A stretch of 64,000 nucleotides of DNA, taken from NCBI GenBank assembly GCA_965112155.1, contig OZ218100.1; one strand, written 5' to 3'. This document shows, one piece after another, positions 1 through 64,000 of the stretch (positions are counted from its first letter, which is position 1; the number at the start of each line of letters is the position of its first letter). The stretch comes from Podarcis liolepis. Taxonomy: Eukaryota. Made by a program: the position numbers and the translations under genes. The notes beneath the pieces are model-generated. The model saw only the letters and a list, made by a program, of their open reading frames with translations, was not told where the DNA came from and ran no database searches.

Positions 1-392
1 TTTTTTGCTTTTTGTATAAGTAACATGGTGTCCTCATATGGTGCCATGATTATCCAAGCAACGTTACCTGCCCTCCTTGGTCTTCCCTGGTGTTTCCCTT
101 TGATCACCAGAACTCTGAGGCATGGGAATAGATCAAGTAGCTAGAACTCAGCCCATGATGGAGGGAAGGTCTTGCCTTGCTGGAAGTTGCCAGGCAACCA
201 ATTTTCCTGAGGACCTTGAGCAAAGGAAATTGAGGTGAGCAGCTGGAACTCCCTCATCTTACGAGGGAGGCAAGTCTCCCCTTGCTGGCAAAAAATAAGT
301 CAGAAACAGTAAATTCCATTTGGGTTTCTGCTGGTACAGTTCGACTGGTTGGCAGAAAGCCACTTTTTATTTGTAGGTATTGATATTCAACA

Positions 393-755
393 GGGACGCG
401 GGGGGCGCTGTGGGTAAAACCTCAGCGCCTAGGACTTGCCGATCGCATGGTCGGCGGTTCGAATCCCCGCGGCGGGGTGCGCTCCCGTCGTTCGGTCCCA
501 GCGCCTGCCAACCTAGCCGTTCGAAAGCACCCCCGGGTGCAAGTAGATAAATAGGGACCGCTTACCAGCGGGAAGGTATACGGTGTTTCCGTGTGCTGCG
601 CTGGCTCGCCAGATGCAGCTTGTCACGCTGGCCACGTGACCCGGAAGTGTCTGCGGACAGCGCTGGCTCTCGGCCTATAGAGTGAGATGAGCGCACAACC
701 CTAGAGTCTGGCAAGACTGGCCTGTACAGGCAGGGGTACCTTTACCTTTTACCTT
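393..755 (+). mobile_element. Sauria SINE (Squam1-type, RTE/BovB-mobilised), full length
   Basis: Head GGGACGCGG...GGTTCGAATCC (B box) and (ACCTTT)n tail; 15-bp TSD TATTGATATTCAACA at 378-392 and 756-770; similar to copies at 6563 and 52696. Confidence 0.9.
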
Positions 756-2509
756 TATTGATATTCAACACAAGATTTCCTTGTTCCCTAGCCTCACAAA
801 TATGTTTTTTAATTGTTTATTGTCCGAGTATTGTCTCCATTGCAGCAAGCTTGCATCATGATGCCTCACTTTGAGATGAAAAACACTTTAGTGAAAACTC
901 CATATAGCATGAGACTTGGTAGAATTAAAACATTTGAAGTTTTTCACTTAGTGACTACTGCCATTTTCTGGGAGGCTTGGGTATTATTTATATTAATATT
1001 AACAGTGAGAGGCACTGAAGGTAGGCTAATATTTGTGGCACTATAACATTGCTATTGCTATTTCAATATTGTATTAAGGGCCAATGGCTCATATTTAGAT
1101 CACAGCCAATATTGCTAGGCTGATACAGATGTAAAGGAAGAAACAGTGTCTCTGAAAAGTATGATATAAAAAAGGCAGTAATAAAAGTAGGCAACACTAA
1201 CAGAGCAATCCTGTCCAAGTTTACCCTGTAGTTAATTAGCATTTTGTTCAATGGGGTTTGTTCCCAGGTAAGTGGCATAGCATTTCCACCCAATTATGTC
1301 ATCAGGTGGTGAGAGGAAAAGGTATTATTTTGTTTCTTTATTATTTCTAGCCCACCCTTAATCATAAATGATCTATGGTTAGGGCACAATAAAACATTTA
1401 AAAACCTTAATAATACCATAAAACAAGAGCAGTTAACAAATCAATACCGAGCGCTACCACAGAAATAACTATATCTTAACACAGTCTGGATAGCAATACT
1501 TCACAAATGCCTGAGCAAATAAATGTATCTTCACTTTGCTGGGAACAAAACCAAAGAAGAGAAGGCAGCAGTCATTTCCCAAGAGGGAGGCCATTCCACA
1601 AATGGGGTGTCACCACTGAGAAGGCCTCCCATGTCACCAGGTAAGAAATCTCACCTAGCAGTGGAACATCAAGAAGGCCTCCTCTCAGCTATGATGGGGT
1701 ACATTTCTGGACTATTTTAAAAGCAGAAACTAATGTTGGGAAAGCAAGTCTCCACTTTCAAATATTCATGTCACTGACAGACATTCAAAGATTTCTGAAT
1801 TTGAATTTTGAATCAGATTTGATGACTATCACTTGAGACATTTTTCTAGTTTGGGGATATATCTTCAGTGTTTGGGGGGTCTATATGTATCATTGTTCAA
1901 ATTTTGGTGAAAAGGCCTGAATTTTTGTCCCCACAAATGCATATATATTTAACATTAATTTAGCCCCAAAAGTCCTCAAATCCAGCCCAATCTACTCCAC
2001 ATTGGACATAATATGACATCCGATGTGGACTATGAAATGCCCCCTATGAGAATTCTAGCTATTCCCTCTTTATTTGTAATGTGTAATTGGCACATTCCAG
2101 TGTCAATTAAAAATATTTCTTATTTAGATGCACCTTTCAAAAATGCGCTTACAACTTATGGTATTTATATCCTTCTAACAGTTGCTTGTTGGTTTCAGTA
2201 TTTGCTGTTGGTGGTTGCTCTCTACTTTTTCACTTTTTTCTGTTTGTGTTCGTTCTTTATTTAAGTTAGCTAACTTGGAAGCTCCATTGTGGAGCTAAAT
2301 GGTGTAATACAAAACTTTAATTTGCTGATTTCAGACAATTATTATTTTATTTTATTATTCATTAAGTTTATATACCGCCCTTCATCCAAAGATCACAGGG
2401 CAGTTTACAGCATAATTATCCAGAAGTAACAACTTGAACTGAGCAACTGCATTAATTTTATAATGAATGATTTTAGAGTGTTGTTTATGCTATACTTTTA
2501 TACTGTTTT

Positions 2510-2567
2510 ATTGTTGTTAGCCGCCCTGAGCCCGGCTTTGGCTGGGGAGGGCGGGATATAAATAAAA

Positions 2568-2608
<41 letters not shown>
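2510..2608 (+). repeat. L2-type 3' tail fragment ending in (TAT)n microsatellite
   Basis: GTTAGCCGCCCTGAG...GGGCGGGATATAAATAAAAA followed by (TTA)n. Confidence 0.55.
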
Positions 2609-3235
2609 CCCAATTCACTCTAGATATCATGGGTCTGTGAGATATATCTTAAAAGAAAGCACAGACTGCTATTGTGCGTGTTCTGTATTATACTGATTTT
2701 TATGCTTATAACACAAATGAGAGGAAACTAATTCGGTGAGGCAGGATGTTCAGCTCAGCAATCATTAATCCGGATAATCAGGTATTACAAGAAGTGAGTA
2801 AAAAGCTGAAGAGTAGCCTTTCCAGATTTCTTAGGACTCAAAACACTTCCACTTGTGGCTGACATCATTTGTCATGGCTAGTGTTTGCACGTGTCCCATT
2901 TTTAAGCTTGGGCTTTAACAAGCGTGATAAATCAAAGGCGTGCATGGACTAGAGTAATGTCTTTAACAACTAAAGTTGTTTGCACAGTGTCTGAAAGGTG
3001 ATCCTATATCTGTCTGACAGGTGATCCTACATACATGTTCAGGCTTTCCACAAGTTCAAGAGCACTGCACGATTGAGATTTCCAAGCATGTGGAGAATCT
3101 ATGTATGTACAAGTGTTTGTGCATCTCCTTTTCTTTCAGCACAGACATGGGGTGGGGGACAGTGGGCATGGTAATATTGGGAGCAGCCGGGCTAGACAGA
3201 TGAGATCCTGCTCACCTCTTTTGTATGGTTCCTAC

Positions 3236-3366
3236 AAGTGCTATTTTTCTAGAAAAAGAGGTGCCGGAACTCACCATGAACTCACCCTTGTTCTCTTATA
3301 ATGGCAATGGCACCCACCTGAGGTGCCAGAACTGAGTTCCCGTGAGTTCCGGCTGAAAAAGCCCTG
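3236..3366. mobile_element. Short non-autonomous hAT-like MITE
   Basis: 8-bp direct repeat GTTCCTAC at 3228-3235 and 3367-3374; imperfect termini AAGTGCTATTTTTC / GAAAAAGCCCTG; internal GAGGTGCC(G/A)GAACT repeats. Confidence 0.65.
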
Positions 3367-3718
3367 GTTCCTACACACAGGAGGAACAAGTGAATAGGGC
3401 TCCTATTTCTTGTGTCAAGTAGATTGTGGAGAGATGGAGTTGTATTCAGTAGATTCCATGCGCAGGATTCAACTAATGCTTCATTCTTGTGGAAACCTAT
3501 GCAAGGACTTCTGCAAGAGCAATGGGATTTCCCCCACTTCTATGCAATTGGCTTGGGATAGTGTGAAGAGCACACTGAGAAAAGCATGGAAGGAGATAGG
3601 GATCGTTCTGTCTGGCAACCTGAATTTTTTTGTGCTGACAGAACGATTGCCATAGACCTTTAAAGTATTGAACTCCTCCCACTGAAATGAATAACCCTAA
3701 GTTAAGTCATGTCTATTA

Positions 3719-3930
3719 CAGTGGTACCTCGGGTTACATACGCTTTAGGTTACAGACTCTGCTAGCCCATAAATAGTGCTTCAGGTTAAGAACTTTGCTT
3801 CAGGATAAGAACAGAAATCATGCTCCAGCGGCACAGCAGCAGCAGCAGGAGGTCCTATTAGCTAAAGTCGTGCTTCAGGTTAAGAACAGACCTCCGGAAC
3901 GAATTAAGTACTTAACCCGAGGTGCCATTG
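3719..3930 (+). mobile_element. Tc1/mariner(pogo/Tigger)-type MITE, family A
   Basis: TIR CAGTGGTACCTCGGGTT...AACCCGAGGTGCCATTG, TA on both flanks; related copies at 15503, 25564, 29095, 55284, 63435. Confidence 0.85.
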
Positions 3931-6562
3931 TAATTTCAATGGGTCTAATTCTGAGTAGGAATAGCATTTGATACCATCCAAAGTTATTATATCTTATATA
4001 AAACCATAGAGTTGGAGGGGACCTTTTAGGCTTTCTGGTCCAAGCTTTGCTTAGTGAAGGAACTACAGAGCTGCAGCCTCTCCTTAAAAATGTTCACTGA
4101 GGGACAGCCCACTTCCTTTCATTTAACAGATCAGTTAACAACTGAATGTTAGATTGACACCAACTCACAGCTGCTTCTGATAATACTTGTTGCTTTCACA
4201 GGAGGGCACTCACAAATCACTCCCATTAAAAAACATGGTAGACATTCTGTGCCACAGACATTATTTGTTCTGAAATTTGCAACTTTCTTCTGGATTTGTG
4301 AATGGTATTGGCGTTACTGTTTTCGTCAGGGAAATTACTCTCCTGTTATTAGAAAAGGTGATCTTGGGATTCAGCAGTCAACAGATGCGGTAACATGATA
4401 CCACTGTGTGCTGGTAAGGTTTTCTATCAAGACTCTGAAAAATCCAAGAGCATAAAATATCAAAAAACTAGTGTGATACTGCTAAGCAGGTAGGACAGAA
4501 GGAAACAGGATCCATGGTGAATATGCCACACTCATTCCCCAACCAAGAGAAATCTAGTTTTGCCCTCTAACAGATTTTATCTGGGATGGTGTTTATGCAA
4601 GAATTATAGTGCAATCAAGGCAAAACTCAATTATGCTTATTGTTGTTCAATCCAACAAATTTGCCGTGCTGGATTATGTATACTATAAGTTAGGAGAGCT
4701 AAGTGTGTGTTTTTTTAAACAGAAGACAATTTACAACATGCAACATCTCCTCCAGGCTGTCATTGCTTATTGCTGCAAAGATCCCACCATGACTTTGCTG
4801 AAACCAATTTTACAGGATTTTGCAACATGTCAAGCAATATCCTGAAATAGCAATAACAAGTACTGTACCTAGAACAATGACTAAGACTTTTACAGCAGAT
4901 TAAGGAGCATAAGACTATCAGTGGCTACTAGTCATGTTGCCTGTGTTCTACCTCCACTGTCAGAAGCTGTATCCTTCTGAATGCCGGTTGCTGGGAAATA
5001 CTAGCAAGGAATGATTGAGAGCAACACCATGGGAAGGGTCTTTCCAGGTATCCCAAACCCCTGCTTTCGGAAGCCTTGTAATATGCCACTGTAGGAAAGG
5101 GGCTGCGAGCAGCATCATGGGAGGGTCGGTTTGGACTTCTCCATGGGAGAGGTTTCAAGGAAAGAAGGTGAAGCTTTCAAGCTCTCTTGTTGTTTCTGCT
5201 GTTATGCTATTATATTTGCAGCATTGAAATGTTCTTTGTATGATGCTTTATATGCTATTATAGTGCTGTTTTATTAGTATGATTTTTTTGTGATTGTCGT
5301 TTTTGAGACGCTGCTCTTTTTGTTGTAAATTGCTTTGTGCATGATTTTTGTGTGTGCAAAGGTGGCATAAAAATTAATTATTATTATGAGAGTGATGTTG
5401 CTGCACTCAGGCTCTGCTCGTGGGCTCCCTATAGGCATCTCGTTTGCCATGAAGAGAACAGGATACTGGACTAGATGAGTCTTTGGCCTGATCTAGCTCG
5501 GCTCTTCTTTTGATTTAAATTTCAGTGTAACTATTGCTCAGAAACCCATTCCATTTCAGAGACACCCTCTAACTCCAGTGCTCATGCCAGGTTATTTTAT
5601 TTTATTAAAATGCTAAATCAAGCATAGAACAAAATAATCACAGAAAACAGGTATTAAAATATCAAAGCAGAGACCGGGGTGGGGGGCGCAGACATCAGTA
5701 ATGTACTCTAGACTTTCAATATAATACAAACTATAACAAGTCTATACAAATAAAAACACCATTCCTTATTTTCAGGGGGCAAGGTGGGTTTCCATCACAC
5801 CATTGTCTGTGAACCTCTGCACATATTCCTACTCTATTGTTTTATCCACAGCTCATACCAGTTTTAAACCTGTATCTGAATCTTATTTGAATTAATAGTT
5901 TATTCATCAACAGGGCACTTGCGACTTTCTGCCTCATAACTTCAAAGGATAATAGTTTGTCTATTTCCCATGTCGACAACATTTGAGCGATTATTAAAAT
6001 GTCCCCATCATGTTATTTCTTACTTGTCATTTTAAAGTGAAATTCTCCTTCAAAGTTAAATTAGCTAGAACAGAAGCTATATGCATTCTAGTAAATTCCA
6101 TTTTTTATTATTTCAGCAAGCCTACCTAAACATATAATCTATTTCCACAGAGGTGTGTCTGAATTTATTATGCATCGAATGCTGAAGATGCACCTCTTCA
6201 CTCTAGCCTTTAGAGATACGGTATATTATTAAGGACCCACCCTATTCCTGGCTGTACTTTGTTTTAAATTGTTTTTTTAATATTGCATTGACAAACCACG
6301 GTAAGCTGCCTTGGGACCTTATGGTGAAGTGCAAGTAAGAAATTTAAATCGTCATCATTTTGCAGAGTGGTGTGTTCGCTCTGTGTTTGGACACCTCATA
6401 AGATGTAACCTAAATGTGCATGGTTTTCATCTGTGAGGATGCAACTGCCTGCCATTTTGAATCAAGAAGGTGGACCCAAAACTTTCAAAACTGCACTGAT
6501 TTTTTGTTTTATTAGAATTCCAGAGCAATGCAAGTTATGAGGGTGCTAGTAATAACAACGTT

Positions 6563-6924
6563 GGGACGCGGGTGGTGCTGTGGGTAAAACATCAGCGCCT
6601 AGGGCTTGTCGATCGCATGGTCGGCAGTTCGAATCCCCGCAGCGGGGTGAGCTCCCGTCTTTTGGTCCCAGCTCCTGCCCACCTAGCAGTTCGAAAGCAC
6701 CCCTAAGTGCAAGTAGATAAATAGGTACCGCTTTATAGTGGAAAGGTAAACGGCGTTTCCGTGTGCTGCTCTGGTGCCGGTTCACCAGAGCAGCTTCGTC
6801 ACGCTGGCCACGTGACCCGGAAGTGTCTCCGGACAGCGCTGGCCCCCAGCCTCTTAAGTGAGATGGGCGCACAACCCTAGAGTCGGACACGACTGGCCCG
6901 TACGGGCAGGGGTACCTTTACCTT
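6563..6924 (+). mobile_element. Sauria SINE, full length
   Basis: GGGACGCGGGTGG head, GTTCGAATCC B box, GGGGTACCTTTACCTT tail; near-identical to reverse copy at 52696-53063. Confidence 0.9.
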
Positions 6925-7569
6925 ACATTTCTTTTAAGTTTTTATTTTATTGTTTTTAAAATTTTATTATGTATACTACATTGATTAAATGATTTATAAA
7001 TCCAGCGGCAGACTTGGGGGTCTCAAATTTCTGTGGTGCCTTGTGCAATGCTAAAATTTGGCCTGCCCATTCTACATTATTGTTGCACCGACCCTTGCAG
7101 TGCCAGAGCCCAGTGCAACTGAACTGGTAGTGCTACCCTAAAACCGCCTCTGAACAATCATTCTAAATACAAACACATCTTTTCTGAATTATAGAGGATT
7201 AGGCAGAATGGCTGCAATTAGGAACTAGGAAAGCGAGGACACACCCTTTTCCATCCTGGGAGGCCCATTATATATGACAGTTATAAAGCTATTGATGCTG
7301 GATCAAGGTTGGCGCTGTAGGCAGCAATAAGACAGAATTTGCAGCTGTTGCTCCAGAAAAAAACAACGGCCTATAAACCACCTAAGAATCTGTACTTAAA
7401 TATACCAAAAAGAAAACACATCCCTTGGGGAAGTTGCACAACACCCCAGAACGATGTCTTAAATCACGGGAATATTGTTAAGCAATGCAGTTATTAATGT
7501 TATTACAAACGTTCAAAAAACGCAGTGGCAAATGATAAAACAATAACGGGACCTTCCTTTCGTGATGAA

Positions 7570-8460
7570 AATAAAGGAATCGCATTGAGGCAGCACCAGG
7601 CCGAGGCCTGAAAGCCGCATCCTTTGACCCGAAGCGACTGCCTCCGCTCCCGTATAGCGGGGTGGACAGGCTAGGCTGCGATGCCCCGCCGCGCGGAGGG
7701 GCAAAAGCGCTCTGTACGTGCTCAGAGGCGCGGCTCGCCTTTTGGCCCTCCTCGCGTGACACCGAGTGAGAGACCCCGACACGGAGAAGAAGAGGAGGAG
7801 GAGGAGGAGGGGGCCGAGGCGGAGTTGCGGGTGGGGAGGGGGCGGCGAGAGAAAGAGAGAGAAGCAAGTAACATGTTGGGTCATGTGGTTGCGTCACGTG
7901 AAAGGGGAGTCAGGCCCAGCAGCAGCAGCAGCAGGACCGAGAGACAGAGACACAGACAGACTCTGGACTCCGGGCTGGTTGGGGAGGAGCAACGGCAGGC
8001 AGACGGGGCTGGCGGGGCGGAAGCCACACAGGACGAGCTCTAGTGGCTGCCGCCGGCGCTGCCTGTTTAGTCTGCTGCGCCCTGGACGGAGGTAAGGAAT
8101 TGGCCTGTCTGTCTGTGTGTGTGTGTGTGTCCCATTTTCTTTTAACTGCATCCACCCACCCTATTAGCTGCTATGTGGACACTGGATCCCTCTCTCTCTT
8201 TTCTTTCTTCTTCTCTCTCCCCCCTCCTCCAATTGCATTCCCTCCTGGCGGTATGATTCTCCCTTCCCCGCGGGAGGAGGATGCAGGATCTCTGTGTATG
8301 GGCGGGAGAACCTCGTCAGGGCTGATGTTGGTGCCTATAAAATCCTGCCCATCTCCCCTCCATGTCAGATCAGATGCTCCGGCTGCTTGTGAATGTTGAG
8401 GTATTTTATTTGTTTGTTTTTCCTCTCGCGATGGAGCAGGGCTGCTTCTCGCTCGGCAAG
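7570..8460 (+). promoter_or_regulatory. TULP4: CpG island / probable TULP4 promoter
   Basis: Dense CpG and high GC against a CpG-poor background; overlapping half-CRE/E-box TGCGTCACGTG at 7890-7900; GC boxes; followed by a strong splice donor; next recognisable coding sequence on + is TULP4. Confidence 0.7.
7760..8091 (+). other. TULP4: Putative non-coding first exon of TULP4 (5' boundary approximate)
   Basis: GGAG|GTAAGG consensus donor at 8091/8092 at the 3' side of the CpG-dense core; the TSS cannot be placed from sequence. Confidence 0.6.
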
Positions 8461-10278
8461 AGATTTCGTGTGGCTTTATTTTCATTTCCTCTATTATATT
8501 CATTATTATTAATTTTTTTTAAAGGAGAGGGTGGGCGAGAAGAGCGTGGGACCACTGAAAGCAGCAAAAATACAGGCTGCCCAGAGGTGTGGGGGTGGAG
8601 GCGATTGGGGTCGGGGTGGTGGCTGTGGCGGGTGGGTGGGTGAGTAGGAAGGTGGCTGTGTGTTGTTGTGTCATGCAAGGAGCCAGGTGGCTTCTGGTTT
8701 GTGGTTCTTTTGTTCTGATGGACCACCTTATTTTGCCCCCCCCCTTCAGGGTGCGCTGTTTTTGTCTACAGTCTTGCCTGCCAACTAGCCAGCCATCCAG
8801 GAGGCTATGTAGGAAAGGAGGCAGTGACTGGAATGGAGCCCCTTGTTTTGCTTGTGGTGTAGGTTTGCAGCAAAACCACCCCTCTTTCCTCTTCTCAAAC
8901 CCCTTCCCTGTGCTTCCTTCCTATGTGTCTTGCCATTGAATGAATTTTTATTTTCTGAACCTTCCTGTGTAATATAGCTTGCTGGATGGAATATACAGCA
9001 TTGCTAAAGATGGACCTGGCAGTAGCTGCCAGCTTTAAGGACAGAAGAAAGAAGGAGAAACAGCATTAGTTATTGTCTGAAAAATACTGATGTCATTTAC
9101 CTGTAGTGCTGGACTTATGGCTAAGTCTTGTTTTGATCTGGATGTTTTTGCTACCGTGTTCCACTTCTTACAAATGATGCTAATTTATGCACAATTTGAA
9201 AATGGGATCACTAAACCTTTTACCTAAAAAACTTAGGAGATAGGGAACAAGTAATCAATAAGGTCCTGGGAAAAAGATTCTGTGAGCTTTTTCTGCTACT
9301 ACAACTAATCAGACAGTGTGATAACTTTCTCAGCTCTAGGTTAATAGGCAAGATCTCCAGCCCTGTCATTTTCTTTCTAATGCTTGTTTATTTCAAATAT
9401 AAAGGAGAGTTGGTGATGGACTTGCCAGGTTACCCCCCACCATAGCTGGTACATATATCTGTGTTTAGTTATTCTTGCAAAGTGCAGGAATAGTTTTGAC
9501 TAGGTAGGCAATAGGATGTAAAGGGAGAACTGTTGGCCATACAACTATATGTTACGTAGCATGTTTCACTGGCAGGTCCATTTTATCATGCTGAAATTTG
9601 TCTGCCCAAGGCATCCCTTTCTTAAGCCACATGCTGTGCTCTCAAATGAGAGGCTTTGGTGTTTGTATTCTGATGGGGTTTGCAACATCAAAAACCAGAC
9701 ACTGGCAAAATTAGTTTTAAATGCCAGCCTTTGCAAGACAAGTTTGTGAAGCGGAAGATGCTGAACTAAAAGCTTCTCATGCTTCCTCATCCCTCCCACT
9801 TAATCAGATTTAAACGGATGGTATCAAAATAAGAAAAGTAGCCCTATCATTTAGCATAGTATGGTTGCAAGCTCTGAAAATTATTTCATGTTCATGATTC
9901 TTCTGATGAGGTTCCTAGAGTTTTCTAGTTTTACTAATATTTCATTTACATTGATATTTTCTTTAAATAAAAATAATTTTAAAAATAAGATTAGGTTTAT
10001 TCATCATAGTTTTGCATAAACTCTAGCTGAGAACTAGAATAGCATATGGATTAAGAATCAGCTGTGGGCTAGGACAGTCCCAGTTCACATCTCACCTCTG
10101 CTATGAACTTAGCAGACAACTAAGCTACACTTCAGGCTCAGTGTACTGTCTGTGTTATGAGGATAATAATACTGGAGTATGATGCAGGGCTGTTGTTCAC
10201 TGAGCTAGGAAATGTGCTATCTAAATATATTAGTATTATAGTAGTAATAATAATGACTGCCTTATTATTGATGTAGAT

Positions 10279-10412
10279 CAGGGCTTCCCAAAGTTGGGTC
10301 TCCAGCTGTTTTTGGACTACAGTTCCCATCATTCCTGACCACTGGTCCTGCTAGCTAGGGATGATGGGAGTTGTAGTCCAACAACAATTGGAGACCCAAC
10401 TTTGGGAAATGC
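10279..10412. mobile_element. hAT (Charlie/Buster-like) palindromic MITE
   Basis: CAGGGCTTCCCAAAGTTGGGTCTCCA...TGGAGACCCAACTTTGGGAAA inverted ends; internal GGACTACAGTTCCCATCAT/ATGATGGGAGTTGTAGTCC arms; same family as 16899 and 27280. Confidence 0.75.
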
Positions 10413-11408
10413 CAATCTCGAAAGATAGAGAAAGAGGGAATTGCGGGAATATTTACTGCATCGCGCCCTAAGCATAATGTCCCAAGTAAAATCATAAGAG
10501 GGTGACCGTGTGGCCACAACAACGTGGGACAGAGAACTTCTGTGCTGTAAAGGATTAGGTAGAAGACAATGTGCTGTTGGGACAAGGTGGGTTGTGGGTG
10601 GCAATATTGCAATCCCAGAGGGCATATTTTCCAGGTCAGTACACTGAGATTAGTGGGAAGAGTTGGGGAAAGTGGAACTTGAAGTGTAGCAGGCAGGACA
10701 TACTACCCTTCTGAATAGGCAAAGGCAAAAAGCAAGGCTTCTGGTATGTAGAAGCAGACCTGGCCAGTGGAGAGGTATCATCCTGCCCACCAACTGCAGA
10801 AGCTGATGTTGCACAACTCTATTCTCCCACACGAGAAGAGGTATCTGAGGCCTAAACACATACAATCCTTAGTAGTTCTGTAGGATGTGTCCCAGCCTCA
10901 CAACACAGTGTTCCTGGTTTAAGTCCATGGCATGCTATGATTGTATCCAGTGTATTATTTTATTTTATTTTGCCTGCCTGTGTTAGCCATAGTTCTCCTC
11001 ACCTTTCTTCCCCTTTACCCTATATCGAGTGGGCTGTTCTATGCATGGTTGCCAGAGTCTCACGAGACTATGAATTTCATATTACATGTCGTGCATCTGC
11101 AAGCTAGTACCATTGTACAAGGGCGAGATGATAGTCAGTGTGATCTGACATTCCAGTTAATGTTCTTCTCACATGAATTCCTCTTGATCTGACGTATTGT
11201 CCTCCAGCTGTGGTTGGACTACAACTCTCATCACCTCTGTGTGGGGCTGGTGGGAATTGTAGTCCAAGAACAACTGGAGGGCACCATGTTGGCTCCCCCT
11301 GCTCTATTGCAGAGGAAATAGGGAAATGCCTAGTTCAAAAGTTGCTCTGTTAGGAGTAAAGGAGCCTGACTTATACTGAGTCATACCATTGGTCCATCTA
11401 GCTCAGTA

Positions 11409-11658
11409 CAGTCGTACCTTGGCCCCCGAACACCTTGGGAGTCAAACATTCCACCTCCCAAAAGATTGAAAACTGGAAGTGAGTGTTCTGGTTTTCGAAC
11501 TTTGTTTGGAAGCCAAATGTCCGGCGCAGCTTCCGCTATTGTTTCCAGCGCGCCTGCGCAATCGGAAACCAATTGGAAGTCGTGCCTTGGTTTCCGAATG
11601 TTTCGGAAATCGAACGAACTTCCAGAACGGATTCTGTTTGACTTCCAAGGTACAACTG
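11409..11658 (-). mobile_element. Tc1/mariner-type MITE, family B, inserted in an older tRNA-SINE (~11350-11790, - strand)
   Basis: TIR CAGTCGTACCTTGG / CCAAGGTACAACTG with TA on both flanks; reverse complement of the copy at 18804; flanks rejoin to a Squam3-like SINE. Confidence 0.8.
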
Positions 11659-12804
11659 TACTGTATACACTGCATTGACTAGCAGCTGCTGCTTCAGACA
11701 TGGGTCTCTCCAAGCCTTATCTGAGAAGCTTGGGATTGAACCTGAGACCTTCTTCATGCAAAGCAGGTGTCCTACCACCATGCTGTGGCTCCTTGCATTG
11801 TTTGTGAAGAGTTCACCGAGAGCCGATTCTTGTTCATTTTCTTCAAGCAAGGCACAGCAACCTCTAATTTGCCAAATGAAGGGCTAGTATGTGTTAGCAA
11901 GTAGTTCCATGGAAGCTGTTAAATTGCCCCAGTGGCAGCACATCCTTCTGGGCTTGTCATATTAAACTAGTGACATATTGCAAATGTAGAGCAAGCTCAC
12001 CGCAATGCAAATTGAAGTGAACTTCATGTGGCCAGCACCATAATCTGCTCACAGGGCAGCCTAACCAGTTGGCTAGGTAATAAATCCGCCCCCCTTTTTG
12101 CCATGAATCTGTTTTGCTATTCAGGAAAAGGGTTGAAATCTTGCAAAATATCAGAATTGATGGGTCCAGTAAAAAATAAATAAAAAAAATTACAACTTAA
12201 CTTATTCTCTGTCACCGTTATGATGGGCAATCTTCACTTCATAAATGCTGCGTAGAGCAATTTTCAATTGAGTGATTCAGAAAATAATTGGTATGTACGA
12301 ATCAACTTTTGTGGAAGGCAACTGTCAAACACCTAGAAGAGTGAGTAATAGTTACTATTAACTTTCTTATATGTGATTCTACATAGCCTTGTATGTTGAG
12401 CAGCTTTAAAAATGAAATGGAGAATATTTATGGGATGTGGAGAGAGCTCTGTAATTTAGATAGAGTTTGCTTAACTTACACCATCCTTCCTCAACCTGGT
12501 ACTCTCCAGTTACATTGAACCTTGGCATCAGTCACCACTAGGCATTGGCCATGTTGACTAATGAGAGCTATAATCCAAAACAAGAGGACGCAAGAGCAGG
12601 AGAGACTGGTTTAAAGGATGTAAAGTCCTATAAGAGAGCAGCGTTGTGTGCCTCACCAGTACTTTAATTTATCTCTTACATACAAACCTATGTTGTACTG
12701 AGTCAAACCACTGCCTTTCTCATTCAGTACCATATACATTGATTGGCAGTGTAAAGGTCCTTGCTTTTGCAGCTTTGGGGCTAAGTGGTTTGATCACATT
12801 GCCC

Positions 12805-12945
12805 TGGTGGGGAAGAGCTGCAGCTCAGTAGTAGAGCATCTTCGTGTACAGAAGGTCTGAGGTTCAACCCCTGGCATCTCACGGCAGGACTGAGAAAGAC
12901 CCTTGTCTGTAAGCCTAAAGACTGTGGCCAGTCAGTGCAGACTGA
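12805..12945 (+). mobile_element. tRNA-derived SINE (Squam3-like), degenerate
   Basis: AGCTCAGTAGTAGAGCATC...GAGGTTCAACCCCTGGCATCTC A/B-box-like head; similar to 63873-64000. Confidence 0.55.
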
Positions 12946-14659
12946 GGTGAGAAACCTAAAGCTGTGGACCAAATATGGCCCCCAGGTCTCTCTCTCTGGC
13001 CCTCAGGACTTTCCCCAGGGGAGGTTCTGTGGCACAAATATAAATCCTTGTGCTGACAGAACTACTTACTTGAATACCACCTATGGGCTCCAGTTCAACC
13101 TGGAAATAAGCTCAGTGAACTCAGTGTGACTTGCTTCTTCTGAGTAGACTTGCCGATGAGTAGATAATGCCCTGAAAATTGTCTTTTCATTTCCATTTCT
13201 GGTTTCTAATGGCCCAATCCAAATAGCTTGCTGTGCCAACAAAACTGAGATACAGTGACTGCTACGCCAGGCCACAGTTCCGACCTGTGGTATGGCACCA
13301 ACCCGAGAAGTTTCAAAATTTCAGTGCTGTTCCAATAAGACCTTTAGTCCAGTGTGGAATAAAAGCACCGCACAAAGCCTTTCAGTTTAGTTTAGTTTAT
13401 TTTCATTTTTGTTTATTATTTACATCCTGCTTTTCTGTAGGAACAATTAAAGTGGCTTACAGTAAAAAGGATTAAAATACATCAAGGCAAGAATAAACAA
13501 AATTAAAACACTAAATCCGCTGTAAGCAGTAAAAATGACAACAGTTGAAAACATTCGGAAGAGAGCAGTTATTAAAAACTCAAATCTCTAGTGTATAGTA
13601 GGTTTAAAACTCTTTGAATAGCAGATCATGCATTAAGAATTAGGTTGAATGTTTATAAAGCACTTCCTAACCACTGAATGACAGGCAGAGAGGGAGCCCA
13701 GCAGGTCTCCACTGAGAGGGCATTCCACAATATTGGTTCCTCACCTAATCTCGCTTATGAACAGGACAGAGGACTGAAGGGGTGGGGAGAGTCAATACTG
13801 GGAATTGCAGTATTTGATAATGTCACATATAGCGATCCTAAGTTAGGAAAGCTGCATGTGCAGGTTGGGTTTACTTCTCCTAGCACACTGTTTTGTAGCT
13901 ACATTTGAGCAAGCTGTCCTTTGTGTTATTGCAATTCAGCATCCTAAAAACGGGTGTCTGATCTTGTTACATTTCAGATTATCTTTTCAACTTTTATTGA
14001 TAGCCCCAAGAGCTAGAAAATTCATTTAAAAGTAAGATGAGAATGCCGTGGCACATAACATATATGGCACCCATATTAAACTGAGAGCTTTTGATCAAAT
14101 AGCTTTTACTTGATTAATATTATCCTTTTTAAACAGACCAGTCATTAATTTGATGTATTAAATATGTATTAAGCAAAACTCAATATCTCAAAGAAAAAAT
14201 AGTTTGGTACTATCTTAAAGGCTAACAAATGTATTATGGCATAAGCACAGGAGCCAACAACATCAGCCATACCACATTTTCTAAACTGGTAATATATGGC
14301 AGGCATGCGGAACAGTTTGCCCGCCAGATGTTGCTAAACTAAAACTCTAATCAGCTGCAGTAAGAATGGCCAGGTATGATGAGAGTTGTAGCTCAGCAAT
14401 ATCTGGATAGCCAGATGTTTCCCAACCTGTTCTATAAAATTATCTCTTTAGGGAAGCTTGCCTGGCACCCATATTTTCCTTTTGGTGCAAGGCCAATGTT
14501 GATCTCTCAGGCTTAAAAAATAATAAAACAATAGCATTTTGAGACCTTGACTTTTCCTGCCTCTGTGGTAGGGGGTGAATGTGTATGCATAACACAGAAA
14601 TAATTTTAAGAGGTGTTTTAATAAATACAAATAATCCATAAATAATCAGTCTTGCTCAT

Positions 14660-14900
14660 CAGTTTGCCCGTTTGCTGTTTCAAGGGGACAAGCCAGACTG
14701 CCTCAGTGCAAAGAGAATAAGTTAAACAAACCAGTCATTAAAGATGCCAACACTTTGATAATAGTGGGGAAATGTTTCAATCCCCTTGGGCATTCTCTAG
14801 CAGACTTGAAAGCTGCCATGCCTAAAAAAGAAAGTTTCAAAGAGATTCTCCAGCATGAAACTGGAATTATTGTAAAATCTGCAAATGATCATACTTAGCC
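14660..14900 (+). mobile_element. Degenerate Penelope-like element, GIY-YIG endonuclease remnant
   Basis: Manual translation gives ...VGKCFNPLGHSLADLKAA..., resembling the VGEHFNLPGHS-x-ADLKVA motif of vertebrate Penelope endonucleases (recalled). Confidence 0.6.
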
Positions 14901-15502
14901 ATTACCTGTGAGACTAACTCACTGCGAACACCTTTTTAGGTGTCAGTGTACACTATTTGTGTTGCATTGTCCATTCATTACCAATTAGGAATAGGCTGCT
15001 TGCTCTGATTTGATCTTCTGTTTCAGGGAGGGGGTTCAAATATATCCCCACATGCATCGGAAGAAAGTGTGAGGTGTCCATAGGGCGGCTTGGACTGGCT
15101 TTGCCTCCTACCAGTTACGTACCCCAGAGCTATGCTCCTTCTGGCCATGTGCACATTCAGTGTACATGGATATATGCACACATGTACCAATGTATGCATG
15201 TAGAATTCCACATGGGGGGCGGGTTCTGATTAACCCAGAGGACACTCCCCCCTCATGTGGAGGTGCTCTCTGTATGCACAGCTGTATGCTTGTAGGACCT
15301 TTTCTCATGTGGGATGAATGTGTATGCCCAGCTTGGTATGTGGCCGCCTTGCACATTGGTAGTTTGGGGGTGGGGGAGGCTGATGGGGGAAGCAGCTGCC
15401 CTCTCAAAAAGATCATGTATTTCACTTATATGTTGGGTTGGGCCCTATAATCTTGCTTCATGAAATGTTCTCCCTGCCTGATGCCTCTGTCTTTACCCCT
15501 TA

Positions 15503-15744
15503 CAGTGGTACCTTGGGTTAAGTACTTAATTCGTTCCAGAGGTCCGTTCTTAACCTGAAACTGTTTTTAACCTGAAGCACCACTTTAGCTAATGGGGCCT
15601 CCCGCTGCTGCCACGCCGCCGGAGCACGATTTCTGTTCTCATCCTGAAGCAAAGTACTTAACCCAAGGTACTATTTCTGGGTTAGCGGAGTCTGTAACCT
15701 GAAGCGTATGTAACCTGAAGCATATGTAACCTGAGGTACCACTG
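15503..15744 (-). mobile_element. Tc1/mariner-type MITE, family A (reverse orientation)
   Basis: TA|CAGTGGTACCTTGGGTT...AACCTGAGGTACCACTG|TA; internal sequence is the reverse complement of other family-A copies. Confidence 0.88.
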
Positions 15745-16847
15745 TATGAGCATTTTCCTTAGAAGAAGTCAAGGCAGCCTACATTGCTCTTCCTTTCCCC
15801 TCACAACAACCTTGTGTGGTAGGTTATAATTAGAGGCAGTGATAGGCCCCAGGTCACCCAGTGCCCTCTGTTGCTGAGTAGAAGTTTGAACCAGACTCTG
15901 CAGTATGAGTCCAACCGCTATACTTCGATGGGAACATTTTTGGCTCTGTGGGCCCTATGTTTATCTCCCTCCACCCCCACAGGTCAACTTTGATGGGTGG
16001 GGCTACCCACCTGCCCGTCATCTGGCATCATGATGACTTGTGCTCCTGGGGAGTGGACTCTGCTTCAGCAACATGTTCCCTGTAAGGAACACAGTGGTGA
16101 AGCAGCACCCAGTTAGACTGAACCCTGCCTCTGCAGGAGGTCATGGTTGGGGGAGGGGAATGGCTTTTCAGGCCAACTTGGACCTCCTGGTGGGCCAGAA
16201 TTGGCTCACAGGCCAGAGGCTCCCCACTCCTGCACTATACCATAACTGGCTCCTGTGTTTTGTATAAAATACGCCAGCCAAGGATCTCAGTCTGTGCATC
16301 TCACAAAGTACACTTCGGTCCACAAGCAGTGTGTTAGTCTTTGCTGCAACAAATTGATGGAGCTACACCTCTAGAACATATCAAATATCTCTTTTTGAGA
16401 TACTAAAGGAACTGTGAAACAATTTACTGCTTAATAAACAAATCTACAGATCACAATTTGAAGGAAAGGCTTGTCTTTTCATATTTGTTTCATTTCCTAT
16501 GTTACAGTAACACACCAGAATCAAAATAGCCTCAAAAAGTGTGTCTTTAACTCTCAACCCTAGCAATTAAAGGTTGCCCTCACTGATTAAAATTGATCTT
16601 AAAGCTTTAGCTGATTAATCCACTGATTAAACCAATTAAAGTTTGCAGTAGTCATTCAGTTATTTGATATGAGAGAGAGAGGGGGGAAATAGGAGGACTG
16701 GCAGCAAGCGAGTCACTGGAAAACAGTTGGGTTTTCCTTACATATTTCCGCATGTATTTCTCGCTGGGCCACTAGTTGTGGTGATGGGCTTCCACCTTTC
16801 TGCATCAGTCCAATACTGAAATAACAGAAAAAGCTGCATGAAGCAAT

Positions 16848-17138
16848 GTAGAATGATACAATTGTAGAGTTGGAAGGAATCCTGAGGATCATCTAGTCCA
16901 GTGTTTCCCAACCTTGGGCCTCCAGCTGTTTTTGGACTACAACTCCCATCATCCCTCGCTAGCAAGACCAGTGGTCAAGGATGATGGGAATTGTAGTCCA
17001 AAAGCAGCTGGAGGCCCAAGGTTGGGGAACACTGATCTAGTCCAACCCCCTGCAATGCAGGAATATGTAGCTGTCCCATACGGGGACTGAACCTGTGACC
17101 TTGGTGTTATCAGCACCATGCTCTAACCAACTGAGCTA
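16848..17138 (-). mobile_element. tRNA(Ile)-like SINE with CR1-type 3' tail, interrupted by a hAT MITE
   Basis: Minus strand: TAGCTCAGTTGGTTAGAGCATGGTGCTGATAACACCAAGGTCACAGGTTCAGTCCCCGTA head, then GGGGTTGGACTAGATGATCCTCAGG..CCTTCCAACTCTA CR1 tail. Confidence 0.7.
16899..17034. mobile_element. hAT (Buster-type) MITE, 136 bp
   Basis: TIR CAGTGTTTCCCAACC / GGTTGGGGAACACTG (1 mismatch); perfect 8-bp TSD ATCTAGTC (16891-16898, 17035-17042) with central TA. Confidence 0.9.
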
Positions 17139-17938
17139 TGTAGGAACATAAGAAGCTGCCTTATACGAGTCGGACCCGTTGGTCTGTCTAACTTGGTATT
17201 GCCTACACCAGGGACAGCCAACCTGGTGCCCTTCAGATGCTGTTGGACTAAAACTCCCATCATCCTTCACCATTGGTTATGCTGGCTGGGGCTGATGGGA
17301 ACTGTAGTCCAACAGTGTCTGGAGGGCATCCCATTGGCTACCCCTGGTTTACACTGACTGGCAGGAGCTGTCTGGGGACATTCCCAGCCCTATGTGGGAT
17401 CGTCTTCTGTGTACAAGGCAGATGCTATGCCGCCGAGTTATGGTCCAAAATGGAACAAAGTAGTGGAAGAACAGGAAAAGCTAACCATTGATGGCTATTC
17501 TGTCACCCTCTCTCCGTGGCCATTGCTTCTCCTTTAAAGGAGAGATGAGCATAGCTACTGGGAGAACTAGCTAGAGAAAGGAAAAAACTTTGCTGAGGAG
17601 CAGTAAGAGAAACAGGCGAGGAAGCAACAAATTCAGGGGTCCAGAAAACTGCCTGGGAGTAGCTAATCTTACCCCCAAATAACCCAGCTCCTGCTGCAGT
17701 GTTGACAAGAATGACATGCATTTAAGAGTTAGTACTCCAGCCTGCTGGAGTTAATAATGGGCAACCCCTTTGGATAATGCGTTGTGTAGGAGGACGAGCC
17801 ACCAGCTTCAAAACTGCAAAGCTATTTTAAGAGTCTTTATTAAAATTGAACCATATTTCACTGGAATCTACTCCCTGGCCCTTCTGTTAAAATATCTCAT
17901 TAGCACCAGTTTATCATTGAATTTTGAGCTTAATATAG

Positions 17939-17951
17939 TGACACACACGCG

Positions 17952-17985
<34 letters not shown>
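17939..17985. repeat. (CA)n(CG)n(CA)n purine-pyrimidine microsatellite
   Basis: Directly visible. Confidence 0.9.
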
Positions 17986-18150
17986 GAGTGGGTGTCCCAC
18001 TGTGAGAGTCCTGAATTGCTGGTGACTCCGTAATGAGTTGCGTGTGGGTTTTTACTGGTATGTGTGTTCAGATGAATGATTATGCTTTTGTTTTGTGGGG
18101 GTGGAAAGGCGAAGGGTGATGTGTTTTGACATTTGCCGTGCGTTTTCTAG

Positions 18151-18472
18151 GTTGAGCAATTGCTTGACATGAGCCCTTTTCCCAGGAGCCGATGAGTCTA
18201 GCTCTCCTCGCAAGGAGACTTCTTCTCGATTGCTAGAGAATATAACTCTGATTCAGACTAAGCTCTCTGCTTCTGGTAGTGATGGAGCAATGTCTGAGGG
18301 GAATAAACGGCTTGGGGCTCTCCGGGGTTCACACACACAAACTGTACGGGCAAAGAAAGGGAAACGTTGATCCTGAGTGCTGTGCATGCTCACACACACC
18401 TGAGCTCTGTCTTACATGTTGGGAAGGCTGCAAATACACATTTCACTTTTTATATTTTCTAATTCAGACAGG
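18151..18472 (+). other. TULP4: Possible internal non-coding 5'UTR exon of TULP4 (3' boundary uncertain)
   Basis: Branch-like TTTGAC then CGTTTTCTAG|G acceptor at 18150/18151 in non-repetitive sequence; donor not certain (candidate CAGG|GTGAAC near 18472). Confidence 0.3.
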
Positions 18473-18559
18473 GTGAACAGATGGGCTAGCCAGCCATGGG
18501 GTTTTTGGTTGTTGTTGTTGTTGTTGTTGTTAACACATCTCCTCTTGAGAGGTGCAGCG

Positions 18560-18765
18560 AGAGAGCTGTAGTGGTTAGAGAACTGGATTCATACCTGGGA
18601 GACCAGCATTCAAATCCTCTCTCAGCCATTAAGCTCACTGGGTGACGTTGTCCCAGTCTCTCAGTCCAGCCTTACTCCCAGGGTTGTTGTGAGGATAACA
18701 GTGGAGAGGATGGAGAACCATGTATTCCATCTTGAGATTCTTGAAGGAAAGGTGGGGTCGCAATG
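18560..18765 (+). mobile_element. Old MIR/CORE-like SINE
   Basis: GTAGTGGTTAGAG...TTCAAATCC...AAGCTCACTGGGTGAC...CAGGGTTGTTGTGAGGATAA; related - strand copies near 15750-15920, 35400-35590, 49100-49300. Confidence 0.6.
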
Positions 18766-18803
18766 TAACAATAAACACATAAAAGCAAAATATATTGCCT
18801 ATA

Positions 18804-19053
18804 CAGTTGTATCTTGGAAGTCAAATGGAATCCGTTCCGGAAGTCCGTTCGACTTCCAAAATGTTCGAAAACCGAAGCACAGCTTCTAATTGGTTGCAGG
18901 AAGCTCCTGCAGCCAATCAGAAGCAACGGAAGCCCCGTTGGACACTCGGCTTCCAAAAATAGTTTGCAAACCGGAACAGTCACTTCTGGGTTTGTGGCGT
19001 CCGGGAGCCAAAACGTTCGAGAACTAAGCTGTTTGAAAACCAAGGTACGGCTC
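18804..19053 (+). mobile_element. Tc1/mariner-type MITE, family B
   Basis: TA|CAGTTGTATCTTGG...CCAAGGTACGGCTC|TA; inverted relative to 11409-11658. Confidence 0.8.
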
Positions 19054-19184
19054 TATTGGGTTTATTTGGGGTCCACCAAGTTTGTTTTGAGAGCTTTTAC
19101 TGTGCAGTCTCTGCTCCTGACCCCTGCTGCTGCAGGCCAGTCGCACGCAGAACCCCTCTTATAGAAGGGAGGTCACCATAACTT

Positions 19185-19400
19185 TTCTTTTTTAAAAAAA
19201 TAATTTTTATTAAAGATTTCTTAGTTTACAAAAACATGTGCATTTTCTCTTTTTCAAGTTGCTTTTTCTACAGATCAGTTTCATTTGTTATGAGACATTA
19301 GTGTCGCATGCAGTATAAGTTTGGGAAGAAAAGAGGGGGAGGGTGGGGTGGGGGTGGGGTGGGGATGCTTCTATTCTTCCACTTACGGTAGTGTATGGCC
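19185..19400 (-). mobile_element. LINE 3'-end fragment (L1/Tx1-like); related copy at ~54240-54620
   Basis: Shared TTTTTATTAAA..TTTCTTAGTTTACAAAA...CAGTTTCATTT...GGGGTGGGG sequence; AATAAA and A-rich end on the - strand. Confidence 0.5.
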
Positions 19401-19809
19401 ATATCTTTTCTGACAACTCCTTTAGCTATTGTTTCTAGAAGACTTGGGAGGGAATAATTGTAGTATTGGTGTAGTTTACAGTGGGTGTGAGCAAAAGTGC
19501 TTCTGGTAGATCTCTGGGTGATTGGAAGCAATTTGAAGGGTTCTGATTCTTGACAATAGCAAAAGGCTTTCCTCTCTTCTAAATTAGGCTGCTGAGATGA
19601 AGAAATCTTGGGAGGGGAAAACCAGGACTGTGAGCTTAGTCTTGTTACTGGGGAAAAAAATTCTGAGCACCCTGTTCCTTCATTCTATGAGTGTGTTGCC
19701 TTTCCCAGCCAATGTTTTGTTCACCTGGCTCAGGCTGGTGGGCTTTTAGTTTTAATAAAATAGGTTGTGAACTGCCCTGAGATCTACAGATAAAGGGTGG
19801 TATGCTAAA

Positions 19810-19812
19810 TGA

Positions 19813-19868
<56 letters not shown>

Positions 19869-19869
19869 A
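19810..19869. repeat. (GAAA)n microsatellite
   Basis: Directly visible. Confidence 0.95.
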
Positions 19870-22363
19870 CCCACAAGCCTAAAGTTGCTCCCCCCCACTT
19901 TTTAAAGGATATCCATTGTGCCAAGCAATTTCTCTCTGTAGTTAACATTACTTTTTTAAAAAAACCTACTACAACTACATTCAAATGTATTTCTCTGCAG
20001 AGCAATAACAAATGCATTCTATCCCTTTTGGTATTTCATTAGATTCTCAGAATCAGTGAGTACGTAGTACATCACCTCTCTAGAGGTGTATCAGGCCACT
20101 GTTGTTCTGTAGGAGCACTCAAGCTGTGGGTCAGCTTAATATGAGCTTAGGCAGGGTTGTTGACTTATAAAAAGATGCTTAGTACATGAATTGCTTTTCT
20201 TTTGATGGGAAGCACTGAAACTCGTTGGACTGAAAGACACAGTCTAAAGCCAATGTTCTCGGACAAAGATGCAAAAGAAAGCAGGCTTGCATGTTAGTCC
20301 ATAAACATCATTTTACCAGCCCACATGCCCACATTTATTAGTCATTGACTAGGTGGATTTAAAAGGGGATTAGACAAATTCATGATGGAGAGGGCTATCC
20401 ATGGCTCCAAGCCTTTATGGTTGTGCTCTGCCTCCAGCAATGCTTCTGAATGCCAGTTGGTGGAAGCCACAGGAGGGGAGAGTATTCACCTGCTCAAATC
20501 CTGCTTGCTGGTTTCCCACATGCATCTGGTTGGCCAGTGTGAGAACAGGGTGCTGGACTAGATGAACCATTGACCAGATCCAGCAGGCTTTAAAAAATAC
20601 TGCCTTGCTCTTAATTATAAATAAATCAAAGGGGCTTGCAAGGTTCCCAAAATATATAAAACCTAATAAATACAACAAACCCAAAATATCTGAGGTCAAT
20701 ATTGTATTATAAAACTAAGAGCAGGTTAAAATGATGAGAGTTGTTTGGCAGTGGAACAGTCTATCTACCTCAAGAGGTATAGTGGGTTTTCTGTCGCTGG
20801 AGGTATTCAGGCTGAGGCCAAATCGGTCAGAGGTGCTGTAGTAGCATCCTGCACAACAGATCCTGTGCCAAGCAGAGATTGGTCCAGATGACATCCAAGG
20901 TTACACTCAGCTCTTTGATTTTATGAAAACAATTCCACATAAAAGCAGGGATGCAAAAACTCTAATCTGCATTGACCTGCATCGAATGTGTGAGAGTGCA
21001 GGTTTCTGGGGAGGAGATTGTGGCTGCTTTGCTCTTCCTCTAGTCATTCTGTTGTGAGCTAAGCTATGGTTTGGCTTAATATGCCCTCTGAACCCAGATT
21101 CATGGTTTATATTGCTCTGCCTTTCTGGTTTACAGCTTGTGGTTTGTCAGAGACAGGCTGGTGCAAACCATGGCTTAGTTAACAGCAGCAAGAGCAAAGT
21201 GTCCCTGATCTTCTCTTGAGGAGACTGCATGTCTTCCATGCTCACACTGATGTCTTGGTTTGGCTTAGCATTGTGTGAAAAATGAACTGTTAAATGCTTG
21301 GAGAATGAAAAGCTCTTAAAAGCCCATCTAAAGCTTTCAAAACAGAGAGCCAACCACATCTCTGGATGGCAGGAGTTCCATTCCCTGTGTGCTGTAGTAA
21401 AAAAAGTTGCTCTCACTTATGCAGATTAGAATTTCATTAAAAACAAAGGGAGTATTTTCCAATAGACAGGGCAATAACTACAAAGATGCAATGCCATGAG
21501 AATTCTATTCTGACTAATTAAAAGTTGGTACCTCTTTAATGAGGTATTTTATCTTGTGCAAGAAAAGCAGGTACTTGTCAGTGGTCTAACACAATACAGC
21601 GTGCCAAATCCTAGTATGTTTATTGGTAGAAGGTAATGCAGAAAACTACCATTCTTGGAAAGTGCCAAATGTTGCCAAAATTGTATTTAGTGTTTTTATA
21701 CCCTCAAATCTAGAGCAAAACCCTCTTTTAAAACAAACTTAAAACAAACAAATCAACATATAAATTCTTTTAAAAAAAGACTTACCTAAAATTAGAGGAG
21801 GCCAGAGCAAGATGTTACAAGTTTGAGGGTGGAGTTTGCTCACATCTACTTGAGAGAAAACTGTTTTAATACCAGCTGTACTATCTGGTGTATGTTTTCC
21901 CCGTGAAAGGAACATTCACCCAAGTGTTGGGGGGGGGGGGAAGGCGGAAAAGCTTTCTCCCAAGTGGCATTAGGTACTTAGAGCAGTGTTTCCCAACCTT
22001 TTTTGGGCAAAGGCACACTTGTTTCATGAAAAAAATCTCGAGGCACACCACCATTACAGCCCCGTGACGTCAGCGCGCAGCGTCACACTGGGAGGGACGC
22101 ACGAAAGTGTAAGTTTCAATTTTTTCCCCTCCCCCTTGCCTTCCTTCTGTGCCAACCGCCAAAAAGCCAAGAATCGCGGGACCGCCGGCGGAGGGGGGGA
22201 GGGCGAGCGGAGGCAGCGGCGAGCCCTGTTCCTCCCCATCCGCCCCATTCCGTGCAAGGAGCGCGAACAGGTGTGAGAAGGGGGTCAAACCTGCGGGTCG
22301 GCGCCGGGGAACCTCCAAGCTTTGGGGGTGGGGGGGAGGCAGCAAAGCGAGGCAGGAAGGAGA

Positions 22364-22483
22364 GCGCGGCTTGGCGAAGTACTCGGCGGCGAAGGCCAGC
22401 AGGTCCGGCGGCCGGTGCCGCAGCACCTCCACCGTGTAGCCCTGCAGCAGCTCAGTCAGACCCGGCGGGATCTCGATGCTCAT
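22364..22483 (-). pseudogene. PRKAR2A: Captured 5' coding fragment of cAMP-dependent protein kinase type II regulatory subunit (RII-alpha-like dimerization/docking domain); start of a 137-codon chimeric ORF 22483-22070
   Basis: [40 protein letters not shown] matches the recalled RII N-terminus (human RIIalpha [41 protein letters not shown]); PPG, GYT, PPDL and EYF favour PRKAR2A over PRKAR2B; similarity stops abruptly after codon ~40; no later exons in the window. Confidence 0.85.
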
Positions 22484-22990
22484 CTTGTAGCCGAGGCGCG
22501 CGGGAGACTCAACAGACGGGCCCGGGAGAGAGAGAGAGAGACACGACGGAGAGAGAGCGGGAGTCCCTGCTCGCCGCCGCCGTCGCTACAACTACTGTGG
22601 CGGTTGGTCGTGGCTGTCGCCGCCGCTGCCCACCTCTATCTATCTCTCCCCCTCAGCTTTCTACACGGGCCTGGAGCCGGAGGTGGGGGGTGGCCGCCAC
22701 CGCTTTCTCCGCCTCCACGTCCTGCCTCCTCCTCCTCGAGCCCTCTGTCAGCCCTGAGGGAACCACCGCGCTCGCGCTGCCGCTCTCTGACACGCGAGAA
22801 ATAGAAAGGAACGGAGTGGCGGGGTAGTCGGGGGAAGGAGGGGCCGGAACGGAAGCGCGAGGCGAGCTGCGCATGCCCAGCAGGAAGCGGTGGAGAGCGC
22901 CACAGAGAGAGAGAGAGAGAAGCAAGGGAGGGCGGGGAGTGGGCGGGAACACGCTTCATGCGTCACAATAACGGACAAGGGGCGCTCGAG
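22484..22990 (-). promoter_or_regulatory. Captured CpG-island promoter and 5'UTR upstream of the PRKAR2A-like ATG
   Basis: CpG-dense; ETS-type CCGGAA/CGGAAG 22844-22855, NRF1-like TGCGCATGCC 22868-22877, GC boxes 22930-22946, half-CRE TGCGTCA 22959-22965; Kozak ACAAG-ATG (A at -3). Confidence 0.65.
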
Positions 22991-25563
22991 GGATAGATTA
23001 GGACCTAATTTGACTTTTACCAAAAAAAAAAAAATCTTTTTAATTTTTCCCACGGCACACCAGGCAACATCTCGCGGCACACTAGTGTGCCGCGGAACAG
23101 TGGTTGGGAAACACTGACTTAGAGTAACCTCCTATCTCTCAAGCTTATAGCTTACATCTGCCCACGTTGCTTCATCTAGACAGGCACCTGGGAAAACTCT
23201 GTAACCATTGCCTTAGGTTCTGACCCAGAGCTCTTTCACCCATAGCTTCCCCAAGATTCAAGACTCCTGGCAATATATAGCAGCTTCCAGGAAATCCCTC
23301 GGTAATTAATAATTGCCCTAATTGCCCAATTCTAAATGGCTGGTGAATAATCCTTTCTTGGGCATGTCAAGGTCTATGCTGTGCACCAGCTATCTTGTTC
23401 CAGATGTTATGAAGCAGCATATTGAAGGTTTCAATTGATTTCCCTTACTTTCTTTAGTTCTGTGTTGTTTGCTCCCCCCGCTCCTTATTTCTAGGAAAGC
23501 TATGAAAAAAGGGTACTTTGCTCTTAGGGTCTGCAGCAAGAAATTGTGTTTTTCTGTGTATGTGTTGTACAAAAGCAGAGGCTACAATTGTGTAATGGTC
23601 TATTGTGGAAGGCCCATTCTCTTGCGGTAGGTTGCCCTTTAAAAGGTACTTTGTGTAGCAGGTGGTTTAGGAGATGGTGAGGAGATTCTAAGAAATGGGA
23701 GTTGAAGAGATTCAGAGAAGGAGGCTTGAACATTTGAAAGAGGAAAAGAGAGCTGAGGAGGCGGCAGAGAGAATTAGCCAAAAGAATCATCCAGAGCCTA
23801 ACAGTGCAGGAGAAAAATGAAACCACCTAACCTGGTAGCATTTATCCAGCAGCAGCTTCACCGTCTGGGAGTCTGAATTTTATTGAGATTCATCCCTCCT
23901 TTTTGGATTAAGGTTAAATACTTGCCTTAAATTGTATTTCACCAGAGTTGTTTCCCTTTCTCCCCCCTCCCCCTGCCTCAGCTTATTAAGTAAATCCAGC
24001 TGTTACTTTCCCATTTTAGTGAGTTGACTGCTAGTTTCCTCCTGTATACTTTCTGGAAGTGAAGGGACTGGAAGTGCTGGGTGCTAATTTGGGGCCTTGG
24101 CATTATGTCTCTTTACATAGTTTTGAAGCGAAATACCTAGGATCCATAGATCCCTTGCCCCCAAACAAATTAGTTGCTTGTAGGGAACTTGGGTCATGGC
24201 TGTTTGTTTGTTTGTTTCTACAAATAAATAATAAATTCTCACTGTCACATTCTGCCTTGAATTACCAGATTCTGAACATGCTGTGAGTGGCTGGAATACT
24301 GCCTGGGCAATATGGGGTGCTTCTCCTTTCTCCAGGGTTGGGGATATTTTGTCACTGTTTGTTGTATATCTTCCTTCTGCCATTCCTATGCTCTCTCTCT
24401 TTCCCCCAATCTCTCTTGCTTCAGATGGCAGAATAAAAGTATTCTCTAAACTGAAAGAGATTCCTAATTCAAGGTCCCTTGCCTAGCTTTCTGATAGGGT
24501 CTGCATCTGATAAACCGATGATTCTCTGCTTATGTCTGCATGCCTTTCCTGTCCCCTGCTTTGCACTGGTGATCAGGGATACAATATTCTTTGGCAGGGT
24601 TGCTGCTGCTGTACATTATTGGTTAGCAAAAAGTCTGATTAGCAATGATGGTGCCAGTTGTAGGCTGCCAGCTGTGAAGTAGTCGGGGCTGAAATGCCAT
24701 GTGGGGTTTCATCAGCCACTTTTTATGGCTATGGCTGAGAAACAAGGCTCCTTTTCATTTTATATGAGTAGCAATCCCCTGGAATATGATCCTGGGATAT
24801 TAATGCTGTGCATTAAGTATGATTAGGGAACTCTCCTGTCTTCAACAGTCTCTTGAATTGCTGCGTATTGTTACCGTGCCATTAATGTGATTCATCAGCT
24901 TTGAAACAGCTTGTCCATTGCAAAGGAATTATGTGAATGTATTAACTTTGTAAAGCTTTTTGAAGTTCTGCTGGCAATAATCAATATGAAGCCATGCCCA
25001 AGGCTTTTAAGGCAATTTGGCCATGCTCTTTTCTCTAGACTGAATTGCTTTTTCCCATGGAAGTATTAGTGAAGAGATAAGAAGTGATAACGTTATTGCA
25101 TTTAGCGGGTGACAAGAGTGCCAGCTGCACAGCAGTAATGCAATAGCGTAGATGCAAAGTCCTCAACATCAACAGGTGTGTATGTTTCCCCTTCACATAG
25201 GGCTTAGAAAGCATGGAAATTCTTCACCACTCGCCTACTATTCACCCATGGAACAATTCCTGAGAAATCATTTGACATCTTTCACCACCACGGTTGCATT
25301 CATATCTTTTCCCTGTTGGTGTCTTGCAGTGTAATTGTTTCTCCAGTTTTTAGGAAATGTTAGTGCTTTGGACACAACTGCAGAACAAAGCTTTCAGATG
25401 GGAGCACACTACTATTTCTTCGAGTCTTGAGGTGCAGCTTTTGATGTGGCCGGTGACAGCATGCAACCCTGCTTCTTTGTCATCTCCCAGCGCTTCTATC
25501 AGTGCCTTCCCCACCCTCTGTTCAACTTGCCAGTGGTGTGTGTGGCAGGTGGGGAGGGAGGTA

Positions 25564-25804
25564 CAGTGGTACCTCGGGTTACATACGCTTCAGGTTACAT
25601 ACGCTTCAGGTTACATACGCTTCAGGTTACAGACTCCGCTAACCCAGAAATAGTACCTTGGGTTAAGAACTTTGCTTCAGGATGAGAACAGAAATCATGC
25701 TCCGGTGGCGTGGCAGCAGCAGGAGGCCCCATTAGCTAAAGTGGTGCTTCAGGTTAAGAACGGACCTCCGGAACAAATTAAGTACTTAACCCGAGCTCCC
25801 ACTG
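25564..25804 (+). mobile_element. Tc1/mariner-type MITE, family A
   Basis: TA|CAGTGGTACCTCGGGTT...AACCCGAGCTCCCACTG|TA; tandem 16-bp GGTTACATACGCTTCA units near the 5' end. Confidence 0.88.
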
Positions 25805-25974
25805 TATGTCAGTTTCACAACTGCCTTGTTGGTTTCACAGTGATAGGGCACTCAAATTTCCATTTAAAAACAAGTCCCCTCTTTAGAACAGCAGCAGTGG
25901 TGGTGCAATTAATGTAATTTTGTCTTCTCTTTGGTGAATCCCATTTGTTTCTTGTGCTGGCTGGCAGAGGAACA

Positions 25975-26240
25975 GATTGAAAGAGATTGTAGTGCTGGAA
26001 AAGGTTCAGAAAAGGGCAACTGAAATGATTGAGGGGATGCAGCATCTCCTGTATGAGGAAACACTATAATATTTGGGCTTCTTTAATTTAGAGAGAAGGC
26101 AAGTGAAATGGGATATGATAGAGGTGTATAAAAATATGCATGGTATATTTCTCCCATGGAAGTATTAGCCAACAGAATGTGGGCAGAGAAAAATCCTCCC
26201 TTCCCCGTTTTGTAATGCTAGAACTCAAGGACATCCAGTG
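25975..26240 (+). mobile_element. Degenerate CR1 LINE ORF2 3' fragment
   Basis: CTGGAAAAGGTTCAGAAAAGGGCAACTGAAATGATT (LEKVQKRATEMI) resembles the intact CR1 at 40775. Confidence 0.7.
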
Positions 26241-26269
26241 AATAATCCATCACCACCACCACCACCATC

Positions 26270-27140
26270 ATTTATTCAATTTATGTATCACCCTTTATCA
26301 AAAGCTCTCAGGGCAGTGTACAACATTAGAAACGCATTACAAAACATCAATGATAAAAACATAGCAAAATGCATGCTGACAGACAGCCTAAGAGTAAATA
26401 ATCATAACCATCCTCTCCCCCACACTTACACAGGGCATAGATTATTTAATAGCCATAGGTAAACAACAGTGTTTTTGCCTGGCATCTGAAGACATGTAAT
26501 GATGGTGCCAGATGAGCCTCTCTGGGGAGAGCAATTGGGGAGCCGTCACAGAAGAGGCCCATCCTCTTGTTGCCACCCTCTGAACCTCTCAGAGTGGACA
26601 CATAGAGAAGAGCCTCAGATGACAAGTGCAGGGTCCAGGTTGGTTTGTATGGGGAGTGGCAATCCTTAAGGGATTGAAGTGCTGAGCTATGTTAAGTGCA
26701 ACACCAGCACTTTGAATTGGGTCCAGAAACTAATTGGCAGCCAGTGCAGTTGTGCCAGGATTCGCACCAGCTGAAGTTTCTGAACTGTCTTCAGAGGCAG
26801 CCCCATATATAATGCATGACAGTAATCCAACCTCGATGTTACCAGAGCATAAGCCACAGAAGTTAGGCTATCCCTGTCCAAATAGGGGTGTAGTTGGGCC
26901 ACCAGTTGAAGCTGACAGAGGGCACTCCCGCCACTGAGGTCACCTGGGCCTCAAGTGACAGTAGTGGATCCAGAAGCGCCCCCAAGCTACGTACTTGCTC
27001 CTTAAGAGCGAGTGTGACCCCCTCAAGAGCAGGCAATCGTCCACCCATCCAGCCCAGGGAATGATCCACTAACGGTGCCTCAGTCTTATCTGGATTGAGC
27101 TTCAGTTTACTGGCTCTCATCCAATCCATTACCAAGGCAA
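26270..27140 (-). mobile_element. L2 LINE 3' fragment (RT C-terminus plus 3'UTR), frameshifted
   Basis: ORFs 26863-27135 (WMRASKLKLNPDKTE) and 26687-26902 (ALVTSRLDYCHALYMGLPLKTVQKLQLV..LHWLPI) are typical L2 ORF2 motifs. Confidence 0.88.
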
Positions 27141-27279
27141 GACAAACAGTCCAGGCTGTAACTCTGCTGTAGTTTTAGTCCAGATCAGACTCCCACTCTT
27201 TCTTTTAATTATGGACAGATTACATTTACATGGGGATTAAGTAATGCACAATTAGCACTGAACAGGACTGGGATTAGTG

Positions 27280-27415
27280 CAGGCTTCCTCAACTTCGGCC
27301 CTCCAGATGTTTTGATATTACAATTCCCATCATCCTTGACCACTGGTCCTGCTAGCTAGGGCTCATGGGACTTGTAGGCCAAAAACATCTGGAGGGCCAA
27401 GGTTGAGGAAGCCTG
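27280..27415. mobile_element. hAT (Buster-type) MITE, 136 bp
   Basis: TIR CAGGCTTCCTCAAC / GTTGAGGAAGCCTG; perfect TSD GATTAGTG (27272-27279, 27416-27423). Confidence 0.9.
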
Positions 27416-29094
27416 GATTAGTGCTACCGTAACTAAAACATCTGCTGTTGCTTGGAAGCACCCCTGCTTGTGCATTCCCCCCTGTCACTTCTGCAACAAG
27501 GTTTTGAAGATTTGAGATGTTGCAAAAGGCTGCATAGCTTATTAACCGTCTGTTGTGGTTTACCAGGTGCTTAAATTTCTAAAGAGGAAAAGTAAAGTCA
27601 AGACAAGAATATCAAGCAACTAGGCTTCATCTTTAGCAATGAAGATGGAGAAGCCTTTAACCTTTATTTGACCATTGCAAAAGTCATTGTTTATCCTAGA
27701 ATTAGTAGCAACCCCTTTATCCTCTACCCTGATATAGCTACATATCTCCAGTGCTGGCATTGCATCTGAACGGATTCCGGTCCCAATAGCCATTGTATAT
27801 CATAAGGCTGCTCTAGGTTTCTCACATACATGGTGTGGTCCTGCCTACATTTTTTTTTATATACTGGGAGATGAAATAAGTCCATGTAGACCAGTAGAAT
27901 AGCTATGGAAGTAGCTTTGTGGCCAGCTGGGGAAGACTGAAGAGCAGAGTCCACATGGCTTGTAAACTGAAGATGCCCTATCTTCGTCATATATTAAGGA
28001 AAGGAAATAACTTGTGATAGTCATTCAAATAACTCTGATGGCCCTCTTTGAATAGGTAGTTTTTGTCTTTGTTAATTGATTGGGTCACTACCCTGTAAAG
28101 ATATGATGATGGCAAGATCTCTGAGCTTTCACAGGCTACAAAGGCATCTGGGCTACAGCTGTCCTGATTACACAACTCAGGTCTGAAATATTGGCCTTGT
28201 TCAGTTTCCTTTTCTTAGACAAAAAATATCCAACCTGCTACTCATTCTGATGGACACAATCATGAAAAAATTCATTTGTATAGTAAGTAGTAGGTACGAT
28301 GAAGCCTGCTCAAATACCCCATTAACATATACTGTATAGTAAAATTTATCCACCTAGCATCTGCCCAATCAACATCAACTGTGTGAAATGCAGAGCATAA
28401 TGTTCACCAACTGGCTACATGACTATTAACCAAGACTTGAAATGCAGCTGTGATATGGCCATGGCTCTCAGTTCTTTGTTGTTTGTCACTTTGAGGCCTC
28501 AGAAAGTACTTTGCCTTAAATCTTAATCATGATTTCACAGCTCAAGAGCTTGATGTACAAGATGGCATTAAACCTTGCTGGTAGTTTCCCCCTTTTCTTT
28601 TTTAATCCATTATGCGCTTCACATCTCTTTGCATGTGTCATAAATTGATATAAATAACACATGTTATTAATTCAGAAGGAAATTGCCCAAATAAATCAGG
28701 CAGCTTGGAACAACATGGAATACTGGTTAAACAATTGGGCATATTTTGTGTCTCTGTACAAGATGTGTTGAGGTGAAATTGGTTTTTCAATTTGTTTCCT
28801 CTAATGGATAAAACCCAGTTAAAGCAACCAAACCAAGCTGTATGTAGCATTATCAGCTTCTTATTCAAGCTGATCAAATCCCAAGTTCCTCATAAAAAGA
28901 GCACTCCTCAACAATATGTTACAGTATTATACTAAAACAAACATGCTATTTGAACTCTATGTATTCCACACTAAATTAGATCATACAAAGATTTACCCAT
29001 CCAAAAACAAATTTAGATAGCCAAGGGGGCCCTAAACTGATACATTCAAAGTAAATTGCGACGGTGCATGTTCCTTGGAAGCAAGCAGCATTTA

Positions 29095-29567
29095 CAGTGG
29101 TACCTCGGGTTACAAACACTTCAGTTTACAGATTCCGCTAACCCGGAAGTACAGTCATACCTCGGGTTAAATATGCTTCGAGTTGAGCGCGTTCGAGTTG
29201 CGCTCCTTGGCAACCCGGAAGTAACGGAGCGCGTTACTTCTGGGTTTCGCTGCTCACACATGCGCACTCAAAATGACGTCATGCACATGCGCAGAAGCGA
29301 CAAAAAGCAACATGCGCGTGCGCAGACGTGCCATCGCTAGTTACGTTTACCTCTAGATGTGAACGGGGCTCCGGAACGGATCCCATTCGTATCTAGAGGT
29401 ACCACTGTAGTACCTCGGGTTAAGAACTTTACCTCAGGATGAGAACAGAAATCGCACGGCGGCAGCAGGAGACCCCATTAGCTAAAGTGGTACCTCAAGT
29501 TAAGAATGGTTTCAGGTTAAGAATGGACCTCCAGAACAAATTAAGTTCGTAACCAGAGGTACCACTG
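29095..29567 (+). mobile_element. Family-A MITE interrupted by a second Tc1/mariner-type MITE (29152-29407)
   Basis: Outer TA|CAGTGGTACC...GGTACCACTG|TA; inner TA|CAGTCATACCTC...GAGGTACCACTG|TA; removing the inner element and one TA restores the AACCC(G/A)GAA-TAGTACCTCGGGTTAAGAAC consensus. Confidence 0.85.
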
Positions 29568-31339
29568 TACTTGGAAGCTCCAGTTGCTTTGGTGAGGGGT
29601 GTGGGTGGGGCAGAGAGAGCGAGAAGAGAAAGCAACTTTTAAAAGTAGGATCACAAATTTTGCTTCCTTTCCTCCAGTCTTTGAGGAAGACTAGTCAAAG
29701 GAAAAGCACATAAATGCCTTTGCTTTTGTAGACTTCCCCATCTGAAAGATACAACTGAATGAGTGGGAGATAATGCATAGATTCTTCCCTCGCCTCTCCT
29801 CCCACTTGTCTTTGGGAACCTCAGATTTTCTCAGAGCCTCTTGATTAGAAGTAGGAGGCATTTGGAAAGACTCTGGAATAGTACTATTTATTTTTATTTT
29901 ATTTTATTTATATACTGCCCTTCATCCAAGAAGTTTACAACAAAAAGCATTCTCAGAAGTGGACAGTCTTGTGGAGAGAGCACTCAGTGTACAGTGCCTG
30001 CTTGTGGAGTTGTATCATCCATAATACTTTACTGGTTCTAAATGCCGCACTAGTGGGGCTTTGCTGTGTGCAGTGTGATTGTAGCTATGCACACTTGCCA
30101 AGTCCAAAAGCTAGGTAGTATCTTCACTTCCATGCATTATCTCTGTGCAATGTAGGCAAAAGCATTATTCATTTTGTAAAAAGAGATCTTACAGTAAGAA
30201 TATTTCTGCTGAGGAAATTCTGCCTTGTTCTGCGTAACCAGAAAATCGAATATTTTGCATACACTTTTGCTTTCAGATTCTTCTGTGTGGCAAATACTGT
30301 TGGTTTCATGTACTATGATTGGAAAGTAACTTCTTTTTACTGGCCCGAAAGTGTTATAAATTGAATATCCTTCCCTGTTGAAGGACGGGTTCTCTGTGTA
30401 AAGCAACTGTGCAAGTAATCTTTAAGGATCTTTTTCTTTACTTTCTTTTAATGCAATAAATGCATATTTCCCCTCATATGTTGTACATGGTATGGCCAGT
30501 TTCCCTGAGAGTAGCACTTTTGTCATGGAGATATTCTATTTTCTGAGTGTGCAATGTATATCTTGTATGGGGGACAGGGGAGGGGGACATGATATTCCTG
30601 ACCTAGTTCATAAATTAGTACCATGTTTGCTCGTTGGACTGTGGTACCAACAGGATATTGTTTGTGATGACCTTGTTACCAAATATTTGGTACTTTTTAT
30701 TTATTATTTATTTGAAGGCCATGTGCAGGGAGGGGCATAGCAGCTTTCTTCTTGTACAACCAAGCTATCACCTCATTTTTTATTTTTTTTTAATGTGTGG
30801 GTGAGATATTGCCATGTAGTCACAGAAAATCCTCATAAGGATGATTGTATCAGATGTAATATTCTTCATGTTATCAGAGCATCTTTGTTTATTTTGAAGC
30901 CTCCAGAAGTCCTCAGTACTTACATTTATATGAAATGTGGGCTTGGAGAAACAGGAGAAGGCTCCTGGAATGTTAATAAGCAAAATCAGCCCTCTCCTAT
31001 CAGGTCATATAGGCCAGAGGGGCTGATTAGAAGGTTTTAATCAGCAAAGTGGATGTCAACAGGGTTGGTATTCTAAAATTAGGAACTGATTACCTGCAGC
31101 TGACATGGCCACATGTCATTATTTAAAATCTAGTTTCTTAACATCTGCCTTCACAGTATTATACATTGCCACCCACAGGCTGTTGCTGAGGAGAAGCCTC
31201 TGAATGAGCCTAAAAGTATACAGAAACCTTTATTTGCCTGCATAGACATCCAGAAAAAGGGGGTTCTCTTTTACCAGGGAGACCAAAATGGACAAACAGT
31301 TGCTTAAGAGCTGGCCCTGGTAAAAAAGGGGAGGTGAAA

Positions 31340-31795
31340 GGAGGAAAGTGAAGGTGGGTCTGGAGAAGGGGTGGAGGTAATGTTTTGCCGACTCTGCAAT
31401 CATCCTCTGAGGCCCTTCTTCATTTGCCCACTGCATGAGAGGTCCAGAGGGTGGCAACATGAGAACAGGCCTTTTCTGCAGTGGCTCCCTGCTTGTGGAA
31501 TGCTCTTCCCAGGGAGGCTCGTCTGATGCACTTTGCTTAACAACAACAACAACTTTATTTATACCCTACCCATCTGGCTGGGTTTTCCCAGCCACTCTTT
31601 AAGCACCAGATATCTTTAGGCACCAGGCAAAAACAGTCCTCTTCTCCCCCAGACCCTTGGCTAATTAAACACTCTGTGGCCTTTTAAACTGTGGGAGGGT
31701 ATTGTTTTTGTTCCATTTTTGCATTTTTATATTCTAAACTTCCCTGTGATCTTCAGATGAGGGGTGGTATAGAAATTTATTAAATAATAAAAATA
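31340..31795 (+). mobile_element. L2 LINE 3' end, degenerate
   Basis: CAGGCCTTTTCTGCAGTGGCTCCC..TGTGGAATGCTCTTCCC (RAFSxxAPxLWNALP-like) and GATGAGGGGTGGTATAGAAATTTATTAAATAA tail; similar remnants at ~41580-41800 (-) and ~46910-47225 (+). Confidence 0.65.
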
Positions 31796-34700
31796 AAAAA
31801 GAATTCACTAATTAACATTAAGAATTCACTAATGAACATACAAAGAAAATTAAGTGGAAGAATACCTTTGAGTATGGTATTAGCTGTTGGACATAATGTA
31901 TTGCAGGCAAAGGATGTGTGGGAAGAGTTGTGCTGAAGTATTGGGTCCTGTCCAGTGGAAATTTCTAACATTCAAGCCTTACATTTGGGGGAAGGTCCCA
32001 TTTATTTAAATGGAACTGTCTTTCTAATAAATATGTTAAAATTTATGGTCTAAATATATTGACCTAAATCTATTGAATCCCAGGTATTTATGCCTGCTGT
32101 GAACTGCAGTACCACTTGACAATTTCAGAGCAGATTCCAGATGCATTATGAGCTTCTGCTTTCGATTTCAAAGGTATGTGGATTCCACCTGAATTATTCC
32201 CTTGCACACACTACTGGCAGCTTAGAAATGTGTGTTCTTCTAACCTGTAGTGAGTACAAGGGGATAAATCAGGAACATGCTAGGTCTTCTCCTGTAACAG
32301 TTTGGTTGGCTTTGGCTGGTAAACGGTATTAATTGGGAACCACTAAATATAATAAATATAAAAATAAATGACAGAATATATACTGTATCCAGTTTTTAAC
32401 ATTTTTCTTTTCTCCCATAGATAAGGCCAAAGCTGTGACTTTCTAGCAGATAGCAGTCATGAGATTGATAGTCGATGAGAAAAAGTGACTGTGTGGGGTT
32501 CCTCTGCACAGTGCCAGCCAGCTGTTGATCATTTGTAAGCGCCGTGGGGTCTTATGTAGTACCAGAAACTAGGCCTGTAAGTCCTTTTGCCAGCTTTTCA
32601 CTTGGCAGGAGGAATGAAATGGGAAGAAACCTGTTTTAGAGCTGTTTTGCAAAAAGTCACAAGTGCTCGTTTTTGCATTGAGGAGGAGGGGTTCTGAGCT
32701 TTATCATTGGTCATCTGTTTGCGCACTCTAAAAAAAAATATCTAGAGCATTAAGTAGCAAACTAGGACACCTATACCTAGCCACCTTTCTAGGCAGAGAT
32801 CAAAGCAACAGGGAACTTTTAAGAGCTGCTACTGGCTTCATCAAAAGCGGCAGTCTTGATGTTCAGTTCTCCTGTGACTACACTGGGGAGCATGCATGCA
32901 CAAACTCCAAAGAATCCAGTGTATCTTGTATGACGATTCTGTGAGTGTTACAAAACATTTCTGCTCCAATCCTATACCTCCTTACCTTTGAGTAAGCCCC
33001 AGTGAACTCAGTGGGTCATGCGTTTGAGTAGGCAAGTCTAGCAATATCAATGGAGTGTCCAGTTCATCATGTGTTGCATGATGGTGGGAGAACTTTAAAT
33101 CCCCATTTGCGACTTTGTCACAACAAACTTTTAAGTTAGGTCACTGTTACTCATATTTTACAAGTGGAATACTGATAACTGGTGGCTTGGTCTAGTCCAC
33201 TTGGAGAATTCATGACCTGGCATGTATTTGAAACTAGATCTCTACTCCAGAATTCTACCTCCAGGAGCATCTTGGCTCTTAGCGTTTGAATGAAAAAGAG
33301 TAAGCATTAATTTTGGTTTTAAAATTATTTCTATTTTATTTTTTAATTTACAAAAAATGTTGTTTACAATTTTAGTATGCATGCAGTATGTATTCTAAGT
33401 GGTGGACCACTTAATGATGGAATAGCAGAAGGTATTGAGAATACTTAATTTCTATTGGATAAAAAAACACCACACAAAGGGGAGGATTAATGTTTATTGG
33501 CTGTAAAGAAGCTTCTCTGCTCTGCCAAGATTGGCAGAGAAGAATTGTTCTTTTTGCTTAGAAGCCAAGAAGAAAAAGATGGAGGGACAGAGGAGGGCTG
33601 TTCTACCTAGAAGTTTGTAAAGCACAATCTATGAGATTAGAATGGTCTGTTTTGAATAGTCTGTTGGAATAGGGTAGGACTGATTCCATCCAGCATTCCC
33701 AGTTGGGGCTGGGAGTGGGAGAGGCCACTGCTTGAAATTCTGGAGTGCCGGTGTTGACAGTACTGAGCTAGATGGATAAGTGGCCGAATTAGGTATACAT
33801 CAGTTAGCTCCCTATGTTTAAAATTGGGAAATATTTATGTTTCAACTATGTAGCAAAGACCTGTTCTTTGTTTTTAACATTGTAAAAACTGTGGTATTCA
33901 AGTTTGGGAGAATCCTGCACTTACCACAACACTACCAAAAGGTTGTCTTTTAAGAGGTGGCTATATTTGTAGCAGAGGTGACTACATCTAGTTTTAGGCG
34001 ACAGGCCAGAACTTTCATTTTTACCTGTGCTTTTGGCCTTTAATTTGAAGTTTTAAAGTGTTTGTGGCATCTTTGGATAAGGCAGAATCTGCTAGACCTC
34101 TCATATTTGCATAATGTGGTGTTTCCTCACCTATTGATTGTGTTTATTATCATTGATTTTAGTATTTCTGTTGTGTTTGTAAATTTAACAACAATAATAG
34201 AAATCAGATAATTATTTTCAGAAAAAGTCAGCAGTGGCAGCTACTGTGTTTGTAAATGAGATCAGTAGTCCTGCAAACTGGAAAAATATAAAATATCAGT
34301 GAATAAGTACATGGGGTGATCTGGATGCTGCACAGTGTAACTAGCCATGATCAAAAGCAATTAAGGCAAAGTAAAATAAGGGTTGATTAGCTAGTAGTTG
34401 ACTAGTAGAAAGATTATTGATGTATTTATATCTCTAGACTGAGAATAACATACCTGATACTGCAGGGGATTGGACTAGATGACCCTTTGGGTCCTTCCAA
34501 CTTTACAATTCTATGATATGATAGGTATCTGCTAGAAAACTACATCAGGATGCTAGATGAGGAGGTGCACAAGGAAGCAAAGAACATGAGCTAGCACGGT
34601 TAGATTCTTTCACAGTCAGTCAACTTATTTTGTCCACAACATTGACATGACACTGTTCTTCTGGTTCCAATTAAGACAGTATAGATTGCATCAGGGAGCA

Positions 34701-35928
34701 GCTTGGGCCTTACATAGCAACTGCTTCTCTTCTTCTTAGGAAATCCCAGTTCCATATTTGGAGAACCACGGATTTAAATAGAATGAGACAGGATGTGATT
34801 GGTATATATTCCCGGTTTAACATATTAAAAATTGATAACACTGATACACCCAGGGATGAATTTTTCCATCTCCAAATGCAGAACATTATTATGTTGCTCT
34901 TTCTCTGCTCTCTATTTCTCTCCCGTTTTTGTACTTGGTAAGTCACTAAAGCTCCTTTGAACATACTGAGTATTAGATAGGGGATTATCGTGCCCTCTTT
35001 TTTAATACCAGGCATATTTGATCAAATTCATTTACTGTAGTAGTAGTGGTAGTAATAATAATAATAATTTAAAAAAAACAACCCTGGACAGTGTGAGCAA
35101 GTAATGGTGTGACTGAAGAGCAGCTTATTCATATTTCTGAGAATCAAATGTTTAAAGTCAAACAGAAAAGGACCTTTTAATCTTTTGGAGCTAACGCTGA
35201 GTCTTGTGTTAAGTAGCAGTTGCTGAGAAATATTTTGTTGAAGGAATCCCAAGAATTGAAGCTTCTTATCCGAGGAATAATAGCTGAAGAAATAATTATC
35301 TCCTCTTCCTGTTTTGCTTTGTGCTAACCAAAAGACTCATTTGTGGAGGCTTGACAACCCGTTTATTCCTCTTGGTTTTATTTTGTTTTGTTTTATTGCG
35401 TTTATATCCCTCCTTTCGTCCATGGAGTTCAAAGTGGAGTAGATGGTTCTCCGTGTCATCTCCTGATGATATTCTCACAACCCTGTGAGGTACATTAGGC
35501 TAAGAGGCAGTGACCATCTCAGTGTGCTTCATGGCTGAGTCCAGGGACTTGAACTCTGGTTTTCCAGGATTTAGTCCAACACTCTACACTGTCTCTCAGT
35601 TTACAGACTTGCTGACAAGTTTCATTCATCATTATGGAATCAGTGGTCGCTCTGGTGTATGTACCCTACCCACCCACCTTTCCTACTTTTATTTAAGACC
35701 TATTGTGTCACTTTCAGGTCCTGCATGTTATGTGATTTAATTTTTTTAAAAAAGGTTTTGAAATATTTTTCACACCAAAGTTGTAAAACGAGAGTATATT
35801 GTCAGTACGTGATACTGAACAAGATCTGCCATCTCATTTGGCACCCTCAGTTTCAATGTGCACAGTTGTACAGTCCTGCTATTTCAGTACATGTGTGTAT
35901 ATATAATTCTTTATTTTTTATTTTACAG

Positions 35929-36064
35929 AATTGGAAGCACCCAAGGAGTCCCAACTCAAATAAGTGACAGATGGCTTGCTAGACTGCCATAGCCAAACTG
36001 CGGCACCAGATGCAGCCCAAATTGCCAAGTTGAGGGAGTGCCTGTACATACTGTATGTATGCAT

Positions 36065-36095
<31 letters not shown>

Positions 36096-37992
36096 CAAAC
36101 ACATTTCTGAAAACCCACAGACTGGCAGTTGCATACTTTGGAGAGTTTTTGCCATGGATGAAAATTAATTCAAGCACCAGATGGAGCGACCTGACAGCAC
36201 AAAGACCAAAATCCCATGGAATGCCATCTGCTACTAGTGGTCAGTTTGCCATACGGTCTGTGGCAAGTGGGGAAAAACCCCTTCCAAGAAGCAGCATAAG
36301 AAAAACACCCTCTGCACAGAGCAAATTACACAAATACCTCTATGAAATAAATAAAACAGTCTGAGCGGAGGGGAGATTGATATTGGCATCCCTGAAAGCG
36401 GAATAATGCGCAAATCTCTGGTGCTTTTCTGCACTGGACTTTGATCGATGCAGTGGGGTTTTCATATGTCCGCCTGTTAAGTTGTGACAAGTAATCGTGT
36501 GCTGATGACTGGAAGCAGGCAAGTTTAGGAGCAGTGGGACAGATCTAGGGATTGAGCTTCCCAGACTTTATCATCCTGTATTGAGTTTTGCAGCTCGGTT
36601 TGCTGCTTTTTCTTCTCCTGATTACTGTTAATCCAGTTCTTATTTGGGTTCCTTGTATCATGGTACAAATATTTGATAATAAATATTACTCAAAGCATTT
36701 GGAACACTTTTTAAACGCATTCTACAGCTGCAAATGTGTTAAAATTATGAATCTGCACTCTGGAGAAATATCAATAAGGAAGGAACCTATTGGACGCGCA
36801 GAGGAGGCATGATGGGAAACCGTAGAAGGAAAGGGAAGTTGGATTTTCTGTGCAGCTCCCCAGACTATTTCTAATTGGCCTTCTTGAATCCATCAGGATC
36901 TGCAAATAATCGCTTACTTGATGTGCTTTCAGCTCTGGCACTTCTTTTAACAAGAGGATGAAAAGCGAGTCCTACAATTCTCTCCTAGTGGAAAAAAGGG
37001 AAAAGACAAAGGCATAAAATAAAATAAAAACAGCCCAAACTATTGGAGTTTACATGAGGTGAATGTCTTTGTTTGAGAAGCTTAAAAGGTTCAGAGCATT
37101 TAAGGAACCACAAGAACACAACGACAGCTAAGTGCAAAGGGGCTTTTCTTTTCATGCCTGCATGTGGCTGTGAGTTGTGAGGAAGCAGGCAAGGCAGTGT
37201 GATAAACAGGGACTCCATTGGAAGTGGTGGGGAAGCCGCCAGCTGCAAAGGAAATGGGGCAGCCTTTGGATTGCAGAGACTGCTGGGTTGAACAGTGAGC
37301 AGTTGAGTTCAGAAAGGGCTTTCCCACCTGGCTTGGCACATTGGTAACTGCCCAGAACTCTGGTCTTCGGTCTCACGCGGTCTGTGTGCCTTTCCCCCCA
37401 CCCCTTTATGCAATCTATTTCAGCTTTAGCAGCGGAAATTTCATCTGACGGGGAAGATCTGCCAGAGGGTGGCTTTGAGGAAAGATGAATGTCCAAGATT
37501 TATGAACGTGTGAAAATCCAACTGAAGGAAATATTTTTAAAGCCTTAAGTTACTTGAAACCCACACATCTGCAAACCTTTGTCTCTGGAATCGCATCATG
37601 CTATACTGGAAATCTCAGGCTGTACGATGATTATATCCATTTGAGCAAAAAGACGGCTTGCCGTTTCCTTGAACGCCTCTTCTGCAGTAGCTGTTTCTCC
37701 AAAGGATAAGTGTACCCTCACTCCAATGACTCCAAATCAAAATGAACCTGGTTTTGTTTTGGTTTTTTTAAGCATTACGTTTTCTTAGCCGACTGTCGTC
37801 ATCTTTTATAGAGAAATTTTTCACTATGCATTTGGTGGATATTTATAAAAACTGACCTTCTCTCTCCTCCCCACTTCGTATTCTGATCTGTCGAAACTCT
37901 TGAGGTTATCAATAAAACAGAAGCGTCAGATTTACATTTTCTGCACTAGACATAGTACTTTCTTATGCCAAAAGGGAAATATATAGCAAAGC
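35929..37992 (+). other. TULP4: Long 5'UTR portion of the first coding exon of TULP4 (exon 35929-38244, 2316 nt)
   Basis: Strong acceptor TTCTTTATTTTTTATTTTACAG|AATTGG at 35928/35929; ~2 kb free of recognisable TEs up to the ATG; vertebrate TULP4 is known to have a large UTR-rich first coding exon. Confidence 0.6.
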
Positions 37993-38244
37993 ATGTATGC
38001 CGCAGTGGAACATGGGCCTGTTCTCTGTAGTGATTCCAACATCCTCTGCCTCTCTTGGAAAGGCAGGGTTCCTAAAAGTGAGAAGGAGAAGCCGGTATGC
38101 CGCAGGCGATATTATGAGGAAGGCTGGCTGGCGACGGGCAATGGCAGAGGAGTTGTGGGTGTTACGTTCACCTCCAGCCATTGTAGAAGAGACCGGAACA
38201 CTCCGCAACGCATCAACTTCAATTTAAGGGGCCACAACAGTGAG
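37993..38244 (+). CDS. TULP4: Tubby-related protein 4, first coding exon (codons 1-84, start of WD40 region)
   Basis: MYAAVEHGPVLCSDSNILCLSWKGRVPKSEKEKPVCRRRYYEEGWLATGNGRGVVGVTFTSSHCRRDRNTPQRINFNLRGHNSE is nearly identical to the recalled human TULP4 N-terminus; phase-0 donor GAG|GTGAGT at 38244/38245; next exon (VVLVRWNEPY...) not seen in the window. Confidence 0.97.
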
Positions 38245-40774
38245 GTGAGTAAATGCTAAGCTCTTAAGTTTCAGTTTAGAAAGGTGGACACAGTGGTTTG
38301 TTTTGTGCCAAATAGGTAGATTACAGAAAAGCCTTAGGAAAATAAATGGAATTGCTGCTTGCCATCGCCCCGCCTGCTTCAGTAAATAACTGTGATGGAT
38401 TAAAGTTTATTATCGGCAATGCCTTGCCGTAATCTTTACCTTGGTAATGCCTTGCTGTAATGTATGCATTGGTTGTCTTAAAAGAGAAAGCAGACGTAGC
38501 CCACATGGTCTCTACCTTCCCCAGATATTGTTGGACCCCAACTCCGTTCAGCCCCGGATAACTTGGCCAGTTGTCAGGGGCAAAGGAAGCTGGAGTCAAA
38601 CAACACCTGCAGGGCACTAAATTTGCTATGCTTGGGCTTACCTTTAGAGCAAGACCAAACAGGTTCCAAATAAAAAAGGAAATGCAAGATGCATGCCAAA
38701 GTTTGATCAGGAATGGTGCACGGTGAGGCCTATGCCCTCCCACTGCTATCCTCCTGGGCTCTCCTGACACCTGCACTTTGAACAACCTGTTTGCATAAGA
38801 ATATATAGGGACCAAAGTATACATCATAAAATGTGGGCTGTGTACAGGTGTGAAATCCAGTGTGTATATGTAAGGAACTGGGGATACAGTGGGCATGCCA
38901 GAGACAGGATGCTTTTGTGTTGCAAACTTCCATAGAAGTTGATTGGAGATGGCATATTGGGAACATCTACATCAGAATATAGGGTTTTGCTGTCAGCACC
39001 ATTCTGGTGTGTGAACTTTTAAGATCTGCTAATGTGCTACTCTAGTACTGCTCATCCCCAAGGGCATAAGCACTTCCTTATTTTTATTTTTATTTTCTGG
39101 AGGCAAACAAAAGTACTATTGTTGTACCAGGTCTTTTGAGAATGAAGCCTTTGTGCAGTGAAACTCATGTTCCAAGATATGAGGACTGATTCTGCAACTG
39201 TTTTGTTTGCTTTTTGATCCTACTGGTTTTGTTTTTGTATTTAATTTATTACTGCCTGCTTGTATTAGTTATATTTTTCTATTCTTATGCTGTAAAAAAT
39301 CGTATTGGCTATAATTACAGGAAAATGTGGGCATAGTGTCCCTTAGAATCTGTTTGTAAAATGCAGGTGGAAATTAAATGCTGCTGAATACTTTATAGTA
39401 TAGTAGAATTATAATGGAAAGCATTCCAATAAAAGCCACTTGTAGAAACCTGCCTCAATCATGCTCCTCTCCAATTCTAGGGAAGACCCTCTGATAACAG
39501 ATTACATAGAATGCCTGGAACAGAGACCTCTTAAATGACTCATAGAGCCATAAGCAATTGAATATGACAGCCTCCACAGTGCAGCTGTAGTGGTGCTTTT
39601 TCTTAAAAAACAAAACAAAACCACTACTGCAAGGTAATTAGATTTAAATAATGGTTAGAGCCTGAAACTGAAAAATGGCTTATTCTTACGAGCAATCCAA
39701 AAGTCTCTTTAAAAATGGCACACACGTACCAATATAAAAATGTGTGGAATGAAGCATAGTTTTTTGTTGTATTTTGTGAGATAATGCTTCATTCTAAAGC
39801 AGACTTATGCTAACCCTAACTTGGTTTAAAAGCTTTTATGAGCTTGATTTAAAGCAAGGTCCAAAATGGCCATAAAAGTACTGTTTTAGATTTTGATCAG
39901 GGGCAATCTTGATTGATATATAGAAATTTAGCATGGGAGTTTAACATAAGAGACCAGGCATCAAATCACAGCTCATCCATGAACACGCCTGGTTTGCGCA
40001 TAGCACTTATACCATACTTTAATTTGATCGCCAGAACCCAGCCCAGCAGCTAAACCATAGTTTCTTAACCACAGACAAACCATGTTCGTAAATTGTTGTT
40101 GGTTTATAAAGCTTGATTCATGTTAACTATAGCTTAGTGTTATGTGCAAACCAGGCCATTGGATGGCTTTATCAAGTCCATTATCCCTCAGCTTCCAATT
40201 TCCATTTACAAAGTGGAAATAATGATGTATAGACGAATGTCTTGTATGTACAAAGGGTTGTAATGAATTCAGTACAGAATGATGTCATAAAAATGACATC
40301 CAGTTGATTTCTCTGTCCCACGCTGTTACAGAAGGCCACCCAAAGCTCAGGAGAAGCTTATAGGGGTCTGTTGGGTAGGAGGAACTGGTGGAAATCAGGG
40401 GCTGTGCCTTGCATCAGCAGAAGTGCTTCTCCTAGTTCAGCCTTCCCCAACCTGGGGACCTCCAGAGGTTTTGCACTACAACTCCCATCAGCCTCAGACA
40501 GCATGGCGGATGATGGCAATGATGGAAACTGTAGCCAGAAACATCTGGGAGATACCGAGAGTGGCGTACAACGTAATCATAAAGCCAAATAATATAATTG
40601 CATTTTTAATATGTGTATTAGAGGAATTGGCCAAACAGTGGCAGACAATTTCAACTAATTAAAGAGCAGTCCCCAGTCCCATCCCCCTCATTGCTGAGAT
40701 TCTAACAAGTTGTGGCTTTTGCCTGCTCTTCTGTTTAGGGCTGAGATGAATACACAGGATTCTAGTACAATTCT

Positions 40775-41452
40775 AAAAGGATCTAGGAGTCTTGGTTGAC
40801 CACAAACTTGACATGAGCCAACAGTGTGACGCGGCAGCTAAAAAAGCCAATGCAATTCTGGGCCTCATCAATAGGAGTATAGCATCTAGATCAAGGGAAG
40901 TAATAGTGCCACTGTATTCTGCTCTGGTCAGACCTCACCTGGAGTACTGTGTCCAGCTCTGGGCACCACAATTCAAGAAGGACACTGACAAACTGGAACG
41001 TGTCCAGAAGAGGGCAACCAAAATGGTCAAAGGCCTGGAAACGATGCCTTATGAGGAACGGTTAAGGGAGCTGGGCATGTTTAGCCTGGAGAAGAGGAGG
41101 TTAAGGGGTGATATGATAGCCATGTTCAAATATATAAAAGGATGTCACATAGAGGAGGGAGAAAGGCTGTTTTCTGCTGCTCCAGAGAAGCGGACACGGA
41201 GCAATGGATCCAAACTACAAGAAAGAAGATTCCACCTAAACATTAGGAAGAACTTCCTGACAGTAAGAGCTGTTCGACAGTGGAATTTGCTGCCAAGGAG
41301 TGTGGTGGAGTCTCCTACTTTGGAGGTCTTTAAGCAGAGGCTTGACAACCATATGTCAGGAGTGCTCTGATGGTGTTTCCTGCTTGGCAGGGGGTTGGAC
41401 TCGATGGCCCTTGTGGTCTCTTCCAACTCTATGATTCTATGATTCTGTGATT
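40775..41452 (+). mobile_element. CR1 LINE, 5'-truncated young copy (ORF2 C-terminus plus 3'UTR)
   Basis: Uninterrupted ORF 40792-41370 with [45 protein letters not shown]; CR1 tail with (ATTCTATG)n. Confidence 0.95.
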
Positions 41453-43239
41453 GCTTGGAATGAAAAAGCCATGGGGAATCTAGAGAATAAGACAGAGGGT
41501 TGTATCCAATGCTAGCCCTACTCATCATAGGACCATTGAAATTAATGAACATGACTATTTTTAGTCAATTGATAATCAATTAATTGTATACCACCCTTCA
41601 TCCTGTAGATCTCAGGGCAGTTCACAACATAAAAGTACACTATAAAACCACAAAATACAGAATAAAAATAAGAGCAAAAACAAACCGATACTCTGCCCTC
41701 CCACAACACGTTTAAAAGGGTAGTGGATGTTAATTAGCCAAAGGCATGGTTGAAGAGGAACACCTGGTGCTTAAAAGTGTATGATGAAGGCACCAGCCAA
41801 ACTGCTCAACTCTGAGTGAAACTTGGTTGGATACAAGCCAGAAAGTACAAGTGAGTTGGAATCATGGTTGTTTGGGAGAGATTGAGTGGGGAGGCAGAAT
41901 GAAAAGGTTATTGTTTGGATTTGGGATGTATAAGAAAGTAGTGTTAGGGGCTACACTGGGGAAGAATGCTGAGAGTGACCACCAGAGAGCGAATTACTTG
42001 GCTTGGAATTACTTGTAGCTTGGAGAAGATGCGGCTCTGAGGTCCTACAATTGGTGCTCGTGTGAAGATTTTTGAAGGATTGGTTTTGCTCACACATTTT
42101 TTTAAAAATAAAAAATATGCTGTTTCTGATTATTTAACAGTGTTTTGTAGAGTTCTGTATGCTTGCCTGAGAAATCTGTCCTACTAAAATAGAGCGTGAG
42201 GTTCTGCATATGTCTTCCCAGTGGCTCCTGTCTACGTGCAAGTGACTTCATGTTTTTGTGAATTAAACCAAAATTGTTAGCATGTTCAGCAAAACGGAAA
42301 ACTAATTTGCTTTTAACTTCTGCTCAACTGTTAAAACTGATTTCTGGGAGTGAGTCTACACAGGCCGACATTAATTTCTGTGAAGGGTCGGAGAATACTA
42401 AGAAGGCCTTTTGGCCAGGGAGATGCAACCTACCTACCTGCTTGCTTTTGTGAGAGATCCTTCAACATGAGAACAAATCTGACCATATCTTGGAACATTT
42501 TACAAAACCTGAATTATACAATCTACCAGTTATCCCAGGGGAGAAGTACTGAGGATGAAGGCTGCATTTCTGAGCCGTAATAGCTAGAAAACAATTCCAC
42601 CTTGATTAAAGTGACTTGTTTAAATATGAAATCTAATAGTTTAAATGGTTAAGAACCCAATTAAACACCAGAAACAGTTCGCAGTGTAATTGATCACAGT
42701 CCTCCGAATAATTGCCTGTCGGTACAATAGCTGTTTTGTTCTAGGACAGGGAGCAAATTCTATAGGCCCTTGTCCTTGTACTAATAATAAATAAGCTCTT
42801 GGTTAATCTCTCAGAGTGTAATTGTTTCATGAGAGCAGTACGAAGAAGAGCTTTGTCTTGAGTCTTCCTGTTTTACCACCTTAGAACTGACAAATATTTT
42901 TCTCCTCGTGAATGAAGGGAACCAAAACTCAACATCCATCCAAAATGCCTTATGCAGAAGATACACCAAAGTATAAGCACACACAGCGCATGCATCAACA
43001 CGGGCTTGTTTCACACTAATAGCTTATCTCCTTCCAATTTTTCTTACTAATTTTTCTTTGCCTTGTTACCTCTTTGGGCCTTTCTCTCCTGCAAGTAGAA
43101 ATATTGAGGTATACTTGCAATTAAGAGGTGTAGGTGAGACATAGGTTTACTAGCTTAATGAGAACTAGACTGTAGTCTAAAGCTATGCTTCTAAACCCAC
43201 ATGCCTGTGCTATTTTGTGCTTTGTTTTTCCTTACACAG

Positions 43240-43800
43240 AAGAAATGCTATAGCAAATGCTGCTTAGAGGTAAATGTTAAATCCTGCCTTTTGGAACCAG
43301 GAAACAAAATCTCCAATATAGGATGGGTAAACCAGGCATGGCAGCAGTACACATGAAAGGCATCTAGGGGACTTAGCTGATCATAAACTGAACATGGGCC
43401 AGCGACGCAATGTGAGTGATAAAAAGCTAATGCAGTATTAAGCTGCATTAATGGGAGCAGAATATGAAAAGTAATAGTTCCACTCTGTTCTGTACTGCAT
43501 CTGAAGTACGGTGTTCTGAGTTCCACATTGTAAGACATTGTAATGTACAGACATTAGATTGATCATGTCATTCCTGCATGTCCAGAGGAAGGTGTCCAAG
43601 ATGGCGAGGAGTGTGAAAATTAAGTCCTTTGAGGAACAGTTGAAAGAGTTGGGTGTGGTTGGTGTGGCGTGACAGGGGCGTTCGGATGTCGGAAGGGCTG
43701 TTCTGCAGAATATGTTGCTCCAGTGCACAGGAAACAGGTAGAAATTGCATTGAAGCAAGTTTCAACGAAATGTTAGGAGAAATTTTCAGTTGTGGAACTC
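43240..43800 (+). mobile_element. Old degenerate CR1 fragment
   Basis: CTGCATCTGAAGTACGGTGTTCTG..., CATGTCCAGAGGAAGGTGTCCAAGATGG resemble the 40775 copy, with many indels. Confidence 0.65.
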
Positions 43801-44136
43801 CTTTCCATGAGAGATTAGATTGGCTCCCTTTTAAGCTTTTAAGTGAGTTGCTGAGACTTTGTTGTATTTTGCTTGGCTTTTTATCTGGTTTGAATGTTTG
43901 ATCTCTATTCTTGCGTTTTGGCTAATTTTGTTCTGGACTTGGTTTGACTGGATGTTGTCATGTTTTCTTTCCGTCTTCTTGTGAGCCGCTTTAGAGAAAG
44001 GCCTAAAAGGTCAGATACAAATGATTTCAAAAATATTATTAAACTGAATTAATAAATAATCACTACATCTAAAAGAATATATACAATGTATCAAAATGTT
44101 TGAGCAAAATTTGATCAGATTTGTAGGAAACCAGAA

Positions 44137-44188
<52 letters not shown>
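44137..44188. repeat. (TG)n(AG)n compound microsatellite
   Basis: Directly visible. Confidence 0.95.
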
Positions 44189-44191
<3 letters not shown>

Positions 44192-47100
44192 ATAGGACAG
44201 AAATATGCATAAGCAATAAGTGTTTCATGCTATTGGTATCTTAGGCCATCTTGCCAACAGGCAGGTGCGGTCTTCATTCAGTTGTTTTGACTTTTTAAAT
44301 AGTATTCTGTCAGTTTATACAGCCTAATTCTGACAGGTATCTAAAGAGTACATAACTAGAACCCTCCAGGGCTTCTTAAATACAAGACCTAGAATATATA
44401 GAAAAACGTTATTTGGATGCTACTATTTTGGCAGTCCAAAAAGGTCTTGGATTGTAGGCTAAGGGAGGTCTTCAGAACAATAATCTGAAAATGCTAGAAG
44501 AGCACCTACCAGAAGAAATCAGAAACTGGGATGCTGTTGAAATCTGTGATACCTTTCCTATGACTTAAGGGCAATCAATATTTCTGTGTAGATCCACTAG
44601 ATGGTAGCTTCTCTCTCCGACCTCTGGAGCGCTCCACAAGCTCCACGTCCTTCCTAGTCCACACCCCTCACCACCCCCTGGCTGGAATGTGTCCTTGAAC
44701 TATGATAATGTCTAGCTTGCCTGGATGGAGGTGTGTGCATGTGTGCTTTCAGAAACACTTTTGCATGACTGGAACATAGCACAGTGTACATGTCAAAGTC
44801 ACATATGTTGTATTGCCCCCTTTTCACCTCTCACCCCACCCACCACTAGCATATGACTTTGGAAGATTCCCCACAAGAGAATGTAACCCTCCAGCTGCAG
44901 AATGTTTCCAACCCTGATTTAACGGTTGGATATGGAAAGGAGGGGAAATGTATGTCTGTGTGCTGCAAAGAGGAGGGTTAACCAATAAGGCCCCCTCTGC
45001 AAATTTTGATTCCTTACGAGATACCATTGCTAAGGAGTCAGAAGTAAATTCTACTCATGTACAGGGTTGTCATAATTTGTGCTGACTATAAACAGGAGCT
45101 GCATTGACCAATAACTCCTAAGAAATTGGCAATTTCAGAGATACCTTTATGGATCTGATCTTAGAAACTAAGCAGGCTCCATCCCGACCTTTGTCTGGAT
45201 GGGAGACCACCTGGGGATGCTAGCTGTCCACAGGCACAGAAAGCAGGGAAGTAGATTGCTACATGAACTAAATTGAGTACAGGGGTGGGGACGAGGACAA
45301 GGGGAAGGCTTTGATATATGAACAGCAAGAAGTTGGCAGCAGGGAGTTAATGTATCAACAGAACGTGCAGAAAAGATGAGGTGGCTATGCAATTACCGGT
45401 AAAATGTGATTTATGCTTAGTGCATCGCATTCATGTCCCACTGAAGATAATTATAAAATTGGTGTAGGTTTCACTAGTACAAATTCTTTGGCCAGTTGTG
45501 CTTTAAATCATAAATGCCTGCATGTACATAGGCTCCATTTGTCACAGGCCTTTTACTTTAAATTGGTTTCATAACCAGGGAAGATCTTATTATTGCTTTT
45601 ATCATGTTTTATATCAAGACATAACTATTTTTTTCCATAGAGTTTCTTTGACCATTATGGCTAGCTTTTTACTGAGATTGGGCCAGCTTCAATAACCTAG
45701 TGGTGCATGAATGTGTGCTTACTCTGTCTTCATTCGGGAATATGTTCATTTAAAATTTCTTTCTGCATTCCCCACTGTCCTTTTCCTGCATCAGTGGTGT
45801 ATTTGGTTGGGGCATGTTCACCATGACCCTTAGAAGAGACATGGGACTGATGAGACTTGAGACCTAGAGAACCAGGAAGTACTGAGGCAAAAGAGATGGC
45901 TGTGTCTCTTTTGGAAGTTTGGAGGGAGGAAAGAGAGATACCCATCGTTCACAGTACCATTAGGAAATGCAGTGTAAAAGAAAGAGAGTATGGAGCCAGC
46001 CACTTCTCCCCCAGCCTCAAAGTCCCTACAGTCAGAAGGCTCTGGTTGTTTCAGAACATGTTTCAATCCTGTTTTTCCCCCTGGTGGAATTTCAACCTTT
46101 TGTTCTCTCACTTTTTACAAAGCATCCACATTAAATCCTCTGCATTTCAGTGTTTCTAACTATCCCTTGTTTTCCTCTGATTTGTGGTGTGTGCTTACAT
46201 GTCACAATTTGCAAAAAACATGTGTATAGCATAGCCTTTGCCAATCTGGTGCCTTCCAGATATTTTGGACTACATCTTTGTGAGATTTTTCATCATATGT
46301 CAAGGATGGAACCTGAAATCTTGCTTGCACATCACTGATCTCAGCTGGCTGTTCCTTCACTAAATGCTTCCAATGGTTAGAATGGTTCCAAGTGGACTTG
46401 CTTGTCTGGAGGTGCTGATGTGGTAGATTAGCCACCTTTTTTTCGAAATAAAGTGAATGAAAAACTAATGGTGGTTCTACTGCATAAAGAGGCATAGTTT
46501 AAAAATGCTAACAGACCATACGTAATGCTACAATGCTACCGTCTGTTTTGCAAAACATATCTTTGGAGCATTTGCAGCAGAAATCAACAACAGCTGTTGT
46601 GTACTGCAACCAGGGGGAATGAGAAACCGAAGGCTAACTCAGGAGACAACAAGGATGAAGTCAAAAATAGAAAGAATGAGGTCAGTGTGTAGTGCAGCAC
46701 AAGGTAAATTAAATACAAAGGTTGATTTGGTTAAGTAGATGAACAATTGCCTGAGGACAGTGGGGACTGAGCATCTCAATAGTGTTACAAACCATCCACA
46801 GTGTTTTGGACTGTCCATGCATAAGCCAGAATTGTTCATACATTATTTCCAAGGCAGAATAAAATGCAACATGGAGCTCTGTGAATCCAAACATCATAAG
46901 AGAAGAGGGATACACCCTTTAGGAAGATCTTTCTCTGCAGTGGTGTCCCAAATGTGGAATTCCCTTCCACTGGAGGTGCAGTTGGTGCTTCCAGCACCGA
47001 GTGAGAACATACCTGTTCACCCTGGCCCTTCATGGAATTGTTTAGATTGTGGAAGCCCTGGGTGTATGGGTGTATTATGTTTGCTGCTGTTATTTGCCCA

Positions 47101-50100
47101 TTTTGTATGGCATTATTTTAAACGGTTGCTTTGTTTCATGGTTTTAATTGTGCTTTATTAATTCCTTGTAAACCACCCAGGAATCTTTCCAGATGAAGGG
47201 TAGCCTTGAAGTTTAAATAAAATAAAATATCCCCATTTCCCTTAATGGGCCCATCTGTGTTCCACAACGACCTTATTGCCCCTACCCAGAATGCTGATGA
47301 TTGGGAGGCCCCCGTTGCCCTCCCTAAGCTTGTTAAAATGCATGTGCTTCTCATAAAGGGAAAGAATAAGAACACCAGGAGCTATATAACACAACACCCA
47401 GGTGTTTTTAAAGTAATATATAGCAGCTGTTAAAAAGAGGAATACTATGCCAGTTATTAAAAGCAAAGCATCGCAACCCAATGCAGTAGCAATTTATCAA
47501 CAAAACAGACCTCCAGAATTGCCCAAAAGAAGGTCTTTCCTACCATGGCAGGTGGTGGTGGCATGACTTCTTTCCTAGCTCTCACCTAGACCAGTGTTAA
47601 TCTTGATTGTAACCCTACATTCACATAAGAAGGAGCATGCTCAACAATGAAAATCCACTTTTAGCTGAGGGTGACAGGGATTGAACCCGAGAACTTCTGT
47701 ATTCAAAACATTTCCTTTTGTATGGAGCTTGCACTCTGTTCTTAGGATATTGAGTAAGGACTTCCCACAGCCATCTCAAAGTTCCTGTGGCTGGTCTGCA
47801 AATGGACTGCTGTTGAACGAGACTGCAGTGATCTTGGGGAGATAGCCGTTTCTGCAGAAGTCACCACTGTGGTGCTGATGCTCAACACTAGATATTATAC
47901 TTAGTAGAACAGTGTTCTAGAGGGAGGTAGAAAGCAGTGATATCTGATGCAAAGACAGGCAGGCACTGCCTTCCTCTTTTCTGAGATCTCTACAGTGTTA
48001 GAAACTCAAGTATATAAGCTAGGCACCAAATGGCATCTTGAATCTAGGTTGCAGTCACCACAACGGAATGTCTATTCACTGCGGGGTTCAACTAAATCAC
48101 CCTCGGGGTCCCTTCCAACGCTATGATCTCAGCTATATTGCTTGACTGTAGCTTGCTCTTACAACAATTCACTTGTCCCAGTTTAGGAAGGAGAAACACA
48201 CACAGTGGAAATGGAAACGATATTAACGATGGACTAAGGAAGAGGTTTTTAAACTGTGGCTGCCAAGCTGGCACCCAGAAATCTCCACGTAGTCGCAATT
48301 GGACCTGCCAGCCAGTAGCAAAATGTGTCTGGCACCAGGCTCATTTCAAACACTGCTCACCAACTAGAAGGGCTAGAAGCTTATTTTCATGTTCGTTCTA
48401 AATGAAACATGAAGTTGGTAGGAAGATGACCCACTCCCCACCACACAACAGTCCGTGGTGTCTCTTCAGCTTACACATAATTGTGGTTTACTCACAGTCC
48501 TACCTGTGGCTGAGTTTTGGTATGACCTGCTCTCTGTGTGCTGTGTTAGGTATTCACATTTTTCAGAGAGGGCTCTTAAATGCAGACACTTGAGAAGTAC
48601 AGCTATGAAAAGGAGGCAGTGTGAATGTAGGTTTTCATCACTGATAAAGTGAGGTGTGTTGTGCCAATGATGAAACACAACTTTCTAAAAGCAAATATGT
48701 ATAGTCCTATGAAGGACAGTGCTGTAATCTTGTAATGGTTTAATCTTTTTTGAAGTAATGCTTCTAGTCAGTTGCCAGAGATATTTACATCCTGTTTTGC
48801 TTTTAGATTATTGAATCGTTTCCAGGACAATGATAGGCAGACATCTTGCAAAAACAAACAAAATAAGCAGAACATCTTTCTGTGTAGCATTGCTTCACTC
48901 CAGCGCATCACCCATTTCTTGAATAATGTGAGTTTGCTAAACTTCCTTCGTCCTCTGATAATCGGCATACACTTTTCTGCTTGGAGAAAATTCCATTTAT
49001 TTAGGATACATTCCATTTCCTATCAGTGCTCACTGCAAAAACATTTATTTTAAGCTATTGTGAACTTTCTATTCATTATTTATTTATTTATTGTTATATT
49101 TATAGCTTTTTTTCCAAGGAATTCAAGGCAGCCTGCATGGTTCGCCTCCTTCCTAATTTTATCTTGACAATCACTCTGTGAGGTACGTTAGGCTAGGAGA
49201 CAGTGACAGGCCCAAGGTCACATAGTGTGCTTCATGGCTGAGTGGGGTTTTGAACCCTGTTCTTCCAGGTTCTAGTCCAGCACTCTAACCACAACACCAT
49301 GCTGGAACCCTTAGTTTCTTCTGGCATTAAAAGACCTAGTCCTGTCAAGCCAGGAGACAGAGCACATATATGTGGGCAGCTTCTGTAGCATTGCATTAAT
49401 AATAATACAGCATTGCTATATCTCTAGAAAAGCAGCACCAATCTGAGCTTACATCTCCACCAAGTGCTAGAGAAACAGCTGGGGTAGCCACAGTGTTCGG
49501 CAATGTAGAGTACTCACTCTTCACGCCACACAAAGGGTGGCTTGGGAGAGCACATATGATGGCAGTTGGAGTTTTTGTACATAGTATTTACAGCAGGCAT
49601 GCAAGATCCAGTTGTCAAGACAAGAATGCAGGAGTCAGTCCAAAGCTTGGCAGACAGAAGCAAGGGGGTGGTTGGGAAAAGCAGCCAAAAGGATACTAGG
49701 TAGTTCCAGACTGTCTAGACTAGTAGTGGAGCCATTTTTCTAGCAAAGATCTCAGTGAACTAGGCCAAGGCCAGTTTATACATTCAGCAGAAAACAAATG
49801 GCAATTTCCCCTTCCTTGGACTGAGTTCTTTCAGGTTGCAAGTAAAGGAGGATTGCTTTTTTGCTGTCGCATTAAAGTACCTACTACATATAGGAAACAA
49901 GAGATGGGTTCATCCCAACCTTCTTCCTGATTATGCTCTTTTTCTCTGGGCAGGAAACTTCTTTTTTTCCTTCTAGGCAGTACACATGCAATCCCTTCCT
50001 CACTTGCAGTCTGAAGCATTTCAGTCAGAGAAAGTCTTTACTATATAAATAAAAAATGGGAGTTAGAAGAATCATACAAACACATCATATTCCCAGAGGT

Positions 50101-50103
50101 CAC

Positions 50104-50462
50104 TAGGTAGGGCTGAGGAGGATCTGGTTTTCAACATTGCGATATATCACCAGCTAAACATTGTGATATACTGTCATATCATGATATCTGAAATAAGGAT
50201 GGAGCTTGTTTTCAGCTTCGTAATACACCACCAGCTAAACATCGCTATATATTGATATATCACAATGTCTGAAATAAGGATGGAGCTATGTAGAGGCATT
50301 GGCTGGCTTCACGGTTTTTCCCACATTGTGATTTTTGCATAACACACACACACACATATCATGATTCACGATATATTGCCAGGTCAAGAACTATGAAACC
50401 GATATCACAATATGGACTTCAAACTGGTTTTGGGCGATATACCAATAGATCACCTATCCCTA
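50104..50462. mobile_element. Non-autonomous hAT-like element with TAGG(G) ends and an internal ~75-80-bp duplication
   Basis: Flanking GAGGTCAC (50096-50103) / GAGGCCAC (50463-50470), 1 mismatch; many (C)GATAT subterminal motifs; CACCAGCTAAACAT...TCTGAAATAAGGATGGAGCT occurs twice. Confidence 0.65.
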
Positions 50463-52504
50463 GAGGCCACCAGTGAAAGTCTTTGCTCAAAGAAGGTTGC
50501 TATCCTGCCCTATGCTTATATATGGTAAAGGGAGAAAATACTGCCGACTACTATACGTACATGGCCTAAGCAATGGAGATGAAGCGTAGATGCTTGCGTG
50601 TGTACAGAACAGTTTCTATTCATTGCTTTGGGGACAACAATGAATTGGGATTAAGAACTGGCGTTGGCATTTATAGCACATCAGTCCCAGTTCAGATTGT
50701 ATACTAGGGATACATAGCATCTTTAGTTGGTCCACAGCAAAAATGTGATGAATGCTTCTGATCCAGCTGAGGCATTCAGATAAAAGCTGTTGTTGACAAC
50801 TAGTGAAAGAAGAAACAGGAAAATTGTCACTTCTTGCAGCCCCAGTGTGTGTGGCTTGAAGTTTGCTCCTTTAATGTTTCCACTTCAACCCACTACTCTT
50901 GATTTAAGCACAGAAAATTCTACCCCTTCCAAAGCATTAGAAAGCAGACTTCATGAAAATGAATAAATTCTCCCAAAATGTGTCTATGTTGCCCATGATT
51001 GTTATTGCTTCTCTCAACCTTTTTTCCCTTTCCTTGTTCAACCTGAAGGTGCGTCTTTCAGATATGATACTGTAAAGTTTGAGTCTTACTCCTCTCTATT
51101 CTTTGGTAGTTCTAAATCTTATAATAGGGATTTGTTTTAGGTTGGGGTCCCCCCCCCCAAATAAAGGTGGTGAAAGAAAGAGAGAGAAGTTGGCTTTTGT
51201 TGCCCTTTCATGCTGGCCAGTTTAAGTCAAATTGTTTAGATTCAAATCCGACAAGGGTGCAATCCTACAGAGTTTACTCTGGAAAAAAGTTCCATGAGGA
51301 CCTTTGGGGCTTCTTCCAGAAGCAGCTGTGCTTAAGAACCACTGTCAAATTAAATACAAGTACTTTTATTTAACCGGGATATTGGGAAGCGTATCCTGTA
51401 GTGGACTCTGTGGAGTATAAAATCAACACTGAGGTTGCTCTGTGTTTTGGATTTCAGCACCAGACTCCTCTAGAATCTGCAGCAAAAGGATCATGGCCTT
51501 CTGTCTTCCCCTTGTGTAAGAGTTTTTTAGCATACTGCACACCAAATATTATTTCCATGCTAAGTGACTGATGGGTAAGAAAGAACCTTCCATCTTCCTG
51601 CTGTTTCCCAGAATACCAGCCAGTGAAACCAAAGTAGCACTTTGTAAATGCAAGAAATAAATCCAAGGACTGTGCATGGGCATGATCCATTTGATGCAAT
51701 ATCATGGATATTGACACATACCCCAACCCTTGAGTACACCAGCCCCTCTAGCATTTTCGAGGGCTGCAAGATTGCCAGTCTGGGTCTGTGTTGGAGGACG
51801 TGTATTTGTTTTTCTCACCAATTTCACAGGTGGCTGCTTCTCTTCCCCTAATGTTTATATTTGTTTGCAAGGCTAGAAAGCCAACTAGTGGGGTGAATAA
51901 TGCCATATATCATTCTGAATAGGAGAAAACATCAAAAGCACACCCACTGGTATCATTAGGAACAAGGAATGAAGTATGGTGATGACCTTTGAGCAAAGGA
52001 GAGAGAGAGAAATATCTTGGTGGAAGCAAACATGTGGCAGTATTGCCATGACTTGCTTTTTTCTTACTGATGTAATGATCATCCCAGAGGGTTATCTGTA
52101 TCTTTCACTGATGTATGGGAAAGATACCTCCATGTGCTCATTTTATGATAAAAACAACCAAATAATGTAGCTAGCTCTCAGTAGGAATTGGTTGTGTTCC
52201 TTGATTTGCCAGAATTTTCATTTGACAATGGATTTTAGTTTTGAGAATCTTTGTGTCTTAATCACATAGCTGATGCAGTTTCATCCACTAAAAAGCGTGG
52301 AAAGAATAAAGAGAAGAGACCCCACAAATTAACAGCTAATTTAGGGAGGCAAACTGGAGAAAGAGCACAGCGGGGGAAAGTAAATCCCAGTGGGAAAATC
52401 CCAGTCTATATCCCCTCTCATACCTGCTTTTAAGTGTCAACAGAAATAAGTTGGAAGATCCGGTTATGAACCTTCCACGTCACTTTTTGTTTGACCTTAC
52501 AGGT

Positions 52505-52644
52505 AGGGGATACATAGCTCAGGTGGTAGACTCTTAATCTCAGCTTCGTTGGTTCAAGTCCAACATTGGGCAAACGGTTCCTGTAGTGCAGCGGGTTGGG
52601 CTAGATGACCCTCAGGGTCCCCTCCAGCTCAGTGGTTCAGTGAT
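52505..52644 (+). mobile_element. tRNA(Lys)-like SINE with CR1 tail (Squam2-like), degenerate
   Basis: ATAGCTCAG..GGTAGA CTCTTAATCTCAG...GGTTCAAGTCC..ACATTGGGC head, then GGGTTGGGCTAGATGACCCTCAGGGTCCCCTCCA tail. Confidence 0.6.
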
Positions 52645-52695
52645 ACTGTTGTATTTGTCTGTAAGCTAAGGGCTGAGTTAACCCATTTTCATGTA

Positions 52696-53063
52696 AAGGT
52701 AAAGGTAAAGGTACCCCTGCCCGTACGGGCCAGTCGTGTCCGACTCTAGGGTTGTGCGCCCATCTCACTTAAGAGGCCGGGGGCCAGCGCTGTCCGGAGA
52801 CACTTCCGGGTCACGTGGCCAGCGTGACGAAGCTGCTTTGGCGTGCCAGCACCAGCGCAGCACACGGAAACGCCGTTTATCTTCCTGCTATAAAGCGGTA
52901 CCTATTTATCTACTTGCACTTAGGGGTGCTTTCGAACTGCTAGGTAGGCAGGAGCTGGGACCGAACGACAGGAGCTCACCCCGCTGCGGGGATTCGAACC
53001 GCCGACCATGCGATCGGCAAGCCCTAGGCACTGAGGTTTTACCCACAGCGCCACCGCGTCCGT
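52696..53063 (-). mobile_element. Sauria SINE, full length, reverse orientation
   Basis: (AAAGGT)n at the left end; 12-bp TSD CATTTTCATGTA at 52684-52695 and 53064-53075. Confidence 0.92.
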
Positions 53064-53170
53064 CATTTTCATGTACTGGTACTTAAAACTAGGAAAATTC
53101 CCACTGGGAGGGCAAGTTGCAGATACTCTTGGGAGCACACAATGCATCTCTGTATGCTCTATAACACACA

Positions 53171-53217
<47 letters not shown>

Positions 53218-54664
53218 CAATCCCTTTCAATGGAGGCCGGGCATCCCAGTGTCAGGGGCTGTGTCCCAGAGTGCTTACCCACTCCCCCAAGAGTGAATGC
53301 CAGCCATTGTTTTTATTAAGAAATGTGATAGAATCGTTCTACAAATGATCCGTTGTCTAGATGTAAAAGATTCTGTCTCTTCCCTTTCACCATGTGCGAA
53401 GAACATCCCTGTAGACTTCCTAGTTGAGTAGCTGTGCCGCACATTTGTTCCCTTGTATATTGTTTGGAGTTGTGGGGGTGGCAAGGAAGCACAGCGATCT
53501 CCCTCGATGGCTGCTTATGCGCCAGCCCAATTCCAAAAAAGCTGTCAGAAATCAAGCATTGCTTCTTCAGGGGCAGCGACGCTCCCCCCCGACACCCCCC
53601 CATTCCTCCATCAAGAGGATTATAGGTTGCACTACAGCAATCTTGGTTCATGTTTATTCCTTTTCATTATGGAGAGCTGTGTTTTGAGAAAAAATAATAA
53701 AAAAGGATCTTTCGAATGAATGATTGCTGGAGTTGTTTGTTTATATTTTAGGCCTAATGTTTAAAGAAGAACTGCCAGAATCTCAGTCAACATTTGAGGG
53801 GGGTGGGGAAATTATAGCTTTGCAAAGAAGCAACCATATGGTGGTTTACCTAATTTTAGAGATGGAGAATAGAAACGGTACTAGCATTCAATATTAGTTT
53901 TGTTGTTTTTTAAGCAAGCAGCGGCAACAAGAAGAACCCCTCAAGCAATTCTTTTCATTTCAGCTGGCATTTTGAATTTGTTGATGCATTTAAGATCGGG
54001 TAGGTGATCAGCTTGAGGTTCTGCCTTACCTAGTGTCCTGTCTATGGGGAAGGTATGCCTGGAATAAAGGCAGCTGCACACAAGCATGATAGTCATCTCA
54101 TTAACCTCATATTAGGCTACATGAGTTTTTTTTAATAGGGCTGTCGCATAGCTGAAGCAAGCATTCTTCATTAGCCTGAGTTATTTTAATAGATCAATCA
54201 ATAACATGGCATAAGTTTGCATATGAATGAAACAGTCGGTTTTTTAAAATCTATTTTTATTAAAAATTTCTTAGTTTACAAAAGTATATGCACTGTCTCT
54301 TTTTTTCAAGATGTGTTTTCTACAAATCAGTTTCATTTTGTTGTGAAACATTAGTGTTACATTAGGAAGAAAAAGGGGGAAGGGGGGAATGGTGAGTGGG
54401 GTGGGGTCGGGTGGCAATGCTTCTATCCTACTTAGTGTATGTGTGGGGTTTTGTGTCAGCGTCACTTGTGTGAGTTCTCTTTACTATTCACTTGCATTCC
54501 TTTGGTTGTGAGAGATGTTGGGGGCGGCCTGGGGTGTGGTTGGTTGTCTTTGGTGAACTATGTTTTTGTGTGTGAGTGGGGTGTTTTCGTGTTTTTGGAT
54601 CAGGTTAGCCAGATTGATTCGAACGCTGTTGGCAAGTTCTTACATCTTAGTGTATTTTTGGTCT

Positions 54665-54719
54665 TTGTGGAAGCTGCCCAGAGTGGCTGGGGAAACCCAG
54701 CCAGATGGGCGGGGTACAA

Positions 54720-54771
<52 letters not shown>
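54665..54771 (+). repeat. L2-type tail / short SINE ending in (TAT)n
   Basis: GCTGCCCAGAGTGGCTGGGGAAACCCAGCCAGATGGGCGGGGTACAAAT followed by (TTA)n; reverse-complement piece at ~31555-31600. Confidence 0.65.
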
Positions 54772-55283
54772 GCTGCTGTTGTCTTGTTGGGCTGTGTATG
54801 TGATAAAGGATAACCATACCAGGGTGAAGGCATCCTCTTCTATTTGTCCCCGTGTCAGTTTCAGTTTGTTGGTTAGTTTTTTGAACAAAGAGGCATAATG
54901 CCTTTGTTTTTAGAGTCAAGCTGGGATAGAGTGGTTTCCATCCCCGTACTGGCAGTTTAAACCTCAGCTGCCCAGCTCAGCACTGCAATTGGGATGCAGA
55001 TCGCCTCCTCTCTGCTCATTGGCTCAATCACTTGAAGAATAGGGAGGGATGCAAAAGTCAGTTGAAGTGGGGGAGACTGTGTGCTTGTGTACATGGTGTG
55101 CGTGCATGTGAGAATATGTCTCTGTGTTGGCCACATGCACAGCTGACATGCAGCCCCCAGAGAGTTAGCCAAGAATGATTGTGGTCCTTGGGCCTAAAAC
55201 AGGTTAGCCCACCCTTGCGTTGCATGCAGTAAGTGCCATTTTGGAAGAGACATTCCCTTATGTATGCTGTATAAATGAAAGTA

Positions 55284-55509
55284 CAGTGGTACCTCGGGTT
55301 ACAGACGCTTCAGGTTACAGACTCTGCTAAAACAAAAATAGTACCTCGGGTTAAGAACTTTGCTTCAGGATGAGAACAGAAATCGCGTGGTGGCGGCACA
55401 GCAGCAGCGGGAGGCCCCATTAGCTAAAGTGGTACCTCAGGTTAAGAACAGTTTCAGGTTAAGAACAGACCTCCAAAACAAATTAAGTTCTGAACCTGAG
55501 GTACCACTG
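55284..55509 (+). mobile_element. Tc1/mariner-type MITE, family A
   Basis: TA|CAGTGGTACCTCGGGTT...AACCTGAGGTACCACTG|TA. Confidence 0.88.
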
Positions 55510-56544
55510 TACCGGGAAATGTCTCTTCTCAGGTTGTGCCTGCCACCTGCACCTTTCATAAGAGCTTGCATTTAAATAATATTTTTTCTTAAAAAAAAAC
55601 GGCTTGCACAATTAATTGGGGATACCTTTTGCTTTTTTTAAAAAAAGATTTAATTGCTTTAATCAACTACAGCTGCAAGCTTTCAAGATTATCCTCTTAG
55701 ACAGGGTTGGGCTAGAAGAAAGAAACAAAACATTCCATCTTAGGAGGTTCTGCCAAAAATAACTGGAATAAATTACAGTTAGGAATTAATTTACAGAATG
55801 GAAATGAAAGCTATGAGACTTGGACGTTCCTTTAGAAATCTATGAGACTAATGATTTTATTTGAGAAATGGACCGTCAATCTTTTTCTTCACCGAGGTTT
55901 TAAAAATGCCAGATATTGTATAACACAGCTCTCATGTCTGTTGATGTGGCCATAGCTTTCCAAAATAATTTTTTCTTCCTCAGCTCTCCATTCATTCCTG
56001 TGGGGCTCATGCAGAATACGTTGTTGTTGTTGTTGTCATTTTTTTAATAGTGCTTAATTGTCAGAACCTCTAAGCGGTTTACATAGAATGCAAAACCTAC
56101 CTTAAAATTGTCAATAAAAGTCAGGTGTTGGTAACAAAAAAGAAGTTAAAACCGTAAAAATTCCAAGTATAAATAAAGCCTGTCATTAAATATATACTAA
56201 GCTAGAAATACTTGATATGAAAGACTGTGGTTACACCAGCAGATGTGAGAACTTTGTTATAATACTGTATTGTGGCACATCTTCAGACTTAGGAATGAGA
56301 ACAAATGGAAGCTATTGAATGTACATTTTGCAACTCAAATTTTTGGTCTCATAGATCAAAGGGTTGCTAAAGGGTCACATGACTTAGATTTTATTCTGAA
56401 GCTTAATTCCTAACTATAATTGCTTTATATTTATTGTATTCTGCATTTTCTTGCAGTGTGGAATGCTCTGTCTGGTAATATAATAACTAGGTTATTATCG
56501 AAGAGAATCACAGACACATGGAAAAGGCTAGTTTTATTCCGCAG

Positions 56545-56577
<33 letters not shown>

Positions 56578-56779
56578 AAACAACCAACATTGACAGAGCT
56601 ACCATCGCATTCTAGGAACAGTTTGTAAATAGCTGCGTGCTATTTAAAATTTAACAAAGCCAAATGTCCAAATTGGATTAATTGTATTAGGAAAAATGTG
56701 GAAAGGAAGAAAAGGAAAGGCCGCATTCAAATATATTAATAAAGCCAGTCTAGCTCTAGTTCCAAGCTATCTGCTTTAG

Positions 56780-57200
56780 CAGGCTCTTGGGATTCAGAAG
56801 ATATGCAGAGTTCCTTGTAGAAGAGAGCTTCGGAGAGTCAGCATCTTTGGACATTTCCCTGAAGTCAAAAGTAGAGAGTAAAGTCTCACATATGGAGACC
56901 AATAGAAGCCAGCTTCCTTCCCAAGATGAATTGTTGTTTGACCCTACCATGAAATTTGCTCCATCTGTGATGTCAGGGGCCTTTTTGGCCAATCAGAAAA
57001 TTACTGTGAGGCTAGTTCCACCTCCCTAAGGACTCTGAGCTTACATTACTAAAGGTCTTAACCAGTTCAGTCCTCTTGAACCATTGTGAAAACCAGCTAT
57101 ATCTCCTGGATGCTTATTCAAAGACAAAGGACAGGATATGCTTGCTCATAGTTTATGGATATGCTTACTCGCCATTCTTTTGAGATTTCCAGAAGTTCTA
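56780..57200 (+). mobile_element. Possible ancient DIRS-like retrotransposon remnant (tyrosine recombinase region)
   Basis: ORF 56787-57029 ends LLFDPTMKFAPSVMSGAFLANQKITVRLVPPP, loosely like the recalled DIRS YR segment LRxDPxFLPKVVSxFHLNQxIxL; weak match. Confidence 0.35.
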
Positions 57201-60200
57201 GGAGGCTTTATAGAACTACATCAGAGTATAGGAGTTCTTCAGAGGGGTATTAAACATTTGCTGCCACTTCCCCTTAATTCTGTTGAAGTGGCAGGCAGAG
57301 GAGGAGACGGAAGGATACAAGTATCGGTGACCGAAGAAATGGATGTTCCACCAGCCCCTCATTAAGTATTAGATATTTATTTAATTAAAACACCATTATA
57401 CCACCCTTCATTAAAAATCCCAAGGCAGCTCACAGGAAAAATGAAACAAGTTCAGTAATATTAACATTAAAGAAATAATATAACAACATCTGCAATAACT
57501 AGAGAAATCTACAAAGGACTGGGCAATGACCAGAAAATGCTTCACACTTTTTGTAAAATGCCAAAAGCACATTGCAGTTGTGCACGTTACTTATTTCAGA
57601 GGAGAGACAATTTCACAAGCCGTTCACCAGCACAGAAAATAGTTTAATTGGAAAAGTGGTAAAAACATGAGAATTGCACACACAGCTCATTAATGTCATT
57701 TTTTAAATGAAAGAATTGCATTCCCCCACTTGGCAGTTGAGTGACAGCTTTAAAACAACCACCACCAGGAATACTCAGCAAGCCATATTGCTGCTCTTAT
57801 AATTTCTGCTATGGTTGAATGTCCTTTTTGGTTTTTTGCATTACCTTGATTTATTTAAAATGATCAGGTATCTGCTTTCACCGCTGCTTGTGGTTTTTGC
57901 ACACAAGGCCAGCCATTGTGCATTTGCAGACTGCCCTCCTGAAAATTGACCCAGCACTGATGTTTCTTCACACTTGAGCGGTCATCACCTATTGAGACAT
58001 GTTTGTATAAAAATAATCGCTGCCTTTATTCTTTTTTATTTTATTTTGCCGCATCAGCATATCCAGGTCTTGAATAAGCCTAAGTAAATTGTGCTGCGCT
58101 GAAAGGAAAAGCTGTTTGACAATGGAAGCCAAAAATAACTTGAATGGTCTCAAGAATATACATTCCTCTCTGGAGTTAGCCATAACTAAGTAGAGCAAGG
58201 TTGATAAACCACATTTTGTTCATGTCAGAAGCAGCAACAGAGCAGTTCGACACTGCTGCTGGCAGCCAACCCACACCTCCCTTTCCTACAGTGTTAATAT
58301 TACATTATTTACTGAGTATTCAGCAGGGCCAGCCCAAGGCGTTTTGTTGCCTAAGATGGAAACTGTTAGGGGCCAGGAATCAGATTCCTCTTTGTCAGAT
58401 GCTGGAGGTGAGGAAGAGTCCTCTGAACCTGAAGGGAAAAGACAAGCATTCTTGATGTGGTAAATCTGGGTCTTGGGTATAGCACTTCAGGATGCAGCTT
58501 AGAGCGTATAGGACTGAAAGCTGCTCTAGCTTCCCCTGTCCCCTGAACAAAATTCCTTCCACATAGAAAGGTAGCATGTGAGGGAGAAGGCTCTTGTCCC
58601 TCAAATCCACATTTTTCTGTAGAGCAAAGATGGAGGATCTGGAGCCCCTCAGATGTTGTTGGACCACAACTGCCATCACCTCATGACCATTGGCAGTGCT
58701 GAGTGGGTTCATGGGAGCTGGAGTCCAACAAAATATGAAGGGCCACCGGTTCCTCAAAAGGGACTTTTTCATCTGGAGGAATTATATGCACCCTAAACTG
58801 CAATCTAAAGTGGGGCTAGAAAACCTTTTTCATCCTGAGGGCCACATTCCTTTGTGGACAACTTCCAAGGGCCACATGCCATTGGTGGATGGGGCCAAAT
58901 GCCGAAGTAGATATAGCAACAAATATAAAAATTGCTATTCTACAGTGGTCTGGTGCTGCACACCCTCTTCTCTTTACTCCAATTCCAATAAAGAGGAATT
59001 ATCAGAGTTCAGGGACACATTCCAGCCAGGCAAAGACGTTTGGGTGTGAAGCAGAGCAAGTGTGGGATGTCACCTGAGGGTCAACTCTCCTGAAGGGCCA
59101 CATTTGGCATGTGGTTCTCCACCCCGGTCTAGAATATAGTGCCCAGGCACCCTTACATTCAGTGAAAACTAGGCATTTGATTCTGTGGATTTCTTTAATG
59201 ATATGTCAATTTCTTGTATTCAAGGAGTCAAGCAAGATGCATTTTTTAAAACTGTGTAGCTAATGTTGATCTGTAACCACAGTATTCAAAATTAAAATGT
59301 TTAGATGTTGGTAGGTAAACTAATGTTTATATGCTTAACATAGTAATATAATATAATCTGACACTTGAGTTAGTCTTGTTATGATATAAAATAAGTGCCT
59401 CACAGAATCACTGAAGTATACATCCCGTGGTTTAAGAATTATTGATGATGTCCTTTCAAAAAACTGTAAATGAAAAATTAACTTAAAGTGGTGCTTCTAG
59501 ATGTGGGAACCCAAGATAATACATTACAGGTTCAATACTGTTCAGATATCTCTGGATGATTTAAAACACCAATTTTCTCTTAGCACTATGTTCAAGCTCT
59601 CTTAGATCCATCATAAGTATCATGATATTCTGCCTTTCTATAATAGATAGCATGACGCTTCTACCTATCCATTGCAGGAAGGCAGAATATCATGTTGGGG
59701 ACGTAGCTGTCTTTCTGCTTACAATTTAAAAAAATGATCACAGGAATTAAGAGCTCTGCTTGGAAATGGGGTTGCAGAGACTTTGAACAGTTAAAATAAA
59801 AACCGACTTGGCTGTGCTTAATGTGAGATGCAATAGGGTTTCCCCTTTCTCTCCTCTCCCCCATGCACCCTCAAAGTATGTTCCAGAGTGTCTCTCTGCC
59901 TTCTGGAGCAGATTTTATGGGGCCTGAAAAGCATGGGGAGTGGAGATATGGGGAAAATTTGACTGCACAAGTGGACTGGCAGCACTAGATACAATCTTAA
60001 AGGTTCATGACGTTGCCAAGGGGCGGCGGATCCAGTGAGCCAGTACAGACATTATTTTGGTTAGGTTACTTGTGCAAAGTACAGAAGAGAAGGGGACCCC
60101 TCCACAGTGCTATGGTGCATGCATATGCAAATATTTAAATGAGTAAGCCAACTGCAATAGCATCCACACCAGGAGAAATATAGTTCTTCTTGGCTGATGA

Positions 60201-60492
60201 ATCCACGCTTAAATCAGAAGCTCGGTTCCTCTGCTTTACCTGTTGAGGTTCCATAGCTAAGTGAGGAATTGAACCTGTGCCTTCCTTGTCCTAGTTCAAC
60301 ACTCCCACCATTGCTACACAACCAGTGTTGACTCCTGTGTTTCTTCTTGAGCCAGACTTGATATTTGACAGAAGATCTGTCTGGGAACCTGGCTCTCTCC
60401 CAAGTTATCTTACAGCAGTGGAAGAAAGGCAGAAGAAAAACAGTGGAAACGTGTGTAATGCTTCCTCTGTTTCTCCCCTCTAGTCTCATCAT

Positions 60493-60740
60493 CAGGGGTC
60501 AGCAAGGTTTTCCTTGCCTGGGCCAGTTCACTCCAGCGGAGATCCCTCTGTGGCCTGCAATTTTCGGCATCTGTGCAGACGTGATTTCCAGCGCCGCAGA
60601 AGTGAGTCCCTGCATTGTGCTGCGCTGGTTTAGCACAGTGTGCAGGGACTTGCCGAGCGGGCGGCTTGGTTCGGGGGCAGCTCGTGGGCCAGTTAAACAC
60701 CCCCGTGGGCCACTTGTGGGCCTTAGGATGTTGACCCCTG
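60493..60740. mobile_element. hAT MITE, 248 bp
   Basis: TIR CAGGGGTCAGCA / TGTTGACCCCTG; perfect TSD CTCATCAT (60485-60492, 60741-60748); GTGGGCC subterminal repeats. Confidence 0.88.
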
Positions 60741-63281
60741 CTCATCATCTTAATAAATAATAAGAGAGGGTGTCTAGATGCATTTTGCTGTGGTTGGAAG
60801 AAAAGTGCCTAACAATATGGCCTCCAAATGTTTTGCACTACAACTACCCAGCATGGCTGTGATGGGAGCTTTCAGGTTGTTGAAGGCTGGGTTATCTTCA
60901 TGGTCTAAGATGGTGCCCAAATTGAGTAAGAGAAATTTACTTTTCCTCTGATTCAGTTATGCAACAGCTCTGCTTGCCACCTGTAGATTCACCAGTAGCT
61001 GAACTAGGCTTCTCCACTGGTATCCCCTCTGAAGGGGACAGTTGACCTACGGATCCCTGCGATAAGAATTGCCATTTCCCTCAGACATCTAGTTTCATTC
61101 AGGGTTATTCTGCCTTTAAAATAAACTTGGGGTGTCAGTTGTTTACAAATAATGACATAGCTGCCGCATAGGTTTGTACATGGTGTGGCAATGTGCTCTT
61201 AAAAAAACAAAACAAAATGCCTGCCTTGTTTTCTGTGAGAAGTGGTAGGAAAATTGCTAACAACTTGCGTGACTTTTTACTAAAAAACATTGGCATTTGG
61301 TTTCCTCTGTTGACAGAGCACCTGAGCTCATTTCATTTGCTGTTGCAGCAGGAGGCTTCACAGCATCAAGAATCATGATTGTGCTCTTTTTAAAAAATGC
61401 TGCTGCATTGCATGGGGCAACTGTCAAGGCACATTAATCAGATTAAAAGCAAAACAGTATCCTTTAATATAACTATGTCAAATAGCATCCATACGCAGCC
61501 AGCTTGTTCACAGAACATGTCAGAAATCAGTTCAACTCAGAGAATCCAGAGCATGAAAACAGTTGGATACCTGGGGAAAAAGCATAGGCACAAAGGCTAT
61601 AATTTTATGCAATTTAATGTAGGGAACCAACATTATGGATGATGCGCACTGTACCGACTGTGCTGGCCCCATGAATATACAAATCTGATCAGCAGACTGG
61701 CAGAAAACCAGTGCCAGCTGAAAAATGGCATTTGATGATCCTTCCAGGGTTTTCAAAGGGAAAGGATGCTATTTGGGTCATGACTTTAAGGAAGACATGA
61801 TTGTAAGCACCATAGATTTCATCTATCCAGCAGGGGAGAGAAGCAGCCTTCCACTTGCATAGCTGATGCAGATGAAAACGTGCATCTCAATGCTCATTTT
61901 CATGTTGCTCATCCAGCCCACGCTGAATTGGCAAGACGTGGCCAGTGCACCATTAGTTGTCTAATTGCATAGAGTTAAAGGTGGGTCAGAGCCAGTGAAA
62001 CCAGTGGCAGTTTCCCCAGCCCTTTCATTTTCTCTGGTCTACATCTTCTGCCAGGAACTTTCTGTTTCCATATAACACTCTGTTTCCATATAACACTTTT
62101 GGCCTTCAAAATAAATGCCAGCTTACCCCAGGCATTGCCCTTTCTTAAAAAAAAAAAAAAAATCTGTGGGGGTGGGAAAAGATAACCCTGTGATCAGGGC
62201 TATTTTGGGAATGGTAGGTAAGTAGAAATAGTCTAACATAACTCTTGTTGCCACCTTGAGAACCTCTAGGGCAGAAAACGCATTCTTCAAAGGCTCTGGA
62301 TGCACATTTGTAGGTCATTTCATGTTACATCTGCATGATGTTTGGGGCAGGACTTGGGTTTGCTGATTTTGCTCTCTGCAGTTCATTCAAGTGACATAGG
62401 AACTATGCTGACATTTGCACTTACATAGCTATGAACTTACGCATCCCAGTCTGCAGTAGAGACAAAAGGAATTATGGGGCCAGAATTTCTGGTGCAATCC
62501 ATTCAGGCACTTGCTCTGGAGAGAGGTAGGCTGAGCAGTTGGGTGCAGGATAGAAGAAAGTCCCACCCACCTCTTTCTCTCTCCATGAATAGGGAAGATG
62601 AAAAGCTGAGTTGGTAATTCAGAGGGTTGGATTAGAGCCTCGTGGTTCCTTCTATGATTCTATTCTATATACATATAGCTTTATCACATTGGTGTAGAAA
62701 AACTGACCATGCTTATCAAGTGCTGAGGTTAAGATTCTGATTTTTGGGGAGTGGGTAGAGACAGAGTTAGTGACTCTTTCATTAGCTTGCACCATTTAAT
62801 GGTCCATCATAATCTGGGTTTGTAGAGAAGCTGTCTCCAGAAGCTGCTGTGGGGCATGAGCACAACTAAGGGAAACTCACAGATGCAATCCTGGTGGAGA
62901 GAACAGCTAGTCTTTTTGCTGATCTACATGCTGACATGAAAAAGCCCACAGGCCTCTGACTTTTATAGAACAAGTCCAGCACATGTGGAAAGATTGTGAT
63001 GTAACTCTCTCTGCCTACAAAGAGGAGCAACTTTCCTCCAGAACCAGCATTGTGAAGAGTTTGAGAGTGTCACAAATGGTTGTGATGAAAGCTTGTGTAT
63101 ATTTTATTTTTGAAAATAGTATAGTACAAAAGAAAAAAAATAGCTTGGCTCGACTAGATTTCTGACTAATACAGTTAAGCCATTGCTTTAATGATAGGAT
63201 GCATTTTTATTTGTGTGTGTGTGATCTTTATTTTCCTTTCAAAGGACAAACCAGTTGTTTAGTTTTTCTTTTAAGACCTAG

Positions 63282-63414
63282 TTACAGGTAGGTAGCCGTG
63301 TTGGTCTGCCGTGGTCAAAACAAAATAAAAAAAATCCTTCCAGTAGCACCTTAGAGACCAACTAAGTTTGTTATTAGTATGAGCTTTTGTGTGCATGCAC
63401 ACTTCTTCAGATAC
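63282..63414 (-). mobile_element. Penelope-like element terminal (pseudo-LTR) fragment
   Basis: TTACAGGTAGGTAGCCGTGTTGGTCTG...AGTAGCACCTTAGAGACCAAC...ATGAGCTTT resembles recalled squamate PLE termini; contains a hammerhead-like motif. Confidence 0.65.
63377..63414 (-). ncRNA. Minimal type I hammerhead ribozyme motif, degenerate (G12 to A)
   Basis: Minus strand GUAU-CUGAAGA-A-GUGUGC-AU-GCACAC-AAAA-GC-UC-AUAC: helix I GUAU/AUAC, CUGANGA box, helix II, GAAA box mutated to AAAA, palindromic AGCU helix III. Confidence 0.6.
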
Positions 63415-63434
63415 ATGCACACAAAAGCTCATTG

Positions 63435-63677
63435 CAGTGGTACCTCGGGTTACATACGCTTCAGGTTACATACGCTTCAGGTTACAGATTCCGCTAACCC
63501 AGAAATAGTGCTTCAGGTTAAGAACTTTGCTTCAGGATGAGAACAGGAATTGTGCTCTGGTGGCATGGCAGCAGCAGGAGGCCCCCATTAGCTAAAGTGG
63601 TGCTTCAGGTTAAGAACAGTTTCAGGTTAAGAACAGACCTCCGGAACAAATTAAGTACTTAACCCGAGGTACCACTG
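63435..63677 (+). mobile_element. Tc1/mariner-type MITE, family A
   Basis: CAGTGGTACCTCGGGTT...AACCCGAGGTACCACTG|TA; the left flank is TG rather than TA. Confidence 0.88.
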
Positions 63678-63872
63678 TATTTCTTTTAAGACCATTATCA
63701 TATTTAAAATCACTTGACAGATTCTAATCTTTCCCCCTTATCATAACATTAATAAAGGCAAATTACTACAAAATGTTGAGACCCCATTGCTGGTTATTGT
63801 ATGCTGTGTGGTTTATTTTGCACATTAGCAAAGCCTTCTAATTGTGAAGGAAATGATCCTTTCCATCCTAGC

Positions 63873-64000
63873 TACTGGGAAAGGCTCTACTCAGTGGTAG
63901 AGCACATGCTTGGCATGCCGCTGCTCTCAGATACAATCCTTGGAATCTTCAGGTTGGGCTGGGAAACCCTCCTGTCTGAAACCCTGGAAGGCCACTGCCA
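63873..64000 (+). mobile_element. tRNA-derived SINE (Squam3-like), runs off the window end
   Basis: CTCAGTGGTAGAGCACATGCTT..CATG...CAATCC.TGG.ATCT.CAGGT.GGGCTGGGAA..CCTGTCTGAAACCCTGGA. Confidence 0.6.

Follow-up and report, generated by a model that had tools for sequence, protein, structure and literature searches.

The mobile element and its reading frame

The window, by which we mean the whole stretch of 64,000 nucleotides from Podarcis liolepis analyzed here, contains a transposon-like element whose minus strand carries an open reading frame of 137 codons. The following features describe the locus:

21976..21983, no strand assigned: left target-site duplication ACTTAGAG with TA in its centre, an exact copy of which lies at 23117-23124
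21984..23116, no strand assigned: non-autonomous hAT-type element, 1133 bp, 62% GC
21984..21998, no strand assigned: left terminal inverted repeat CAGTGTTTCCCAACC of 15 nt, fully complementary to the right one at 23102-23116
23102..23116, no strand assigned: right terminal inverted repeat, 15/15 complementary to the left repeat
23117..23124, no strand assigned: right target-site duplication ACTTAGAG, matching the left one exactly
22484..22995, minus strand: CpG-rich leader, likely the 5' UTR and core promoter of PRKAR2A; about 510 bases, upper boundary approximate
22070..22483, minus strand: chimeric ORF of 137 aa, PRKAR2A residues 1-36 followed by an unrelated tail of 101 residues, among them 16 P, 13 L, 12 A and 12 G
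22376..22483, minus strand: captured PRKAR2A coding start, codons 1-36, which cover helix I of the docking/dimerization (D/D) domain and the beginning of its helix II
22364..22375, minus strand: joint zone, codons 37-40, A-K-P-R versus the parental G-R-L-R; protein identity stops at codon 36
22056..22375, no strand assigned: second GC-rich piece, which encodes the 101-codon tail; left boundary approximate
22065..22072, no strand assigned: perfect palindrome TGACGTCA, its first three minus-strand letters being the stop codon of the ORF
21619..21624, minus strand: flanking AATAAA with a GT-rich stretch after it, 360 nt away from the element; likely chance

The inverted ends of the element open with CAGTG, in agreement with the YARNG motif, and the 8-bp duplication is perfect. 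As 8-bp duplications and YARNG termini are the marks of hAT elements in lizards (PMC3014272), we assigned the element to the hAT type. The single target site has TA at positions 4-5, as in the Buster/Charlie consensus (nnnTAnnn for Buster, PMC3517528), although one site matches this pattern by chance in 1/16 of cases. With 97 CpG the element reaches a CpG observed/expected ratio of 0.88 versus 0.30 for the window, a near-undepleted state that is compatible with a young copy and equally with an unmethylated, active one. The longest frame in the 1133 bp encodes 265 aa, which is too short for a hAT transposase, and no second copy of the element was found within the 64-kb window. Close to either end GGCACAC is repeated, perhaps as a binding site for the transposase. 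A perfect 22-nt palindrome is located just internal to the right inverted repeat (23073-23094).

Several other repeats are present in the window. A family of palindromic MITEs of about 136 bp occupies 16899-17034, 10274-10409, 27275-27410 and 17205-17340, and as the copy at 16899-17034 has its first 17 nt in common with the end of the element, one transposase may serve both. An abundant element of about 250 bp with TACAGT ends (3716-3933, 15493-15746, 25561-25806, 29092-29576, 55281-55519 and 63432-63686) is presumably a MITE of the Tc1/mariner type, and a CpG-rich repeat of 350 bp, found in three copies that are 86-94% alike (393-748, 6563-6924 and 52701-53055), is likely a squamate SINE. A 197-aa open frame at 40777-41370 showed no Pfam match at E<=0.001 and looks like the C-terminal part of ORF2 from a CR1 LINE.

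A sequence-only reading of this DNA had described an open frame of 137 codons with its start in good context and its stop inside the mobile element, and all of this could be confirmed: the frame runs on the minus strand from the ATG at 22483 to the TGA at 22072-22070, within 21984-23116, and an A is present at -3 (TACAAG-ATG-A), position +4 being A and not G. No upstream ATG occurs between 22874 and 22483, which leaves the start preceded by 390 bases free of ATG. The same reading had pointed to an AATAAA on the minus strand about 450 nt past the stop. Its position is right (446 nt), but the hexamer lies outside the element and at chance level, as an AATAAA is expected 40% of the time in 450 nt and the window contains 144 of them on both strands. 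Being located 360 nt outside the element, it would not be shared by other copies. Within the element no poly(A) hexamer follows the stop of the ORF, and a crude scan found no strong minus strand donor after the RII codons (best <=0.6 downstream of the ATG).

The captured PRKAR2A start and its probable copies in Podarcis

Residues 1-36 of the ORF are identical at 36/36 positions to RII-alpha of Podarcis muralis, P. raffonei, Lacerta agilis and Zootoca vivipara (P0123-P0126), its nearest relatives of full length, supporting the earlier proposal of a chimera between the docking/dimerization start of RII-alpha (PRKAR2A) and unrelated sequence in a mobile element. The lengths originally given to the two parts, about 40 RII codons and a 97-codon tail, have to be changed to 36 and 101 in the light of the lacertid parents. 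At this boundary the lacertid parent reads ...EYF-GRLRETRDQ, and since all four proteins continue with GRLRE the chimera departs from them at codon 37. The joint had been placed at 22364; identity already ends at F36 (22376), which puts it at about 22375 and makes 22364 its latest possible position, the protein comparison locating it only to 22375-22364. It had also been considered probable that the parent reads KLR, whereas 4/4 lacertid parents read GRLR. A point mutation from KLR to KPR was therefore rejected. As codons 37-39 contain three replacements and codons 1-36 none, a joint, perhaps with partial microhomology, explains the change better, and A-K-P-R versus G-R-L-R at codons 37-40 may represent such microhomology.

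A tblastn search with the parental protein (E<=1) matched residues 1-40 and nothing further of PRKAR2A in the window, and thus the locus is not the working gene. On the same match we rejected the possibility that the tail represents the remainder of exon 1 in another frame. At the protein level, both P. muralis and P. raffonei possess RII-alpha in its full length.

For the tail, a search among 1.84 billion representatives returned only P0002 (see below) and one repeat-rich chance match to a tandem-repeat protein, and an Atlas search for the source of the piece gave no usable match. A Bradykinin match in Pfam (E 0.056, below the cut-off) and two matches to designed Kelch proteins were discarded as compositional. 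The palindrome at 22065-22072 is a CRE, and a donor-like GTAAGT is found on the plus strand at 22109. With these two sites the piece at 22056-22375 may be a second captured promoter/first exon that faces the PRKAR2A piece, or else it may derive from PRKAR2A intron 1.

The ORF was compared with 121 short relatives (P0002-P0122). Six of them, all UniRef entries from P. muralis (P0002-P0006 and P0122), have the AKPRSPS joint in common, whereas the AKPR joint was found in no other species among the 121; longer and shorter protein searches added none, the search of 30-74 aa proteins giving three matches that are all solved-structure constructs. The exact 137-aa protein of the window was absent from the protein collection searched. 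P0002 (138 aa) is 94% identical across the whole ORF, and the full frame is open in both P0002 and the window copy. In the five shorter models the frame is left a few residues after the joint, which may reflect splices forced by gene prediction or frameshifted copies. Leader stretches are also translated in five of the six models, several of which start without Met and merge pieces from different leader frames. The six differ in F45, in T17M (two models) and in repeat length; if all stem from one assembly, these differences would require at least three loci and allow six. One further relative, P0025, an unnamed fragment of mammal-type RII-alpha, likewise has proline 39 and diverges at its end; it is unrelated to the element.

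The six entries, annotated as 'RIIa domain-containing protein', are likely to be gene-prediction products of copies of the element. Because they share the AKPRSPS joint, the element is likely a multicopy Pack-TIR, and repeated transposition to several Podarcis loci appears likely as well, as judged from the protein models. It is extremely unlikely that we are dealing with something other than a transposed Pack element, be it a segmental duplicate, a damaged first exon of PRKAR2A or an assembly chimera. One might think of these as the other copies are known as proteins and the window, which extends 22 kb downstream, might end short of PRKAR2A exon 2, but the cargo is bounded by perfect inverted ends and a perfect 8-bp duplication, an independent annotation of P. 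muralis has the intact gene (P0123) next to six models with the same joint, and exon 1 is cut before its end with the remainder absent in every frame. A search of sequencing runs found part of the stretch in 20 of 24 rows (9 studies) and at least half of it in 10 rows (4 studies); these shares are no evidence for the element, as a relative free of it would still have the promoter, the exon, the source of the tail and the flanks. An RNA run containing the stretch was absent from this listing.

The docking domain and the question of a decoy

The sequence-only reading had considered a stand-alone docking domain that could pair with RII or compete for AKAPs. In agreement with its statement that the fragment lacks the inhibitory site and the cAMP-binding domains, Pfam finds RIIa (PF02197) at residues 8-38 with 53.1 bits (gathering cut-off 22.4) and no cNMP (cAMP-binding) domain in the ORF. 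The match covers positions 2-32 of the 38 in the model versus 2-37 in the parent, the score dropping from 56.5 in the parent to 53.1. The best relatives of known structure are D/D constructs of RII-alpha. The residues I3, I5, L9, T10, L13, Q14, T17, V18, L21, R22, F31, Y35 and F36 are all kept as in the parent, and the hydrophobic loop residue of D/D proteins would map to L28. T17 presumably plays a role in the AKAP-binding groove of RII; no literature naming T17 or L21 as AKAP contacts was found. I3, I5, T10, Q14 and R22 are named as contacts in PMC3682517, PMC8339350 and PMC11367651.

What is lost lies in the second helix, which in a construct is restrained over residues 33-49 (PMC11367651), corresponding to 28-44 here after subtraction of an offset of 5. 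Codons 37-44 are replaced in the chimera, which introduces P39, S41, P42 and S43 and removes L39 together with the greater part of the two final turns of helix II. In 120/120 RII proteins position 39 is occupied by L, I, M or V and never by P, and R43 is kept in 117/120. A complete second helix (about 28-44) with a hydrophobic residue 39 is accordingly absent from the ORF, and the proline near the end of this helix, suspected before to weaken folding, is a real defect. The AlphaFold model of the ORF, built from an alignment of 13 rows, has a mean pLDDT of 43.6 and is too weak to be used beyond helix limits; it ends the helix at 37, with residues 41-137 below a pLDDT of 50. The peptide would likely consist of a docking surface, a shortened second helix and an unstructured tail, and would likely dimerize poorly. 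AKAP docking depends on the dimer, so that a peptide which dimerizes weakly would be a poor decoy, although a weak heterodimer may form.

As for the frame itself, when the tail piece (320 nt) was shuffled 5000 times with its dinucleotides kept, 28% of the shuffles remained open over at least 101 codons, and its six frames contain 0-2 stops each. Frame and ATG survive 3% neutral divergence, the value that gives the seven replacements observed against P0002, in 76% of 4000 simulations in which indels were not modelled. These replacements are distributed 0/36 in the domain and 7/101 in the tail (Fisher p=0.19, simulated p of about 0.10-0.13; a single pair with low power). All seven are single-base changes, six of them transitions and two at CpG. 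The difference in length between P0002 and the ORF is one whole codon in a run of C, where slippage by one or two bases would be at least as likely, and this would count against a mere passenger. The unchanged residues 1-36 in the window copy and in 4/6 models point the same way. In favour of a passenger, T17M, found in the other 2/6, is a CpG-type change at a residue kept in 120/120 full-length RII proteins, and the CpG-type changes between copies suggest germ-line methylation of some copies. These tests, which are weak as they use one pair of sequences, give no sign of a frame kept by selection, as openness, survival and the pattern of domain versus tail are all within chance.

These data bear directly on the idea of an R2D2-like decoy born from a transposon, a free-standing D/D protein which would be translated from the ORF, dimerize with itself or with RII-alpha and compete for AKAPs. 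We regard this idea as very unlikely. It would be in line with the native ATG and leader, with the RIIa score and the 13 parental residues from I3 to F36, with a frame that is open in P0002 too, and with the facts that RII(1-45) alone binds AKAPs (PMC3682517) and that D/D proteins can heterodimerize (PMC8339350); Ssk-FB4 of flies provides a precedent for a protein made by a Pack-TIR. On the other hand, the open frame and its survival are what chance would give, L39 is replaced by P and residues 39-44 are lost, two sister models have T17M, no poly(A) hexamer follows the stop within the element while the one in the flank is at chance level, and protein searches show no relative with the joint outside P. 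muralis. A similarly low credibility has to be given to the more far-reaching scenario that an active hAT spreads a self-contained mini-gene of PRKAR2A promoter, leader and docking surface in Podarcis; several copies would be transcribed and translated, and the truncated D/D subunit would pair with RII-alpha and displace PKA from AKAPs in dependence on copy number. If it were true, it would mean that a dominant-negative signalling protein of a vertebrate was born and amplified by a cut-and-paste transposon. Any copy that is translated and pairs with RII-alpha would be a natural disruptor of PKA anchoring, which the present evidence does not favour.

The suggested likeness to R2D2 proteins (SPA17, ROPN1, ROPN1L and CABYR; Dahlin et al. 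2021, PMC8339350) holds for an RIIa domain without cAMP domains, and also for I3/I5, the loop residue L28 and the YF motif, but not for the second helix, where the Pfam match breaks off at model position 32 (37 in the parent). R2D2 proteins are old, conserved and expressed and possess a full helix II, whereas the ORF reproduces RII-alpha 1-36 as an exact copy of recent date that is cut short and is known from Podarcis models only. As a complete second helix is absent, we did not class it as an R2D2 protein.

Origin of the element and relation to known Pack-TIRs

We are fairly confident that the ORF, located in a 1133-bp hAT-type transposon with codons 1-36 of PRKAR2A, is an unselected by-product of the capture joint and that the element has spread to several Podarcis loci. 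A hAT element would have taken in the CpG island of PRKAR2A, with promoter, 5' UTR and the start of exon 1, by repair or template switching. A second GC-rich piece would then have been joined on, or the rest of exon 1 would have been lost by an internal deletion into intron 1, and the composite element would have been mobilised by a hAT transposase supplied in trans. The PRKAR2A frame would run on for 101 codons into the tail because GC-rich DNA has few stop codons, and some RNA may arise from the captured promoter.

The leader of about 510 bases would represent this captured promoter and 5' UTR of PRKAR2A. Within 22484-22995 it contains a GC-box and NRF1-, ETS-, half-CRE- and BANP-like motifs; its folding is not better than that of shuffles (z 1.02). 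Such a cargo could also be seen as a mobile CpG-island promoter, perhaps with a second one facing it, so that each insertion would give a chimeric or antisense RNA which alters its neighbours or the parent via RNA or methylation, the peptide being incidental. We consider this unlikely as the main explanation. The CpG ratio of 0.88 across the element would suit it, as would the GC-box, NRF1-, ETS- and CRE-like motifs in the cargo, but motif matches are common in GC-rich DNA and the CpG-type changes between copies suggest methylation of some of them in the germ line. A CpG island at 7500-8100 has a strong plus strand donor (GAG/GTAAGG at 8092). A host gene may have its non-coding first exon there, with the element antisense in its first intron, and a possible plus strand first exon at about 7900-8091 would give just this arrangement, but no coding exon was found and no host gene was identified, a Pfam scan of 150 of the 153 plus strand frames of at least 58 aa giving no match. 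At least 30% of Pack-TIRs are reported to be transcribed as chimeras in three species (PMC8277862), in favour of such a promoter.

Coming back to capture with an unselected frame as the preferred reading, we compared the element with known cases. In a survey of 100 genomes 370 Pack-TIRs were described, with hAT as the commonest carrier (208/370), only four of them being multicopy (three from frogs and one from alligator) and none being reported for Anolis (PMC8277862, Tan et al. 2021); Podarcis, PRKAR2A or any lacertid are absent by name from 12 supplement files of this work. The defining property of a Pack-TIR, host sequence between TIR ends, is present here with 36/36 residues equal to lacertid PRKAR2A. 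The multicopy Pack-hAT-N8_XT from Xenopus tropicalis is alike in its hAT ends, its GC-rich cargo from the 5' end of a gene and, probably, its several copies, but carries 291 bp of 5' UTR (PMC8277862), whereas the lizard element has about 620 bp with a start codon, most of an interaction domain and a second piece. Ssk-FB4 from Drosophila melanogaster, a multicopy Pack-TIR, likewise combines the upstream region and start codon of its parent with new 3' sequence; in contrast, it contains almost the whole gene and is supported by RNA, peptide and selection data (PMC8277862), while the lizard element contains 36 of about 404 codons and is known from sequence. Closest in host are the non-autonomous hATs of Anolis carolinensis (Novick et al., PMC3014272), which share the 8-bp duplications, the YARNG termini, young copies and extraneous DNA. 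Their filler is often other transposons, unlike the first exon of a conserved signalling gene found here.

In summary, the element is a Pack-hAT of lizards that has captured a start codon together with a CpG island resembling a promoter. It is likely undescribed: no earlier report of a Podarcis hAT with PRKAR2A cargo was found in the open literature, while Repbase, Dfam or subscription journals may catalogue it. It would account for the six P. muralis entries named 'RIIa domain-containing protein', which look spurious. Multicopy Pack-TIRs are rare in animals. A young family of this kind in lizards, with the CpG island, the start codon and most of the dimerization domain of a housekeeping gene as its cargo, would clearly illustrate how a cut-and-paste transposon can shuffle exons in a vertebrate, and the genomic and population resources for Podarcis would allow its members to be dated and counted.

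What the first reader, a model, noticed from the sequence alone, without database searches (positions are those of the whole stretch)
21984..23116. Pack-hAT: a transposase-less hAT transposon that has captured the promoter, 5'UTR and D/D-domain coding start of PRKAR2A
Seen: perfect 15-bp TIRs and a perfect 8-bp TSD (ACTTAGAG, central TA) bracket 1133 bp. The interior is not transposase but a CpG island containing the first ~40 codons of a PKA RII subunit with ~500 bp of contiguous upstream sequence. Established: an 8-bp nnnTAnnn TSD with CAG..CTG ends marks Buster/Charlie hATs. Gene-fragment capture (Pack-MULE, Pack-TYPE, Pack-TIR) is common in plants, favours GC-rich 5' gene ends, and is rarely reported in vertebrates. 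Inference: capture happened at the DNA level, since promoter motifs are included and there are no downstream exons or poly(A). The insertion is recent, given the undecayed TIR, TSD and CpGs. If multicopy, this is a mobile CpG-island promoter plus PKA-docking-domain cassette in a lizard genome.
Basis: partly seen in the sequence, partly recalled or inferred. Interest (0 to 1): 0.95.

Follow-up and report, generated by a model that had tools for sequence, protein, structure and literature searches.

The report
Lizard hAT transposon carrying PRKAR2A promoter
A 1.1-kb cut-and-paste (hAT) transposon with no transposase gene carries the copied promoter and first ~40 codons of the protein kinase A regulatory gene PRKAR2A, and protein models show several copies in wall lizards, a rare but already described kind of element in vertebrates.

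Summary
Perfect 15-bp terminal inverted repeats (21984-21998 / 23102-23116) and a perfect 8-bp target-site duplication, ACTTAGAG, bracket 1,133 bp. A 136-bp MITE with the same ends lies 5 kb away.

The interior (22059-22990) is a 932-bp CpG island: GC 67%, CpG o/e 0.88, against 0.08-0.13 in the flanks. On the minus strand it holds a start codon and the first 37-40 codons of a PKA RII-alpha docking/dimerisation domain (Pfam RIIa, E 1e-14), with 507 bp of upstream sequence. This is joined to a second GC-rich fragment of unknown source.

Five Podarcis muralis protein models share the same truncated N-terminus, the same non-PRKAR2A junction residues (KPRSPS) and the same translated 5'UTR. They differ by substitutions, indels and downstream sequence. 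The scan also noted a 1,139-bp twin elsewhere in this genome (s1-845168). The cargo was therefore captured once and then amplified.

It is a multicopy Pack-hAT, a new member of a known but rare vertebrate class. Tan et al. 2021 found 4 multicopy cases in 100 animal genomes.

The parts
21976..21983 (.). Left copy of the 8-bp target-site duplication ACTTAGAG (central TA)
   Evidence: Read directly; identical to 23117-23124.
21984..21998 (+). Left 15-bp TIR CAGTGTTTCCCAACC (terminal CAGTG fits the hAT motif YARNG)
   Evidence: (I4, 100% complementary).
21984..22058 (+). Left transposon backbone, AT-rich (GC 43%), with subterminal GGCACAC motifs at 22012 and 22042
   Evidence: 5 of the window's 8 GGCACAC/GTGTGCC sites lie in the two ends of the element. 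The composition break is seen.
22059..22363 (.). Second GC-rich cargo fragment of unknown source (GC 66%, CpG o/e 0.83). It has a perfect CRE palindrome TGACGTCA at 22065-22072 and donor-like sites on the + strand (GTAAGT at 22108; CAG|GTGTGAG near 22269)
   Evidence: Its translation matches only P0001, another copy. The scan's by-sequence look-up was blank. The promoter/first-exon reading is inference.
22364..22483 (-). PRKAR2A-derived coding start: ATG at 22483 and 37-40 codons of the RII-alpha docking/dimerisation domain. Canonical sauropsid sequence continues RLRDAR, whereas here it reads KPRSPS
22484..22990 (-). 5'UTR and CpG-island promoter region contiguous with the ATG (GC 67%, 51 CpG, o/e 0.91), with GC boxes, ETS-like CTTCCG, an NRF1-like GCGCATGC and two (GA)n tracts
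   Evidence: In-frame translations of this stretch recur in P0002-P0005.
22991..23116 (+). Right transposon backbone (GC 43%) with an A13 run and GGCACAC motifs at 23054, 23076 and 23085(-), including the palindrome CGCGGCACACT/AGTGTGCCGCG
   Evidence: (I12, I14).
23102..23116 (-). Right 15-bp TIR (reverse complement of the left one)
23117..23124 (.). Right copy of the TSD ACTTAGAG
22070..22483 (-). Open 137-codon chimeric ORF (RIIa fragment, then antisense of cargo 2, then backbone). It is probably fortuitous
   Evidence: P0001 is 94% identical over its full length. In 66% GC DNA, roughly a 10% chance per frame of 97 stop-free codons (own estimate).
16891..17042 (+). Sibling 136-bp hAT MITE (16899-17034) with the same TIR (one mismatch in the right arm), its own TSD ATCTAGTC and a different interior

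Best explanation
This is a non-autonomous hAT transposon of the Buster/Charlie type. Its interior was replaced by copied host DNA, which makes it a Pack-hAT. About 75 bp (left) and 125 bp (right) of transposon backbone keep the TIRs and the repeated subterminal GGCACAC motifs, which are likely transposase-binding sites. Between them lie about 630 bp copied from the PRKAR2A CpG island (promoter, 5'UTR, ATG to about codon 40, minus strand) and about 300 bp of a second GC-rich fragment. Shown: the structure, the identity of the cargo, and the existence of several diverged copies that share one capture junction in Podarcis. Inferred: the cargo was copied at the DNA level by template switching, either during gap repair after excision or at a stalled replication fork (the FoSTeST model of Tan et al. 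2021). The chimera was then moved in trans by an autonomous hAT with matching ends, and this copy inserted recently at ACTTAGAG. The result is a promoter-like CpG island with a start codon spread to new loci. Function of the copies is unproven, and differences between copies look like neutral CpG decay.
For: TIR, TSD and their non-random occurrence. The terminal CAGTG fits the hAT motif YARNG with an 8-bp TSD (PMC3014272). The TSDs ACTTAGAG and ATCTAGTC fit the Buster consensus nnnTAnnn (PMC3499496; PMC3517528). A second element in the window has the same TIR. CpG-island cargo. RII-alpha D/D start. Multicopy with a shared junction: P0001 (138 aa, 94% identical, full length) and P0002-P0005 all have ...[14 protein letters not shown] and translated 5'UTR, yet differ by T17M, indels in the (CT)n tract, 360-400 bp gaps and unrelated tails absent from this window. 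Canonical squamate RII-alpha instead reads EYF[SC]RLRD[AT]R (Gekko P0007, Varanus P0008, Lerista P0043). Scan note s1-845168 reports a 1,139-bp twin on another piece of this genome (unchecked). Precedent: 208 of 370 animal Pack-TIRs are hAT, and the multicopy ones favour GC-rich cargo and 5' gene ends. TcBuster favours TSSs and CpG islands. Lizard non-autonomous hATs often take up extraneous DNA.
Against: No DNA of any other copy could be read, so different TSDs, the direct proof of transposition after capture, were not seen. The parent PRKAR2A locus of Podarcis was not retrieved (one search found no Podarcis fragment in the allowed length range), so breakpoints and microhomology are unknown. 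No autonomous partner and no cargo-less version of this backbone is in the window. The P. muralis models are automatic annotations, and their odd tails and gaps could partly be alignment artefacts.
Confidence: 0.85

Rival explanations
1. Composite (two-element) mobilisation. Two separate hAT MITE insertions landed on either side of the PRKAR2A 5' region, since Buster-type hATs favour TSSs. The transposase then used the two outer ends and moved the DNA in between as one unit. No template switching is needed.
For: The left and right backbones are unlike each other beyond the TIR. TcBuster prefers TSSs and CpG islands. MITEs with this TIR are present nearby.
Against: There are no internal TIRs, even at 3 mismatches. 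The cargo is a mosaic of two fragments that do not read as one contiguous locus: the PRKAR2A coding sequence stops mid-exon at codon 37-40 and abuts unrelated GC-rich DNA.
Confidence: 0.08
2. Single-copy, transposition-independent gap filling. A resident hAT was broken and repaired with PRKAR2A sequence in place, as in most animal Pack-TIRs, and never moved afterwards.
For: This is the commonest origin of animal Pack-TIRs; only 1.4% are multicopy.
Against: At least five further distinct sequences carry the same junction in P. muralis, and the scan noted a twin in this genome. Perfect TIRs and a perfect TSD point to a young insertion of the already chimeric element.
Confidence: 0.04
3. Assembly artefact or segmental duplication. 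Either the PRKAR2A 5' end was mis-joined between two MITE halves, or the copies arose by duplication of larger blocks.
For: GC-rich repeats are hard to assemble. The best run holds only 0.72 of the sampled words.
Against: A perfect 8-bp TSD directly abuts perfect TIRs. The same chimeric ORF, including cargo 2 and backbone, exists independently in the P. muralis annotation (P0001). Runs of seven coded organisms hold parts of the stretch.
Confidence: 0.03

Closest known systems
Multicopy Pack-hAT elements of vertebrates, e.g. Pack-hAT-N8_XT of Xenopus tropicalis carrying 291 bp of the CAPSL 5'UTR (Tan et al. 2021, PMC8277862)
   Same: A non-autonomous hAT backbone, a GC-rich cargo from the 5' end of a host gene, and amplification to several loci. 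The paper reports that Pack-TIRs are often transcribed as chimeras.
   Different: This one is in a squamate; the paper text mentions no lizard. The cargo is larger and mosaic (about 930 bp): a whole CpG-island promoter, the start codon, most of a protein domain, and a second fragment. At least 6 sequence variants are seen here, against 3 copies in the frog example. Distinct TSDs were not verified here.
Pack-MULE / Pack-TYPE elements of plants
   Same: TIR transposons that transduplicate gene fragments, prefer GC-rich 5' gene ends, are often mosaic and are often multicopy.
   Different: A different superfamily (hAT, 8-bp TSD, against Mutator, 9-11 bp TSD) and an animal host.
Non-autonomous hAT families of Anolis carolinensis (hAT-HT1N/HT2N, hobo-N; Novick et al. 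2011, PMC3014272)
   Same: Charlie-related ends of the form CAGnG....CCAAC(C)T, TSDs like NTCTAGAN, young age, and frequent uptake of extraneous genomic DNA.
   Different: The filler reported in Anolis is mostly anonymous DNA and TE fragments, not a gene promoter with a coding start. The TIR here matches none of the TIRs shown in the part of that paper's table that I read, and the TIR string occurs in no paper of the library.

Membership tests
hAT superfamily (non-autonomous member) | 8-bp target-site duplication | tested here: met
   ACTTAGAG on both sides. The sibling MITE has ATCTAGTC.
hAT superfamily (non-autonomous member) | Short TIRs (about 10-25 bp) with the terminal motif YARNG | tested here: met
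   15-bp perfect TIR starting CAGTG. The motif is as given in PMC3014272.
hAT superfamily (non-autonomous member) | Mobilised by a hAT transposase (BED / RNase-H-like / hATC dimerisation domains) encoded by an autonomous relative with the same ends | not testable with these tools
   No transposase ORF in the element. Ten other ORFs of the window have no Pfam hit. No lizard genome could be searched.
Buster/Charlie clade of hAT | TSD consensus nnnTAnnn | tested here: met
   ACT-TA-GAG and ATC-TA-GTC. The consensus is from PMC3499496 and PMC3517528. With only two sites this is suggestive, not conclusive.
Buster/Charlie clade of hAT | Transposase groups with Buster in a phylogeny | not testable with these tools
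   No autonomous copy is available.
Pack-TIR / Pack-hAT (Tan et al. 2021 criteria) | TIR-transposon ends enclose sequence that is not transposon-derived but copied from a host gene | tested here: met
   RIIa domain start and CpG-island composition between hAT ends.
Pack-TIR / Pack-hAT (Tan et al. 2021 criteria) | A parental copy exists elsewhere that is not associated with the transposon | tested here: inconclusive
   Canonical RII-alpha exon 1 of other sauropsids continues RLRDAR..., unlike the cargo. The PRKAR2A locus of Podarcis itself was not retrieved (look-up of encoding contigs closed).
Multicopy Pack-TIR | Several copies with the same cargo and junctions | tested here: met
   P0001-P0005 share the junction KPRSPS and the 5'UTR translation but are five different sequences. 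This is protein-level evidence only.
Multicopy Pack-TIR | Copies flanked by different TSDs (transposition after capture) | not testable with these tools
MITE | Very short (below about 800 bp) and non-coding | tested here: not met
   1,133 bp with gene-derived cargo. The 136-bp sibling at 16899-17034 does qualify.

The most novel reading that the evidence does not exclude
Wall-lizard (lacertid) genomes may be a vertebrate hot spot of ongoing Pack-hAT formation. One hAT lineage would have repeatedly captured CpG-island promoters with first exons, PRKAR2A being one of several cargoes; the scan lists at least 9 such notes in this genome. The dispersed copies would act as mobile promoters and first exons that start chimeric transcripts at new loci. 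The five P. muralis gene models with different tails would be their trace. If so, young, possibly polymorphic copies across the many Podarcis assemblies would allow the capture mechanism (FoSTeST or gap filling) to be reconstructed step by step in a vertebrate.
Probability: 0.3. Interest if true: 0.75.

Novelty: new member of a known kind. Interest (0 to 1): 0.55.

Why it matters
Gene-fragment capture by DNA transposons is a major source of exon and promoter shuffling in plants, but it is thought to be marginal in vertebrates. Only four multicopy cases were found in 100 animal genomes. A young, multicopy lizard element that spreads a complete CpG-island promoter, a start codon and most of a PKA-anchoring domain is a clear additional case. 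It also sits in a genus with many sequenced species. That makes it possible to test how such elements arise, whether they seed new promoters and chimeric genes, and whether transposed CpG islands stay unmethylated.

Tried and rejected
Local scripts did read the whole window file for composition and as a BLAST subject.

3. Exact-pattern scans with the element's ends found nothing in metagenome contigs or viral contigs. No lizard genome collection is on hand.

5. The translation of cargo 2 matched only P0001, so its source remains unknown.

6. A search for the Podarcis parent exon 1, using the non-D/D part of P0012, gave no Podarcis hit. It showed that P0010 and P0012, which I first took for lizard sequences, are probably avian: they are 100% identical to a Hirundo rustica protein over the aligned part.

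7. Local BLAST found no further copy of the backbone in the window.

8. Rejected, retrocopy origin: 507 bp of promoter-like sequence lie upstream of the ATG, there are no downstream exons, and there is no poly(A) at the 3' end of the fragment. The A13 run lies on the other side, in the backbone.

9. Rejected, RII-beta as the source: 49.7 bits against 59.9 for RII-alpha, and every named sauropsid hit is II-alpha.

10. Not claimed, selection on the 137-codon ORF: open frames are expected in 66% GC DNA.
Full report
**Observation**

- CAGTGTTTCCCAACC at 21984-21998 is perfectly complementary to 23102-23116.
- The octamer ACTTAGAG directly abuts both ends, at 21976-21983 and 23117-23124.
- A scan of the whole window for an 11-bp perfect YARNG-type TIR with an 8-bp TSD (at most 1 mismatch) returned only this element. 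It returned none in 20 Markov shuffles.
- The TIR with up to 3 mismatches occurs 9 times in the window against 1.98 expected, and 0 of 100 shuffles reached that.
- One of those hits is a complete 136-bp MITE at 16899-17034. It has the same TIR, its own TSD ATCTAGTC and a different interior. The ends therefore belong to a real hAT lineage active in this genome.

**Anatomy**

- The two ends (21984-22058 and 22991-23116) are AT-rich (GC 43%). They hold 5 of the window's 8 GGCACAC/GTGTGCC motifs. Such subterminal repeats are typical of hAT transposase-binding regions; this point is my own knowledge and an inference.
- Between the ends lies a 932-bp CpG island (22059-22990): GC 66.7%, 91 CpG, o/e 0.88. 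The flanks have o/e 0.08 and 0.13, and the window average is 0.30.
- On the minus strand an ATG at 22483 opens a 137-codon ORF.
- Residues 1-38 of that ORF match the Pfam RIIa domain (PF02197, E 1e-14).
- They also match solved D/D domains of PKA RII-alpha (E 6.8e-16, 59.9 bits), with RII-beta lower at 49.7 bits.
- Squamate RII-alpha models (Gekko P0007, Varanus P0008, Lerista P0043) continue EYF[SC]RLRD[AT]R. The element reads [10 protein letters not shown]. PRKAR2A homology therefore ends at codon 37-40 (22364-22372).
- Upstream of the ATG lie 507 bp of GC-rich sequence with GC boxes and with ETS-like, NRF1-like and CRE-like motifs (the motif reading is mine).
- The remaining 300 bp (22059-22363) are a second GC-rich fragment. 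It has a perfect CRE (TGACGTCA, 22065-22072) and donor-like sites on the + strand. Its translation matches nothing but another copy of the element.
- If that fragment is also a promoter with a first exon (inference), the two fragments point towards each other.

**Multicopy evidence**

- P0001 (138 aa) is 94% identical over the full chimeric ORF, including cargo 2 and backbone.
- P0002-P0005 (78-96 aa) share the RIIa start, the non-PRKAR2A junction residues KPRSPS and in-frame translations of the 5'UTR/promoter.
- They differ among themselves in several ways:
  - T17M in P0003 and P0005.
  - A frameshift or a two-residue deletion in the (CT)n tract (P0005, P0004).
  - Gaps of about 360-400 bp relative to this copy in P0002 and P0005. 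In the window's sequence these gaps have GC...AG boundaries, so they may be deletions or mis-modelled introns.
  - Four unrelated tails after KPRSPS. None of them is encoded anywhere in this window.
- A shared, non-parental junction with diverged sequence means one capture event followed by multiplication.
- The scan's own notes list a 1,139-bp 'Pack-hAT B' with the same cargo on another piece of this genome (s1-845168). They also list at least nine other 'Pack-type hAT with CpG island' notes. These are unchecked AI notes and count only as leads.
- Runs of seven coded organisms hold 0.43-0.72 of the sampled words of window 21300-23800, consistent with a group of closely related species.
- The window's species is probably a Podarcis but not necessarily P. 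muralis. No P. muralis model is identical to the window ORF.

**Age and state**

- Perfect TIRs and a perfect TSD point to a recent insertion.
- The window ORF and P0001 differ by 7 substitutions and one in-frame codon over 137 codons. That is roughly 2-3% at the DNA level, by my estimate.
- Four of the seven substitutions are CpG transitions. T17M, seen in two other copies, is one as well.
- This suggests that the copies are or were methylated and are decaying neutrally. The high CpG content would then reflect youth, not protection as an active island. The sample is small.
- The open 137-codon frame is not strong evidence of function, because stop-free frames are common in 66% GC DNA.

**Mechanism**

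- Shown: a transposase-less hAT with intact ends carries PRKAR2A 5' sequence and exists in several diverged copies.
- Inferred: the cargo was copied as DNA. It includes promoter sequence, has no downstream exons and has no poly(A) at its 3' end.
- The copying was probably by template switching during gap repair or at a stalled replication fork (FoSTeST, PMC8277862). It used two GC-rich, probably open-chromatin templates.
- The chimera was then moved in trans.
- Buster-type hATs favour TSSs and CpG islands. This would bring such elements near promoters.
- Composite mobilisation by two flanking MITEs is a weaker alternative, because there are no internal TIRs and the cargo is a mosaic.

**Comparison with what is known**

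- The ends and TSDs fit hAT (8-bp TSD, YARNG) and the Buster consensus nnnTAnnn.
- Tan et al. 2021 found 370 Pack-TIRs in 100 animal genomes. Of these, 208 were hAT and only four were multicopy: three in Xenopus and one in alligator. One was a 5'UTR capture by hAT-N8_XT. The multicopy ones favoured GC-rich cargo.
- Novick et al. 2011 showed that Anolis non-autonomous hATs readily take up extraneous DNA.
- No paper in the library holds this TIR string or links PRKAR2A with a lizard hAT.
- I therefore file this as a new member of a known but rare kind.

**Limits**

- As a result, the TSDs of other copies, the parent locus, orthologous empty sites, copy number and expression remain untested.
- Six small, possibly RNA, contig sets of one organism hold about 0.19 of the words, but they could not be placed on the sequence.

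Noticed in passing
window 16891-17042: A 136-bp palindromic hAT MITE (16899-17034) with the same TIR as the Pack element (right arm CAGTGTTCCCCAACC, one mismatch) and TSD ATCTAGTC. Its interior differs (…GGACTACAACTCCCATCATCCC…).
   Followed up: partly
window 378-770: A CpG-rich tRNA-like SINE insertion (body 393-755) flanked by a perfect 15-bp TSD, TATTGATATTCAACA (378-392 and 756-770). It looks like a young squamate SINE copy.
   Followed up: no
window 7560-8095: A host-type CpG island with an E-box/CRE-like GTCACGTGA and a consensus splice donor (GGAG|GTAAGG near 8091) on the + strand. It is probably the promoter and first exon of a host gene, which would put the Pack-hAT about 14 kb downstream, possibly in intron 1. 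The gene was not identified; 10 large ORFs of the window have no Pfam hit.
   Followed up: partly
P0002 and P0005 (Podarcis muralis models) against window 22478-22943: Both models start right after the same in-frame stop (SVFP..., window 22955). They then skip about 397 bp (P0002) or about 359 bp (P0005) of the promoter/5'UTR. In the window's sequence the skipped parts have GC...AG boundaries. These could be deletion derivatives or semi-canonical introns and are unresolved.
   Followed up: partly
P0005 tail after KPRSPS: The tail begins W-E-T-H, which is compatible with TGGGAAACAC, the inner 10 nt of the element's TIR. That copy may join the PRKAR2A fragment directly to a TIR remnant, lacking cargo 2 and the left backbone. 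This is inferred from amino acids only.
   Followed up: no
window 14413-14427: The TIR-like site AGATGTTTCCCAACC (3 mismatches to the TIR). It may be the end of a related hAT family or chance.
   Followed up: no
window 21300-23800: Six small contig sets guessed to be RNA, all from one coded organism (G), hold 0.18-0.20 of the sampled words.
   Followed up: no
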